NCBI GenBank assembly: GCA_025558095.1 | Contig: JAIVFI010000002.1 | Coordinates: forward strand, 682,001 to 746,000 | Direction: 5' to 3' | Origin: Hyaloraphidium curvatum SAG 235-1 | Lineage: Eukaryota > Fungi > Monoblepharomycota | Length of the DNA: 64,000 nucleotides | In this document: one piece after another, positions 1-64,000 of the stretch | Layout of the letters: each line of letters opens with the position of its first letter | How positions within the stretch are numbered: the first letter of the stretch is position 1 | Made by a program: the position numbers and the translations under genes | Notes under the pieces: generated by a model | What the model saw: only the letters and a program-made list of their open reading frames with translations | Databases searched by the model: none | What the model was told of the DNA's origin: nothing

Positions 1-207
1 CAGTTGACTCGCGGTTGACTCGCGGTTGGCTCGCGGTTGACTCGCAAGTGACTCGCGAGTCACTCGCGAGTCGCTCGCAAGTCACTCGCGAGCGACTTGC
101 GATGCACTCGCGAGTTGCCTGCGCTTCGCACCATATAAGCGGCGGACCACAGGAGGCCGCGGCCGCGGACTACGCACCCAACGTCGACCTCGCCGCTACC
201 GTCTCCC

Positions 208-1473
208 ATGGCGACCCCCACGACTGCCGGCCACAACCTGCGGCCCCGCCGGCCGCATGTGGCCACGGCGCCGCCGCCGGCGACTGCGCCCGTCGCTGCG
301 TTGCCTGGCGTCGTACCCCCGGACTATCGGTCGGCGCTTGCCTCCCTCTCGACCCGGCTGGACGACCTCCGGGCCGACCTCGACGTCAGACACTCCCAGA
401 CGACGGCCCACTTGCACAAGGTCGAGCAGGCCGCCTTCTCCGCGGTCATGCCCATCCGCGCAGCCCTCGACGCACTCCACCCGGTGCTCAACACCCTCGT
501 CAATGTCGGCAACCTGGAGCAGCACGCTCTTGACCGCGTAACGGCGACGCTCGAGCAGCAAGAGGCCCGCCTGGACGCCCAGATCCGCCAGCAGCGTGAC
601 GAGCTCCAGGTGGTCCTCAGTGGCCGCCACCGCGAACTTGAGTTCGCCGTCACCGCCTTGCGCCGGACCGACGACGCTCGTCTCGGTGCCATCGAGACGC
701 AGCTCGACCGGCTTGCGTTGGTGCTCGAGGCTCAACGTCAGAACTTCAACGGCATTCTCCTGGTGGACGAAGCTACCATCGAGGAGTTGAGGGAGTTCGG
801 CTCTTCCCTCGCCGGGCTGGTTGCTCAGACCGGGACCAACCTCGAAACCACCATCGAGACCGTCGTCGAGACCAATCTCGCCCGTCACAACAATGGCCCC
901 ATGGCGGAGTTTGCGGCCGACCTCAAGAGCGTCCTGGCGGCCCATCTGCAGCGATTTGGGTCGGAGCAGCACAAGCAGCTCATGCTTTCAGCTCAAGACC
1001 ACACCACGCTCCTCACGGCCGGCCTGAACGCGCAGCGCGAGCACTTCACCAAGACCGCCGACGAGCAACGGGCCCTCCTGCGTCGCTTCCTCGGCAATCA
1101 AGTGGCTCCCCTGGCGGGGCAAACGACGCCCGCCGTGGTCACCTCCACGCCGGTCGGCCGCGTCAAGGACGAGGACCTCGTCACCTCCGACGATGAGGCT
1201 GGGGATATGCAACCTCCAGCTCCTCGCCCCGAGAGCGTGTCCAGCAGCGACGCCTCCTCCATCGTCTCGCAGGACGACGGCCTCTTGGCCGCCCTGTACG
1301 ACGACATCCCGGCCGCTCCCTACAAGTCGACCATGCCCCCGGTCTACACCCCCTCGGCCGCGGACGGCTCAGCCGTGCATGCCGCCTTCGCTCTCGGCTT
1401 TACCCGCCGGCTCCGCGCCCCGCCGCCGAGCGACGACGAGGCGGACGCCGACGTCGACTTTGAGGACGCCTAA
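208..1473 (+). CDS. Family A accessory sense ORF, 421 aa, coiled-coil with acidic/Ser-rich tail (copy 1)
   Basis: Intact ATG-to-TAA ORF, conserved in three copies with one T/A difference. TATA-like CATATAA lies about 70 nt upstream. Heptad-rich, with no signal peptide or TM segment. Confidence 0.8.
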   Translation: MATPTTAGHNLRPRRPHVATAPPPATAPVAALPGVVPPDYRSALASLSTRLDDLRADLDVRHSQTTAHLHKVEQAAFSAVMPIRAALDALHPVLNTLVNVGNLEQHALDRVTATLEQQEARLDAQIRQQRDELQVVLSGRHRELEFAVTALRRTDDARLGAIETQLDRLALVLEAQRQNFNGILLVDEATIEELREFGSSLAGLVAQTGTNLETTIETVVETNLARHNNGPMAEFAADLKSVLAAHLQRFGSEQHKQLMLSAQDHTTLLTAGLNAQREHFTKTADEQRALLRRFLGNQVAPLAGQTTPAVVTSTPVGRVKDEDLVTSDDEAGDMQPPAPRPESVSSSDASSIVSQDDGLLAALYDDIPAAPYKSTMPPVYTPSAADGSAVHAAFALGFTRRLRAPPPSDDEADADVDFEDA

Positions 1474-1615
1474 GCCACCCTTCGGCCCTACACTCTCCAA
1501 CATCTGTTGTCTCCACCTCGGCCTTCAACATCTTCTACTGCAAGCATGACGTCACTCCGCGGAGGATCTTCGATTTCGTGGCGCCGAGGGCGGCGCCTTC
1601 TTTTGGGTGGGGGCG

Positions 1616-2047
1616 TGCGAAGGTACAGGACGTCTGACATTCGGACAAGGGTATTTTCATTTTCGGTTCGGAGGCGTGGAGGCGTCGGTCCTCGCGATCG
1701 ACTCGTGATCGACTCGCGATCGACTCGCGAGTGACTCGGCACAGCCACCCTCCTGGGATATATAAAGAGCGGGACATGTAACAGTACAATCTTGATCGCC
1801 AGTTGACTCTACGTGCTCTCCGTGTCGTTCGACCACCGTGCGGAACCCCGCCCGGCCGGATCCTCGTTCTGAGAGCCCTTGGGACGCACCCCGGGAGACA
1901 TCCCGTAACCTCTTTCCCCCGGCTACAGTCAAGTATCTTCAGCGCTGTTCGCTTATTCATATTCAGGGCCTATCCGACCCGAAGAGCCGAGCGGGATTCG
2001 CGCGCCGGGTTAGAGCTTCAGGCCCGGTTCCGACCCGGACCGTCGCA
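1616..2047 (+). repeat. Family A LTR (432 bp), 3' LTR of copy 1
   Basis: Termini TGCGAAGGT...ACCGTCGCA (TG..CA imperfect inverted repeat). Preceded by a G-rich PPT (GGGTGGGGGCG). Contains the 11-bp repeat array and GATATATAAA. Confidence 0.95.
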
Positions 2048-4173
2048 ACATCCCTGCCTTTTGGCCCCCAAACCCTCCCGACCCCTTGCCTTTTTCTTCT
2101 TTTTCTGGGGGGGGACGGGCGCCCGGATTCCTCTCCGGGAGTGATCTCGGTCAGACTTCCCGTTCTTCGTCAACCCCAGTCACCGAGTCAGACTCGGGAC
2201 GAGCTACTGCGGGTTCCTCAGTCAATTGTGAATCAATGGAGCGAGTGCTGTCTGGCACGGAGTTCCCGGCCACGGTTGCCGCAGTGGAGGGAACCCTGTG
2301 GAGCGATCCGGGGACCCTGCCCGAGGCTGCGGCACCGGAGACGCAGATCCTCCTGCCGATCCCAACGACGAACGCACAGGTCGACCCGGCAGACGTGCCT
2401 GAGCGAGACCTGGCGTTCCTTCATCCGGCACTGCTTGAGGTGCTACCCGATGTCGGGGGCATCAGTGCTATTGACCTTGCCGACGTCAGATCCCGGGATG
2501 CCTTGCGCAAAGTGCAAGAAGCCGACGTCGAGACCAGCGCGCTGATCCGCTTCGTGCGAGACGGGGAGCTCCCTCCCAACGTGAATCTGGCCAAATTCTG
2601 CAAGAAGTACGGCGAGCAGTACTTCCTCGCTACGGACGGCGTGCTCTGCCGGCGCGATGTACTCGCGACTGGTACCCGTCGTATCCCGGTCACCCAGCTC
2701 GTGATACCGCACGAGCTGAGGGAGGCCTACCTGCAACGTGCGCACGACGATCCCCTGAGCGGGCACGTCGGGCGACACCGGGCGTACAGCAATCTGCGGC
2801 GCCGCGTATATTGGGTCGGCATGGCGCACGACGTTCGCCGCTGGACGCGAGCCTGCCTTACATGCATGACCCGGAAGATGCCTTCGGTATCGAACCAGGG
2901 CTTACTGAAATCGGTTCCTCTCACAGGTCCCAACGAGGACATCTACATCGACTACATCGGCGAGATCAATCCGGCCACGCCCCGCGGCAACAAGTACCTT
3001 CTCGTCGTCTACGATCCGTTCACTAAATGGGTCGCGGCGTATCCGACTCCGGACCTCTCTGGGCCGACGACGGCGAAGCTGCTCTATACGCGATGGATTC
3101 TCGAGCACGGTCTTCCGAAGCGGATTCACCACGACAACGCCTCGAACCTGGACAACCATTACATGGAGTACCTGCTCAAGCTACTCGGCATCAACCGGGG
3201 CCTGGTCACGGTTGGGCATCCCAGGGCTTCCCTCGCGGAGCGCCCGAACCGGTGGATCATCGACGCCCTGAGCGCAGCGGTCTCCAAGAACTACCAGACA
3301 TGGGACGAGGACATCGTGGGGGTCATCTTTGCCTTCCGGACCTCCATCCACGCGACGACCGGCGAAACTCCGTTCTTTCTGATGCATGGTCGGGATGCTC
3401 GTATTCCGCTCGACCTACTTTACGACGAGACCGAGATTCGCGAGCCAGTGCACCTGCGGGCCAGCGACGAGGAGGACAAGAAGACAGAGGATGAGCGCCG
3501 GCGGACCTACGTCGTGGAGCTCGTGGCGCAGCTTCGTGCGGCCTACGACCTGGTGGCCGAGAAGATGGCCGCAGCGGCGGAGACTCGGAACGCCAAGGCC
3601 AACGCTACCCGGCTTCCGATTACCTTCCGCCCCGGCGACCTCGTGCTCATCTGGGGACCAGAACGACCGCGCAAGGGCGAGCCGGGCAAGTTCGTCTCTC
3701 GTTATCTTGGGCCCTACCGCATCGAGGAGTCAGGCCACACCGAGCTCACCTGGAAGTGTAGACACGTCTACGAGACCGACCACGTCACCACTGTGCATGT
3801 GGACCGGCTGGCGCGCTACAAGCCTTGGGAGTCGGCCACCTTCAACGCGCGCTCGTGGAACGCACGCGCCCCGGAGCTCGCCGCCGGTGAAGAGCTCGAT
3901 CTCTCGGAACCGGTGAACGAGTTCGAAGAGGAAATCGAGGTCGAGAACGCGCTTGGGAACGAGCAGGAGTACACCGTCGAGGACATCGTCGGCCACGAGG
4001 GCCAGGGTCACGGACTCAAGTTCGAGGTCAAGTGGCGGGGCTTCGCTCGCACGACCAAGCTCCCTCTGGACATGTTGCACGGCGCCATAGGGATCGTCCG
4101 CGCCTATGCCGATCGCGTTGGTCTCCAGCTCCCGACGGGTCTCCCCAGGCGCATGCGGACTCGGCGTCGCTAG
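2048..4173 (+). pseudogene. pol: Interrupted pol 3' part: RNaseH-IN linker, integrase (HHCC, DDE, GPY/F) and chromodomain
   Basis: AHDDPLSGH..CLTC zinc motif; IDYIG / HDNAS / AERPNR catalytic triad; YLGPYRI; YTVEDIV..FEVKWRGF chromodomain. The 5' side is replaced by the copy 1 LTR. Confidence 0.92.
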
Positions 4174-4243
4174 TAACACCAACGACGTCTATCCGGTCAC
4201 AGCACTACCATCTCTGTGCTCCGATCCCCGGCTTTTCACTGAC

Positions 4244-5229
4244 TCAAACCCGACGTACTACCTCGAGCCTATCCTCGACCCCCTCGAACGCCAACTTGTG
4301 ATACCCGGACTGAAAATGCGTGTTCAGATTGCCCAGGAGGCCCTTAGCCTTGTGCTTTACCAGATGGCACCACGGGAACGAGCATACCGCCACTTCGCCC
4401 TTGGTGGGGCTCCGGTACAGTTCGCCGGCGTACGTTCCGGCAATCTTCCATCGGAGGAAGGAGCCTGCCGGCACGGCATCAGGGACCTTCTTCGTCACCC
4501 GTTCCGCCTTCAAGCCCCAGACCGGCGACGACTTCTTCATCTGGCACATTCAGTGACGATCAGCGCTTGTGGGGCGTACTCCCGTCGAGCCGTTCACCTG
4601 CGCAATCTGCTCCCGGGCCTCCCCGCGCTGCACCACATGCCCCTCGTCTTTACCTGAAGTTGCCGTTTGGGCCGTCTGGAAGGCGCTCCCTTGTTCAGTG
4701 GCGGCCTCGAAGTCGCCTAAGTGGTCCAGCTCCCAAGAGGGCGCATGAAGCGTGACTGACAGCACGGGGACTTCGTCGGCCGCCTCGAGCTCCTCCCTCG
4801 AGTCCGCCGCCGACTCGCCCTCGCCGACGGAAGGCGCACCCTTCGACGACATCGCCGGCAGGAAGACGCCGGAGGTCCGGGTTGCGGCCGCGGCCGCGAT
4901 CGGGTCGTTGCCTCTGGCCCCGCCAGCCTCGCGCAGCTTGGCGGTCCCGCCGGCCTCGCGCAGCTCGGCGACGAGCCGACGGAGCACTCGGACCTCGACA
5001 ACGACGTTCCCAGCCTCTTCGGCCAGCGGCAACATCCCGCGCATGGCGGCCAGACGCACCAGTTGCAGGAAGCAGTCGACCACGTCGTCCTCCTGGCGCG
5101 GCGCTGAGCTCCCGTTCGAGGACCACGCCGCTACGCTCTTACCTTGGTGCACAGCAGGACGTCGAAGGTCGGCAACCGAACCTCGAACCACGAACTCGGC
5201 GGGACGACGTTCGGCAGCTCCGCACTCAT
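4244..5229 (-). CDS. Family A spliced antisense accessory gene (copy 2), about 292 aa with C-terminal BED-like zinc finger; exons 5229-5143, 5092-4598, 4540-4244
   Basis: Mirror image of 14362-15347. Two GT-AG introns (50 and 57 nt) join three reading frames in phase 0. Confidence 0.72.
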
Positions 5230-5368
5230 GACAGGCGCGGAGATCCCCCCAGCTCTTCTGGACCCTACGTCGCGATCCCCCGCGAGCGCTTTCGTCGACG
5301 CAATGGCGTACGGCCCTCGCTCGCGCCCCGTCCCCCGTGGCGGGGACTGGTGACCCGGTGTGCGGGCG

Positions 5369-5530
5369 AACTCGCGGTCGACTCGACTCGCAGTTGACTC
5401 GCGGTTGACTCGCGGTTGGCTCGCGGTTGACTCGCAAGTGACTCGCGAGTCACTCGCGAGTCGCTCGCAAGTCACTCGCGAGCGACTTGCGATGCACTCG
5501 CGAGTTGCCTGCGCTTCGCACCATATAAGC
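5369..5530. promoter_or_regulatory. Internal array of about 12 x 11-bp repeats (GACTCGCGAGT-like) plus TATA; putative bidirectional internal promoter
   Basis: Same repeat unit as LTR U3. CATATAA at about 5522-5528. Lies between the divergent ATGs at 5229 (-) and 5598 (+). Confidence 0.7.
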
Positions 5531-5597
5531 GGCGGACCACAGGAGGCCGCGGCCGCGGACTACGCACCCAACGTCGACCTCGCCGCTACCGTCTCCC

Positions 5598-6863
5598 ATG
5601 GCGACCCCCACGACTGCCGGCCACAACCTGCGGCCCCGCCGGCCGCATGTGGCCACGGCGCCGCCGCCGGCGACTGCGCCCGTCGCTGCGTTGCCTGGCG
5701 TCGTACCCCCGGACTATCGGTCGGCGCTTGCCTCCCTCTCGACCCGGCTGGACGACCTCCGGGCCGACCTCGACGTCAGACACTCCCAGACGACGGCCCA
5801 CTTGCACAAGGTCGAGCAGGCCGCCTTCTCCGCGGTCATGCCCATCCGCGCAGCCCTCGACGCACTCCACCCGGTGCTCAACACCCTCGTCAATGTCGGC
5901 AACCTGGAGCAGCACGCTCTTGACCGCGTAACGGCGACGCTCGAGCAGCAAGAGGCCCGCCTGGACGCCCAGATCCGCCAGCAGCGTGACGAGCTCCAGG
6001 TGGTCCTCAGTGGCCGCCACCGCGAACTTGAGTTCGCCGTCACCGCCTTGCGCCGGACCGACGACGCTCGTCTCGGTGCCATCGAGACGCAGCTCGACCG
6101 GCTTGCGTTGGTGCTCGAGGCTCAACGTCAGAACTTCAACGGCATTCTCCTGGTGGACGAAGCTACCATCGAGGAGTTGAGGGAGTTCGGCTCTTCCCTC
6201 GCCGGGCTGGTTGCTCAGACCGGGGCCAACCTCGAAACCACCATCGAGACCGTCGTCGAGACCAATCTCGCCCGTCACAACAATGGCCCCATGGCGGAGT
6301 TTGCGGCCGACCTCAAGAGCGTCCTGGCGGCCCATCTGCAGCGATTTGGGTCGGAGCAGCACAAGCAGCTCATGCTTTCAGCTCAAGACCACACCACGCT
6401 CCTCACGGCCGGCCTGAACGCGCAGCGCGAGCACTTCACCAAGACCGCCGACGAGCAACGGGCCCTCCTGCGTCGCTTCCTCGGCAATCAAGTGGCTCCC
6501 CTGGCGGGGCAAACGACGCCCGCCGTGGTCACCTCCACGCCGGTCGGCCGCGTCAAGGACGAGGACCTCGTCACCTCCGACGATGAGGCTGGGGATATGC
6601 AACCTCCAGCTCCTCGCCCCGAGAGCGTGTCCAGCAGCGACGCCTCCTCCATCGTCTCGCAGGACGACGGCCTCTTGGCCGCCCTGTACGACGACATCCC
6701 GGCCGCTCCCTACAAGTCGACCATGCCCCCGGTCTACACCCCCTCGGCCGCGGACGGCTCAGCCGTGCATGCCGCCTTCGCTCTCGGCTTTACCCGCCGG
6801 CTCCGCGCCCCGCCGCCGAGCGACGACGAGGCGGACGCCGACGTCGACTTTGAGGACGCCTAA
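5598..6863 (+). CDS. Family A accessory sense ORF, 421 aa (copy 2)
   Basis: Same ORF as 208-1473 and 12728-13993. Confidence 0.8.
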   Translation: MATPTTAGHNLRPRRPHVATAPPPATAPVAALPGVVPPDYRSALASLSTRLDDLRADLDVRHSQTTAHLHKVEQAAFSAVMPIRAALDALHPVLNTLVNVGNLEQHALDRVTATLEQQEARLDAQIRQQRDELQVVLSGRHRELEFAVTALRRTDDARLGAIETQLDRLALVLEAQRQNFNGILLVDEATIEELREFGSSLAGLVAQTGANLETTIETVVETNLARHNNGPMAEFAADLKSVLAAHLQRFGSEQHKQLMLSAQDHTTLLTAGLNAQREHFTKTADEQRALLRRFLGNQVAPLAGQTTPAVVTSTPVGRVKDEDLVTSDDEAGDMQPPAPRPESVSSSDASSIVSQDDGLLAALYDDIPAAPYKSTMPPVYTPSAADGSAVHAAFALGFTRRLRAPPPSDDEADADVDFEDA

Positions 6864-7005
6864 GCCACCCTTCGGTCCTACACTCTCCAACATCTGTTGT
6901 CTCCACCTCGGCCTTCAACATCTTCTACTGCAAGCGTGACGTCACTCCGCGGAGGATCTTCGATTTCGTGGCGCCGAGGGCGGCGCCTTCTTTTGGGTGG
7001 GGGCG

Positions 7006-7492
7006 TGCGAAGGTACAGGACGTCTGACATTCGGACAAGGGTATTTTCATTTTCGGTTCGGAGGCGTGGAGGCGTCGGTCCTCGCGATCGACTCGTGATC
7101 GACTCGTGATCGACTCGCGATCGACTCGCGAGTGACTCGCGAGTCACTCGCGAGCGACTCGCGAGCGACTCGCAAGTGACTCGGCACAGCCACCCTCCTG
7201 GGATATATAAAGAGCGGGACATGTAACAGTACAATCTTGATCGCCAGTTGACTCTACGTGCTCTCCGTGTCGTTCGACCACCGTGCGGAACCCCGCCCGG
7301 CCGGATCCTCGTTCTGAGAGCCCTTGGGACGCACCCCGGGAGACATCCCGTAACCTCTTTCCCCCGGCTACAGTCAAGTATCTTCAGCGCTGTTCGCTTA
7401 TTCATATTCAGGGCCTATCCGACCCGAAGAGCCGAGCGGGATTCGCGCGCCGGGTTAGAGCTTCAGGCCCGGTTCCGACCCGGACCGTCGCA
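7006..7492 (+). repeat. Family A LTR (487 bp), 3' LTR of copy 2
   Basis: TGCGA...TCGCA termini; PPT at about 6995-7005; about 9 units of the 11-bp repeat. Confidence 0.95.
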
Positions 7493-7677
7493 CACGCAGG
7501 CAATCGGCACCACACAGGCAAATATCGCCACACAGGCGGAAACGCGCCACACAGGCGATCGGCGCCACACAGGCGATCGGCGCCACACAGGCGAAGATGC
7601 GCCACACAGGCGAAGATGCACCACACAGGCAAGGATGCGCCACACAGGCGAGGATGCGCCACACAGGCGGAGAACAT
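7493..7677. repeat. Minisatellite, about 10 units of 18-19 bp (CACACAGGCGATCGGCGC-like)
   Basis: The CAC(A/G)CAGGC core recurs every 18-19 nt. Many unit variants are CG to CA/TG changes. Confidence 0.9.
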
Positions 7678-7689
7678 AGACGTACCATG

Positions 7690-8915
7690 CACCCCATGAG
7701 CCTGATCCTCAGCAATCATCGCATATTCCGGCGGTCTGTAAGGGCAATCTCGAGCAAGATGATCCGTCCCATAGCACACGTAACACTTGCGTCCTCCCGG
7801 TCCTCCCGGAAGCTGAGTGCGCTCGGTTTGCTGAGGTAGTGTGGGTGTTTGGATAGCAGGTCTGGGAACGGGCTGCGAGACCGGCGGGACGCCCATCCAC
7901 GACCACGTGCAGGCGCATAAGGGGCACCGCGCGTTTGGTACAGGCCTCGCGGGGGCGCACGCGAGGGAGGCTGCCCCTGTTGGGTCACGTAAGTAGGATG
8001 GTGGGCGACCGGGCGTCCATAAGTCGTGTGTCCGATCGAGTAAGGCTGATAACGCATCTGCGGATGGTACTGAGGACAACTGAGGATGCCACCACCATGG
8101 AGAGCTTGTTGGGGCAGCTGATAGGCAGCGAAGCCGGGTCCGAATCCAGCAGGGGGCGGGAGCGTCGCCGGAGCTGTCATCTTGACAGGTGCATGCGGCA
8201 TCTTGTTTCCTTGGGCTGTGTTAGCCGCATCCCGTATGCCATTGAAGGAGAATGTTATACTCTCGCTCTTGCCGTCTTCGTCAAAGTGCCCGTCCTCGTC
8301 AACGACTCGGCCCCAGAATCCTTGGAGTTCCGCGAACGGGAAACCTTCGGTGAACATCACCATCAGAGCCACGTCGTTCTGAGAGTGGTTTCTTGTGCGC
8401 AAGTCTCTCTGACTTGATGCTCAGCAGCTCGTTGAAGTTTTGGTCCACAGTCTTTGAAGCGTCCCACTGCCACTTGTTTACGCGGACTTGGGACGCGTGT
8501 ACCAAGCGCGCCTTTCCAACTTTGAACTTCTTGTGAATCGCGATCCAGAGGTCGTAAGCCGTCTTGCGCTCGTCGAATGCTTCCTGGAGGACGTCGTCGA
8601 GCATCAACATGAGCTCGCCGTAGGCCTTTTTGGCCGTCGTCCTGAACTTGTGTTCCGTGAGGATCGAGTGCACGGCCTTCTCTTCCTCGGCAAGGATGGT
8701 CTGCCTCTGCCGGTCTGTGCTTTCTGGAGCGGCGCTGCGCTCAGCAGCCCTCTTGCGGGCCTGCTCGAGCTGCCAGTCGATGCTGAGGACGTTGTTGACG
8801 ACCTACTCGTACACCCCGAGCTTGTTGAGGTAGATGGGGGCCTTGCGGTCCCACTGGACCATGTTTTCACCGGTGTTGAGCAGGATAGGCTTGTGGGCAT
8901 CGTTGGCTGTCATCC
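7690..8915 (-). pseudogene. gag: Degenerate Ty1/Copia-like gag
   Basis: Pieces LNTGENMVQW...IYL, KTAYDLWIAIHKKF (Copia gag/UBN2-like) and the zinc knuckle CYVCYGTDHLARDC. There is an in-frame TAG near 8805 and at least two frameshifts. Confidence 0.7.
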
Positions 8916-9081
8916 TGTCGCGGGCAGGCTTCCAGGGGTAGCAGGCACGTGTCAGAGCAGGTGAGACTCTTAATCCTTTGTGCCCCTGGTTGCAGGCGCC
9001 CAGAGACAGGTGCGGATGAGGCAGGTGGTGTTCCTAGTGTTTGTTGTGTCATTTTCCTCTCCCTAGAGCCGCCCTCCTAGG

Positions 9082-9675
9082 TTATTGTCTAGCCAAGATC
9101 CACCCATCCATCCAAGTCCAACATCCAACTCCAGGACCAACTCCAACTCGATCCAACGGCTCCAAACACATCCATCCATCCCCAGCAACATACTCTTCCC
9201 CGTCTACTTTGCCCTCTTCGTGTTCTTCTACCTCGTTGTCCTCTTCCTCGACGCCGACTTCCCCATCCTCGGCGCCTTCCGCCGATGGGTGTCCGGGAGT
9301 GGGCGATGGCATGAAGGTCGCTCGACGGCGTTCAGTGGCGTTCAGAGACGCCGAAACGGAGTTGGGCTTCCTACCCTTGGCGGGCGACTGCACAATTCGT
9401 TGTGCGGATGCGATGCCAAGATTGGCCTTCGGTACCAGCGGAGCAGCTGAACCTAGAATCTGGGAGCGCCACGATGCCGGGCCTGGGGTGACCATAGCCG
9501 GGGTCACCCGCTTCTTCCGCGGCTCGGGTATCAATGGCTCCGCGTCCTCTTGCTCGAGAGCGGCCATTTTGCGCTTAAGCACCTTGATCTTCAGTGCCCG
9601 ATTGACCTCCCGCATGCGGCGTTCGAGTTCGCCATCGGAGAGGTCTTCCAGCGGTGTCGGGTCGTCGGCCGACAT
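9082..9675 (-). CDS. Hypothetical 197-aa ORF (short coiled-coil, acidic tail), possibly TE-derived
   Basis: ATG-initiated ORF with plausible coding composition; no family recognised. Confidence 0.3.
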   Translation of the reverse strand: MSADDPTPLEDLSDGELERRMREVNRALKIKVLKRKMAALEQEDAEPLIPEPRKKRVTPAMVTPGPASWRSQILGSAAPLVPKANLGIASAQRIVQSPAKGRKPNSVSASLNATERRRATFMPSPTPGHPSAEGAEDGEVGVEEEDNEVEEHEEGKVDGEEYVAGDGWMCLEPLDRVGVGPGVGCWTWMDGWILARQ

Positions 9676-9826
9676 GCCTTAAGCCATGCTCTGGCTACGA
9701 ATGACAATATGAGATTCATATCGTCCCGTGAAGGGAGGAGATGTCACCTGTGCAGTCAGGTCGCGCTATACGGTCGAGGACCCGAAAAGAGCACGCCTTG
9801 AGCAGACTGCAGAGCATACCACATGG

Positions 9827-12087
9827 TGTCAGCGTCTGCCACGTCCGCTGTCGGCCTGAGCCTACTCACGGAACGTGTTTATGAGCCCGCAATGCCGCAG
9901 CACTGCCCAGTACGGCTTCGGAATTGGAACCGCCTGGCAAAGGGGCAGCCGATTTCGGGTCCGCCGGTGGCGTAAGACATCGCCACTCTCCCAGGATCGG
10001 ATCCGACAGATCCAATCCGCACCTAAGTGCTCCAGCGAAGGCTGGATTCGTACGCGAAAGCTGTAAGCAAAGGCTCGCGAGCGAAAAGGAGGTTGAGGAA
10101 AGGGACTTGGCACGCGAGCGCGCTCAAGTCAACGGGGACCGGAGTCCCCAGGAGTCAGAGATCACGATCACAGATGTATGTAGTCTACGAAGGGCTCGCG
10201 AGCGAATAGGAAGGGCAGCTTACAGCACACGAGGGCCGAAGCCGCAGGACTTAATTCCCCGGAGCCGCAGGACACAGTTCCCCGGACTTCCCTGTCCTTT
10301 GTGGACTTTGAAAGGAAGCCCGTGATGGAGTTCAGCTCATGCATCGAGCTGGCATGCGACGGTGTGAGGACTAGCCCTATCTGTGACTTAGGGTAGAGCG
10401 CTAGCGTGCAGCCCAGAGGCCATGCGCACAAACCCTTGTGCCTCACCGATTCTCACTACAATTACCCTTCGCCGCCTTGAGCCTCGCTCGGTCCTGCTAC
10501 GCCCTCTAGCAGCGCCCTAGGCCAGGATCTGCCCCCGATCCTGACAAAGTGAGAATCGGTCCGTGGAACGCGAGTTTCACGTAAAGCTCGGCTCAACAAG
10601 CGGCGGCGCGGCTACGACCAGGGCTGCGCAGCGTTCCTTTGCGTAGGTCACCGCAAGGACGCAGTTCATTACCTCGAACGTCGAGAAACGAACGATTTGA
10701 CGTCGGGGAAGGTTCGAAAGTTCAGGAATTCGGGGAGGAATTCGTCGGGAAGCAAGGGTGGACGTTGAATGGACTCAGCGCAACCGGCGCATCCTCGCTC
10801 AGACGACGAGGAATCGGACGAAGGAGCCTACGAGAGGCATCAGCAGCGCACTGACGACATCGACGACGTCGCAGGAGGCGTAGGAACGCGCGAGATTGAG
10901 GCGATTTTGCCGGATCAGCGAGAACCCGAACGCGTCGACGAACGCGCCGAAGAACGTCACGAATCCCGCTCGCCACCGCCAAGGAACACAATGGCGAACG
11001 CGAAGCCAGCAAAGCTGCCCGAAATGGCGAAGTTTTCGGGGCAGGCGCGGGATCTAGACAAGTTTTGGACGGAACTCGACTTGCGCCACTGGAACGACCG
11101 CCACTGGAACGACCCCGAGCGCTACGGAACCGAACAGAATCCGACCGCCACTTCTCGGATCATCTTGGCGATCGCGAACATGACCGGCGACGCGTCGGAA
11201 TGGGCTACTCAGAAGTTCAAGACGGGTGAAGTCACGGGCAAGACGTACGCGGAGTTCAAAACAATGGTAAACGAACGATTCGCGGACCCGCTCCTCAAGG
11301 AAAAGGCGCAAAAGAAACTTGATACCATGAAGCAAGGCAACAGGCCGTTCACCAGCTACAAGGAGTGTCAGGGACGCGTAAGCGAGGAACTCCTGACCTT
11401 CAACGGACTTCTGTACCTGCCGAACCGCGAGCTTCAGCTCGAGGTTCTCCAGACCCGCCACGACTCGAAGACGGCCGGACACTTGGGCACCGCGCGCACG
11501 CACGACCTGATCTCGCGCGACTTCTGGTGGCCCAGGATCTGGAACGACGTCAAGAACTACGTGCGGACGTGCGACACTTGCGCGCGCACCAAGGCGCCGA
11601 GGCACGCTCCTTTCGGACACCTGTACCCGCTCCCGATCCCGACCCGCAACTGGAGCTCGATCTCCATGGACTTCATCACCAAACTCCCGGTCTCCAAGGG
11701 CTGGGACTCGATCCTTGTCGTCGTGGACCGGCGATCGCGCCAGACCCATCTCGAGCCCTGTCGAGAGGCCATGACGGCCAAGGAGGTCGCCGAGCTCTAC
11801 GTTCGCGCCGTCTACCGTCATCACGGCATCCCCGACGTTCTCGTCTCCGACCGCGACCCCAAGTTCGTCGCCAAGTTCTGGAAAGAGCTGCACGCGATCC
11901 TGGGGACCAAGCTCAACATGTCATCGGCTTTCCACCCGCAGACCGACGGCATGCCGGAAAATAAGAACCAGACCATCGAGGCGTACCTCAGGAGCTTCAT
12001 CTCGTACCACCAGGACGACTGGGCGGACCTCCTTCCTCTTTGCGAGGCCGCGATCAACAACGCCCGCTCGGCCTCCACCGGAACCTC
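9827..12087 (+). mobile_element. Family B Ty3/Gypsy (Tf1-like) deletion derivative: putative 5' LTR about 9827-10546, self-priming PBS 10548-10560, gag-integrase fusion ORF
   Basis: TGTCAG (9827)...CTGACA (10546) termini; the left end is tentative. PBS AGTGAGAATCGGT is complementary to 10445-10457. Tf2-type integrase motifs follow. Truncated by the family A LTR at 12088. Confidence 0.7.
10769..12087 (+). pseudogene. In-frame gag N-terminal part fused to integrase; lacks PR, RT and RNase H; 3' truncated
   Basis: Gag-like MTGDASEW..F..RF..AQKKLDTMKQG runs directly into GLLYLP..RHDSKTAGHLG..CDTC, WSSISMDFIT, VSDRD and HPQTDG..E. Confidence 0.85.
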
Positions 12088-12585
12088 TGCGACGGTCCGG
12101 GTCGGAACCGGGCCTGAAGCTCTAACCCGGCGCGCGAATCCCGCTCGGCTCTTCGGGTCGGATAGGCCCTGAATATGAATAAGCGAACAGCGCTGAAGAT
12201 ACTTGACTGTAGCCGGGGGAAAGAGGTTACGGGATGTCTCCCGGGGTGCGTCCCAAGGGCTCTCAGAACGAGGATCCGGCCGGGCGGGGTTCCGCACGGT
12301 GGTCGAACGACACGGAGAGCACGTAGAGTCAACTGGCGATCAAGATTGTACTGTTACATGTCCCGCTCTTTATATATCCCAGGAGGGTGGCTGTGCCGAG
12401 TCACTTGCGAGTCGCTCGCGAGTCGCTCGCGAGTGACTCGCGAGTCACTCGCGAGTCGATCGCGAGTCGATCGCGAGTCGATCACGAGTCGATCACGAGT
12501 CGATCGCGAGGACCGACGCCTCCACGCCTCCGAACCGAAAATGAAAATACCCTTGTCCGAATGTCAGACGTCCTGTACCTTCGCA
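12088..12585 (-). repeat. Family A 3' LTR of copy 3 (498 bp)
   Basis: Reverse complement of the LTR, with about 10 repeat units. Confidence 0.95.
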
Positions 12586-12727
12586 CGCCCCCACCCAAAA
12601 GAAGGCGCCGCCCTCGGCGCCACGAAATCGAAGATCCTCCGCGGAGTGACGTCATGCTTGCAGTAGAAGATGTTGAAGGCCGAGGTGGAGACAACAGATG
12701 TTGGAGAGTGTAGGACCGAAGGGTGGC

Positions 12728-13993
12728 TTAGGCGTCCTCAAAGTCGACGTCGGCGTCCGCCTCGTCGTCGCTCGGCGGCGGGGCGCGGAGCCGGCGGGTA
12801 AAGCCGAGAGCGAAGGCGGCATGCACGGCTGAGCCGTCCGCGGCCGAGGGGGTGTAGACCGGGGGCATGGTCGACTTGTAGGGAGCGGCCGGGATGTCGT
12901 CGTACAGGGCGGCCAAGAGGCCGTCGTCCTGCGAGACGATGGAGGAGGCGTCGCTGCTGGACACGCTCTCGGGGCGAGGAGCTGGAGGTTGCATATCCCC
13001 AGCCTCATCGTCGGAGGTGACGAGGTCCTCGTCCTTGACGCGGCCGACCGGCGTGGAGGTGACCACGGCGGGCGTCGTTTGCCCCGCCAGGGGAGCCACT
13101 TGATTGCCGAGGAAGCGACGCAGGAGGGCCCGTTGCTCGTCGGCGGTCTTGGTGAAGTGCTCGCGCTGCGCGTTCAGGCCGGCCGTGAGGAGCGTGGTGT
13201 GGTCTTGAGCTGAAAGCATGAGCTGCTTGTGCTGCTCCGACCCAAATCGCTGCAGATGGGCCGCCAGGACGCTCTTGAGGTCGGCCGCAAACTCCGCCAT
13301 GGGGCCATTGTTGTGACGGGCGAGATTGGTCTCGACGACGGTCTCGATGGTGGTTTCGAGGTTGGCCCCGGTCTGAGCAACCAGCCCGGCGAGGGAAGAG
13401 CCGAACTCCCTCAACTCCTCGATGGTAGCTTCGTCCACCAGGAGAATGCCGTTGAAGTTCTGACGTTGAGCCTCGAGCACCAACGCAAGCCGGTCGAGCT
13501 GCGTCTCGATGGCACCGAGACGAGCGTCGTCGGTCCGGCGCAAGGCGGTGACGGCGAACTCAAGTTCGCGGTGGCGGCCACTGAGGACCACCTGGAGCTC
13601 GTCACGCTGCTGGCGGATCTGGGCGTCCAGGCGGGCCTCTTGCTGCTCGAGCGTCGCCGTTACGCGGTCAAGAGCGTGCTGCTCCAGGTTGCCGACATTG
13701 ACGAGGGTGTTGAGCACCGGGTGGAGTGCGTCGAGGGCTGCGCGGATGGGCATGACCGCGGAGAAGGCGGCCTGCTCGACCTTGTGCAAGTGGGCCGTCG
13801 TCTGGGAGTGTCTGACGTCGAGGTCGGCCCGGAGGTCGTCCAGCCGGGTCGAGAGGGAGGCAAGCGCCGACCGATAGTCCGGGGGTACGACGCCAGGCAA
13901 CGCAGCGACGGGCGCAGTCGCCGGCGGCGGCGCCGTGGCCACATGCGGCCGGCGGGGCCGCAGGTTGTGGCCGGCAGTCGTGGGGGTCGCCAT
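12728..13993 (-). CDS. Family A accessory sense ORF, 421 aa (copy 3)
   Basis: Identical protein to 5598-6863. Confidence 0.8.
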   Translation of the reverse strand: MATPTTAGHNLRPRRPHVATAPPPATAPVAALPGVVPPDYRSALASLSTRLDDLRADLDVRHSQTTAHLHKVEQAAFSAVMPIRAALDALHPVLNTLVNVGNLEQHALDRVTATLEQQEARLDAQIRQQRDELQVVLSGRHRELEFAVTALRRTDDARLGAIETQLDRLALVLEAQRQNFNGILLVDEATIEELREFGSSLAGLVAQTGANLETTIETVVETNLARHNNGPMAEFAADLKSVLAAHLQRFGSEQHKQLMLSAQDHTTLLTAGLNAQREHFTKTADEQRALLRRFLGNQVAPLAGQTTPAVVTSTPVGRVKDEDLVTSDDEAGDMQPPAPRPESVSSSDASSIVSQDDGLLAALYDDIPAAPYKSTMPPVYTPSAADGSAVHAAFALGFTRRLRAPPPSDDEADADVDFEDA

Positions 13994-14060
13994 GGGAGAC
14001 GGTAGCGGCGAGGTCGACGTTGGGTGCGTAGTCCGCGGCCGCGGCCTCCTGTGGTCCGCC

Positions 14061-14222
14061 GCTTATATGGTGCGAAGCGCAGGCAACTCGCGAGTGCATC
14101 GCAAGTCGCTCGCGAGTGACTTGCGAGCGACTCGCGAGTGACTCGCGAGTCACTTGCGAGTCAACCGCGAGCCAACCGCGAGTCAACCGCGAGTCAACTG
14201 CGAGTCGAGTCGACCGCGAGTT
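14061..14222. promoter_or_regulatory. Internal 11-bp repeat array plus TATA (copy 3)
   Basis: Reverse complement of 5369-5530. Confidence 0.7.
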
Positions 14223-14361
14223 CGCCCGCACACCGGGTCACCAGTCCCCGCCACGGGGGACGGGGCGCGAGCGAGGGCCGTACGCCATTGCGTCGACGAA
14301 AGCGCTCGCGGGGGATCGCGACGTAGGGTCCAGAAGAGCTGGGGGGATCTCCGCGCCTGTC

Positions 14362-15347
14362 ATGAGTGCGGAGCTGCCGAACGTCGTCCCGCCGAGTTCG
14401 TGGTTCGAGGTTCGGTTGCCGACCTTCGACGTCCTGCTGTGCACCAAGGTAAGAGCGTAGCGGCGTGGTCCTCGAACGGGAGCTCAGCGCCGCGCCAGGA
14501 GGACGACGTGGTCGACCGCTTCCTGCAACTGGTGCGTCTGGCCGCCATGCGCGGGATGTTGCCGCTGGCCGAAGAGGCTGGGAACGTCGTTGTCGAGGTC
14601 CGAGTGCTCCGTCGGCTCGTCGCCGAGCTGCGCGAGGCCGGCGGGACCGCCAAGCTGCGCGAGGCTGGCGGGGCCAGAGGCAACGACCCGATCGCGGCCG
14701 CGGCCGCAACCCGGACCTCCGGCGTCTTCCTGCCGGCGATGTCGTCGAAGGGTGCGCCTTCCGTCGGCGAGGGCGAGTCGGCGGCGGACTCGAGGGAGGA
14801 GCTCGAGGCGGCCGACGAAGTCCCCGTGCTGTCAGTCACGCTTCATGCGCCCTCTTGGGAGCTGGACCACTTAGGCGACTTCGAGGCCGCCACTGAACAA
14901 GGGAGCGCCTTCCAGACGGCCCAAACGGCAACTTCAGGTAAAGACGAGGGGCATGTGGTGCAGCGCGGGGAGGCCCGGGAGCAGATTGCGCAGGTGAACG
15001 GCTCGACGGGAGTACGCCCCACAAGCGCTGATCGTCACTGAATGTGCCAGATGAAGAAGTCGTCGCCGGTCTGGGGCTTGAAGGCGGAACGGGTGACGAA
15101 GAAGGTCCCTGATGCCGTGCCGGCAGGCTCCTTCCTCCGATGGAAGATTGCCGGAACGTACGCCGGCGAACTGTACCGGAGCCCCACCAAGGGCGAAGTG
15201 GCGGTATGCTCGTTCCCGTGGTGCCATCTGGTAAAGCACAAGGCTAAGGGCCTCCTGGGCAATCTGAACACGCATTTTCAGTCCGGGTATCACAAGTTGG
15301 CGTTCGAGGGGGTCGAGGATAGGCTCGAGGTAGTACGTCGGGTTTGA
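14362..15347 (+). CDS. Family A spliced antisense accessory gene (copy 3): exons 14362-14448, 14499-14993, 15051-15347; about 292 aa, C-terminal C-x4-C-x16-H-x5-H BED-like finger
   Basis: Intron 1 is AAG|GTAAGA...GCTCAG...CCAG| (50 nt). Intron 2 is CAG|GTGAAC...GCTGAT...CCAG| (57 nt). Each removes an in-frame stop and is phase 0. The protein ends AVCSFPWC...GNLNTHFQSGYH. Confidence 0.75.
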
Positions 15348-15417
15348 GTCAGTGAAAAGCCGGGGATCGGAGCACAGAGATGGTAGTGCTGTGACCGGAT
15401 AGACGCCGTTGGTGTTA

Positions 15418-18400
15418 CTAGCGACGCCGAGTCCGCATGCGCCTGGGGAGACCCGTCGGGAGCTGGAGACCAACGCGATCGGCATAGGCGCGGACGATCC
15501 CTATGGCGCCGTGCAACATGTCCAGAGGGAGCTTGGTCGTGCGAGCGAAGCCCCGCCACTTGACCTCGAACTTGAGTCCGTGACCCTGGCCCTCGTGGCC
15601 GACGATGTCCTCGACGGTGTACTCCTGCTCGTTCCCAAGCGCGTTCTCGACCTCGATTTCCTCTTCGAACTCGTTCACCGGTTCCGAGAGATCGAGCTCT
15701 TCACCGGCGGCGAGCTCCGGGGCGCGTGCGTTCCACGAGCGCGCGTTGAAGGTGGCCGACTCCCAAGGCTTGTAGCGCGCCAGCCGGTCCACATGCACAG
15801 TGGTGACGTGGTCGGTCTCGTAGACGTGTCTACACTTCCAGGTGAGCTCGGTGTGGCCTGACTCCTCGATGCGGTAGGGCCCAAGATAACGAGAGACGAA
15901 CTTGCCCGGCTCGCCCTTGCGCGGTCGTTCTGGTCCCCAGATGAGCACGAGGTCGCCGGGGCGGAAGGTAATCGGAAGCCGGGTAGCGTTGGCCTTGGCG
16001 TTCCGAGTCTCCGCCGCTGCGGCCATCTTCTCGGCCACCAGGTCGTAGGCCGCACGAAGCTGCGCCACGAGCTCCACGACGTAGGTCCGCCGGCGCTCAT
16101 CCTCTGTCTTCTTGTCCTCCTCGTCGCTGGCCCGCAGGTGCACTGGCTCGCGAATCTCGGTCTCGTCGTAAAGTAGGTCGAGCGGAATACGAGCATCCCG
16201 ACCATGCATCAGAAAGAACGGAGTTTCGCCGGTCGTCGCGTGGATGGAGGTCCGGAAGGCAAAGATGACCCCCACGATGTCCTCGTCCCATGTCTGGTAG
16301 TTCTTGGAGACCGCTGCGCTCAGGGCGTCGATGATCCACCGGTTCGGGCGCTCCGCGAGGGAAGCCCTGGGATGCCCAACCGTGACCAGGCCCCGGTTGA
16401 TGCCGAGTAGCTTGAGCAGGTACTCCATGTAATGGTTGTCCAGGTTCGAGGCGTTGTCGTGGTGAATCCGCTTCGGAAGACCGTGCTCGAGAATCCATCG
16501 CGTATAGAGCAGCTTCGCCGTCGTCGGCCCAGAGAGGTCCGGAGTCGGATACGCCGCGACCCATTTAGTGAACGGATCGTAGACGACGAGAAGGTACTTG
16601 TTGCCGCGGGGCGTGGCCGGATTGATCTCGCCGATGTAGTCGATGTAGATGTCCTCGTTGGGACCTGTGAGAGGAACCGATTTCAGTAAGCCCTGGTTCG
16701 ATACCGAAGGCATCTTCCGGGTCATGCATGTAAGGCAGGCTCGCGTCCAGCGGCGAACGTCGTGCGCCATGCCGACCCAATATACGCGGCGCCGCAGATT
16801 GCTGTACGCCCGGTGTCGCCCGACGTGCCCGCTCAGGGGATCGTCGTGCGCACGTTGCAGGTAGGCCTCCCTCAGCTCGTGCGGTATCACGAGCTGGGTG
16901 ACCGGGATACGACGGGTACCAGTCGCGAGTACATCGCGCCGGCAGAGCACGCCGTCCGTAGCGAGGAAGTACTGCTCGCCGTACTTCTTGCAGAATTTGG
17001 CCAGATTCACGTTGGGAGGGAGCTCCCCGTCTCGCACGAAGCGGATCAGCGCGCTGGTCTCGACGTCGGCTTCTTGCACTTTGCGCAAGGCATCCCGGGA
17101 TCTGACGTCGGCAAGGTCAATAGCACTGATGCCCCCGACATCGGGTAGCACCTCAAGCAGTGCCGGATGAAGGAACGCCAGGTCTCGCTCAGGCACGTCT
17201 GCCGGGTCGACCTGTGCGTTCGTCGTTGGGATCGGCAGGAGGATCTGCGTCTCCGGTGCCGCAGCCTCGGGCAGGGTCCCCGGATCGCTCCACAGGGTTC
17301 CCTCCACTGCGGCAACCGTGGCCGGGAACTCCGTGCCAGACAGCACTCGCTCCATTGATTCACAATTGACTGAGGAACCCGCAGTAGCTCGTCCCGAGTC
17401 TGACTCGGTGACTGGGGTTGACGAAGAACGGGAAGTCTGACCGAGATCACTCCCGGAGAGGAATCCGGGCGCCCGTCCCCCCCCAGAAAAAGAAGAAAAA
17501 GGCAAGGGGTCGGGAGGGTTTGGGGGCCAAAAGGCAGGGATGTCCAAGATTTCCTCGGGGTCGCCCATAGGCACGTCCTCGTCGGGCGACGGCGCCACGA
17601 GCTGACGAGACAGGAAGTCGGCGTTGGAGTTCGCTTTGCCCGAGCGATGGATGATCTGGAACCTGAAGTCCGAGAGCCGGAGGATCCAGCGCTGTAGGCG
17701 GCCCGGCTTGGAGGTCTCCAAGAGCCATTTGAGGGCGCTATGGTCGGTGACCACCTCAAACTCGTCCCCGATCAAATACGCCCGGAAATGCTCGCATGCC
17801 CAAACAACGGCCAGGGCTTCGCGCTCCCGAGTGTCCCACTTGCGCTCGTTCGGCTGCAGAGCGCGGCTGGCGTAGGCGATGACGTACTCCTTGCCATCGG
17901 AGTCCCGCTGGCTGAGCACCGCGCCGAGGCCGATATCGCTGGCATCCGTGAACAAGACGAAGCGCTTGGAAAAGTCGGGGCGACGGAGCACGGGCGCCGA
18001 CGTAAGCCGTTCCTTTAGCATACGGAAGGCGGCCTCGCATGCGTCGTCCCAGGCCCGAGAGACCGAGACGCCGTCCTGCGTCAGGCGGGTGAGCGGGCTG
18101 GCAATGTTGGCGTAGCCGGCAATGAAGGGGCGATAGTAGTTGGAGAGGCCGAGAAACGATTGGAGCTCCTTCTTGGTCGTTGGGCGGGGGAACTGGTCCA
18201 CCGCGCGGGTCTTCTCGGGGTCGACCTTGAGGCCGTCGGCGGTGACGTAATGCCCGAGGTATTTGACCTCGCGGCGGAAGAACTTGCATTTGGCCAGCTT
18301 CAGAGTCATCCCGGCCTCGCGCAGTCGGTCAAAGAGGAGCTCCAGGTGCACGAGGTGCTCGTCGACCGTCTGCGAGAAGATAATGATGTCGTCGATGAAG

Positions 18401-20468
18401 ACCACCAAGCAGTACCACTGGAGGCCGGCGAGGAGCTCGTCCGAGCAAAGGTTGCAGGAGCGTTGGTAAAGCCCATGGCCATCCGCTCCCACTGGTAGAG
18501 ACCGCGGTGCGTCGTGAAGGCCGTCTTTTCCTTGTCCTCGTCGGCCACCTCCACGTGCCAAAAGCCGGAGCGGATGTCGCAAACGCTCCACACCTTGGCC
18601 GCGCTGAGGAGAGCGAGAGTGTCGCTTGGGTTCTTCATCGGGTAGACGTCGCGCTTGGTGGCGGCGTTGAGCTTCCGGTAATCGATCACCAGGCGCCATT
18701 CGCCCGAGCCGTGCCCTTTTGGCACCATGATGCAGGGCGTGGCCCAGGGGCTTCGCGAGGGGACGACTACGCCCTGCACGAGCAGGTCGTCGATGATCTT
18801 GTCCATTTCCCCGCGAAGCCGGAACGGGGTCCGGTACGGCATCTGGTGGATCGGCTTGAGGTCGCCCGTGTCGATCCGGAAGCGATGGTTGCGCAGCTTG
18901 CCGATCCAAGGACCAAACACGTCCCGGTAGCGGTCGCAGAGCTTATGGAAACGAGGTTTGTCCCCCTCGCTCAGGATCGTTTGGTCCATCTTGAGCTCGA
19001 TAGCCTCGACCGGAGGAGGCTCCACGCCGGGAGGCTGAGGTGGTCCAATCGATCCCGGCGAGGGCACCGCGAACAGATCGATGGTCTCCTCGACCGTGAG
19101 CGTGGATTCGGCCGGTTCGGTGTGGGGCAGCTCGGGCTCCAGCATCGAGATCTGCGCGGGAGCCAGATACGTGGGCGGTTCCGGAGCGAGAAATCCAGGA
19201 ATCCGCACGCGGAAGCGGCCGAGGTGGGTGCCCGGGCCGATCGTGACCGGTGTCGTCCCGTAGTTGCGGATGAGAATCGGCAGCCGACCGTCTCTGTCGG
19301 GCGTCGCCGACGGGATGATGAAGAGGCGATCGAACGGCGAAGTGTTCGGCGTCTCGATGACCCCTGTCAAGTCCATCTCCACGACGGTCGCCAAGGGAGT
19401 CGTCGGGGCCAGCTCAGCGGTGATCGAGACGTCCTCGTTGGGGTAGACCGTGATGGAGGTGGTTGAATGGAGCGGGGCGACCAGGTGTGATCCGAAGAGC
19501 GGTCGCGCAACAATGTGCATTGGCACGACGACCCCCTCCGGATCGTCCTTGAAATAGAGGACCGGCGTCTCCCAGTCCATCTGAACGCGTAGGGCGGAGA
19601 GCCAAGGGGTGCCGAGGATCACGTCGTCCATGAGACCGTCCATGATGGCGACGTCCATGACGCAGTGTTGATTCCCGACCAGGATGTCCATCTTAGCAAC
19701 TCCGCGGACCCACATGGTTCCGCCGGCCGCGGCCGTGCTGAGGGTGCCGAGTGTCCATGGTTTGATCGGTGGCGACGGGTGGATCCGGCAGAAGAAGGAC
19801 GACCGAACCGCCACCACTGAGGCACCGGAGTCGACGAGGGCCGCGGGGGTATTCACGCCGTTGACCCATGCCGAAACGCGTGCCGCCTGATAGTGGAACT
19901 GCACTTGCGAAGTCCACGTCCAGCGATCCGGCGGAGGGGCGACCGGAGCAGGTGGCCGCGGGCGAGGCCGAGGGCCAGGCAGCGGTGGTCGTGCGTAGGC
20001 GGAAGGAGGAGGGGGCCTTTCGAAAGGTCCGGGAACGGCGCGGACGGTCGGGCCCTCGTGCATAGGTGCATCCGCTGATCCCGCGTCCGCATCCTGTGCC
20101 GCCGGTTCACCGTTTCCCACGACCTCGACCGAGCCGGGCGACGCCGAATCCGCTGCCGGCGGCGGGGCCAGGGTCTCGTCGATCGGCATGAGCGCCTCCC
20201 GCTGCTGACGAACGGCGGCCTGTCGAGCTGCCTCCGCCTCGAGGAAGAGGATGTACTCCGTGCCCCCGAAGGGCCAATGATGAACGTGGTCCTCCGCCGT
20301 CGGTTCATCGGTCGCGGAATCCGACAACTCCGGCGATCCGCCAGGAGATGAAGGGTCCGTGCCGTCCGGCAGCGGGGAAGTTCCAGGAAGAGGTTCCACA
20401 TGTGGTTCAAGAGCTTGGATCTCTGCCCCCCTATGGCCGTGCGGCACTGAGGGCAAAGCTAGTTTTTT
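15418..20468 (-). pseudogene. pol: Family A pol (protease, RT, RNase H, integrase, chromodomain) with a frameshifting small deletion near 18443
   Basis: LVDSGA protease; IDYRKLN, GFTNAPATF and FIDD in RT; TDAS, EREALA and TDH in RNase H; integrase DDE; chromodomain. The frame breaks between PATFAR and DELLAGL. Confidence 0.95.
20421..20468 (-). other. Programmed -1 ribosomal frameshift signal: A AAA AAC (20468-20462) plus downstream stem-loop
   Basis: Gag ends CCA AAA AAC TAG and pol is open in the -1 frame (GCC AAA AAA CTA). CTTTGCCCTC can pair with GGGGGCAGAG downstream. Confidence 0.8.
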
Positions 20469-22114
20469 GGCATCGAAGGGGTGTTGCCGAGGCGAGACTT
20501 CCAGTTGAGTGGGCGGCGGTTGGCATTCTTCTCCAACTCCCAGCACTCGTCCTGAGCATGCCCATCCATGCCACAGAGATGGCAGTGGCGAGGCTGGAAG
20601 CGCTTCTGGTCGCGGTACTCCGAGGTGAAGGGCCGGCGATCCTGGCGCTCCTGCTGCTGGCGGGGCCGATCGATCGGAGGAGGCCTCGCGGGGGGGTTCG
20701 ACCTGGTCTCCGCGGCCTGAACCTGATGGCGAGGCGACGGCAGCAGCTTGGTGATGAGCTCCTTGATCTCGACGAGGTCGCTGTTCGGCCCCGAAGGCGG
20801 CAACGGCTGGCTCCGACGAGACTGGAAGGGGACGAAACGGCGCGGAGGCCGGAACGCAGACTCCCCCGGCGGTCCACCGGTGGGCCTGCGCTCTCCCTTA
20901 GGCTCCAGCAGCTTTGTGAGAGCCTGCGTATGAGCCAGCAGCACTTCCGTCGTCGCCTTGTCGGTCGCCTTGGAGGAGCCCGAAGACGAGTGCTGGCCGA
21001 CCAGAGCCGGAATCTCCGAAATCGAGTTCTGGCCCAGGAAACGGATGTCGCGCGGCTGCGCAGGGCCCGATGCTTGCATGACGGTGCGCATCTTCTCGAT
21101 GACCTTGGTGACGGAAGTGCGGTTGATGAGGTGATCCCCGAGGAGCTCCAGCGCCTTCCCGCGTAGCTCCGGGCGCAGTCCGTAGAGCAGGTTCTGGCCG
21201 TACACGCTGTCTTGCACTTCCCTGGTAGGAAGCTGATCGCCGCAGTGCGAGAGGAAACGCGTCTCGGCCAGGGATACGCGGGCAACGAAGGCGTCGAGGG
21301 TCTCATCGTTGGTCATCTGAATCGTGTTGTAGTGCCGGCGATAATGCATCGATGCGTCGCGGGGCTCGAAGTGGTAGCGTAGCCAGGCAAGCACATCGTT
21401 CTGGGTCACCGGAGGATAGGTGGCCGTCGCGGGATAGTCCGGAGGGCGGTTCTGCGGCGTGATGTTGTGCCACATTGCGCGCGGCAGAGGCCCAAGGAAG
21501 ACCGGGAAGACCTTGACGAGGTTGTTGATGGAGCCGAACGCCGTGAGAACCGTAGTGAGGTCGCGGAAGAAGTCTTCCGGGTCCTGCGTAGCGGGATCGA
21601 AGGGCTGAACAGAAGCAGGCAGCAGCTGAGCCGGGAGCTTGGCGGCTCCGCCCTGGCGATCCGCCTGGGGGAGGCCGGTGCTTCCATCGTTCGGCGGCTG
21701 AGCGCCAACGATGGCCCGTACGGCGTCGACGAACTGCTGCGGCTGGAGACCAGCGGCGGCAGCGTTGACAGCCTGGGCTTGCTCGCTCCGCTGACCCTGC
21801 TGCTGTGCGGCGAGCTGCTGGAGCTGCTGCGCTGCAAGCTGCTCGGCGGCGGCTTGCTGTTGAACTTGGGCAGCTGGCAACTGCTGAGCGGTCTGTTGCG
21901 CCACGAGCTGAGCGGCAAGCTGATCGGCGACGGCTTGCTGGGCGGCTTGCTGGGCGGCGAGTTGGGCGACGTCGTTGGCGGCGGCGCCGACTTGCTGGAT
22001 CGCGGCCTGCGCAGCTTGGATAATCGCCTGGGCCTGCGGGTTGTTCTGCAAATCGTTAGCTTCCTGAGGCTGCTGAACCTCCTGCTGAGGGGCGGCTTCT
22101 TGAACGGGGTCCAT
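20459..22114 (-). CDS. gag: Family A gag (about 551 aa; Q/A-rich N-terminus, capsid-like core, CCHC knuckle)
   Basis: ATG at 22114 (MDPVQE); CHLCGMDGHAQDEC zinc knuckle; located just after the PBS. Confidence 0.9.
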   Translation of the reverse strand: MDPVQEAAPQQEVQQPQEANDLQNNPQAQAIIQAAQAAIQQVGAAANDVAQLAAQQAAQQAVADQLAAQLVAQQTAQQLPAAQVQQQAAAEQLAAQQLQQLAAQQQGQRSEQAQAVNAAAAGLQPQQFVDAVRAIVGAQPPNDGSTGLPQADRQGGAAKLPAQLLPASVQPFDPATQDPEDFFRDLTTVLTAFGSINNLVKVFPVFLGPLPRAMWHNITPQNRPPDYPATATYPPVTQNDVLAWLRYHFEPRDASMHYRRHYNTIQMTNDETLDAFVARVSLAETRFLSHCGDQLPTREVQDSVYGQNLLYGLRPELRGKALELLGDHLINRTSVTKVIEKMRTVMQASGPAQPRDIRFLGQNSISEIPALVGQHSSSGSSKATDKATTEVLLAHTQALTKLLEPKGERRPTGGPPGESAFRPPRRFVPFQSRRSQPLPPSGPNSDLVEIKELITKLLPSPRHQVQAAETRSNPPARPPPIDRPRQQQERQDRRPFTSEYRDQKRFQPRHCHLCGMDGHAQDECWELEKNANRRPLNWKSRLGNTPSMPKN

Positions 22115-22260
22115 GTTTGGCGAAGGGGAATGAACTTGGTTGACGGAATACGGTTGACAGAAAAGAGTGGCAGTCGACAAGCGCCGGTGCCAGGCGAAGT
22201 TGTTTTTGGATTATCGAAGTCGAAACTGAAGTCGAACGAGGTGTCGAAGACCCGAGAGCA

Positions 22261-22280
22261 GGATCACGGAGGTCGGACCA
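22261..22280 (-). other. Primer binding site TGGTCCGACCT..., resembling the complement of a tRNA-Tyr 3' end
   Basis: Begins 1 nt after the LTR's terminal CA. Its complement ...AGGUCGGACCA matches the acceptor end of plant-type cytosolic tRNA-Tyr (recalled, not searched). Confidence 0.7.
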
Positions 22281-22281
22281 G

Positions 22282-22757
22282 TGCGACGGTCCGGGTCGGA
22301 ACCGGGCCTGAAGCTCTAACCCGGCGCGCGAATCCCGCTCGGCTCTTCGGGTCGGATAGGCCCTGAATATGAATAAGCGAACAGCGCTGAAGATACTTGA
22401 CTGTAGCCGGGGGAAAGAGGTTACGGGATGTCTCCCGGGGTGCGTCCCAAGGGCTCTCAGAACGAGGATCCGGCCGGGCGGGGTTCCGCACGGTGGTCGA
22501 ACGACACGGAGAGCACGTAGAGTCAACTGGCGATCAAGATTGTACTGTTACATGTCCCGCTCTTTATATATCCCAGGAGGGTGGCTGTGCCGAGTCACTT
22601 GCGAGTCGCTCGCGAGTCGCTCGCGAGTGACTCGCGAGTCACTCGCGAGTCGATCGCGAGTCGATCACGAGTCGATCGCGAGGACCGACGCCTCCACGCC
22701 TCCGAACCGAAAATGAAAATACCCTTGTCCGAATGTCAGACGTCCTGTACCTTCGCA
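22282..22757 (-). repeat. Family A 5' LTR of copy 3 (476 bp)
   Basis: TG..CA termini; about 8 repeat units. Confidence 0.95.
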
Positions 22758-23999
22758 GGAGGCAGCACCGTCAGCGCGAGTACCGCCGTCCTATCTGGTG
22801 GGTCTTCTCGCACGTTGGGCACGGGTTCGAACGCGGGCGAAGTCGTCGGACCCCTGGTCGAGTCCAAGAACGTCGAGGAGATCAAGGTTCCCGCGACCGA
22901 TGGCTCCCTTCCGAAGCCAGCTTCGCAGGGAACCGCTGTCGCGGATCCGCCGAGCAGGAGCTCCGGCACAGAAAGCAACGCGGTCGGCGGATCCCTGCCG
23001 AAGCCCGCATCGCATGGATCGGATGTCGCGGCAGCCGCTCCCGCGTCCCCCATCGCCCCCGTGGGCACCAGCAGGCTGCTCATCAACGAATCGGACGTCA
23101 CCATCAACCGCAACAAGATCCTCGGCGAAGGCTCGTTCGGCACCGTGTACGAAGGCGTCCTGCTGGGATCGACGCACGTGGCGATCAAGGTCGGGCGCGG
23201 TGCCTTCGACAACGCGGCAGCCCAGGCGTTCGCCAAGGAGGTCAAGAACTGGGAAGGACTCGCGCAGAGGAACGGTGGGAGGCACCAGGATGCAGCCGCA
23301 CGGAAAGCAATTGACAACGCCCTTTTCCCTCGCAGTGCTCCCGCTCCTTGCGTATTGCGCCTCGCCGCCCATGATGATCTCCGAGATCGCCGACGGCGGC
23401 AACCTCCGCCAGCACCTGGCCGCCCGCGCCTGGGATCAAGCCCTCGGCCTGCGCTTCCTCCTTGACGTGAGCCGCGGCATGGCGTACCTGCACTCGGTCG
23501 GCATCCTCCACGGCGACCTCAAGTCCGCCAACGTGCTCGTCGACGGCTCGCGCGCCCTGGTGTGCGACTTTGGCCTCTCGCGGTTCCGCCAGGCCGGCAC
23601 TGGAACGGCCACCCATGGAGCCACGTCGCACAACGGCGGGCTGATGGGCACGGTCGGCTTCATCGCGCCCGAGATGATGCAGGGCGGGTCGCTCAGGCCG
23701 CCGGCGGACGTTTTCGCGTTCGCCATGACGTGCTACGAGGTCGTCAGCAGGGGCAAGTATCCGTTCCAGGATGCTCCGAACGTCATGGCGGTGGGTACCA
23801 TCCCCGGCGATCGCCATCCGCGAAGCTGATCCGCTCCCTGCAGATCTTCTACGCCGTGGCCGTCGAGAAGAGCAGGCCCGCGCGGCCGGAAGGCGTCCGC
23901 GACGACGTGTGGGCGCTCATGGAGAGGTGCTGGGCCCACGAGCCGGCCGAGCGCCCGCGGTTCGTCGAGGTCCGCGACGCGCTTTCGGGGATGGTCTGA
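22758..23999 (+). CDS. Tyrosine kinase-like (TKL) protein kinase, 5'-truncated by the LTR; introns 23275-23335 and 23791-23843
   Basis: GEGSFG, VAIK, HGDLKSANVL, DFG, GTVGFIAPE, DVFAF and CW...RP motifs are all intact. Confidence 0.9.
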
Positions 24000-24646
24000 C
24001 GGAACGAAGAGGGCGGGTCCGTAGTAGGCAAGAATAGTAAGCGGTCGAGTAGTCGTGTGGACAAGTAGGAGGTCTATTCAAGTGTTCCGTCCGAGTGCGC
24101 AAGGCCTTCGATCTCTGTGGGCTGCATCCTCCTCGTCCAACCGGCCGTCCGAATAGGTTTCAGCGGCGGGTGGAGGCCGATGGGGGAGGTCAAGTGGACA
24201 GCGCGCCTACATCCAGCCTTGCCAATTGCAACACAGCCCGCGGCCGGTCCGCCGGCCAGAGCCCCGCAGTGCCGCCCCCATCCGCGGCTCCCCGGATCCG
24301 GGCTGCCGGAGGGGCGGGCCCGGCGGAAAAGAACTGTCGGGGTTGACCGGGGCGCCGATGTCCGTTCCTCACGCTGCCGATGGGCACCTGAAACCAGCGA
24401 GGACGATAGGGGACGCCGACGAACTTCGCAGCCCGCCGCGAGCGAATGCATGCGGCGGCGCACCGGCTGCGCAGCGGAAGGAATGCATACAACGAGAACA
24501 CGGTGGCGCTGGCTTGGGAGGGCCTGGAAGCGTCCCGGGGGGGTCCGTCAGCGGGGCGAAATCAGTCAGTCAGCGGTGTCGGTCACCGTTGCCGAGCGTC
24601 CTGCCCATCGTCAGCGCGCCGGCATCGCGGCCCCGGAACCGCCGAC

Positions 24647-24913
24647 ATGCGCGCGCACGCGGTGGTTGCCTGCCTTCTCTGGGCGGCCGCCGCCCTCCTC
24701 GCCGCCGTGGCGCCCGCGGGCGGCGCCGGTCCCGTCGCGCGGGCCCTGTCGGCCCCGTCCCGGGGCCACAACGCCGCCCGCGCGGACGTCGACGCGGACA
24801 CGCCGCTCGATCAAGCTGCAGTTCGCGGGGCTCGCGCAGGTCGCGACCTCCACGGCCTTGTCACGCGCCAGCTACCAACATCAATGTTCAGCTACAGCGT
24901 CGGTCGGACATAG
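24647..24913 (+). CDS. Short ORF with signal peptide, possibly a truncated secreted-protein gene
   Basis: Hydrophobic leader MRAHAVVACLLWAAAALLAAVA; composition drops to AT-rich near 24870. Confidence 0.3.
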   Translation: MRAHAVVACLLWAAAALLAAVAPAGGAGPVARALSAPSRGHNAARADVDADTPLDQAAVRGARAGRDLHGLVTRQLPTSMFSYSVGRT

Positions 24914-25389
24914 CTCTTTAGCTCCTCTACGCTTTGGATTAGATTCTCGTGTTTGTTATGCAGTCGCAATTCAATTCTGTGCCCTCAAGTTTTCGCAACG
25001 TGGCAAACCGCGGTGGGAACATGTTACCCTTCGGCCACGCGGTTAGAGTCAGGATCCGTTCACGCACATAGAGTCACAGCGGTGCCAGCAAGAAAAGGCA
25101 TAGGATGTAGAAGGCGTTATGCAGTCTATGCGCAAACTGAAGTCAGGTCTATCAAGAATTGGCACTAACTGCCTCTAAACTCCTGACGGAGCCGTGGGTG
25201 GGAGGGCATGCAAGCTCCTAAACCGATTGACAGCTTGGCGCCCCAAGCCAAACATGTACCCACGCTCTGCAGCGGCGTCATTGGCCGCAGAAGAAAGAAG
25301 CACCGCTCCACGCCCATGGGCATTGCAATGAGCGGCAGGTCACATCTCCGCTCCGCGTACGAAAGGGGTTGGGACACCGTGTCCGGCCC

Positions 25390-26538
25390 TCATTGGTGGA
25401 ACATAAGCGTCCGCCTGACCAGCGCCACCTTCCTCCGTTTCGGGTTGGCGGCCGCCGCCGGGTCCACGCCCCCGAACCCCTTGCGGCTCCGCTGGGCGAG
25501 CTCGTGCAGGAAGTGGCCGTCCGCCATGTTGAGCTTGCGCAGATCCTCGCGGCCAAACCGCTCGTCCCAACGGCGCTGGAAGTTGGAAAGGTAGCGCAGC
25601 GGCGGGTTGTTCGCCGATGGGAGGCGGCCAGGCTTCTGGCCCTGCCGGAGAAGGAAGGGCACCCGGACGAGGGCCGCCCCGAGGTCGATTCCCGAGGGAG
25701 CAAACGCAGAGAAGATTACGTGGGAGGGGCCGACGCCGGCCACGTCCTGCCCCTGGGACCAGTGCAAGCTGAGCTGCCTCGCCCAGTGGGGATGATCGTA
25801 GCGAGATACGAAATCAAAGCCCACAAGGTCCGCGGGGCCACGGATGCCGCCGTCCAGCCAGGGAAGTAGCTGCTCCAAGAAGGCCGTGCGGTACAGGTTG
25901 TCGGCGTTGGTCACGGCCAGCCAGCCGCAGCCGTGCGGGTTGCGGTCGTTGAGCTCGCCAAAGAGGGCGTCCATGGCAGCGTCGGTCGCGCCGTAGCCGT
26001 AGTCCAGGCAGCTCTCCTCGCACGTGGCATTGTCCTTTCCCTTGCCCCACGCGAGCTTCCGCTGCGCGCGCTTGGCGGCTGCGTCCGCCTCGGTGACAGG
26101 AAGCACTGTCGCCAAGTTCGGGCACCCCAGCACGCCGTCCGCGACGGATTGCACGGCCACTTTAAATGCCGGCACGTCCGTGCGCGAATCGGTGATGACG
26201 AAGAACACCTTAATGGGTATGCTGCCGTGGGAGAGCGCGGGGAGGAATGTTTGGAGGAAGGGGACCTGCGCGTGGTACGCGCGCGCCAGAATGCAAACGT
26301 GGTTGTTGGGGCCGGAGGCCGCGGGCACCTCCATGCCGGCTTTGCCGGCTTCGGCGCGTCCGGCGTCGGTCGGATACGTCCAGGAGCGGCACGCCGCGGG
26401 GGGAAGCGAGGAGGCAGCACGCGTCGCTGCGGGCGCGCCCCCGGCCGGACCGCTCGGGCCGGGCAGCGGCGCGACCGCCGTGCTGATTACGATCAGCGCT
26501 GCAAGCGCACTTTTGAGCGCGACGTCGAGGCGCGGCAT
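25390..26538 (-). CDS. Membrane-anchored glycosyltransferase-like protein (GT-A-like)
   Basis: N-terminal anchor; WLAVTNADNLY (DxD-like) and GIDLGAALV motifs. Confidence 0.6.
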   Translation of the reverse strand: MPRLDVALKSALAALIVISTAVAPLPGPSGPAGGAPAATRAASSLPPAACRSWTYPTDAGRAEAGKAGMEVPAASGPNNHVCILARAYHAQVPFLQTFLPALSHGSIPIKVFFVITDSRTDVPAFKVAVQSVADGVLGCPNLATVLPVTEADAAAKRAQRKLAWGKGKDNATCEESCLDYGYGATDAAMDALFGELNDRNPHGCGWLAVTNADNLYRTAFLEQLLPWLDGGIRGPADLVGFDFVSRYDHPHWARQLSLHWSQGQDVAGVGPSHVIFSAFAPSGIDLGAALVRVPFLLRQGQKPGRLPSANNPPLRYLSNFQRRWDERFGREDLRKLNMADGHFLHELAQRSRKGFGGVDPAAAANPKRRKVALVRRTLMFHQ

Positions 26539-26771
26539 GGTGGGACCGAGATTTGGACGTCAACAAACGCGCCGGCTGTCGAGCGCATGCCCAAACAGTC
26601 GCCCGATCCCGCCCGCGCGCCAGCCCGGCGGATCCTGCGGATCCAGCCCCCCACAAATGGTGGTGATAGTCGTCGTCATCGTGCAGCCCGGCCTTATGGG
26701 GCGCTGTCGGGACGGCCGCGCGCGCCCGGAGCCCTACACCCCTCAAGTGATCAACAGCCAGATCGGATTCA

Positions 26772-29534
26772 TCACTTCGGCTCCTCCTGCTCGGCGGCTA
26801 CTATACCGTGCAGCACCCCTCCCTCCTTCGAAGCCAGATCGGCAAAAGTGCCCTCCTCCGCCAGCTTCCCCTTGCTCAATACGAGAATCTTGTCCGCCGG
26901 CACGGCGGTGTCGTACCTGTGCGTCACCGAAACGACGGTGGTGCCCGCGTCTCGTGCTTCCAGCAGCGAACGAACCACGCCACGCTCCGTCTCGGGGTCC
27001 AGGTTCGAGGTGGCCTCGTCCAGGAACAGCACCCGCGGCTTCCTGAAGAGCGCGCGCGCGAGGCAGATCCTCTGCGCCTGGCCCGAGGAGGTCGACACGG
27101 CACCAGGGGCGTTGCCGATCCTTGTGCGGAACCCCTCGGGCTTGCCGAGGATCCAGTCGAGGCACCCGGCCGCGCGGGCGGCATCGTGGAGCTCGCTTTC
27201 GGGGCGGGACGAGTCGCCCAGTCGGATGTTGTCCTCTATGGTGCCGGCAAAGATCTCGGCGTCGGCAAAGACGGCCGCGATCTGGGAGAGATATGAAGAC
27301 AGCGAGTAGTCGGCGACGTTGCGCCCGTCCATGGCCACCGTGCCCGACTCGGGGGGATCCACCAGGCCCAACATGATCATGAGGCTGGTGGTCTTGCCGC
27401 TGCCCGAGAGACCGACGAGGCAGGTGTACGTCCCCCGGGGGAAGCGGAGGCTCAGACCGTCCAGGATTGGCGAGGGGAGGGTGCGCTCGCCGCGACGCCG
27501 GTAGCGGAACACCACGTCCGTAAGCTCCAGCAAAGATTCGAGGGGAGGAAGAGGGGGCTTTACTCCGCTGTCGGTGGCGGAGGAGTTTCCCGGCCGAGTC
27601 GGCTTTTCGTGCGCGTCAAGCTTTTCTTCGTCGCCGAGCTTGGATCGAGCTGCCACCTCAGCATTGGTTCCTTTCGAATTGCCGCCGCCTTGCGTCCCGC
27701 CATTGGCCTCGTGCAGATCCTTGATCAGCGTGTCCACTCTTTGCATGGATCCGGCGCTGTTGACGGCCACGAGGGCAAAGGAGCCTAGGCTGCTCATCGA
27801 GCGGAAAAGCCCCGTATAGAGGCTGGCGAGCGAGACAAAGTCGTTGACTGAGCTCGGCACCTGCTTCGTGGGCGCCCGCGCGATCACCGACGCCGCCGCC
27901 GCGGTCTGGATGGCGACAAAGGCGTACACGAGGCACTGCACGTAGTTGCTAACAAGGCTGGCCGCGAACCCGCCCGAACGCTGGGCGGCGCGCGATGCCG
28001 CGACGGATTCGCCGAAGACGGAGCGGGACCAGGCGCCGACGTCGAAGACGGCCACGGTGCGGCGGCAGTCCAGCGCGCTTTGGAAGGCGGCGACGGTGCC
28101 GGCGATGGCGTTGGCCTGCTCGCGGGAGCGGGCCGAGGCCCAGCCCTGCGGTCCGCCCGAGAGGATGGCAAAGGTGAAGCACAGGCCGACCGCGGCGGTC
28201 TGCCAGTTGAAGACGGCGATGTAGATGAGCGCGACGAAAACGTTGATGGACGGGTTGAGGAGCACGTGGCAGAAGCTGGCCAGGGCATTGCCTGAGATCG
28301 CCACGTCGCCAGAAAAGGTCGAAAGGAGCAGGCCCTTGCTGTAGCGTTCGGCGATCTTGGAGCTGCGGAGTGCAGGCAGGGTGATGACCCCGCTGTGGAT
28401 CTCGGTCCGCATGTTTGCAAGTGCCTTGGCGGCAAGAGTCGCCGCGCAGTACGAGAGACTGAACGTTGCGAGGACGAAGGCGGGGATCATGCAAATGATG
28501 CCCGCAATCGCCCCGTTCAGCGCATCCGTGCCGGCTGCCCCGGAAAGAACAAGCCCCAGGTTCAGCGATAGGCGGCCAACCAGGTACGCCTGGATAGGGC
28601 CGATGACTGCGACCAAGACCGAGGAGCAGACCATCGCTGCAAAGAACCTGGGATCCGCGGTTGCCAGCCTCCGCAGGCAGCTTCTCATGACGTCGACAGG
28701 GCTGTACGGATCGTCCGCCGCGGCCTGCTTTGCGAGCTCCTTGTCGTCTTCGTCCAGGGCCGCCTGCAGGCGCCGGCAAAAGTTTGCCGCGAGCATTCCT
28801 CGCGGGCGGACCGCGAGCCCGCGCTGCACGAAGGAGTGGAAGGCCCGGGCGTCGAGGTACTCGAGAGCCCCGTCCCCCTCGGGCGGAAGGGCCGGCGCTA
28901 GCGAGTCCCGTTCGGCCTGGGACAGGTTGGGTATCCCGGCCAGGAGGTCGCGCAGGGCGGCCACGCGCACCCCCGGCTTGCCTTCGGGGATCTTTTCCAG
29001 CTTGAGCACCGCGGCAGTGTACGCGGCGAGCGAGGGCCGAATGAGATAACGCACTGTGCTGCACGCGATGTAGAAGACGTAGATGATGTGCTTCGAATCC
29101 ACGGCATCGTACGGGGGAGGCTCGCGGAGGTTGATGTCAATGAGGAAGGCGGTGCTCGCTACACCCAGCAGGGCCTGCAGGATCGAGTTGCCGAGGGCGA
29201 CGGCGGCGGGCGAGTTCCAGGCCGCTCGGCCGAGGGCGCGGCACCGCAGCGAGTCAACGACGAGGAAGAAGCCGAAAAAGACGACGTCAAGAGCGATGTG
29301 GTACCATGAGCGGCGGAACTCGACGACAAAGGCGATGACCAAGGCGGAGTAGATTGCTGGGGTGGGGGACAAGGTGTTACATCGGGCGCGTCCACGCGTC
29401 GCGGCCGGCGGCAACCCACCGAACGCGGCGTTGGCGGCCGACACGGTCAGGAACACGGGCCGGTCGTCGATGGCGTGCAGGAGCCGGAAGCGGAACACCG
29501 GGTCGTCCCCGTCCGCCGGCACCGGGTCGGCCAT
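26772..29534 (-). CDS. ABC half-transporter (ABCB-like) with extra N-terminal membrane region
   Basis: TM helices; Walker A GLSGSGKTT; Walker B VLFLDEATS; H-loop VTHR; deviant signature TSSGQ. A 5' intron is possible. Confidence 0.9.
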   Translation of the reverse strand: MADPVPADGDDPVFRFRLLHAIDDRPVFLTVSAANAAFGGLPPAATRGRARCNTLSPTPAIYSALVIAFVVEFRRSWYHIALDVVFFGFFLVVDSLRCRALGRAAWNSPAAVALGNSILQALLGVASTAFLIDINLREPPPYDAVDSKHIIYVFYIACSTVRYLIRPSLAAYTAAVLKLEKIPEGKPGVRVAALRDLLAGIPNLSQAERDSLAPALPPEGDGALEYLDARAFHSFVQRGLAVRPRGMLAANFCRRLQAALDEDDKELAKQAAADDPYSPVDVMRSCLRRLATADPRFFAAMVCSSVLVAVIGPIQAYLVGRLSLNLGLVLSGAAGTDALNGAIAGIICMIPAFVLATFSLSYCAATLAAKALANMRTEIHSGVITLPALRSSKIAERYSKGLLLSTFSGDVAISGNALASFCHVLLNPSINVFVALIYIAVFNWQTAAVGLCFTFAILSGGPQGWASARSREQANAIAGTVAAFQSALDCRRTVAVFDVGAWSRSVFGESVAASRAAQRSGGFAASLVSNYVQCLVYAFVAIQTAAAASVIARAPTKQVPSSVNDFVSLASLYTGLFRSMSSLGSFALVAVNSAGSMQRVDTLIKDLHEANGGTQGGGNSKGTNAEVAARSKLGDEEKLDAHEKPTRPGNSSATDSGVKPPLPPLESLLELTDVVFRYRRRGERTLPSPILDGLSLRFPRGTYTCLVGLSGSGKTTSLMIMLGLVDPPESGTVAMDGRNVADYSLSSYLSQIAAVFADAEIFAGTIEDNIRLGDSSRPESELHDAARAAGCLDWILGKPEGFRTRIGNAPGAVSTSSGQAQRICLARALFRKPRVLFLDEATSNLDPETERGVVRSLLEARDAGTTVVSVTHRYDTAVPADKILVLSKGKLAEEGTFADLASKEGGVLHGIVAAEQEEPK

Positions 29535-29730
29535 CGCAGCGGATGCCCCGCGGCGCGGCGGCCGGATTTTCCGACGGTTTCTAGATGTATTGGTGGTCGT
29601 CCGGACGTGGCGCGGCGCCCCGGGTCATCCGGGAGGATCCGGCCAGTTGGGAACCTTCTGCGGCGGTGCTGGCGAGTTCCCCCGCCACTCCGTCAGAACC
29701 CGCCCGCAGCAATCGGCCACCCCTCCCGCC

Positions 29731-31468
29731 ATGCGCCTTCCCCGCCGCGCCGCGGCACTCGCCGCCATCGCTTTCTCCTTGGCCCTCTCGGCGCCCGCCG
29801 CCGCCGCCCCGCTCCGCCCGCGTCAGGCGCCGCTCGCGCGGGTCGGCACAACGGGCAACACCGCGCTCGCCTGCCAGGACGCGCCCATCGAGCTCTCTTG
29901 CGGCACCAACCAGGTGCTGGCTGTGTCCAGCGTCTTCTGTGGGTGGCGGTTGCGTGCTCCGTGATGGCTAAGCACCTGACAGTTCCCCGCTTCGGCAGAC
30001 GGCCGCGACATCGCAGGCGTGCCTGAGTCCGCCGCCGTGACTTGCTACAGCACGAACGGCAACATCTCCAACACCGCTTGCTCCGCATCGCCCGCCACCA
30101 CCGCCGCCATCGCGCTCGACCTCGCGCGCAAGTGCAACGGGCAGCAGTCGTGCTCGCCGGGGGCCGCCGCAGACTACTCCTTCCGCGCCATGTGGGGCGA
30201 TCCCTGCCCCGGCGTGAACATGTTCCTGCGCATTTCCTACGACTGTCTCGCCTCGGACCTCTTCGCGCCCGTGGTGCCCATCGCCCCGCCGGCGAGCCAC
30301 CCCACGCTGGGCAACCGCCGCCCGGCAACGTTCAGCGGCGACAAGTGCCCGCTCATGAGGCAGGCCGTTTCCAACAACACCCTCGCTGCCCTTCAGTGGC
30401 AGGCAAGGCTGCAGCCCGGCAACCTCACCCTTGACTTTATTGACGTGGACATGTCGGACCTCGACGGCTGGCTGCAGCGCAACACCAACGGCGCCGCCGG
30501 ACTCGCCACAACCCGCTACGCGCATCCGCGCGGTGAACGCCATCTTCCACGGGACCAAGGTCTCGATCGGCGAGTCCAGCGGCAACTTCACCGACGTCGA
30601 GATCGTCGCCGCCAACATCATCGCACTGAACGGCAGCATCCTCTCGGTGCACTCGAGCGGACCCGATGCGGCGGGCACTTTCGGCCCGCGGGTCGTGATC
30701 CGGGCCGCCCGCGTCTTCGGCACCCTTTCGGTTGAGCAGAACCGCATGCCGGCCGGGTACCCGCAGGTCAACCAGGGTGCGATGGATCTTGCCAGCTGTG
30801 AGTCCCAGCCTTGCGCGCCGATCCACCGTCGCTTACCGTCACTCGCGCCGCAGGGCCGCTCAACCCCGTCGCTACCCCTTTCAACACGGCATGCGAGTTT
30901 TTCGACCCGAACGAGAAGAACGGCTGGTTCAGCCTCTACATGAAGGCCTACAGCTGTTCTGCCCTCCTCGGCCCCAACGGCAACTACAGCGGTGCCTTCT
31001 TCCCCTTCTGCGTCTCGTACACCGGCTCGAACCCCCAGTCCGGGCTCTCCCTCTACGGACTCTCGTTCTACGGAAGCCAGTGGGCCAAGGCGCCCGTGAC
31101 CAACGACGGCGCCGGGTTCAGCTTCAACACGGACCGCATTGCCTGGCCCGGGAAGCCCGCGCGCGGCAGCCTCGCCAAGCAGGTCCTCGCTTCGCACGAC
31201 GCCGAGGGCACCATCGGCACCGGCGGAGGGGGCATCACGGGCACCGCGGACTACACCATCCAAGTTCTTGGTGGAGCAGTCTCCTTTGGGCCCGCAGTGG
31301 GACTGGACCGGCGTGTGGGGCGTGCAGGTCGAGGTGTGGGGCTTCGGGCGGAACGCACCCGGCGCGGCGAGGCTGGGCTCGCGGCAGGTGTGCGATGTTT
31401 GCTCCAACATCAACCCGGAGACGGCGTCCAAGCCGGGGTCGCTGATCCCGCAGCCGGGGGGGAAGTGA
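29731..31468 (+). CDS. Secreted protein with SUEL/rhamnose-binding lectin domain; two apparent frameshifts (about 30520 and 31290)
   Basis: Signal peptide; AC..IELSC..V...YGR and GDPCPG..L.ISYDC lectin motifs; introns near 29940-29998 and 30798-30853. Confidence 0.7.
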
Positions 31469-31771
31469 AGGGCCGCTCGACTGGGGCGTCCTGACTGTGT
31501 CGATCATCTGATTATTCATTCCTTCGTTGTATCGTTGATGAATTGCCATCTTGCTGCTCTCCTGCACCTTTCCTGTTCCCCGCAACCAACTTTTGAGCCG
31601 TAGATTCGGCGGGCGGAGCTGAATGCTGGGAGATAGACCGGCAAACTTCGCCACAAAACAATCTTGCGTTCGGTCCGCACCCGAGGCAGCCTTGCGGTCT
31701 TGGAAAGCGCGGAGTTGCTCGGCGTGCCGCACGAACCGGCTCGTGAACGCGTCCGCGATTACCGAGGAACC

Positions 31772-32743
31772 ATGGCCCCCGGCCCGTTCTCCAACCGCGT
31801 CACGGCGCTGCTCGGCATCGAGCATCCCATCCTGCTCGCCCCGATGGATATGGTTGCGTGCGGGCGGCTCGCGGCGGCCGTCTCCCGTGCGGGCGGCCTG
31901 GGCATCCTCGGCGGCGGCTACGCGAACGCGGACGCGTGGCTCGAGCAGGAGCTTGCCGCCGCACAGGACGAGCGCGTCGGCGTCGGGTTCATCACCTGGA
32001 GCCTCGCCAAGCACCCGCAGCAGCTGGACATTGCGCTCCGCCACAAGCCGGCCGCGATCATGCTTTCGTTCGGCGACCCGCGTCCGTTCGCTGGCAAGAT
32101 CAAATCCGCGGGGCTGCCGCTCATATGCCAGGTGCAGACGCTGACGCAGGCGCGCGAGGCGGCCGAGGCCGGTGCGGACATCATCGTCGCCCAGGGCACG
32201 GAAGCCGGCGGCCACGGCCAGTCGCTCCCCCTGTTCTCCTTCCTACCCGCCGTGGTCGATGGGTGCCCGGGGATCCCGATCGTGGCCGCCGGGGGCGTCG
32301 CGGACGGCCGCGGGCTCGCGGCGGCGCTGGCGCTCGGTGCCCAGGGCGTGCTGGTCGGCACGCGCTTCTACGCGTCGCAGGAGGCCGCCGTCCACCCGGC
32401 GGCGAAGCAGCGCGTGGTGGAAGCCCAGGCGGGGGACTCGGTGCGATCGGTCGTCTTTGACATTTCGCGGAGGAACGTGTGGCCTTCTCCGTACACGGGG
32501 CGGGTGCTCAGGAACAAGCACGCGGAGAGGTGGCTCGGCAGGGAGGTCGAGCTCCTGCAGAACGCGGAGGAGGAGTCGGCAAAGTTCTTTGCCGCCCGCG
32601 AAGCAGGGGACTTCGACATCGCGGCCGTGATTGCGGGGGAGGCGAGCGCCCTGATCCACGATGTGCCTCCGGCAGGCGTGATTGTGAAGAGGATCGTTGA
32701 GGAGGCGGTTGCGATCCTCGGCAAGCTAGCTCCGCGGTTGTAG
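31772..32743 (+). CDS. Nitronate monooxygenase / 2-nitropropane dioxygenase-like flavoprotein
   Basis: PILLAPM, AGGLGILG, QGTEAGGH, AAGGVADGRG and GVLVGTRF motifs; intronless. Confidence 0.92.
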   Translation: MAPGPFSNRVTALLGIEHPILLAPMDMVACGRLAAAVSRAGGLGILGGGYANADAWLEQELAAAQDERVGVGFITWSLAKHPQQLDIALRHKPAAIMLSFGDPRPFAGKIKSAGLPLICQVQTLTQAREAAEAGADIIVAQGTEAGGHGQSLPLFSFLPAVVDGCPGIPIVAAGGVADGRGLAAALALGAQGVLVGTRFYASQEAAVHPAAKQRVVEAQAGDSVRSVVFDISRRNVWPSPYTGRVLRNKHAERWLGREVELLQNAEEESAKFFAAREAGDFDIAAVIAGEASALIHDVPPAGVIVKRIVEEAVAILGKLAPRL

Positions 32744-32944
32744 CGTCGGTGCGCAACTGTGCCTGTAGAGCCTTTACTCAACTGCGTCTCGCTCGTTCTC
32801 TCGCGCTACCATGTGGCTGTCTTGATCGTCCTCGCGCGAGGTTCTTCGAGGTCGCAGGCGGGCGGAGCGCTGCGTCAACACCCCTCGCTCGAACCGCGCA
32901 GCCCGCCCCTTTCCCGCCCCTCCTCCCCTCCTCCCGCATCCGAA

Positions 32945-33929
32945 ATGTCCGTCCGCCCCCCCGCCATCATCTCCTCCGCCCCCGTCTCGTACGCGCGCCC
33001 CCCCCGCGCGCCCTCGCCCCCGCCGGCGCCCAAGCGGCGGCGCGACCCCTCCGCCGTGCACGTCCAGCCCACCGCCGTCGCCCCCGTCTCGCAGATCAAG
33101 ATCCGGAAGGACCACCACCGCGTGCTCAAGGCCCCGATGGCGAAGGCGGCCAGGAAGAAGGGGTCGCAGCTGTGCCCGCGGTGCGGGCAGCCGGTGCCGC
33201 AGGACGAGCTGGAGAGGCACATGCGGATCGAGCTGCTGGACCCGAAGTGGAGGGAGCAGAGGGAGAAGGAGGTGGAGTGGAAGAGGACGAGGAATTTGGA
33301 CGACGCTGGTGGGTTGGAGGGCCGTGTGCTGGGGAAGCTGAGCGGGGGCTGACTTCTCGCCGTCCCGCTCCAGCGGTGGCCAAGGTGCTGTCCAACATCA
33401 GCGAGTTCAGGACGGATATTTTCGACGAGAAGGAGCCGGTGGACGTGAGGAAAAAGGTGCGTGTCTTGCCGGGTCGCCTTTCCTCGATGTCGTGCCTCCT
33501 GACCCCCCGTTTCCCACTTCCCCCTTCCAGCTGAAGGAACTCGAATCCGCGCAGGCCACGCGCGAGCTCCAGGCCTGGGACGGCCACACCGCCACCGCGC
33601 GGCACGTCGCCGAGGCCGCCGTCGGCGGGCTCAGCTACGAGGAGCGGCAGCGGGACATGCTCCGCCGGCGCGGGCAGCTGGTCGAGGGGCCGACGGTCGG
33701 CGTGCAGGTGCCGGACGAGCTGCTGGAGCGGGCGCCGCGGAGGGACGAGTGGGAGGCGATCCTGGGGCCGGGCGCGGTGCCGCCCGTCGCGCTGGCGTAC
33801 GGGCTGCCGGTGGGGGGGATGCAGGTGGATCCGGCGCAGAGGGCGGCGGAGATGGCGCTGTATGCGCAGCAGACGGAGCGGTACGCGCGGGGAGGGTACG
33901 ACGCGAGCTGGTACTCAGGACGGAGGTGA
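32945..33929 (+). CDS. Short SF3A1/Prp21-like protein lacking SURP domains; introns about 33309-33373 and 33457-33530
   Basis: CPRCGQ.VP..E...HMRIELLDPKW.EQ, RTDIF and WDGH match the SF3A1 central region. Confidence 0.7.
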
Positions 33930-34865
33930 TTTCAGCCTTCGGGTGGGCGCGTTTCTATGTGGCTGCTTCTGTCGACATGGATGAATTGACGATTATCGAC
34001 ACCAAATGAATGCCGTCCGGGAGTCGAAAGTGCGCGGTCCGTTTAGTGAAACGGGATCTAGGGGTCGAGCGGCCATCCTGTGTGGCGGGCCGGGGACGGA
34101 GCCGTTTGCGCACTCCGGGGGCTCGGCAAGACGCGCAAAACACGCGTGTAATGTTGCTTGGTCGTTCACGACTGTGTTTTCCAAGTTCCGGGGCGATCCG
34201 AGGCGTGGGGTGGCGCCGGCGTCTCACGGAAGGTCTTCGAAGGGGCGTCGGGTGGCTGGAGGCGGAGACCAACCGGCGACCCGTTCTTCCGCGCCGGATT
34301 CGCAAGACTTCCAGGTCATCACACAGCACCACTTTCCAACCCCACCCCCGCTCCCGCCCGGCCAGAACCGGGCCGCCGGAGCCCCCGCATTCGCCACCCG
34401 CGCCCGCACGCCCGCATCGCCGGCCGCCGTTGCGCAAGCCGCCCCGGGACCGCCGACCCGGATTTGCCAATAGGTGCGTGCGCCCCTCCGCCCCCCGGCC
34501 CGTCCGCCGCCGCCCGCCCCCGCACCGATGCGGCCGCTGCCGGTGCGCCGCTGCCCGCCCGGCCCCGCCGCTGCCCGCCGGGGCCGCCGGGGCGCTTCCC
34601 CACCGCGCGCTGAGAGCGCCCCGGCACCCCCGGCCACACCTTAAGGCGGCGGCGGCAGACCCCGCGGAATGGCGTGGTTGTGCTGCGGAACGCCCGCCGC
34701 CGCCGTCGCCGGGTGGCCGGGGCCCGCGGCGCAGCGGGGCAGCGGGGGCGCCGGGCCGGCCGGGATTCATCTCGTTTCCAAACCAATCGCGCTGACCTCC
34801 CCGCCCTCCCAGGCCCAAATCTGATACCCGGTCACACTCCCACGGCGCAGCCCGCCCTCCCCGCA

Positions 34866-37454
34866 ATGGCGCTGCCCGCACAGCCCCGCGGCCGCCGCCT
34901 CAGGGCGCCCGCCGCGAGCGCCAGCCCGCCGCCCCCGGCAGGCCCGCTCGCGCTCTCCAAGGACGACTTCGACATGGCGCGCAGCGTCGTCAACGGCCTC
35001 GTGCGCCACGAGGACGCAGGCCCGGTGCTCTACGGCGCTGGCGGCACCCTGCCGGCGCCCGCCCTGTCCGAGGTCGAGGCCCGCCTCAAGGACCGCGCCA
35101 CCGCCGCCGCGCACTACTCGTCGCTGGCGCAGGTGGTCGCAGACCTGCGCGCCATGTTCGCCACCGCTCGCGCGCCGCTGGATCCCGCCGACGCATCGGC
35201 CGCCCCCGTGCGCAGGATGCTGCGCTCGCTGGAGGGCTTCCTGGACTGGCAGCTGCTCAAGCTGGACGAGGGCGTCGTGCGCGCGTTGGACGACGCAGGG
35301 GTGCTCCGAGGCGGCGCGCCCGTCATCGCCGCCGCCCCGGAGGCACCCGCCAATGCCCGCTCGCCGAGCCCCGCCCCTTCGACCGCAACCGGCTCCGAGC
35401 TGAGCAGCGTCGCGGACCCGACCGAGGACTCTGACGGCGCCGGCGACGAATCGGACGCAGAGGATGCGCTGTCCGAGTCGAGCGAGTCGGAGGACTCGGA
35501 AGAGGAGGAGCAGGAAGCCGCCAAGCCCAAGCGCACCCGCCGCCGCGCCGAGAGCGAGGACGAGCTCACGGCGCACGAAGCCGACGGCGGCGAGGATGCG
35601 CAGGACGATGCGCCCGCCGACGGCGGCGACGACCCGGACGATGAGGCCTCGGACGGCTACGCACCCCCCGCCCGCCCCGCCAAGCCCGCCTCCCGCCCCC
35701 GTGCCCGCCCGCGGAGCAGGACCAAGAAGCAGAAGAAGCCCGCGCCGCCCGCCGTCGCATCGGTCCCCGGCCCCGGCGCCGCGGAGCTGGTCGCCCTCGC
35801 GCTGCAGCGCCACGGCGCCTCGGGGCCCGAGGTCACCCAGTTCCCCGAGCCCTCGGACCAGCCCCGCCGGTGCTACCTCTGCGGCTGCGGCTCGACGCCC
35901 ATGTGGCGGCACGGCCCGCGCGAGTTCATCGTGCTCTGCAACGCGTGCGGGGTCAAGTGGAAGCGCAACAAGATCCTCAGGCAGTACCCGCACCAGGTCT
36001 ACAAGCCCGTGCACTTTGCGCCCCGCGCCGACACCATCTCGGGCGGCCTGGTGCGCGCCAAGCAGGCCGCCGAGCGCGCGGCCAAGGCCGAGAAGGACAG
36101 GGCCAGGGCGGAGAAGGTGGCAGCCAAGGCCGAGGGCGCCAAGCCGAGCAGGGGCGAGCGCGCCGAGCGCAAGGAGCGCAAGGCTGCCGAGACCAGGTCC
36201 AAGGATGCGCAGCCGGCAGTCAAGGTCGAGGTGACGGCCCCCGCGCCCGAGGTGACCGCCCCCGTGCGCGAGCCCAGCCCGGCCCCGGTTCCCGCCATCG
36301 TCGTCGCACCCCCTGCACCGGCCGTCGCCGCGGCGAGCCCCGCTCCCCAGCCCGCCGCTCCCGCTCCCACCGCCGTCGCACCCGCGGTTCAGAGCAAGGA
36401 CAAATCCAAGGCCAAGCGCCCCGCCTCGGTCGCCCGCACCTCGATCGCCCGGCCCTTCGCCGCCTCCTCGATCGCCAAGCGCGCCGCGGCCGGCGACGCC
36501 GCCAGCAAGATCGGCCGCGAGAAGGAGGTCGAGCGGCGCAGGGGCAGCAGCGCCGCCCCCGAGGACTCTGCGCTCCCCGCCCCGAAGCGCGACCGCAAGC
36601 GCTCGCGGGCGAGGCACGCGAGGCCGCTGCCCCCGCCCCCGCCGCCGCCGACCGAGATCGAGGAGTACAGCGAGGTCGAGAGCTCGGGCGACGAGGACGA
36701 CGGGCCGGCGTTCCCGACCCTGGCCGAGTTCGACGCCGCGCAGGCGGCCGCCACGCCCGTGCGCAGGCCTTCGTTCGGGTTCGGCAGCGTCGCCGCCGTG
36801 CAGCCCGAGCCGCAGCATGCGCTGGACGAGATGGAGTTCGAGTTCGGCCCCGGGTACGACCTGACCGTGTTCGAGCCGGCTCAGATGGACGATTTCGAGT
36901 GGCTGCGGTTCCCCGACGCCGGCGACGCCTCGGCCCTCGCAGCCACCTCGGCGCCGATCCCCGTGCCCACCCCGCGCCCGCGCTCGGCAGCGCAGGAGCT
37001 CTCCCCGCCCCCCAGCCCCTTCCTGGGCGGCTTCCGCGCCGATTCCCCGGCCACCGCCGGTCCGGGCATCGGCGTCGGCGGCGTCGCCCTGGCCCCGCAC
37101 CCGGCCATGCCCTCGTCGTGCGCGCTCCCCGAGATCGCGGGCAGCCTGCTTTCGGACTGCACGCTGGCGTGCGATGCCCCTTCCCCCCTCTCCGGCCCCG
37201 CCACCGACGCCTCGGTCCCGGGCCCCGTCGCGGCCGACGCCGACGGCGACCTCGCCCGCCGCCTCACCGGCTTCCTCGAGCGCGCCCCGCGCCACCAGCT
37301 CCCCCACGTGGTCTCCATCCTCGCGCGCAAGCTCGGCGGTGGCGCCATGGCGGCGCTCATGCGCGGCGAGACGCTGGCGCTGGACGTGAGCCACTGGGGC
37401 CGCGGGGACTGGGAGGAGATCGCGAGGGAGCTGGCCATGGACCTCGGCAGCTGA
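34866..37454 (+). CDS. GATA zinc-finger protein with degenerate bromodomain-like N-terminus and ET-like C-terminus
   Basis: C-x2-C-x18-C-x2-C (CYLCGCGSTPMWRHGP...LCNACG); LSEVEARLK..YSS...VADLRAMF; L..VVSIL...E.LALDV. Confidence 0.85.
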   Translation: MALPAQPRGRRLRAPAASASPPPPAGPLALSKDDFDMARSVVNGLVRHEDAGPVLYGAGGTLPAPALSEVEARLKDRATAAAHYSSLAQVVADLRAMFATARAPLDPADASAAPVRRMLRSLEGFLDWQLLKLDEGVVRALDDAGVLRGGAPVIAAAPEAPANARSPSPAPSTATGSELSSVADPTEDSDGAGDESDAEDALSESSESEDSEEEEQEAAKPKRTRRRAESEDELTAHEADGGEDAQDDAPADGGDDPDDEASDGYAPPARPAKPASRPRARPRSRTKKQKKPAPPAVASVPGPGAAELVALALQRHGASGPEVTQFPEPSDQPRRCYLCGCGSTPMWRHGPREFIVLCNACGVKWKRNKILRQYPHQVYKPVHFAPRADTISGGLVRAKQAAERAAKAEKDRARAEKVAAKAEGAKPSRGERAERKERKAAETRSKDAQPAVKVEVTAPAPEVTAPVREPSPAPVPAIVVAPPAPAVAAASPAPQPAAPAPTAVAPAVQSKDKSKAKRPASVARTSIARPFAASSIAKRAAAGDAASKIGREKEVERRRGSSAAPEDSALPAPKRDRKRSRARHARPLPPPPPPPTEIEEYSEVESSGDEDDGPAFPTLAEFDAAQAAATPVRRPSFGFGSVAAVQPEPQHALDEMEFEFGPGYDLTVFEPAQMDDFEWLRFPDAGDASALAATSAPIPVPTPRPRSAAQELSPPPSPFLGGFRADSPATAGPGIGVGGVALAPHPAMPSSCALPEIAGSLLSDCTLACDAPSPLSGPATDASVPGPVAADADGDLARRLTGFLERAPRHQLPHVVSILARKLGGGAMAALMRGETLALDVSHWGRGDWEEIARELAMDLGS

Positions 37455-37710
37455 ACCTTCGTCGAAAAGGACCCTTAGACGGTAGACGAGAGCGGGACAT
37501 CCCGCAAGCTCTTTCTTCCGGCAGTCAAGCAGTGTCTGGCATCGTCAATCATTGTGTCGGCAACCCAGTAACAGCACCACCCGAAAAATCCTAGATGTAA
37601 ATAGCGGATCCTGTATTCCCTGCGTCATCGTGATAATACCGTGAAACCCCAAATGACACCCATGCGCCGCAGTCCGTGTCACAGAATAGAGAGCAGTCCG
37701 ATCGTGCAGG

Positions 37711-38885
37711 TCAGCCCAGGAGTGAGTCGAGCATGGCCCGCGCGTCCGATTCGAACGCCGCCACCCGTCCCCTTATCCACTTCTCCGTTCCGTCCGGCGT
37801 AATGCTCCCAGCCTCAGGCCTGGCGGCTTCGAGCGCGACCTTGGCCAGCGCCGACAGCTCCTTCCCCGCCTCGGCCGTCCGTGCCGGCGCCCTATTCCTA
37901 GCTTCGGCGACAGTCGACGAAACAGCCTTTCGCAGGGCGAGATCGAGTGCGTGCATCGCGGAGCGGGTGTTGGCTTCCCTGTCCTTGGCCTGTTCCAGAA
38001 AAGTGAGCTGGGGAAGCAGATTCGCGGGATTCGAGCCCACCTTGGCAGCTTCCTCCTCCTCCCTCGCCCGGCCCCTCCTCTCCCACTCCTCGGCCACCTC
38101 CCGGGCGCGAGGTATGGCTCCGAGCACGAGCTCCCACAGCCGTTCGGCGTGCCCGTCCCACGACGGCCCGACTGCCACCGCCGCCGCCTCCCACCATTCA
38201 CCCGGGGGTTCCAGGCGGGCAGCCATCCGCCGGATAATGTCTTCGGGAACTCGGACGTCGGGCGGTCGGAGCGCGTTGCGCTCCAGGCAGGTTTCCAGGG
38301 GCGTGGCGAGGTACAAGAGGACGAGGTCCGCAGACCCTTCAAAAACGCGTCAGACGCACCGTCCGAGCCGGGCACGGTTCCGAGTAGCCCACGTTTCATG
38401 CAGATCCGGAGGACTTCGAGCCGCATGGACGAGTAGTACATGTTGTCGTCGACCAGTAGCACGTTCGAGACGCCCGGTGAGGGCGGCGCGGCGAGGAACG
38501 CGTCGATCTCGCGCAGCGCCGCGGCCCGGGCCTCGCGGAACGTCGCATCGTCGTCGTCGCCGCGATTCCGGGGCTCAGTGCCGGTGGTGTCGGCCGCGGG
38601 CGCGGTCCATTCCGGCGCGAGCGCGTCGAACTCGGCCTCCCCGACGCGCGCGCCCGCGGCCCGGAGGTGCCCGGCGAGAGCGCGGCGGGCAAATGATTTG
38701 CCGGCGCCGGGGAGGCCGATGAAGAGAACCACGGTCGGGTGCCGAGTCAGTTCGAGGATGGATGCGATTTCTTCGCCACTGGACCTGGAATTCACCGAGT
38801 GAGGAGACGGCCCTCAGGACGCTTCTCGCAAACAGCTTCCAAGTGGCGTAGCCCGGGAACGGCTCCCCTGAGATACATCGTCCAT
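37711..38885 (-). CDS. PSTK: O-phosphoseryl-tRNA(Sec) kinase-like protein; intron 38337-38392; start uncertain (in-frame TGA at 38816-38814)
   Basis: GLPGAGKS P-loop; LLVDDNMYYSSMR (PSTK-type, unlike KTI12); CLERNALR; RLEPP; C-terminal LDLALRK.VS. Confidence 0.8.
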
Positions 38886-38985
38886 CTGCTGCGATTGGAT
38901 CCCGAGCGCCTCTGCCCGATTTGGGAGAGGCTGCAAACGGGATTCGGGACGCACCGGTTCCCTCCTCGGACACTTCCTCGGCTAG

Positions 38986-39963
38986 ATGGCGGCGTCGGGG
39001 TTCAAATTGTGGCCAGCTCGGACGTGGCTGGCTGCTGCTGGATGCCTGGTAACGGTCTACACCCTGCAAGTACTCTCTGCGGGGTCGCAGATTCCCGTCT
39101 GCCCGTTGCCCGGATCCCTGCCGGCTCCCCGCATCGTGCCGGCCAAGATCACCTCGCAGGCCGGCCAGGATGGTGCCATAAGGTCCATTTTTGAGGCGAT
39201 TGGCACCCGTTCTGAGCCTTTCTACGTGGAGTTTGGGTTCAACGCTCCATCCTTCGAAGGGGGAAGCGGTGCCAACACATACCAGCTCCATCTACGAGGC
39301 TGGCGGGGCCTTCTTATGGATGGAGGCAACGAAAACGCCACAATCAACTTGCGCAAGCACATGCTGACCCCCGAAAACGTGTGCGGACTGTTCCGGACCT
39401 ACAGCGTGCCGCTGGACCTCGATTACCTATCGGTGGACGTCGACGGCCTCGATCTCTGGATCCTGCGCGCCTTGTTCCAGTGCGGATTCCGCCCGCGCCT
39501 GGTCACCATCGAATACAACCCCAACCTCCCAGCCTCGTCGTGCCTCACGGTGGCACCAGATGCGAAAAAGCCGGGGTCCATATGCGCAACGGAAAGAAGT
39601 ACTACACCAAGGTATTTGGATCGAGTCTTGGCTCGGTGGAGAGGTTGGCAAGCTCGCATGGGTACGGGCTCGTGTACGTGCAGCATATACTGGACGCCTT
39701 CCTCGTGCGGTGCGATCTGCTGGTGGCGGCCGGAGCCTCGCCAATGCCCCTCCAAGATCGGGAGCGGTACGGATGTCATGGTAACCACCGCGCGATCGCG
39801 CCATCCGAGGCCGGGAGCTTCGTCGACTTTCGGGGCCGAGGCTGGCGGCAGTACAGCGCTGGAGCGCGCGCGCGAGAAGGCGGTGCGTGAAGTGATGCGC
39901 CAGGGCCAAAGAGGGAGCCCTTGCAGCGTCACGATCGTGGATCCAATGGCCGAGCCGGGATAG
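38986..39963 (+). CDS. FkbM-like SAM-dependent methyltransferase-fold protein with N-terminal anchor; apparent frameshift(s)
   Basis: SQAGQDG, YVEFG, GWRGLLMDG, DYLSVDVDG.D and IEYN motifs. The expected continuation (GSSL...GYGLV..DAFLVR) is in another frame from about 39570. Confidence 0.7.
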   Translation: MAASGFKLWPARTWLAAAGCLVTVYTLQVLSAGSQIPVCPLPGSLPAPRIVPAKITSQAGQDGAIRSIFEAIGTRSEPFYVEFGFNAPSFEGGSGANTYQLHLRGWRGLLMDGGNENATINLRKHMLTPENVCGLFRTYSVPLDLDYLSVDVDGLDLWILRALFQCGFRPRLVTIEYNPNLPASSCLTVAPDAKKPGSICATERSTTPRYLDRVLARWRGWQARMGTGSCTCSIYWTPSSCGAICWWRPEPRQCPSKIGSGTDVMVTTARSRHPRPGASSTFGAEAGGSTALERAREKAVREVMRQGQRGSPCSVTIVDPMAEPG

Positions 39964-40014
39964 GCATTGATAATTCATTCCGCGCATGATGCACAACTGC
40001 GCCCCTGTGATCGC

Positions 40015-43000
40015 CTACTCCTCGCCCGCCAGCTCCTCCTCAAGATCGGCCGCCAGCTCATCAAGATCGGCGTCGTCAAAACTCTCGAGGTTGTCCTCCG
40101 GTGGCGCGACGGTGGGAGCTGTCCCAACCGGCTGTACCCGCGACTTCGGAGCCTTCGGCGCCGAGAGCAGGTCTTCCACGTCATCCCCGGTGGCCTCCCA
40201 GACCGTGCCCTTTGGCCGCTCCTTATTCTTGGCCGGTTTCGCTGGCCGCTCTTCCTCCGAGCTGCCGTCCTCGTCCAAGTCGTCCAAAGCGCTGTCCTCG
40301 TCGACGTTGCGCCTCTTTGTTGTGCGCGGACGCTTCGCCCTCCGACGGGGGGCGTCGTTCATATCAATCTCCTTGTCCGCCCTTTCGATGGCTTCCACGT
40401 AGGGATCGCCCTCGTCATCGGGATCGTCCCTAAAATCGCCATAGTCCACATCGTCGGAAAGACGGTCGTCTTCCGGGTCTGCCATGTCTGCCGTGAGGGG
40501 GGCGAAATCGGCCGGCATGGGAAGCGATCTTCGATCGCCCAATCCATCGGGCCGCTGCCGTTTCCGGGCACCGTTGGAGCCGTCCTGCTCCTCATCCAGC
40601 TCGTCTCGGCCCCGTTTCCCTGAGGACGGGGAATCAAGGAAGCCTACGTCCTCCCGGTCCTGCTCCGTGAGCTCGACATCGCTTATGCTCTCTTCCTCCT
40701 CCTCGCCTTCCCCGTCGTCCTCCTCCATCGCTTCCTCCACCTCCCTGTCCATGTCGTTTAGATCGTCCTCGGCAAATGTCATGTGCACCGCGTCCGTCGG
40801 CGAGTGTAGGATGGCCAGGTCCGAGACGCCCTCCCCGTCCGCGTCGTCCTCGTCCTCGGACAGGCTGGCCTGCGGCGCCTTCCTCTCGGCCAGGATAGAG
40901 AGGCGGTTGGGCTTGGCCTCGGCGCCGTCCATTAGGAGGTAGTTTTGCTCAGGCTGCCGTTGGAACGTGTAGACGGAATCGAGCAGCCATTCCGGCTTGA
41001 CGATCCACACGCTGTCAAGGCGCGAGCGCGCTTGGTTGACCTTCATGGTGCCCCTTTTGCCCGCGACGACGTGGGTCAGTTGGTCGTGCACGTCGTTCGA
41101 AACGTTGGCACCATATTGGACGGCGAACTGGTAGTAATCGGACCTGCAACAGGATCAGTTGGCAACGTCGCAGCCATCGCCCGTTGCCGCCCACTTTGTC
41201 GGATCCGTCTGCAGCGGAATCACGCTGGAAAAGAGCAAATCAACCTGCGAGCCCTGTTCAGATGCACCGAGGACGCTGCGCTTTATGGCCGGAATGATCT
41301 CTCGGACGTCGGCCTTGAGCATCTTTGGCGACCTGCCCTTGCTCCCCCGGAGCTGGTCCTGGTCATTCAACTCGTAGAACCTGGTATGGATTTCCGTGAG
41401 AACACGAAGGAGGTGGGGAATGTCCGCGTCGTCGTCCTTCAAAATCTGGCGGTGGCTTGGTGACGTCGGCGAGGGTGGTTTCGCAGCCCCAGTGACCGCC
41501 GGCAGCGTGGTGTCGATGCTGAGCCCTCCTCTGCCGTGCGTGGTTGGCAATGTCTCCGTCTGCTGGTCCGTGACCTGGGGCTCTTCGACGGCCTCCCCTT
41601 CCGATTCTTCCAGCTCCTTGGCGATTTCAGCCAAGGGCCTTCGCCGCACCAGCTCCTCGATCTCGTGCTTCTGCGCCTTGTCCAGCTCGGCAAGGACCTG
41701 ATCGTTCAGAGCTTCGTCGGGAGGCTCCTCCCCGTTCTCCGTGTCGTAGTCCTCCGCGGCCTCTTCTTGCGCAAGCGCCTCGACGGGTCCGCGCTTCTTC
41801 GGCGGCCCCGCTTCTCCTTCCGCGGCTCCCGACGGCTTGCGGGGTGCCAGCTTGGCCTTCGGACTGTCCGATGCCGGAATCTCCCCGCGCTTTGCGGCCT
41901 CGTAGACATGGGCGTTGATGTCGCCAATGCCGACAAAAAAGTCGTACGGGCGGACGCGGATCAGGTTCGGCGGCCACTGCCACACGTCCGCCCGGTCGTC
42001 AACGACAACGACCATAGACTGCTCGTATGGAAACAGCCTAGAAAGTGACTTGTGCAGGAAGCCTGGCAGAACCTGGTTATAGATCGAGCAGTGACACTCA
42101 ACGCGCTCGACACCCACTTCCACTCTCATCGCGACTCAGCACCCTGCCACCGAAAAGCGTTCCCTCCGGGTCCAAAGCTTTCGCCACCGCGTCCGCATAG
42201 CTGCGGGTGCCCATGGTATAGATGTGCAGCTCGTACATCTTGCGGACCTGCTGGAGAAAGTGCTGGAGGTGCGGTCTCGGTTTGACGTAGTAGACCGTGT
42301 TGAGATCGTTCGGGAGCGTGAATGTATAAACGTCCTGTAGAAGGCGCGTCGCCTCTGAGTATCGGCGGGTCCGATTGGCAGGTCTGGCCACACCTTGAGA
42401 GACTCGTTGTTGGGGTTCGACGGGTCGGTCATCCACTCCCCAACAGTGGGATCCACGGTGGCGTGAATCACCGTCTGGTCGAGATCCAACACCAAGGTAA
42501 GCTTCCGCGCTCGGAGGAGCCTGTCCACATCGCTCTTGTCGAGCTTCTGTGCCTCCGACGCGGACACCGTCAGCCCCAGCAGGTTGTGGGTGATGGGAAT
42601 CGTCGCCCTCGCAGTGTCTGCATGTCCCGAAAAGTCCATGCTGCGGAGCACCGCCATCAGAACTCGCGAAATGGGTTGGAAGAGGAATAGAGGTGCCGCA
42701 CCGGGTCATGTCCTTCCCGCAGACGGCGCACATCCCATTCAGCTGGATCGCGTGGGCACAGGGTTCGAGAATGACGAGCACAGTTTGTCTGGAGAGCAAA
42801 GTCCGGGCGGAAACGCGTCACTCCGATGTGCTGGAGCGATTCTCCGTGGTGGGAGCACTCACTTCTTGTCCGTGACCACGTCGCCGGGCTGTACTCGAAC
42901 ATCGACGATGCGACCTTCGCCGGGGCTGCGCAGCTCGTGAAATAGCGCGTCGTGCCGCGTCACGCGCTCGCCGTCGGGGCCGAGCTCGTGGGCAGTGATG

Positions 43001-43122
43001 GGCTGCTCGTAGGCGAGGAGAACCGTATCTCGCTTGACCTCGGCCCCGGGTTTCATCTTGATTGCGATAATGGTGGCCGGGAGGTGACTCCCGGGGATAT
43101 GGAGCTCCCGCGAGGACTCCAT
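40015..43122 (-). CDS. FCP1: RNA polymerase II CTD phosphatase (multi-exon)
   Basis: LVLDLDQTVIHAT, YELHIYTMGTR.YA, VDDRADVW and BRCT (THVVA..GT.KV..WL) motifs. Confidence 0.95.
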
Positions 43123-43252
43123 GGCCACGGGAGCGCGTCGGGGAATGTCGGTGACTCGGAGTCGCGGCCAACCGCCACCACTCGTCACCATCTCCTCCCC
43201 AGGACCCCAGTACTAGTAGCGACGATCCCAAAACTATCGACACCGCGTATAG

Positions 43253-45220
43253 TCATGGTCGATTCACAATACAGAAACCATAGACAAGCGTTGCAGTGCC
43301 GATCATTGTGACCAGCAGCGGCAACGGTACTGATCGAGATCCCGTCGACGGTCTTGAGGTCGAAGCGCCCGCAGTGGATCTGAAGGCAGTAGAGGCAGTC
43401 GTGCTCGCCGTCGGCGAAGGTGTCCGTGTGGATGCGGCGGTACCAAGGACCGTGGTCGCAGATGGGGCAGTCGTGCTCGCCGTCGGCGGAGGCGTCCGGG
43501 TCGATGCGGGGGTGCCAAGGGCCGTGGTCGAAAACGGCAACGTGACTGTCACCAGAGGTCCCGGCTGCTGGCAAGCCAGCGTGTGTCCCGTGAGGTCCCG
43601 GCTGGTGTTGCAGAAGAAATAAGCAGAATCCTTGAAGGTCCTCGTGGAGTTGTTGTCGAAGTCTACGTGCACCAGGCCGAATCGAACGCTCAGACCCAGT
43701 TTCCATTCAAGGTTGTCATAGCAAGACCAAGCGTAGAATCCGCGGACGTCCACGTTGTCGATTTCGACCGCCTCCCGCAAAGCCTGCAGGTGGCTGCGCA
43801 GAAACTCGATCCTCGCCGCATCCTTCAGCCGCTGCTCGATCGGCAAGGAGCTTTCGTTCACGCCGGCGTAACCGTTCTCTGTCACGAGGAAGTACGGAGG
43901 GGAGTACGTGTCCCGCAGATACCTCAGGCCCTTCCGCAGCCCTGGTGCATAAGCAAAGAAGAACGGGTGGCCCGTAGCGGGGCCGATCAGGGATCCGTTG
44001 CGCGCCGTGACGGTACTTCCGCTGCAAGATGGATACCAGCCGTTGGCTTTCGTGCAATCAGCCCCCTTCAGCGTGTCATAGGCGTAACTGGACGTATAGT
44101 AGTCCCTGCCTTGCAGCGTTAGGCGTTCTGGATTGAGCACATGACGGGATCCATGTCTCACCAGGCGTAAAAGTCGGAAGAGCCCTTGATGTCTGCGATT
44201 TCGTCCGAGGTGAAGGACGGAAGGTCGCTGCCCATAGTCTGCCTCATCTCCTGCGGGTAGTCTCCCAGGAAGATTGGATTTGCGAACCATCCGATCTGTA
44301 AATACATCAGAGTCCGGTCTGCACATCGCGCTGCCAAATCGGCTCACGTTGAAGACGAGCTGGCGCCGAGCAGCTTCCGCGTCCGCCGCTGAATTCGTCA
44401 GGGGTTCGTTGAACTCGCCGTCAAGCACGATGCCGATCCGCACGTTCGGGAACTGCGCGGCAAACTCCCGTCTCCATATCTTCACTGCCGCCGCGTGCGC
44501 CAACAGCGCGTGGTGGCCGCAGACGTAGGGCTCCGTCAGGGAATCGCCTTCCTTGCACAGGGATCTGTCGCTGCACCGAAGCGGCGGCGAGTCACCCCAC
44601 ATGTAGCCACCCGAGCAGAATGTCCGCGGCTCATTCATGGTAACCCATGCCGACACACCCTCCTTTGTGAGTTCCGAGAACAAGGTCCGCGCGTAGCGCG
44701 CAAACGGCTCGATGACGGCCGATCGATTCAACCATCCGCCGTGAGCCTGGAGAGCGGAAGGAAGCTCCCAGTGGTACACTGTGGCCTGCACGCGCAGCCC
44801 ATTCTTCCGCAGCTCGCGAATTAGGTTCACGTAGAAGTTAAGACCCGGCTCGTTCACTGTCCCGGTTCCGGTTGGAAATATGCGGGTCCACGAGATCGTC
44901 AGGCTGTACGTGTTGGCTCCGAGCTCGCGGAAGAGCCTCGCGTCCTCCGCCCAGCGGTAGTAGTGCTGAGCGACGGTCTCTCCGTCGCTGCCATCTTGAA
45001 TATGGCCGGCGGAGACGAAGTCGTCCCATATGCTCCGTCCCCGACCATCTGCCGAGGTTGCCCCCTCAATCTGAAACGCAGAAGTCGCGCAACCGAACGC
45101 AAAGTCCGCAGGCGGGAACGGCGCCGCGTCCGCCGCAGAGAGCAACACTGCAGCAGCAAGTCCGATGAGTCCCAGAACATTGCCGCTCCTGCCGCGAAAG
45201 CGCGTCGCCATTCGTTGCAT
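43253..45220 (-). CDS. Secreted GH1 beta-glucosidase with Ser/Thr-rich tail and hydrophobic C-terminus
   Basis: FGCATSAFQIEG, TMNEP, VTENG, WS..DNLEW and RFGL motifs; two short introns near 44110-44350. Confidence 0.93.
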   Translation of the reverse strand: MQRMATRFRGRSGNVLGLIGLAAAVLLSAADAAPFPPADFAFGCATSAFQIEGATSADGRGRSIWDDFVSAGHIQDGSDGETVAQHYYRWAEDARLFRELGANTYSLTISWTRIFPTGTGTVNEPGLNFYVNLIRELRKNGLRVQATVYHWELPSALQAHGGWLNRSAVIEPFARYARTLFSELTKEGVSAWVTMNEPRTFCSGGYMWGDSPPLRCSDRSLCKEGDSLTEPYVCGHHALLAHAAAVKIWRREFAAQFPNVRIGIVLDGEFNEPLTNSAADAEAARRQLVFNVSRFGSAMCRPDSDVFTDRMVRKSNLPGRLPAGDEADYGQRPSVLHLGRNRRHQGLFRLLRLVRHGSRHVLNPERLTLQGRDYYTSSYAYDTLKGADCTKANGWYPSCSGSTVTARNGSLIGPATGHPFFFAYAPGLRKGLRYLRDTYSPPYFLVTENGYAGVNESSLPIEQRLKDAARIEFLRSHLQALREAVEIDNVDVRGFYAWSCYDNLEWKLGLSVRFGLVHVDFDNNSTRTFKDSAYFFCNTSRDLTGHTLACQQPGPLVTVTLPFSTTALGTPASTRTPPPTASTTAPSATTVLGTAASTRTPSPTASTTASTAFRSTAGASTSRPSTGSRSVPLPLLVTMIGTATLVYGFCIVNRP

Positions 45221-45536
45221 GCTACCCCAAAGCCCGCATACAGAACGCGTGTCACCGTGTGAGCGGGCGGGGTTGACTGCCCGATCGATTGACTCGATCC
45301 CCCATCCCGTCAACGCCGCGCGCTGTTTCGTGGCGCCGTTGTCTGCTGCCGCGACTGTAGGTTGTGCTCCGTGGCGGGCGATTCGCATTGGACGCAGTGG
45401 GACTGAGCCGATGTCTCCCACGCCGTGGGCTCTTGCTTCCGCCTCTGTTCCACCTCTTCACATCTTCACGCTGGCCGCTCTCTTTCCTGCGAAGCTAGCT
45501 TCCTTCCCCTGTTCCGCCGCACTACCGTTCCAAGTT

Positions 45537-46632
45537 ATGCCCCTCCAGTCCAAGGAGCTCGTGGCCGCCGCGCCAACACTGGCGACGAAGCTTTACGCCG
45601 CCGTGTTAACGAGGCTGCTCCCGCTCGGAGAGAAATGGGCCTTTGCCGGCCTCATTACGGTGTACCACACATTCCTCGTGTTTGCACCCGTCAACGCATT
45701 GCTCTTCCTGATAGACCACAAGGGCTGGCTCGAGCGGTACGACTGCGATTGGCTTCTCCAACACCACTGAACTTCAGCTTCTGCATTTTCGTAGCTATCG
45801 CATCCAGCCCGCGAAGTACCCGCCCAAAGAGCTGATTCTGCAGGCCCTGCGGGACGTTTCGCTTTCGCACCTGTTCATCAGCCCGCTGCTTGCCGGCATC
45901 GTGCTTTACCCCATTTTCAAGTCAAGGATGGTTCCGCTCGCCGAGAGCCTGACCAAGTACCCGTCGTGGAAGGAGTTCCTGACCCAGTTCGCCGCCTTCA
46001 TTGCGATTGAGGACACGCTCTTCTACTGGAGTCACCGTCTTCTCCACACAAAGTACCTCTACGGTAATGTCTCCCCGATTCCGTGAGTCGTGCACCCAGC
46101 TGATCTTGCAAAACTGCAGCCAAAATCCACAAGCAGCACCGTTCGTGTTATCCTTGTGCTTGCCTGTGTTGCCGACCGTGCTAATCTAGTCCACCTGCAG
46201 ACAAGTTCAAGCAGAACGTGGGCATTGCCAGCGAATGGGCAAACCCAATCGAATCGCTGCTCGGCAACACCCTGCCCACTATGATCGGTCCCCTGATCAT
46301 GAAGAGCCATCCCTTCACTACCATGAGCTGGATCGCTTACAGGGTGCTTGAGACGATCAACGCGCACTCCGGCTACGACATTCCGATTATCCCGTTCAAT
46401 TGGTGGCCATCCGGAGGCGCTGCTCGTCACGACCATCATCACCGGTGTGTGCGATGAGGAGCTAGCAAACCGACGTCAATAACGCTACGCCTCAAGGGTG
46501 AACGTGGGCAGTTTCGGCAGCCAGACGGTATTCTGGGATGCTATTTGCGGCACGGATGCATCTTTCCGCGAAAGCCAGAAGCGCAAGGCCGAGGGGAAGC
46601 CCGATCTGGATATGGGGCCCGTGGACGACTGA
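45537..46632 (+). CDS. Sterol desaturase / C-4 methylsterol oxidase-like (fatty acid hydroxylase superfamily), multi-exon
   Basis: His boxes HRLLH, HKQHH and HDHHH; AHSGYD motif. Confidence 0.9.
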
Positions 46633-46646
46633 ACAACTCTGTATTT

Positions 46647-47519
46647 CTATTCATTCTTCTCTTGTATGGTTTCTTTTCTTCCAAACAGATCAGGCAACAG
46701 CTCGTGAACCGTTTCGTAGTCGCAGGCATCGATGATGTGGTCCGCGAACGGGAATCTCGCCCTGAGCATGCGCTCCTCGTCCTGGGTGATCTTGGCAGGG
46801 GAAACATGCGGTGCGAGAGCAGGATGTGGTCCGTTTTCACTGTCCCCAAGGAGCGCCAGGTGTCTGCCTCCCGTCACCCACACGGTACGGAGCCCCAGCT
46901 GTTTCGCGGCTTTGAGGTTCGTTGGGCTGTCCTCGAAGAAGATACACCGCCAGCGGGCGCCGGTACTGCCCTCATCGTCCCCAACTGCCAGACCGATTTT
47001 CTTGAACACCTTTTCGAACGCCTCCTTGGCCGGCTTGGCCACCTGGTCTCCCAGGAAGAACGCCCCGAAGACGCCATCGAACAGCCTGTCGGCCATTCCG
47101 GGTCCGAGGATGCAGTCCAGAGCCACCCTGGCATTGGTCTCGTCGGCATTCGTAAAGACGTACATCCCGCGCGTGCTTCCGGCCTCGCGGAGAGACCGCA
47201 GCAGCTTCTCCACGCCCGGATCACGCTTGAGGAACCGCGCCTGCTCCTCCGGCGTGCCCCGGATGAAGTCCCAATACTCCTGGAGATCGAAATCGGTCCG
47301 TCCGAGGCCGCCAGCGGACACGGGCGACCTCAAACCCCTTTGCGTTTGGCCGAAGATGGAGAAGAGCCGCTGCTGTTCCGCGACAACGCGTTCGCGCTCC
47401 ACGCCCAGGCGCTCCACCATGAAATCGTAAATCCGCCGGAGAACAAAGGCCTCGTAGCCCGTAGAATGGTGGTAAAGCGTCCCATCGAGGTCGAAGAGCA
47501 AGATTTGGCCCACCGACAT
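46647..47519 (-). CDS. HAD-family pyrimidine 5'-nucleotidase (SDT1-like)
   Basis: FDLDGTLY, FTNA, KP and FFEDS..NL motifs. Confidence 0.88.
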   Translation of the reverse strand: MSVGQILLFDLDGTLYHHSTGYEAFVLRRIYDFMVERLGVERERVVAEQQRLFSIFGQTQRGLRSPVSAGGLGRTDFDLQEYWDFIRGTPEEQARFLKRDPGVEKLLRSLREAGSTRGMYVFTNADETNARVALDCILGPGMADRLFDGVFGAFFLGDQVAKPAKEAFEKVFKKIGLAVGDDEGSTGARWRCIFFEDSPTNLKAAKQLGLRTVWVTGGRHLALLGDSENGPHPALAPHVSPAKITQDEERMLRARFPFADHIIDACDYETVHELLPDLFGRKETIQEKNE

Positions 47520-47621
47520 GGTTGGGGGACGCGAGCGGAGTGGTGATTCGCGCTGTTCCCAGCCCGTTTGCCCTTTTCCATCCCAGCAACCAGTTCCCGG
47601 CCATCGCGGACCGTGGCAACT

Positions 47622-49454
47622 ATGGCAGCCCTGGCGGCGGTCGTGGCACTGGCCGCGCTGCTCGTCCCGTCCCCCGCGATTGCCGCGAGCCTGCTAGAGA
47701 CGCCGATGATGGGCTGGTCGTCGTGGTGCGTTCGCCCGCAGCAGATGAGCGGAAAGCGTCCGCTGAACGCCGCATCGCCTCAGGAATACCTTCGAGTGCA
47801 AGATATCGGAGGGGCTCATCCGCGAGTCGGCGCAGGCCATGGTGGACCGCGGGTTCCTGGCGGCCGGGTACAACTACGTCAACGTGGGTTCCATTCACGG
47901 TCGCCTGGCCATTGAACGGGGCCTGTCGTGCCTCGTGAACCCCGGGGCGGCGACACCGGACCGAGAATGAATTTGCAGCCGGGAGAGGGTTGATGTTGCG
48001 CGATTCGTGTCGGGCTGACGAACGGCTCCTCCCAGATTGACGACTGCTGGGCCGCCGCCACGCGGGAACCCGCCAAGCCCGGTGCGAACAAGCTCGGTCC
48101 GATCCAGTGGGACCCCGTGACGTTCCCCTCGGGCCCCGCGCTGGCCTCGGAAATCCACGGCCGGGGTTTCAAGCTGGGCATCTATTCGTCCGCGGGCATC
48201 GGGACCTGTGCAGGCCGCACCGGGTCGCTCTGGCACGAGGACGAGGACGCGGCCAAGTTCGCCGAGTGGGGCGTCGACTTTCTAAAGTACGACAACTGCG
48301 ACGAGCCGACGCCGGACGGGTGGACTTTCCCGCTGCCGCCCAACAACGGCATCGGGCCCGAGGAACGGTTCGGCCGGATGGGTCGCGCGCTCCGGGACGT
48401 TGCCAATTCGACGGGAAAGCACATTGTCTACGGTATGTGTGCCTGGGGCTTCTACAAGGTTCGTGCCTTGTCCTTCTCGGTTCGCAGCTTTCGAAAGCCT
48501 CCTTACGGATCTCCGCCCACACAGGAATGGGAATGGGCGAGCGAGAAAGTCCTGGCGAGCAAGTGGCGGATCCAGGAGGACATTGGTTTCTGTTGGGACT
48601 ACCCCTGCCGCAAGATGCCCGTCCTCGCCATCTGGGACCGGCTGGCGTCGCTCCCCGCGTCGGGCGCCGACTACGCGTCGCCCACGCGCGGCTTCAACGA
48701 CCTTGATATGCTCGCGGTCGGCGTGCCGACGACCAGCATGACGCTGACCGAGGAGCGGAGCCACTTCTCCATGTGGGCGGTGGTCAAGAGCCCCCTCGTG
48801 CTCGGCTGCGACGTACGCACGGTGGACGAGGCGCGGCGGACGCTGCTCACCAACGCCGAGGTGATCGCGGTGAACCAGGACCCGCTGGGCCAGCCCGCGC
48901 GGCGGGTATTTTCCGAGGGCGGCGTGGAGATCTGGGCGGGGGCGCTGTCGGGCAACGCGGCGGTGGCGATGCTGCTGAACCGGAACGACGGGCCGGCAGC
49001 GGTCACGCTGGACTTTGCGGCGCACCTGTCGCAGATCCCGACGGGCTTTGCGCGGTCGGCTGGGGACGAGTACCGGCTGCGGGATCTCTGGCAGTTCCGG
49101 GACCTGGGGCTCGTCAAGGGGCGGTACCAGGCGACGGTCGAGCCGCACGGCGTGGCAGTGCTGCGGATCTCGCAGCCGGGCGGGCAGACGGCCCCGGTGT
49201 CGTCCGCGGCTTCGAACGCGACGGCCTCTGCGGTCCGCCCCTCGACCGCCTCCGCGATCAGGACCACGACGGTCCCTGCGGCTGCGAGCACGAGCGCCAC
49301 CCTGGCGATCGTGAGCGCTACCACCGGCGCTCCGGCTGCCTCGACGACGCAGGCTGCGGCGCCGACCTCGGCGCCCAGCGGTGCCGGCCGTGTGGCGGCG
49401 GCGGTCGGAGGGATGTTCGCTGCTGTCGCAGCGATCGCGGCGGTGGTGGCGTGA
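47622..49454 (+). CDS. GH27 alpha-galactosidase, secreted and probably GPI-anchored, multi-exon
   Basis: Signal peptide; TPMMGWSSWN, IDDCW, DFLKYDNC, NDLDML and IAVNQD motifs; Ser/Thr tail and hydrophobic end. Confidence 0.93.
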
Positions 49455-49769
49455 AGGCAACTATTTCATGGGCAGAACTCTGCGACTATGTCACTCTATA
49501 GCTATTGCTAATTCATTGGAATCCGGAGCGACCCATTTGTTGCGGTTCCGCGCGTCGTGGATTTGGACGCGCGCCCCACCGCCGGCCCCGCCCCCCCGCA
49601 CCCCGGTCCCCCAACCCATCCCGCCACTCGTGCAAGCAGGGCAGCGTCCGTTTATCACTACAAAGGACGGATCCGGTCCCATGATGCTACATTCGGGGCC
49701 CCGGGCCGCTCCGGCCGCTCCCGGCCGAGCACTGCGCGAGTCCCGGGATGCCAGCTACCACCGGAAGCG

Positions 49770-50621
49770 CTACACCTTCGCCTTTGGCGGATCGTTCATG
49801 CTCAGCCCCTCGCTCGACAGCCCGACCTGCTCCCTGTACCACTCCTTCCCCTTGTCGGCGTCCAGCAGCGTCCCGACCACGAACGCGGCCATGTCCGCCG
49901 CCGAGACGCCGGTGCCGCCCGTCGGCACGCCCTTGGCCGTCTTGAGCTTGTTCGTGGCCGGAACTCCGTAGACCATGGGGGGGCAGAGCATCGTCCAGTC
50001 GAGGTCCGTCTTTTCGGCGAGCTCCAGGATCATGCAGTGCTCCTGGTTGTGCTTCACGAGGCTGAAAGTGGGCGGAAGCCGGGAAACGCGGAGAGGACAA
50101 GGGGAAGGGGAAGGGAAGACAAAGAAGGAGAGGGAGCAGGAAGAAGGAGAGGGAGAAGGAGAAGAAGGAGATGGGGTCAAGGGCGGGACGGGTCGGCCGG
50201 CCAACAAAGAAACCCACTGCTTCGGGTACTTCGGCGTCTGCCACAGCCGCGTGTTTGGATCCTTGGGCAGCTTGAGCGCGCCCGCGCCGCCCCAGAAGAG
50301 CAGCCGCCTGTTGCCGCTCGCCTTGAGCGCGTCGACAAGATGACCGAAATGCCTCTTCCTTCGGTCGATGTCCTGGTCGTTGAGTGCCGCCACCACGCCG
50401 TCCTTGCCCGCGGCCACCACCCTGCGGACCTTTTCCACGTCGTCCATGTCGCCCTCTACCACGGTCAGGCGCGAATCTGCGCGCACGTCGGCGGGCAGCT
50501 TGGAGGGCGAGCGGACGAGCGCGGTGACGGCGGCGCCGGCCGAGGGTCGCAGGAGTTCCTGCAGGATGGCCGAGCCGACGTTGCCGGTTGCTCCGAAGAG
50601 CGCGATGCTGCGCGGCGCCAT
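49770..50621 (-). CDS. NAD(P)H-binding flavin reductase-like (atypical SDR) protein; one pyrimidine-rich intron about 50063-50213
   Basis: GATGNVG, GGAGAL, LDWTMLCP and VSAADMA motifs. Confidence 0.85.
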   Translation of the reverse strand: MAPRSIALFGATGNVGSAILQELLRPSAGAAVTALVRSPSKLPADVRADSRLTVVEGDMDDVEKVRRVVAAGKDGVVAALNDQDIDRRKRHFGHLVDALKASGNRRLLFWGGAGALKLPKDPNTRLWQTPKYPKQWVSLLAGRPVPPLTPSPSSPSPSPSSCSLSFFVFPSPSPCPLRVSRLPPTFSLVKHNQEHCMILELAEKTDLDWTMLCPPMVYGVPATNKLKTAKGVPTGGTGVSAADMAAFVVGTLLDADKGKEWYREQVGLSSEGLSMNDPPKAKV

Positions 50622-50807
50622 TGTTCCGGGTGGGAGACCTTTGCTACTGTGTCGCTGCGGCTTTGAACGTGCGCGGTCGATCCCTTCCGCACTTCCCGAT
50701 CGTCCGTCGGCGGCGAGCCGCGGAGTTCCCGTCCAGCATGGCGTCTGCCTGCTAAGGCGGCGCGGGTCAGCGGGGCAGTGCCCCACGCCGTGCCGCCGGA
50801 CTTTGCC

Positions 50808-53800
50808 ATGCCGCGGCACGGGCACTCGGGGGGGGCGGGAGCGGGAGTTGCGGGGGGCCCGGCAACCGCGGGGGCGGCAACCGGGGGGGCGGCTGCCGCG
50901 TCGCCGGCTGCACACGGGGCCACGTCAGCTGCACACGGGGCCACGTCAGCGGTGCCCGCGGGTGGGGGAGGGCTGCCGGGTGGAGGCGGAGGGCGGCCCG
51001 GGACGTGGGACGCCATCCGCGGGGCGGTGCGGCGGCACCGGACGGAGCAGCCACCGCCGCTCGCGTTCGCTGTGCCGCGCGGCTTCGCGTTCGACGACGC
51101 GGCCGGCCGCCTGTACTTTCTGGCGCTCGAGGTCGTCGCCGGCAGGGCGCCCGCGCTGGGCACGCCGCCGCGGGGCCGGGGCAGGCCGCGCGCGCCATCG
51201 ATGCCCGCGCCCGCCGCGCCGCCGCTGCGCACGTGGAGCATCTTCTACGCCGCGCTCGACAGGCCGGCCGCACCCGGCATCGGCCACACCGACGGCCCGC
51301 GGCGCAGGCGCAAGTCGTACGCGGACGTGGCAGCCGCCCTGTCGCGGCTGGAGCAGAAGCTGCTCGCAGGCCCCGGCGGCTCGGACGACGACGACGACGA
51401 CGCCACCGCAGCCGCCAGCCAGGCGAGGCCGTCGACAGCGGGCACCTACGCAGACGCGGCAAACAGCAGCGACGACGGCGACCTGGCCTCGGAGCACGGC
51501 GCAGCCTACGTGGGGATCAGTAAGTTGCTGTCGCGCTGCATAACTGTCCACCGCCTAACTGTAGTTGCAGCCAACTCGCCCGGCTCGGCCGCCTCGCTGT
51601 TCGGCATGGGCCCGCTGCACGACCTGCTCGAGACGTCGCGCTCGCTGCCCGCGCTGCCAAAGTTCCTGCTCTCGCACTCGTCGTCGAGCTCGCTAGCCGA
51701 GACGCACTCTAGGCAGCGCTCGCAGCCCTTTGCCGCCGAGCCCATGCCGCTGCTGCCCATCTCGTGGGTCGCGCGCCAGGCGTCCAACACGCCCACCTCG
51801 CCCGTGGTCGGCCCCGGCCTCGCCGCCGCGGCGGCCGCCTCGGCCTTCAACCCGCGCGACGAGGGTGCCGTCTCGCGCGACGCGGGCCGCTCCGCCGGCA
51901 TCCTGCGCTTCCGCCTGCGCCCCGCCCCGGGCGCCGACGGCAAGCCCCGCGCCCTGCTCGCCTTCACCCACGGCAACGATCTCCACGCCGGCGTCGTCGA
52001 CCCGTCGTCCTCACACGCCACCTTCCTCCCCGAGCCCGTCGACGCCGCCGCGGGAGCCGACCCCCGCACGGACGTCAAGCTGTGCCCCGACGCCGACCTG
52101 GTCTCGTACGTCCGCGGGGGCGACATCTACGCCGCCACCGTGCCCGTCCCGGGTCGCTCCGTGCGCGAGCACAGGATCACCTTCTCGTCGGTGGAGCACC
52201 CGGGCGGCGGGGTCACGTGCGGCGCGGGCGAGTACGTGATGCAGGAGGAATTCGGCCGGCGGACGGGGTACTGGTGGGCCCCCGCCGCGTGCGGCGGCGG
52301 CGACCGCGGGCCGCGGAGGATGCTCTACCTGCAGGTGGACGAGCGCGGCGTCGAGGGCGTGCACCTGCCGCGGCCGGGGATGGCCGAGGTGTTTGGGCTG
52401 CCCGGCGCCGCGGGCGGCGCGCCGGGGGACAGGGTGCCGTACCCGCGCGCGGGGGGCAAGAACGCGCGGTGCGAGCCGAGGATCGCGGAAATGGTCGTGT
52501 CGCCCGCCGGGGACCTGGAGGGGCTGGTGCACCGCTCGCTGCGCGGGGAGCACACGCTCGACAGGCTGTTCCCCTGGATGGAGTACGTGATCCGGGCGGG
52601 GTGGCTGCCGGACGGGCAGGGCGTGTGGTTCCAGCTGCTCGACAGGGCGCAGCAGCGGCTGGCGCTGGTCAGGGTGCCGCTGGACCTGTTCCGCCCCGAG
52701 GGCGAGGACGAGGGGTCGTGGGTGGCCGAGAACGGGGACCTGCACGTCGAGGTGCTCTGGGAGGAGCACACGTCGCTGTGGATCAACGCGCACGACTGCC
52801 TGCGCTTCGTCGAGCCGCCGCTCTTCGCCGCCAAGCCCGTGGTGCTCGCCTTCCTGTTCGCCTCGGAGCGCACGGGGTTCCGCCACTTGTACCACGTCGC
52901 CGTGCACGCGGGCTCGCGCAGCCACGTGCGGACCTACTCCAACCCCACCATCCAGCCCAACGGCTCGCTCGTCACGTACCCGCACTGCACCATCCGGCAG
53001 CTCACGGCCGGCCCGTACCCGGCCTGCGCGTCCGAGCTCGCCGGCGTGGACGAGCACCGCCACCTCGCCTACTTCCACGGCAAGCGGGACGATCCCACCG
53101 AGACGCACCTGTACGCGTGCTCGTACGCCGAGGGCCAGGGCCGCGCCGTCGAGACGGTCGATTCGCGCACGCGCGTGCGCGGGTTCGGCACGCACCACCA
53201 CCACTCGGGCAACGGCACCCCGCACGGGCACCACCCGCACCACCACCACCACTGGGAGGACTGGGACGACCACGTGGCGCTGCTCACCGAGCCGGGCAAA
53301 AGCCACCAGGTCACCATGAACGACGCGTGCACGCGCTTCGTGGACGTGGCGAGCAGCGTCGCCGATCCGCCCGAGTGCCGCGTGTTCGACCTCGTTTTCG
53401 AGCCCGAGAGGGACGAGCACGGGAGCCCGCCGCGCAGGGGCGTGCAGGCGCCCGCGCTCGGGCTGCCGAGGGACGTGCCGGGGCGGGAGAGGTCCTTTTC
53501 CGGGGCCAGCTTCTCCGAGTCGTTCGCGAGCAACCGCTCCCGCGCCAACTCGCGGAGCTCCGCGACCTTTGTAGCCCCCCCTGCCATCGTGCGCCCCAAG
53601 CTGCCCCGCGCGAGGCTGCTCGCGACCCTGCCCAACCCGAAGCGCGCCGACACTATGGACGACCACGGGGAGATGGAGCTGGTGTCTGCCGAGGACGGCA
53701 TGTTCCGGATGCAGCTGCACGACCACGAGTCGGCCGAGCACGGCCACGGCAGGCACGAGCACCACGCCAACGGCGCCGTCCCCGCGGAAGAGCTCTTCGA

Positions 53801-54826
53801 GCGCGACCACGCCCTGTCGACGCCGCTGCCGGTCATGTTCTCGTTCGCCAACTCGGCCAACGTCGTCCTGTACGGCATGCTGTACTACCCGGACGAGGTG
53901 CCCGGGGGCGGGGACCTGCCCACCATCGTGCGCGTCTACGGCGGGCCCAACGCGCAGGTCGTGACGAACGACTGGAAGAGCCCGCAGTGGATGCGCATTT
54001 TTCTGGCGCTGAGGCTCGGGTGCGTCATCTCGTTCACCCCAAACAGAGCGTGCGCCATCGCTGATCCTCGTCCCCCAGGTACTGCGTGCTGATCGTGGAC
54101 AACCGCGGCTCCTGGGACCGCGGCCTCGTCTTCGAGGCCCCCCTGCAGGGCCGCTTCGCCACGGTCGAGGTGATGGACCAGATCGAGGCCCTGCTGTACG
54201 TCATGTGCTGCACCACCCTGGGCGAGCACCTCGACAACGGCAGCGTGGTGGACGTTGTGCACCGGCTCGGGGTCGAGTGGACCGTGGGCGTGGACTCGCT
54301 GGACTCGGTGTGGGCGCGGTGCAAGGCCGCGACCTCGGCCAGGCGGAAGTACCACGGCGCCCGGAGGCTCGTGGATCCCGACCGGATCGCCGTGACGGGC
54401 TGGTCGTACGGGGGCTACCTCTCGCTCATGATGCTGGCTCAGCACCCCAACATCGTGCGCGTTGCCGTCGCGGGCGCGCCCGTGACGCAGTGGTCGCTGT
54501 ACGACACGGCGTACACGGAGCGGTTCCTTTCGCGCCCGTCCGATAACCCTGGGGGCTATTCGCGCTCCTCGGTGCTGGACGTGGCGCACTGCCTCCCGGA
54601 CGAGGAGAACCGCCTGCTGATCGTGCATGGGGCCATGGACGAGAACGTGCACATCACGCACTCGCTCATGCTGGTCTCGGCGCTGGTCAAGCTAAACAAG
54701 CCGCACCAGATCCAGATCTACCCGAACGAGAGGCACGGCCTGAGGCAGCCCGGGAACGCGGAGCACTACGATACCCTGTTCTTCCACTTCCTGGCACGGG
54801 CGTTCCGCGATGTCGAGCGGGCTTGA
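50808..54826 (+). CDS. Dipeptidyl peptidase 8/9-like (S9B) peptidase
   Basis: YVMQEEFGRRTGYWW, YPRAG, VYGGP, GWSYGG (Ser), DENVH (Asp) and ERHG (His); no N-terminal TM; intron about 54020-54078. Confidence 0.92.
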
Positions 54827-55085
54827 ATGTGAGGACTGAAGCCGCGGGAGGATCGGACAATGCGTCATGCGCATGTGATGGAAGCGAAAATGCGGAAGAG
54901 AGGAAGGTGGATGAAGGACCGTTGGTCCAATGTAGATATGGGAGCCGTTCGCGGCGCATGTATATACGGGAAAAAGACATCTTTGTCAAGGCGAGAACGG
55001 CCGGACGAGTGGAACAGAATCCAGAAATTGCGAGGAGTCCTGTACCATGGGCATCAATCTGTACACAAAGACGCAAATAGCGCGT

Positions 55086-55951
55086 CTAGAAAGTGAGAGC
55101 GGCACCCTTGGTCTTCTTCTCGCCGCCGAGCTCGAAGTGTTTGCACCGCTTCAGAGCAAGCTGCATCTTGTACTGGGGTCGCGTACGGGCCGTCAGACAT
55201 CGGACACGAGCAAACGCAGCGGCCTTCCAACCTTGCAGACGGTGCACTCCAACCGCAGCACGATCTTCTTCGTCGTCTTGGCCTTCTTGTGGAAGACCGG
55301 CTTCGTTTGGCCACCGTACCCCGACTGTTTGCGGTCGTAACGCCGCTTGCCTGCGACAGCGGATCGCTCAGCTCCCCTTCGCGCACCCGCGACCGGCCGG
55401 CCTCACCCTGCGCAAAGAGCGACGCCTTCCCCGTCTTGTACTGCGTGACCTTGTGCGGGGTGTGCTTCTTGCACTTCTGCCCCTTGCAGTAGGTATTCCT
55501 CGTCTTCGGGACGTTGACCTGCGCGGGCGGGACCGGTTGGCCTCTGCTCCGGAACACGCCATCCCGTCCATCCGAGCGAACGAAAGCCATCGACCTCCAC
55601 ATCCTCCCGAAATGGTAGAGCTCCGTGCCTTCCGGGTCTTCCGCGTGGGCTGGGAGCGGTCCCAAGAGACACGCGGCGGGGAGGGCACGTCGGCCCCACG
55701 CCCGACCAGAGCTCCCTGCCCAACGACCACCCCATCGGGATATGGAGAGGCTCCAAAAGATTCCGTTGCCGCCCAGGAAACCGCTCAAGTCGACCACGGG
55801 GCACGGCCCGCGGCCCGCACCACCTCCTGGGTCGGCGCGTTGGCAGCCCCTCCCACGACCTACAGCCCGACAGCAGCCCGACAGATAATCGGCCTCCCTG
55901 CTCCGCCGACGTTGACACCCCCCAGGCCCGCCAGAAAGGGATACTCGCCAT
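55086..55951 (-). CDS. RPL42: 60S ribosomal protein eL42 (L44/L36a), four exons; first exon probably ATG only
   Basis: [11 protein letters not shown]...[36 protein letters not shown]...[10 protein letters not shown]. The start exon at 55951 is inferred from ATG|GCGAGT. Confidence 0.93.
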
Positions 55952-56192
55952 CGCTAGGCCGGTGAGAGCGCAGTTGAGGGACAGGTGGGACCGTTGTTGA
56001 CGCCTCCGAGACGCAGGGTTTTCCAAAAAAGGACTGACCGCAAACACCACCTCGGACTACTTCCGGCGTAATCCGGCAGCTCAATCCATTATTGAAATCA
56101 ACTCATACATGGCCAGTTTGCTGATGATTTGTTCGAGGGTATCGCGTGCGGCGACAAAGCGACATAGGAAGTCTGTGGTTCATTCAGAGGGT

Positions 56193-56780
56193 TCAGAAGG
56201 ACGACCAGTTCCAATCCGACGGCATGGACATTATCGGAGCTTTTCACGGGATGAAAAGATCAGCGAGGAAGCGATGACCCGCGGAGCACGCCCACCGAGG
56301 TCCCCGGCGATGCTCGGCCTTTGCTTCGCTGTCACGGGCAACGGCTGCTGCTGCGGTTCCCTCGCGGAAGAGTCCTGCTGCACCTCCGGCAGCTCCCGCT
56401 CCGCGTGGTCCGATGCCGGCGACGCCGGGCTGTCCTCGGTCTGGGGTCCGGGCGTGGCCGCGAAGCTCTCGAGGCAGCGATCGCAGACTCGGACAAGGAC
56501 GCCCCGCTCGGGGTCGTGGTTCGCGTCCAGGTCCAGAGGCGCCTCCATCGACGAGTGTGCCGCGCAAAAGATGCCGCCGCATGCCCTGTCGGACTCGGTA
56601 AGGGGTGGGACGGCCTGGGACGGAGGTTCGCACGGACCTGCAGTGGTGCCGCCTCACGTAGCCGAAAAGCGTCAGGCCGAACCGCACGTCGCAGGCCGGG
56701 TCCTCGCAGGAGCCGACGTCCGCATCGGCTTTCCAATGAGAGTTGCGCATCCCAGGAACAGTCGAGGGCCCCTGCCCCAT
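56193..56780 (-). CDS. Small FYVE-domain protein with Pib2-type tail motif
   Basis: WKAD, RRHHCR, CGGIFC and RVCDRC FYVE motifs; the spliced last exon encodes MPSDWNWSSF-stop. Confidence 0.82.
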
Positions 56781-56863
56781 CTTGCCCCTGACTGGTTGTC
56801 GATCAACCCCTTCGCCCTGCCCTTCCTATCGCATCCGTTTTTCGCGTCTCCGTCCCCGCAATA

Positions 56864-58275
56864 ATGGCCTCGCTGCTCGACCTCTCGCTGGACGACATTG
56901 TCGCGATGAACAAGAAGAAGGATGCGCCGCGCGGCGGCGGGCGCGGGCGCGGCGAGCGCGGCGGCGGGCGCACCCCGCGCGGCGGCCGAGATGACCGCGG
57001 CGGCCGCGACGACCGCGGCGCGCCCCGCCCGCAGCCGCGCGCCGCGGCCGCGCCGTACAAGGTGCCGCAGAAGCCGCGGCCCGACGTCAACGAGGTAACT
57101 GCGCCGCGCCGCACCGCGAAGCCGCTGACGCCCCGCAGGTATGTTAACGGCACACCGGCGAGTACCGCGAGAGAGAGGCGTCCTCGGAGACCCAAGACCA
57201 GTCGAGGCGCCGCGGCCCGCGGGCCGCCGCCAGTGCTCTGCAGTGCTCTCTTTCTCCGGACTCGCCGAGGCGCATTGAGAACCATCGTAACGGGCCGTAT
57301 CCGCCCTCGCTCGCTCCTTCGCAACCAAGACGTGGCAGCACGACATGTTCCCAGGCGCCGGGCGCGGGAGGGGCGGCGGCAGGCAGGCGGCGGTGCGGGC
57401 CGGCGGCGACGCGCCGGCCGCCAGGAGCACGCGGATAAGGGTCGAGAATCTGCACTGGGAGGTCAGCGAGGACGATTTGGTGCGTCATTCCTCTTGCTTC
57501 GCCCCGTAGAAATGCCGCTGACCGTACTTTCGACAGCGCGAGCTCTTCGGCGGCGTCGGCGAGGTCAAGAAGGTCAAGCTCTTTTTCGACTCCGCGGGCC
57601 GTTCCGAGGGCGCGGCTATGGTCGAGTTCGCGGACCCCGACGCGGTGGACAGCGCCGTCGAAAACTTCAACGGCGTCGAGCTCGACGGCATGGTCATGAC
57701 CATCAACGTCATGGCGGCCCCGAAGCCCCGGGGCAAGCCCGCCGACGAGGCGCGCTTCACCGTCAGCTTCGGCGGCATGCGCGCCGACAAGGCCGGTCAG
57801 GGCATCCAGGCGCGGCTGGGCTCCAAGCCCGCGAGCATCCTCGATCGCGTCGGCAAGAGGGTGCCAGATGCCAAGGCCAAGGGCACAACCGGTGGCGGCG
57901 GCGGCGCGATCCGCACCAACCAGCGCGAGCGCGGCGGCGGCAATGCCGGGTCGACGAGGGGCCGTGGCAGGGGAGGTCGGGGAGGGGCGGGTCGTGAGGG
58001 CAGGAAGGGCCCCTTGACCGCGGAGGCGCTTGACCTAGAATTGGATTCGTACATGACCGTGGGTTGGTTCTGCGCCTACGCAACGCATTTCTCTCGTTCT
58101 AACTCGCTTCCGATCGGATCCGCAGGGTGACCTGGAGATTGCCGAAGCCGCGCCGGCCGCACCGGCCGTCCGCTTCGATCGGCGCAAGGTCGTCGACTAC
58201 GAAGACGGCGAAGTGCCCAGCGGCGAGGCCGAGAACGTAGTTGCTTTCCAGGAGGACGTCGGCATGGCCGAATAA
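56864..58275 (+). CDS. ALY/REF (Yra1/THOC4-like) RRM mRNA export adaptor, multi-exon
   Basis: N-box LDLSLDDIV; RGG-rich; RRM V.NLHWEVSEDDL...GRSEG.A.V.F; C-box AEALDLELDSYM. Confidence 0.88.
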
Positions 58276-58708
58276 AATGAAACCGGCGCGCACAGTGTGC
58301 ATGTACGTACGTATGTGAAGAAAACATCTCAGACCCCACACGCCAACTTTTATTAGTCCAGAACCGGCCTCTCCGGGCAGGGGGCCGCGACCGGGAATCA
58401 GGGAAGCAAAGCGGAGCACGGAAAGGGTGGGATTCGGGGCAGTCGGTGCCCCGATGGACGGAGAAGGTGATTGTTCGGCAACCCACCGAGCCCACGCTTC
58501 TGCCAGAGATGAACAACTTTTGCCGACTTCGGACCCTTTCGGGGATGTCGAGCACACCTTCTTCCAACACTTTATCTGAGGCCTTGAGCTGGGAACGGGG
58601 CAAACGGGGCGGACGACGGCGTCGGGAGCCTTTACTAACTCCAGCTTCCCGTTCATCAGGTGCTTCGACGCTCTGTAGCGACCGAATGTGCTATTCTCCC
58701 AAACGAGT

Positions 58709-61700
58709 TCATTGGAAACCCATCATCCTGCTGTATTCCTCCTCCTCCTCCTGCGTCAAGCGGTCCGCGCCGCCCCAGTTGCCGGAGCTCGTCCTTTTGT
58801 GATACTTGTGGGCACGAGCGGGGTTCTGGAACACGTCTGGAATGGGCGTTCGACGGATCAGCTCGATTCAGAGCTGGCATAAGTGCGACTCGGGCGCACC
58901 TTCCAAAGCGAGCGGCTGGACCTTGCCGAACACCTTTTCGGGGTTGAGCTGGCTCTGCGTGACGAGGGAGAAGTGCAGGTTCGGGGTCTGCGCCCAGCCC
59001 GGCACCGGCGCCTTGTTCTCCCTGTGGTCGTCGTCGTCGTCCGATTCGCTGCATAACGACGGTCATCAGTCCCTCGCGACGTAGCGGCCTCCAATCTGCT
59101 CACTCCGAGGGAATGTCCGGAATCTCGCCCCCGTACAGGTCGGTGATGGATTGGGGCGACGGTTGACCCTTGGCGGCTTGTTGCTGGGCAGGCTGCAGCA
59201 AGCCTGGGCTGAGTATCGGGTTCGCTATGGGTTTGTAAGGCACGGGAGCCGCGGGGGCGGTCGGCGGCTTGGACGCCGAGTCGCTGGGTGCTTTGGGCAG
59301 CGGAGCCGATGCGGCAGCAGACTTCTGCACGAGGCTTAATGCCGGTCGTGCCAAAAACGTGTGCCTTCCGACTCACTGCTCCGGCGAGCTGACCGGCCGA
59401 TCGGGGTGCATCATCCTTCGGCTGCGAAGCTGGCTTGGCCGGGGCCGCCGTAGGACCAATCTGCTGATCGACAGCGGGCTCTTCGATCCTCGCCACCTTT
59501 CGGTGGGGTTCTGCGAGTTCTGGCGAGCGAGGCCTCTTCGGTGGAGGGAGCGCCTTCTCCTGGCTGGGCGGCAGCGGAGCTTTCGCCGCGAGCAGAGTCT
59601 CCGGTCGCTTGTTCAACGTTGGGATATTCGACTTCTGTGTCTGCGGAGCGGTTGGCAAGCAACAAAACTGCATCGATCGAGGGACATACCGGGGGGACTT
59701 CCTTGGGCGGGATCTTTGGCCGCTCGGATTCGACCACCTTGGGCTTCTCGGCAGCGTCTTTTGGTTTGTCCGCCGCGACAGGAGGTCGCACGACGGCGGC
59801 CTCGGCTTTCTTCTTCCACTCCTCTTCTTTGCGGCGAAGCTCTTCCGCGCGCTTGGCTTCCTCTTGTTGCTTCTTCAAGATCGCCTCCTTGCGCCGCTCC
59901 TCGACCTGCTCTTTGAGCTTGATTCGCCGCTCTCGATCCATTTCCTCCTGACGGGGAAATTGGCGCAAGCTCGGCACCCCTTTCGGAGCAACGCACCTTC
60001 TCTCTTGCAGAAGCGGCTGCGCTCAAGGCTTTGATTTCCAATTGCCGAGCTTTCTGGCTCGATGCGTCTTTGCCGAGATCGGTCGGAACAAAGGTTGTCG
60101 TTCCCGATATATTGTCGGCCTGCCGCGCGCATGCCCATCAGGAGAACGCCAGAGTGCGCCACGAGTGATGAACCGTACCTGGGCGACTCCCGCAAAGAAG
60201 GACATGGACAGTCGCTCCTGCTCGCCCTCCTCGATCTCGTGCGTCGCCTCCTTCGCAGGAGACGGTTTCTCCGCCTCCGCTTCCTCCTTGTCTTTCGGCA
60301 CAAGATCGTCGTGGGCAGTTGCCAGCGGCAGCAGCTTGGGTGAAGCCCGAAGTGCAGAGCTTCCTTGAACCACTTCGGGCGCAGTATATGTCTCCGACAT
60401 TCCCGAGCCCGGCACGGCGAGCAGGGTCTTGGCGGGCAAGACCGAGTCGGTGCCGAACTGCGAGGCAACATGTTCAGATGATGCTTTGCCTTGGCCGGCC
60501 GAGCTTGGTGCCACATCTCCGTGGGGAGGGGAAACCGTATTGGCACCTTCGGCCGCCGGTTTCGGGTCGCTTTCCTTCGAACGGGCAGGTATTGGCAGAG
60601 ACCGTTCGGGCCCCTGCGAGGAGCTTGTCGACGCGGAACCGTGTGACGTTCCGCTGGCTGGCTTCTTCAGGCGGGAGAGATCCCCCTTGAGTTTGTCGAC
60701 GGACGACTTGATTATCGTCTGGAGACGTTCGTCCTGCCGCAGTGCTTCGCTCTCCGCACGGCCCACGATATCAATGTCCGCCCGCGGGCTCTTGGAGGTA
60801 TCTGCAACGGAAATATCCTGTGCGTCGGCGTCTTTGGCAATGCTGGGCCGAATAGCAAAGTCCACAGATGAAAGAGTTTCGGCAAGCCTCGGAAACTTCA
60901 TGGTCGATTGCTTGGGTTCGGACGGGAAGAGGTCGTGTCGTGGCTTCTTCACCACGGCATTCTTCGCATCCAAAGCCCGTTTCGACCCTGAAGAAGAGGC
61001 TGTGGGTAGTGCCTCAGGTTCGTGCGAATCCTGGATCGGTTGCTCGGCGCTTGTACCGGTCTGTACGTCAGGATAATCGCGGGCCGACGACGCCGAATCC
61101 CTCGGAAGCTCAAGTTGCCCCGCAGTGGCCAGTACCGACGTCGACTGCCCTGATGCTTCCAGGGCGTCCAGCTGGGGCACAGTCGCAAGTGCAATAGCCT
61201 CCTCCGCCGTCTCCAACTCAATTGGTGCGTGCAGCTCAGATGCGAGCGCAGCGTCGGCTTCAGGCGTCAATGAGCCCTCCTCCAGGGAGCTTGCCTCGAT
61301 GACGCCGGTTTCCTCTTGCGACGATGCTGCGGGAGGCTCCTCTCCCGCGGGAGCAGGCCTCTCGGCATCTTTGTTGCCCCGGGCCCTTGCGGCCGTCGCC
61401 GCTTTGGAGCTTGCCCCTTTCCGCAGTTGCACCTTCCTACCTCCCTTCTTTCTTTGGGAGGCCGTCTCGTCTTCTGCAGGGGCATCGCCAGCTTGGGAAG
61501 CATTGACTTCCTGAACCGCTTCGGGGTTTTCGTCCACGGGCTCCGCATCAACAGTCGGCGTCTGTGCAACGGCAGGCGAATCGTCCTCCGGTCCCTGCTG
61601 CTCCTCATTGGCGGCCGCCTTGTTCTTGACCCCTCCTTGCCGCTTGCGTGCCGGTCGTGGCGGCCGCTGCGACTCCTCGACTTTAGCTTTGCGTCGGGGT

Positions 61701-62208
61701 GCCTTCTTCCGGCCCTCGGGCTGGAGTTCCTGGGTGCTCGCGTCCTCGACCACATCGTCGTTGCCCACATCTATGGGATGGAGCTGTGATACGTTGGCAG
61801 TCTCCTGGACCTCCTCGTCAACAGGAGCAGGTGGTGCCTCGACATCCTCGTGGGCAGCCGCAAGATCCTCGTGGGCAGACTCAACACCTCCTGGAGCAAT
61901 CGTCGGGCTCTGGGTCCTAAAGTTAGGTGACGATATGGCCGCATATCGGAGCAGACTCACCGTGTACGATATGTCGTCGAGGATGGTCAAGAGATCCGGC
62001 GATACATGCTCGACGAGCCTGGATCGAAATGTCAGGGCGTTCCTTCACGAAACATCGAGTTCGCCCACCCAAAAGAAGACAATTGGGAGACAAACTGCTT
62101 CAGCATGGCAATGTTGCCGGCGTACAGTTCCTCGACCTCCCAAAGCTTCTCCCGCGTCACCGTGCTGAACCCAAACTCGGCCTCGTCCACGACGAACGGC
62201 CGCTCCAT
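58709..62208 (-). CDS. INCENP/Sli15-like chromosomal passenger protein, multi-exon
   Basis: Charged SAH-like helix (about 59800-59950) and C-terminal IN-box (EIPDIPS..DSDDDD..WAQTP.L..NPEKVFG..RTSSGNW..EEEE.Y..MGF). Confidence 0.85.
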
Positions 62209-62671
62209 GGCTCCAAAATGTTCAACGAAAAGCCAAAACTCGCTTCCGAACTGCGCTCAACGGGCCCCGGGGCGCCAGGAGTCGCAAGTGGCCGCGAAAC
62301 CGGTCGACGCGTCCGTTCGCCCCGTTGTCCGCGCTCTCCCCAGTGTCCGCCTCCTACAGAAGGGGTCTCTCGAGACTTCGCTGCAACGCAAAGACGTCTC
62401 CCGGAACCGCACAGCTCCCGCCGCAGGTCTCGAATTCGTGAAGAGGTCCTCGGCCCCCAAACACTTCCATCAACCATGAGAGACTTCAGTCACACCTTTC
62501 ACGCCTCACAGATTCGTTGCACGGCTACGAACTTCAATATCAAAAATCATGAATATAGCAGCTACATCCAATTGTTCCGCGGCCCCGCAGCTCACTTCAG
62601 CGACTTCAACTTGTCCATGTTGAAGCTAGAAAAACCGTCAGCTTGAACCACGGATAAGCGGACGCATGACA

Positions 62672-64000
62672 TTACCCGGCCAGTATTGCCTGAAGCTTTC
62701 GCGGATCAACCATGCCAGCGCCTAAGCGAGGCCCGCCCCCGGGAAGCACGGATTTAGGCGGCACCGGGAGCGTTGCAACGGCGGGAGTTGGGCCCCCGGG
62801 AGCCGGCGGGGGCCCCGTATTCGACGGGGCCGTGACAGGAGTTATCTGCGCCTCTGGGTTCACCTCCAGGCTTTGCGCTTTGTCGGGTTGGGTGTCCGCG
62901 GGAAGTTCCTTTGCAACAAATGCACCACGTTCCGCCTGCGGGTTGGCGCTCAAGTTCTGTCGGTGGCAATCGATGTAAGCTTCCGGTTCGGCGCATGGGA
63001 TTGCATGGCTTCCTGACCTCCTGACTGTCGGGTCCGGGAACCTTTTTGGTGCCGTTTGAATCTTTCCGTGTCAGGGTCACCTTCGTCTTCTTGCTCTGCG
63101 AATTCGAAACGACGTCGCTGTCGTTGACGGAGTCCACGGGATCCAAAGCTTTCCGTTTTCCGGCCTGCGGAGCACCTTTGTCCTTCGCCGGTCCCCTCTT
63201 GCGCCCTTCCTGCCCAGGTTTGCTTACGGGGACCTTCTTGAAAGAAATGATGCCGCCAACTGGGCTGGGGTCCAGCTCCATCTCCTCGTCCGCAGCAGGC
63301 GACTCCGCAGTATCGTTTGGTTTGGGCAGTGCAGGTCGAGCTCTTGGTTTTGCTGGGGGCTAGAAGGAAAGTGAGCCACGGACTCACTTCGTTGCAGCCG
63401 AGACGGACCTTTCGACGGACTGGCTCCTTGTCGGACGCGGCCCCGTCCGAGTTGGAACTGCTGCTCTCCGAAAGCTTGCGAGCCTTATCAGCCTTCCTCT
63501 TCCGCGGAGGCACAGGCTGCGAAGATCCGCCGTTTAGCACGCCAGCAAAGGGGTGCACCAAGCAGCTGCATTACCTTGGCGACAGCCGATGCCTGCTGCT
63601 TCAAATCCGATTCGAGGCTCTCCAAACGTTTCATGAGGTCCTCCTTCTCGGATTTCCAGCGCTCCTTGTCCGCCTTGCGTGCAGCTTTGATCTTGTCGAA
63701 CTCCTCCAACGCAGCTCGCGCCACGGCATCAACTTTGCCGTCCTCTTTGGATCCCTGCAACGCAATCGCACGCAGCTGCGACAGCTCGAGCGCCAGGCGG
63801 TCGCGCTCGGCGATCGCGGCCGAGAGGTCCGAACCGGCCTTCTTCTCCGAGGTGGAACGCTTCTCCAGCAGAGCTTCCCGCAGCTGCTTGATCTCGGCAT
63901 CGCGGTCTCCTTTCTGGTTTCGGAGCGATTCCAATTCCTTCTCCAGAGTCTGGTTATGCCGCTCGAGCGCTTTGACCTCGGCCTCGCGCTCGCGAAGAGC
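62672..64000 (-). CDS. 3' part of a multi-exon coiled-coil protein gene (5' end outside window)
   Basis: Heptad-rich ORF 63488-64000 followed by Lys/Ser/Pro-rich exons separated by short GT-AG introns. Confidence 0.6.

Follow-up and report, generated by a model that had tools for sequence, protein, structure and literature searches.

A Ty3/Gypsy element of Hyaloraphidium curvatum with two head-to-head accessory genes and a repeat array common to its LTR and a putative internal promoter

Why would a retrotransposon without an env gene carry two additional genes and a promoter-like repeat array between pol and its 3' LTR? This question is raised by a recently active Ty3/Gypsy element of Hyaloraphidium curvatum, which lies on the minus strand (22757-12088, copy 3) of a 64-kb stretch of DNA, here called the window. 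Both of its extra proteins match Hyaloraphidium curvatum records. About 2.8 kb separate the pol stop (15418) from the polypurine tract (12596-12586) in copy 3, and the two head-to-head accessory genes and the array that the first-pass annotation had placed in this interval were confirmed in coordinates and layout. The element and its further copies are delimited as follows:

22282-22757, minus strand: 5' LTR of copy 3, 476 bp, TG...CA ends, about 8 array units and TATATAAA
22263-22280, minus strand: likely PBS, TGG 1 base past the LTR, tRNA not assigned
12586-12596, minus strand: polypurine tract
12088-12585, minus strand: 3' LTR of copy 3, 498 bp, 10-unit array at 12397-12510, TATATAAA at 12376
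2048-7492, plus strand: copy 2, the element's 3' half, matching 17543-12088, cassette intact, LTR at 7006-7492
1-2047, plus strand: copy 1, 3' end with part of the array, TATA, 421-aa ORF and LTR at 1616-2047 (about 4 units)

The window contains no tRNA gene. The cassette is intact in copies 2 and 3, as had been proposed, and copy 1 is a 3' part that begins inside the internal array; it abuts the pol of copy 2, in which it is likely nested. Outside the LTR array, copies 2 and 3 differ at 3 single positions, with both accessory frames kept in copy 2, and the four LTRs are identical there (over 386 positions in each comparison, the 5' LTR of copy 3 does not differ from any of the other LTRs). 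As an insertion, copy 3 is not clean: it lacks a target-site duplication (flanks CCTCC and GAGGT), and its RT is frameshifted near 18439, where the putative RNA run X1 and the DNA run X2 have 7 extra letters. The missing duplication bears on the history of copy 3, a recombinant or an assembly join, and not on the family.

The class of the element follows from its ends and its coding order, with two direct LTRs bounded by TG...CA and a pol arranged as protease-RT-RNase H-integrase, as in Ty3/Gypsy elements:

20459-22114, minus strand: gag of 551 aa, rich in Gln and Ala at its N-terminus and with a CCHC knuckle close to its end
15418-20897, minus strand: pol with protease, dUTPase-like spacer (weak), RT, RNase H, integrase and chromo-like tail

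An A-AAA-AAC slippery site lies at the gag stop, with pol in the -1 frame; the 551-aa gag ORF has no Pfam gag match, and its CCHC knuckle is visible in the sequence. Ty3 RT is the closest solved structure to the element's RT (E 3e-40). The integrase C-terminus reached E 0.013 and 15.8 bits against the chromodomain PF00385, below the 25.1 cut-off. In a quick RT tree, built without named reference chromoviruses, the nearest row was P0002 (SH-aLRT 90, long branch), and all pol relatives found were 39-48% identical in RT/RNase H. The search for gag-pol relatives with the same cassette, suggested at the outset as a check, returned none; it covered 81 distant Gypsy loci, and in only 14 of them did the sequence after the integrase extend for at least 1.5 kb.

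The first accessory gene is encoded antisense to the element in three exons, with a product of 292 aa:

14362-14448, plus strand: exon 1, coding, 29 codons, joint 14446>14497 (GT..AG) in X1
14499-14993, plus strand: exon 2, encoding a helical segment and a low-complexity linker, with a 27-bp duplication that keeps the frame
15051-15347, plus strand: exon 3, predicted BED-like Cys2His2 finger

That this gene is spliced, as the first-pass annotation had it, is borne out by GT..AG joints for both predicted introns in X1, a run whose RNA status is a guess and which provides the splicing support by itself; neither joint occurs in the DNA runs X2 and X3, and DNA records span intron 2 unspliced. The splicing of both introns gives the gene its antisense direction. 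Since the genomic RNA carries the other strand, these introns would not be lost when it is reverse-transcribed. The 155-nt leader from the internal array to the antisense start codon is free of ATGs, against 21 ATGs counted from the 3' LTR array, which favours an internal start. At the other end, only 70 nt separate the antisense stop from that of pol, and an overlap of the antisense 3' end with pol is therefore probable. X1 and the DNA run X3 also contain a deletion variant (14579>16619) that removes the finger, so that some copies manage in cis without it.

In X1, contigs had a depth of 611 across exon 1 and the 421-aa ORF, 198 across exons 2-3 and 38 across gag and 5' pol. The pattern resembles subgenomic expression, yet genes cannot be ranked by contig depth, which was therefore not used as evidence. 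One X1 contig bridges the internal array, which does not imply a single transcript, and X1 cover is missing in R/U5 and at the gag start, which proves nothing. Among the joints listed, none linked the 5' leader with the 421-aa ORF, in a part where cover was likewise missing.

The second accessory gene runs head-to-head with the first, in the sense direction, and its reading frame (13993-12728) was recovered as originally described:

12728-13993, minus strand: sense accessory ORF of 421 aa, with long helices predicted at 38-303 and a disordered, acidic tail

When the region was dinucleotide-shuffled 1000 times, 8 shuffles contained an ATG-initiated ORF at least as long. Both accessory genes have a gag/pol-like codon usage that is best in the annotated frame of six, with a GC3 of 0.81-0.84. 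The 421-aa protein contains neither Cys nor Trp. It was considered as an env product and rejected, as its 19-residue hydropathy peaks at 1.2 and it has no Cys and no membrane span. Its only match among 7996 scored candidates came from its own species; no occurrence was confirmed among 598 metagenomic stretches, and all Atlas scores stayed under 0.8. Fold searches with a pLDDT-58 model gave no hit at E<=0.001, and no viral fold matched at that threshold.

Could the antisense product bind DNA? Its exon 3 encodes the motif C247-x4-C252-x16-H269-x5-H275 (15207-15293), a predicted Cys2His2 finger. A paralogue in H. curvatum, P0017 (DFJ74DRAFT_753412, E 4e-11), which may be a host or a DNA-transposon gene, keeps 4 of the 4 predicted zinc ligands; identities between the two proteins amount to 39/86 in the finger region, 28/120 in the linker and 16/80 in the N-terminus. 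W202 and W225 as well as C247, C252, H269 and H275 are common to both, and the antisense protein thus has the conserved aromatics and the Cys2His2 pattern of BED fingers. Its Atlas look-alikes, among them zf-C2H2_12 and zf-BED, the latter making up 12% of one cluster, scored 0.90-0.94, in a range (at least 0.9) that 4-10% of shuffled proteins also reach. The designation as a zinc-finger gene stands on the motif, the paralogue and the Atlas leads, and it lacks support from Pfam: the BED profile PF02892 gave no match above threshold in the antisense protein or P0017, and no Pfam family matched exon 3 or P0017 even at E 10. Judged from its sequence, the antisense product carries a conserved, predicted Cys2His2 domain, and its nearest look-alikes include BED-type fingers. 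Single Cys2His2 fingers can also bind RNA or protein.

Further relatives of the finger are scarce. None of 36 candidates proved related to exon 3, and a full HMMER scan gave 2 matches, P0017 and P0018. The latter, a bacterial surface protein, was judged a chance match. Locus L084 (tblastn E 0.008) was likewise dismissed; it lacks the ligands and was missed by a two-sequence profile. Exon 3 was found in none of 49 viral stretches, its only PDB match was KLF5 (E 0.42), and the single-sequence fold of the finger protein was unusable (pLDDT 40). For neither accessory protein was a cellular orthologue found outside H. curvatum.

A candidate target for such a finger lies between the two genes:

14086-14206, no strand: internal array, 11 units in exact 11-bp register, near-palindromic core TCGCGA
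14062-14069, minus strand: internal TATA-like box CATATAAG, 19 nt past the last array core, 75 nt before the 421-aa ORF ATG

The TATA-like box faces the 421-aa ORF only. Arrays of about 4, 9, 10 and 8 units recur in the four LTRs, and LTR and internal arrays have an exact run of 24 nt in common. All 16 occurrences of ACTCGCGAGT in the 64-kb window fall inside LTR or internal arrays; elsewhere in the window the word does not occur, so it is no widespread promoter word of the host there. Likewise, ATATAA occurs 7 times on both strands of the 64 kb, each time in one of the four LTRs or one of the three internal modules; the window's host DNA (41 kb) contains none. The distance from array to ATATAA is 19 nt in the internal module and 18 nt in the LTR when the degenerate last unit is counted (29 nt without it). 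The proposal that the LTR U3 is built from the same module thus holds for the array and the TATA spacing and fails for the flanks, which do not align, and 'LTR-like' is limited accordingly; the spacers between array and ATATAA are unrelated in LTR and internal module. The array could form a hairpin or cruciform of about -45 kcal/mol (calculated without a shuffle control), a trivial result of its palindromic units. A pattern search also found short look-alike arrays in 3 viral contigs; a convincing protein link was absent, and they were treated as convergence.

We consider, at close to an even chance and from sequence, that the finger protein binds the array in both the LTR and the internal module and thereby regulates the element, more likely by switching it on. 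In such a circuit the internal array may act as a two-way promoter, TATA-directed towards the 421-aa ORF and TATA-less towards the finger gene. Oligomers of the finger protein, joined through its N-terminal helix, would cover the near-palindromic TCGCGA sites, which are helically phased; occupied arrays would feed back on both the LTR and the internal promoter, with LTR unit number (about 4 to 10) tuning the response. The 421-aa coiled-coil protein with its acidic tail would most likely serve as co-factor or scaffold, which is the weakest step. Two animal systems offer analogies: the core TCG(C/T)GA is required by ZBED1, a BED-finger protein (PMC7471704), and TCTCGCGAGA supports two-way, copy-number-dependent, methyl-sensitive transcription in human cells (PMC6192621).

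Both analogies would fit a host factor equally well, and it is possible, if rather unlikely, that the arrays are host-factor sites duplicated simply for accessory-gene expression, while the proteins act after transcription, for example in particle or nuclear transport, in the handling of RNA or as suppressors of RNA silencing. The CTCGCGAG-core palindrome is a host promoter element in vertebrates (PMC6192621), and two single CTCGCGAG sites (10074 and 10195) lie just upstream of an unrelated Ty3 fragment; however, the window's host genes (41 kb) contain no CTCGCGAG. Post-transcriptional roles would accord with the coiled-coil ORF3s (PMC5408684) and dsRNA-binding-like extra ORFs (PMC12844716) reported for other LTR elements, whereas the best look-alikes of the antisense protein include DNA-binding BED-type fingers.

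The cassette might instead act as a brake that limits copy number, with the finger as array-bound repressor and/or an antisense RNA pairing with genomic RNA. We hold this to be improbable, because the family has just spread, as the identity of the four LTRs outside the array indicates. Antisense transcription is seen in X1, the putative RNA run, its probable overlap with pol would suit pairing, and antisense RNAs have been discussed as inhibitors of LTR elements (PMC7264820), but contigs cannot give strand or extent of the 3' read-through. Highly improbable in our view is captured cargo with no role in the element's cycle, be it a pair of host genes or part of a DNA transposon with BED finger and repeats. 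The absence of the cassette from the 81 distant Gypsy loci, only 14 of them with at least 1.5 kb after the integrase, would agree with cargo, and the copies are too young to show decay; yet the array is also built into the LTR ahead of its TATA box, the accessory genes have the element's codon usage, and the search outside H. curvatum yielded no cellular orthologue of either protein.

Self-regulation through the array therefore remains our preferred reading. The H. curvatum element combines an intact, spliced antisense gene for a binding-type domain with a candidate target in both promoters, and together these reduce the question of function to one binding and one reporter assay. Positive outcomes would establish that a retrotransposon without env encodes its own transcriptional switch, and would provide a compact, orthogonal pair of factor and site for use in early-diverging fungi. 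A bolder extension, which we think doubtful, is that the control logic of foamy viruses evolved independently here: a BED-like finger would have been recruited, and copies of the array it binds placed in the LTR as well as in a two-way internal promoter, to form a two-protein activator with positive feedback (the finger binding DNA, the coiled-coil/acidic protein activating), and diverged sister families, perhaps that of P0017, would carry their own finger-array pairs.

In the literature searched, we found no precedent for an array common to LTR and internal promoter beside a BED-like finger. The initial contrast with 'simple' Gypsy elements was nevertheless overstated, as Grande, Retand and Boty had already been described. 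Elements with antisense additional ORFs after pol and ahead of the 3' LTR (aORF-3R) comprise maize Grande with its gene23, rice RIRE2 and Silene Retand. Grande, itself Ty3/Gypsy, has a separate promoter for its antisense gene, whose product is nuclear; in Retand, tandem arrays occupy the pol-3' LTR interval in about half of the recently active elements; and a regulatory role of aORF-3Rs is proposed and unproven (PMC7264820, PMC11963269). Like these, the H. curvatum element is a Ty3/Gypsy element with an antisense ORF, transcribed according to X1 as putative RNA run, between pol and 3' LTR. Unlike these, it has a fungal host, two introns, a BED-like finger and a second, sense, non-env gene head-to-head, and no TRP28 domain (PF04195 had no Pfam match in exons 2 and 3 or P0017). 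Its array is common to LTR and internal module, a sharing that was not found reported for Retand. Boty of Botrytis/Sclerotinia, with brtn, is another Gypsy element of fungi in which pol is followed by an antisense accessory gene (PMC7264820, 10.1101/2021.04.13.439636); it has one extra gene, and no array common to its LTR and interior was found reported.

More distant parallels concern regulation. In VANDAL, a plant DNA transposon, the element-encoded anti-silencing protein VANC targets family-specific tandem repeats in non-coding regions (PMC5735166); the candidate targets here are likewise tandem repeats, and CpG-rich; no match to the VANC family was found. In foamy virus, a second promoter before the 3' LTR drives Tas/Bet, and one of the products binds there as well as at the LTR (PMC4929722). 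By analogy, the H. curvatum element has a putative second promoter in this position, with dual binding as a proposal; it differs in lacking env, in its antisense candidate regulator and in having tandem 11-bp repeats as sites, and no sequence or fold link to foamy virus was found. Finally, the antisense protein resembles DREF/ZBED1 (PMC7471704) in the aromatics ahead of its Cys2His2 pattern and differs from them in a C-terminal finger of atypical spacing that lies below Pfam detection; hAT transposase domains were not found. The ZBED1 core TCG(C/T)GA is present in 9 of 10 LTR cores and 4 of 11 internal cores.

Self-comparison of the window revealed three copies of one Ty3/Gypsy family, the longest of which (copy 3) carries an accessory cassette between pol and its 3' LTR.

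Features of the family and of the copy 3 cassette (window coordinates)
22757 to 12088, minus strand: copy 3
2048-7492, plus strand: copy 2, matching 17543-12088 at 99.7%
1-2047: copy 1, another copy of which the 3' end is present, its LTR abutting pol of copy 2
13993-12728, minus strand: sense accessory ORF, 421 aa
14449-14498, plus strand: intron 1 of the antisense gene, 50 nt, GT..AG
14994-15050, plus strand: intron 2 of the antisense gene, 57 nt, GT..AG

From its junction with copy 2, copy 1 is read as a nested insertion in pol. All four LTRs start with TG and end with CA, and outside their repeat arrays (about 4, 9, 10 and 8 units) they show 0 differences in 386 positions each; judged by this identity, the family is very young. 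Copy 3 encodes a gag of 551 aa with a CCHC knuckle, which stops at a slippery A-AAA-AAC, followed in the -1 frame by pol with protease, RT, RNase H, integrase and a sub-threshold chromo-like tail. Among solved structures the best relative is Ty3 RT. The RT of copy 3 is frameshifted near 18439, where X1 (a putative RNA sequencing run) and X2 (a DNA run) have 7 more letters. The segment between protease and RT (19101-19481, minus strand) has a dUTPase-like look and matched only Herpes_ORF11 (E 0.19); rotifer and basidiomycete elements are reported to have a dUTPase at this pol position (PMC5408684).

No target-site duplication was found at the flanks of copy 3. Its 3' LTR cuts the integrase of an unrelated Ty3 fragment (10769-12087, gag fused in frame to integrase, without RT and RNase H), and its 5' LTR borders a tyrosine-kinase-like ORF (22713-23829, plus strand) and runs into it in frame, so that a host kinase gene may have been interrupted, or given a new head, by the insertion. 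Copies 2 and 3 (1-7492 and 12088-17543) form a 5.4-kb inverted repeat of 99.7% identity, with a 4.6-kb spacer made up of fragments from other elements; the flanks of copy 3 derive from different targets, which suggests that insertions have recombined or that the assembly contains a join here. Directly after the copy 2 LTR lies a different tandem array (7493-7673, 19-bp unit, about 9 copies), with broken Copia-type gag ORFs downstream (8299-8802, minus strand; PF14223, E 8e-5). CTCGCGAG occurs singly at two places, 10074 and 10195, upstream of the Ty3 fragment. Hyaloraphidium curvatum is a freshwater monoblepharid, and its ordinary host genes occupy 26772-54092, where 7 of the 17 ORFs that were scanned could be assigned to a family: ABC transporter, nitronate monooxygenase, GATA factor, BRCT protein, GH1 glycosidase, alpha-galactosidase and dipeptidyl peptidase IV.

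In copy 3, 2.8 kb separate the pol stop from the PPT. The first-pass annotation had placed here a spliced antisense gene, an 11-bp array with TATA and a sense 421-aa ORF; this anatomy is confirmed, and both the splicing and a conserved paralogue add strength to it. With 292 codons in three coding exons, the antisense gene has two introns, both of which had been predicted beforehand from frame and GT..AG ends. Comparison with four runs recovered exactly the two predicted joints, GT..AG on the plus strand, in X1 only; neither occurs in the DNA runs X2 and X3 (one sample), whose records span intron 2 unspliced. These plus-strand joints show that the gene is antisense to gag-pol and transcribed, in one run, X1, whose RNA status is a guess. 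X1 and X3 also contain a variant with a deletion that brings 14579 next to 16619, likely a non-autonomous derivative, which would shorten the antisense protein to 62 residues without the finger and also removes the integrase end, while array and 421-aa ORF are kept. A sister family in the same organism is present in both runs, ~89-93% identical over 18235-18680 and 16299-16507.

The last exon of the antisense gene encodes C247-x4-C252-x16-H269-x5-H275, with two tryptophans ahead. This exon matched no Pfam family even at E 10 and, in the PDB, only a KLF5 finger (E 0.42); a single-sequence structure model of the protein was unusable. Atlas look-alikes, at similarity scores of 0.90-0.94, include clusters where 12% of members have zf-BED or 84% have zf-C2H2_12, and serve only as a lead. 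HMMER, run in full against 1.84 billion representatives, returned 2 matches, one bacterial and dismissed as chance, the other P0017 (E 4e-11), a 274-aa H. curvatum paralogue which aligns over the whole length and retains all four ligands and both tryptophans. The proposed zinc finger is supported as a predicted Cys2His2 domain. Identity to P0017 is higher in the finger region (39/86) than in the linker (28/120), which implies selection on the finger domain.

The sense ORF exceeds the length reached in 992 of 1000 shuffles, and its gag/pol-like codon use is best in its own frame. Residues 38-303 are predicted to form long helices, and the tail after them to be acidic and disordered (mean pLDDT 58). 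The protein has neither a membrane span nor a cysteine and is not an env. The protein is 99% identical to a H. curvatum record and matches another member of the same cluster at 420/421, and beyond such own-species records, protein, metagenome, Atlas and fold searches returned no relatives or fold matches. Its suggested role as coiled-coil partner of the finger protein is unsupported so far.

The internal array consists of 11 units that keep exactly to an 11-bp register, close to one turn of the helix; their core, TCGCGA, is near-palindromic. Period and core recur in the LTR array, which is about 80% identical to the internal one and shares an exact run of 24 nt with it, and all 16 occurrences of ACTCGCGAGT in the window fall in arrays. 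In both modules ATATAA follows in the element's sense, internally 19 nt past the last core, in the LTR 18 nt past the degenerate last unit and 29 nt past the last full core; counting both strands, it occurs 7 times in the window, each time in one of these modules and never in the 41 kb that is host DNA. Outside the arrays the LTR cannot be aligned with the internal region, so that what the two have in common is the array and not a second copy of the LTR. The common array-then-TATA module claimed earlier therefore stands for array, core and following ATATAA, and fails for the flanks. The internal TATA-like box points to the 421-aa ORF, whose ATG follows 75 nt on with no earlier ATG. No TATA was found for the antisense gene, whose ATG is the first after the internal array; 21 ATGs lie between the 3' LTR array and that ATG. 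An internal two-way promoter would be the simplest reading of this box and ATG position, although one X1 contig bridges the array. Short 11-bp-period CTCGCGAG arrays in three unrelated viral contigs (L001 5990-6032, L002 near 5100, L003 6000-6034) are apparently convergent.

Relatives of the element were matched at 24-32% identity in the integrase region and at 39-48% in RT/RNase H, the latter in 80 metagenome loci, the best of 317, and in 1 locus from a viral collection. The first-pass annotation had called for a search of gag-pol relatives for the cassette: neither accessory protein has a relative encoded at any of these 81 loci, only 14 of which reach integrase with at least 1.5 kb beyond. 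In P0002, the nearest pol relative found, RT is preceded by a Dam-type adenine methyltransferase domain (PF05869, E 2e-7), and there is a chromodomain as well.

The self-regulation proposed for this cassette is a reasonable hypothesis. We tentatively favour, at somewhat less than even likelihood, regulation of the element by a finger protein that would bind the array in each of the two promoters; since the family spread only recently, it would more probably activate than repress. Both arrays would have to act as promoters, the finger protein would have to bind them, and binding would have to activate. The BED protein ZBED1 is reported to require a core TCG(C/T)GA (PMC7471704), and the CGCG element TCTCGCGAGA, in human cells, to direct transcription that runs both ways, depends on copy number and is sensitive to methylation (PMC6192621); these analogies make such binding plausible, not proven. 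The CGCG element fits equally well the main rival, less probable in our view, in which the arrays would be read by a host factor, with both accessory proteins acting after transcription.

The deletion variant counts against a strict need for the finger in cis. A self-activating switch is judged less likely than not. That the cassette is a brake, by repression or antisense RNA, is improbable, the recent spread favouring activation over repression; that it is inert cargo is more improbable still. An anti-silencing role of the finger protein would need cytosine methylation in the host, and only low adenine methylation is reported for Monoblepharomycota (PMC11258239).

Foamy-virus Tas, reported to bind LTR and internal promoter (PMC4929722), and VANC, for which tandem repeats are described as targets (PMC5735166; PMC12844716; PMC12859917), serve as working models for the finger protein at both arrays and for an element-encoded protein targeting tandem repeats, both only proposed here. 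Our literature search, covering titles and abstracts and few subscription papers, found no description of this element, no BED-like accessory gene in an LTR retrotransposon and no array common to LTR and internal promoter. Antisense ORFs lying in the interval from pol to the 3' LTR have been described for Grande, RIRE2, Retand, PvRetro13 and fungal Boty, and the HTLV analogy has already been made for them (PMC7264820). The Grande gene is reported to have its own promoter and a nuclear protein (PMC7264820), and brtn is named as the antisense gene of Boty (PMC7264820; 10.1101/2021.04.13.439636). For Retand, antisense ORFs are reported in all recently active clusters, with function unknown, a predicted DNA-binding TRP28 domain in 97% of them, and family-specific tandem arrays in about half of the elements (PMC11963269); coiled-coil third ORFs are described in rotifer elements (PMC5408684). 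We file the element under a known class, Gypsy elements with antisense accessory genes, within which its two divergent genes and a promoter array common to the LTR are unusual.

Follow-up and report, generated by a model that had tools for sequence, protein, structure and literature searches.

A spliced antisense gene encoding a putative zinc finger in a very young LTR element of Hyaloraphidium curvatum

A three-exon gene antisense to gag-pol

A three-exon gene lies antisense to gag-pol inside a full-length LTR element of H. curvatum, and it is real: its spliced frame is open and both of its joints are present in one sequencing run. Positions 14362-15347 (+) of the window, by which we mean the whole 64,000-nt stretch of DNA analysed, join through two GT-AG introns to 879 nt, corresponding to 292 aa and a stop. 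The product ends in a putative C2H2-type zinc finger, and the gene adjoins a tandem array of the palindrome CTCGCGAG that recurs in the LTRs of the element. We favour, at somewhat short of an even chance, the reading that this product is a dimeric BED-like regulator that would bind the CTCGCGAG arrays and regulate, probably raise, transcription of its own element.

Exon 1 (14362..14448, +; 29 codons) starts at the first in-frame ATG, the presumed start. Intron 1 (14449..14498, +; 50 nt, phase 0) reads GTAAGA...CAG and contains a branch-like GCTCAG 17 nt from its end. Exon 2 (14499..14993, +; 165 codons) encodes a heptad-like helix at about residues 55-76, followed by an acidic Ala/Ser/Gly-rich linker. 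Intron 2 (14994..15050, +; 57 nt, phase 0) reads GTGAAC...CAG, carries an in-frame stop, and has GCTGAT 24 nt and ACTGAA 14 nt from its end. Exon 3 (15051..15347, +; 98 codons) holds the conserved domain, which consists of three predicted strands, the finger and a KxAFEGV tail. The initial annotation had assembled ORF fragments into a frame of about 292 aa through these same introns, and its coordinates were exact. It had also described the introns as host-sized, each with a branch-like motif, which agrees with the three host introns that could be deduced from the reading frames of two host genes; these measure 53, 58 and 152 nt and contain GCTGA[TAC] as branch motif. The GC content at codon positions 1, 2 and 3 is 0.69, 0.47 and 0.81 in the antisense gene, similar to the 0.72, 0.46 and 0.78 of gag.

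Splicing was followed in the public run X1, the single run containing the stretch, which provides contigs only and is RNA by guess. Exactly two joints occur in these contigs, in one contig each: a skip of 50 nt and a skip of 57 nt, both GT..AG, that register at 14448/14499 and 14993/15051, the junctions for which the initial annotation had asked for spliced reads. The binned depths of X1 are incompatible with a contig reading through intron 1, but contigs drop minor forms. The ends of both skips are canonical on the plus strand only; thus the skipped molecule is antisense to gag-pol. It is very improbable that the frame arose by chance, or that the joints come from an intronless DNA copy, with no protein made. 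The guessed RNA nature of X1 and the origin of the joined forms from one run speak for such an artefact, against which stand the plus-strand polarity of both skips and the alignment of a homologous protein, P0001 (described below), over the intron-2 junction. Moreover, none of 100 dinucleotide shuffles of 14240-15420 reached 292 aa when up to two such introns were permitted (median 84, 95th percentile 194).

The initial annotation had pointed to a competing donor at 14938, predominant use of which would drop the finger. No joint from this donor is listed among the X1 contigs, which drop rare forms. P0001 matches the stretch G-E-A-x-x-Q-I-A-x-M ungapped over the intron-2 junction, which favours the 14994 donor over the one at 14938. 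The 14938 donor was rejected as a candidate: joined to 15051 it breaks the frame (two cut positions tried), and its use would delete the stretch matching P0001 just before the junction.

The gene had also been expected to escape gene finders. A search of recorded proteins of 182-2000 aa (946 candidates) returned the homologue and not the 292-aa protein itself. This is weak evidence that annotation has passed over the antisense gene, whereas its sense neighbour is recorded. The antisense gene and pol converge, with 70 bp between their stops (15347-15418), so that terminal overlap of their transcripts is possible. Close by, at about 15458-15487, the X1 contigs branch.

The surrounding element spans 10.7 kb on the minus strand (22757 to 12088), which bears out the placement of the gene, in antisense, inside a retroelement. 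Its 5′ LTR (TG...CA; 22282..22757, -) and 3′ LTR (12088..12585, -) show no substitution and one 22-bp indel over 471 aligned bases, differing by two array units only. The element has the LTRs and the order protease, RT, RNase H and integrase that a Ty3/Gypsy chromovirus requires. Where they would be expected, it also carries a TGG stretch resembling a primer-binding site and a purine run. The 551-aa gag (20459..22114, -) was assigned by its position and a C-terminal CCHC-like knuckle, with no Pfam gag match. Its tail (20459-20470, -) has an A-AAA-AAC run directly before the stop, presumably a typical -1 frameshift heptamer. Pfam places protease, RT, RNase H, integrase and, below cut-off, a chromodomain in pol (15418..20458, -); the chromodomain match lies at the expected integrase C-terminus with an E value of 0.013 and 15.8 bits against a cut-off of 25.1. 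The RT frame of this copy shifts near 18420 (-) between two Pfam RVT_1 halves, at a position outside the stretches covered by the other copies; either a genuine lesion or a mistake in the assembly could account for the shift.

Two partial copies, at 1-2047 and 2048-7492, differ from the full element by three substitutions each and by array-length changes, and the three copies are more than 99.6% identical. These near-identical copies and the LTRs without substitutions mark the element as very young. As a nested self-insertion, the copy ending at 2047 appears to sit in pol of the copy at 2048-7492. The latter copy carries the antisense gene a second time (4244..5229, -), with the same splice sites and one change, R36C. 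Thus the antisense frame and both splice sites are intact in the two window copies that cover the gene; the edge of the window truncates the third. No CpG depletion was found in the element (observed/expected 1.16, against 1.12 in host DNA), which gives no mutational sign of past methylation.

The C-terminal finger and its homologue

The putative zinc site has the form C-x4-C-x16-H-x5-H (15207..15293, +), as the initial annotation had read it, with ligands C247, C252, H269 and H275. When exon 3 was searched against 1.84 billion representatives, two matches were obtained at E<=0.001. The sole accepted homologue, P0001 (KAI9034073.1), is a 274-aa H. curvatum protein from a single-member cluster. 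It is 45% identical to exon 3 over the domain (E 4e-11) and 31% identical to the whole spliced protein over 239 columns (E 2e-23). In both proteins two Cys precede an N-[LM]-N-x-H helix, and another His follows after five more residues; P0001 also keeps the KxAFEGV tail, and its finger reads C-x4-C-x18-H-x5-H. The four ligands, loss of which in homologues the initial annotation would have held against its reading, are therefore all kept in this one homologue. With one run and one homologue sampled, each of the three refuting conditions named in the initial annotation has thus come out in favour of its reading. The helix near residue 60 is common to both proteins (alignment E 0.003), and the N-terminal likeness on its own is marginal, as 14 of 1000 shuffles scored equally well. 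P0002 (E 4e-5), a 1752-aa repeat protein that aligned only ahead of the finger, was discarded as spurious.

P0001 as a query returned itself alone. Relatives of the domain or of the integrase were sought in metagenome and viral contigs, where none of 172, 49, 176 and 17 pattern matches was confirmed, and the weak matches from two sequence searches of the PDB (3 and 1) included no zinc finger. The gene could be a passenger of no benefit to the element, picked up at the DNA level from a host gene (the relative of P0001) or from the zinc-finger end of a DNA transposon, which we consider quite improbable. A 31%-identical relative in the same species would suit such an origin, as would the fact that the sole difference between the two gene copies alters an amino acid. 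BED fingers, moreover, are typical of hAT transposases, according to excerpts of PMC3606216. However, a conserved host gene would be expected to have relatives in other organisms, and none was found among the 1.84 billion representatives. The frame and both splice sites have also stayed intact in both covering copies, and the gene is flanked by the array of the element.

The initial annotation had likened the finger to the BED type, tentatively. By the defining tests, the signature and the Pfam model, the putative finger is not a BED family member. The BED signature is given as Cx2CxnHx3-5[H/C] in the available part of PMC3606216, and a pattern search for Cx2C came back empty, both homologues having C-x4-C. 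The Pfam model zf-BED (PF02892) gave no match at E<=10 to exon 3, to P0001 or to either finger alone, with HMMER filters that discard most matches above about 0.1. The aromatic pair that precedes the cysteines of BED fingers takes the form W-x-x-F. This form is absent here; two Trp and one Tyr upstream of the cysteines are conserved in P0001. Of the upstream SPVW, which the initial annotation had noted, S-P-V is not conserved in P0001 and W-G alone is kept. The product also has a longer predicted sheet in front of the finger than BED proteins, and no hATC or DDE part.

The features by which the finger resembles those of BEAF-32, DREF, ZBED1 and hAT transposases are its two Cys, its N-[LM]-N-x-H helix and the His five residues on, together with its nearest named clusters in language-model space. 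Among the 30 ESM Atlas feature neighbours of exon 3, 12 belong to the zf-BED set, one to zf-C2H2_12 and 17 to unnamed clusters. The best zf-BED match scored 0.92 (170 shared features; family on 12% of cluster members), a weak score given a recognition value of 2277, below the 2300 mark. Of the named clusters, a BED cluster comes first for the P0001 domain (0.83; family on 10% of members), and the cluster at rank 3 has zf-BED on 98% of its members (0.82), all scores being below 0.9. What stands of the earlier assignment is thus this likeness, and what falls is membership of the family; BED-like is the best lead for how the putative finger may work. Two AlphaFold2 models calculated from two-sequence alignments are of low confidence (pLDDT 44 and 40). 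In both, the cysteines are preceded by three strands and N-x-N-x-H lies in a helix. No significant fold match was obtained for the first model (Foldseek best E 0.83; VIA best Z 3.1 over 48,161 chains).

A classical or U1/matrin-type C2H2 finger (PROSITE-type pattern) has twelve residues between its second Cys and its first His. Here 16 residues (antisense product) and 18 residues (P0001) were counted. The H-x5-H spacing with H-x-x-S-x-x-H in both homologues nevertheless resembles that of matrin/JAZ-type fingers, and the P0001 helix has a sub-threshold Pfam match to the CIZ1-like zf-C2H2_14 (E 0.019). These likenesses speak for a rival reading, in which the product is an RNA- or protein-binding accessory factor with a U1/matrin-type finger. 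In the manner of CERV or Rev, it would help to export the genomic RNA, act on double-stranded RNA or suppress RNAi, and the arrays would be left to host factors. About 1 kb of the genomic RNA is complementary to the antisense mRNA, and a spliced accessory export factor has a precedent in CERV (excerpts of PMC10309623). We hold this reading to be unlikely: the Pfam match covers 15 residues, is below cut-off and is missing for the finger of the antisense product itself, for which Pfam gave no match, CIZ1-like included. Moreover, the ESM Atlas neighbours of both homologues are BED clusters, and the repetition of the LTR array beside the antisense gene is left unexplained. Among the points against a regulator that binds the arrays is the outcome of the BED signature and Pfam searches, in which the sole Pfam hint is CIZ1-like.

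Palindrome arrays and a head-to-head gene pair

In the internal array (14086..14227), a predicted two-way promoter element, an 11-bp unit built on the palindrome CTCGCGAG is repeated about 13 times. The antisense gene and a second extra gene are arranged head-to-head around this array: about 135 nt separate its end from the antisense ATG, and 93 nt its start from the ATG of the sense gene. Neither the array nor the second gene had been mentioned with the initial annotation. Arrays are also found in the U3 of every LTR copy, at 1691-1738, 7081-7183, 12397-12510 and 22591-22682 (4.4, 9.4, 10.4 and 8.4 units, respectively). The unit number thus varies from 4.4 to 10.4 in otherwise near-identical LTRs, which indicates that array length changes faster than point mutations accumulate. 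Array length may tune promoter strength.

A TATA-like box (14062..14068, -) lies about 20 nt from the internal array and faces the sense gene, for which it would serve as a promoter element, judging from its sequence. The 5′ LTR array (22591-22682) is likewise found about 20 nt upstream of the TATA-like TATATAAA. Both arrays therefore stop about 20 nt ahead of a TATA-like box, and their spacer sequences differ. All 16 window copies of ACTCGCGAGT are inside the arrays of the element. The palindrome CTCGCGAG occurs 27 times in the window, with 25 occurrences in arrays, two in a neighbouring repeat region and none in the host DNA (41 kb). The host part of the window does contain the bare hexamer TCGCGA, 10 times.

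The second extra gene (12728..13993, -) is sense to gag-pol and intronless, and encodes a helical protein of 421 aa with heptad-like stretches. It is on record as H. curvatum proteins P0003/P0004, being 99% identical to an annotated one, and its exact sequence is recorded. The annotated copy P0003 has an unrelated N-terminus and is probably a faulty gene model. The 421-aa protein gave no Pfam match above cut-off and no relative outside H. curvatum among 7,996 candidates scored. It lacks the transmembrane segment of an env-like protein, the highest 19-residue hydropathy being 1.2.

The hexamer core of the arrays, TCGCGA, equals the core TCG(C/T)GA reported for ZBED1 binding sites in the part of PMC7471704 available, a match that counts in favour of the BED-like model. 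The vertebrate element TCTCGCGAGA drives two-way transcription, and excerpts of PMC6192621 report one tested target that was unchanged on ZBED1 knockdown. CGCG palindromes are thus able to work in the absence of a BED protein, and a host factor may read the arrays of the element.

If the product does regulate its own element, as we favour, the following scheme can be proposed. The internal array would act as a two-way promoter for the antisense gene and the 421-aa gene. The C-terminal domain would form a three-stranded sheet followed by a BED-like C2H2 finger. Dimerisation would occur through the N-terminal heptad helix, in keeping with palindromic sites that recur at every helical turn (11 bp). 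The finger is predicted to bind the palindromes in the LTRs and in the predicted internal promoter. The acidic linker, with a net charge of -12 over residues 121-180, might recruit transcription machinery or keep the element unsilenced. The antisense introns would be carried as CT...AC in the genomic RNA and would persist because they are not spliced there.

It is composition alone that suggests activation over repression. The same binding evidence would serve an array-binding repressor, a copy-number brake that shuts the LTR with the help of antisense-RNA silencing; antisense transcripts of LTR elements can indeed feed silencing, according to excerpts of PMC7264820 and PMC12786077. Such a brake seems rather unlikely in view of the very young copies (LTRs without substitutions, three copies more than 99.6% identical) and of the acidic linker, neither of which is decisive.

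The BED fold is otherwise tied to DNA transposons and host insulator factors. Possible, if doubtful, is a more specific form of the self-regulation that we favour, in which a divergent BED-type finger was recruited into a self-contained circuit, with tunable arrays of its palindromic site in the LTR and in a two-way internal promoter serving both the regulator and the second accessory gene, and P0001 regulates a sister family. P0001 would then act on a sister family with its own array, so that protein and operator would co-evolve.

Comparison with known elements

Antisense accessory genes are already known; the present one combines an unclassified finger, splice evidence and a candidate operator array. 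Extra antisense ORFs between pol and the 3′ LTR are described for maize Grande, rice RIRE2, Silene Retand and PvRetro13 in excerpts of PMC7264820 and PMC11963269, and for brtn of the fungal (Botrytis/Sclerotinia) element Boty in excerpts of PMC8365987 and PMC4227169, the latter of which assigns Boty a chromodomain. In the same excerpts, gene23 of Grande is driven by a promoter of its own, located upstream, and its product is nuclear (PMC7264820), and tandem arrays are often found in this region of Retand, whose TRP28 is a proposed DNA binder (PMC11963269). The antisense gene lies between pol and the 3′ LTR, opposite to gag-pol, which is the position of an aORF-3R, and the plus-strand GT-AG joints in the X1 contigs (RNA by guess) point to antisense transcription. 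It thus shares position and orientation with Boty brtn, Grande gene23, RIRE2 and Retand TRP28. Unlike these, it comes from an early-diverging fungus and stands head-to-head with another extra gene, a copy of the LTR array lying between the two; its product is unrelated to theirs, belongs to no Pfam family and has an atypical C2H2 finger. Introns are also reported for the brtn gene.

Introns are not confined to antisense genes. The initial annotation had held that introns survive reverse transcription only when antisense, a rule contradicted by elements that splice their sense RNAs: Ogre and EVADE carry sense introns (excerpts of PMC12786077), and in Cer1 CERV is made from a spliced mRNA and the unspliced genomic RNA is exported (excerpts of PMC10309623).

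If the proposed self-regulation holds, the closest working analogue for self-targeting of tandem arrays would be VANC, the anti-silencing proteins encoded by VANDAL DNA transposons; their targets are arranged as tandem repeats within the encoding elements, as described in excerpts of PMC5735166. The likeness would be one of function, VANC proteins belonging to plant DNA transposons. Further parallels are found among retroviruses. Foamy-virus Tas is a self-encoded regulator with an internal promoter, and HTLV-1 HBZ is a spliced antisense regulator that starts in the 3′ LTR. The antisense gene recalls both, by its self-encoded candidate regulator with a predicted internal promoter and by its spliced antisense transcript. 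However, the proteins are different, and the antisense gene starts about 1.8 kb inside the element instead of in the 3′ LTR. An HTLV antisense promoter is mentioned in excerpts of PMC7264820.

Neither this element nor a BED-type antisense gene in a retrotransposon was found among the literature matches listed, whose scope leaves most subscription journals outside. The function of LTR-retrotransposon antisense accessory genes is called open in excerpts of PMC7264820, where a search for spliced antisense transcripts is called for. The present gene is intact and very young, has both joints and adjoins a candidate target, a 10-bp palindrome confined in the window to the arrays of the element, which makes self-regulation directly testable. 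It extends antisense accessory genes to an early-diverging fungal phylum (Monoblepharomycota) and to a zinc-finger type without a matching family model, and provides an example of a gene apparently skipped by annotation.

Finally, some observations were made on the surroundings of the element. A target-site duplication is absent at its ends (12075-12095, 22750-22770), where it borders on an integrase-like frame (left) and a kinase frame (right). The missing duplication and the unlike flanks suggest recombination between copies. Another retroelement frame (10769-12087, +), with Retrotrans_gag/Ty3_capsid and then integrase domains and without protease or RT, is cut by the 3′ LTR of the element. 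A tRNA scan and a bacterial promoter scan, which are of no relevance here, found nothing. The frames of an ABC transporter (26772-29624, -), a nitronate monooxygenase (31637-32743, +) and a family-1 glycoside hydrolase (43253-45457, -) are long and unbroken in this short-intron genome.
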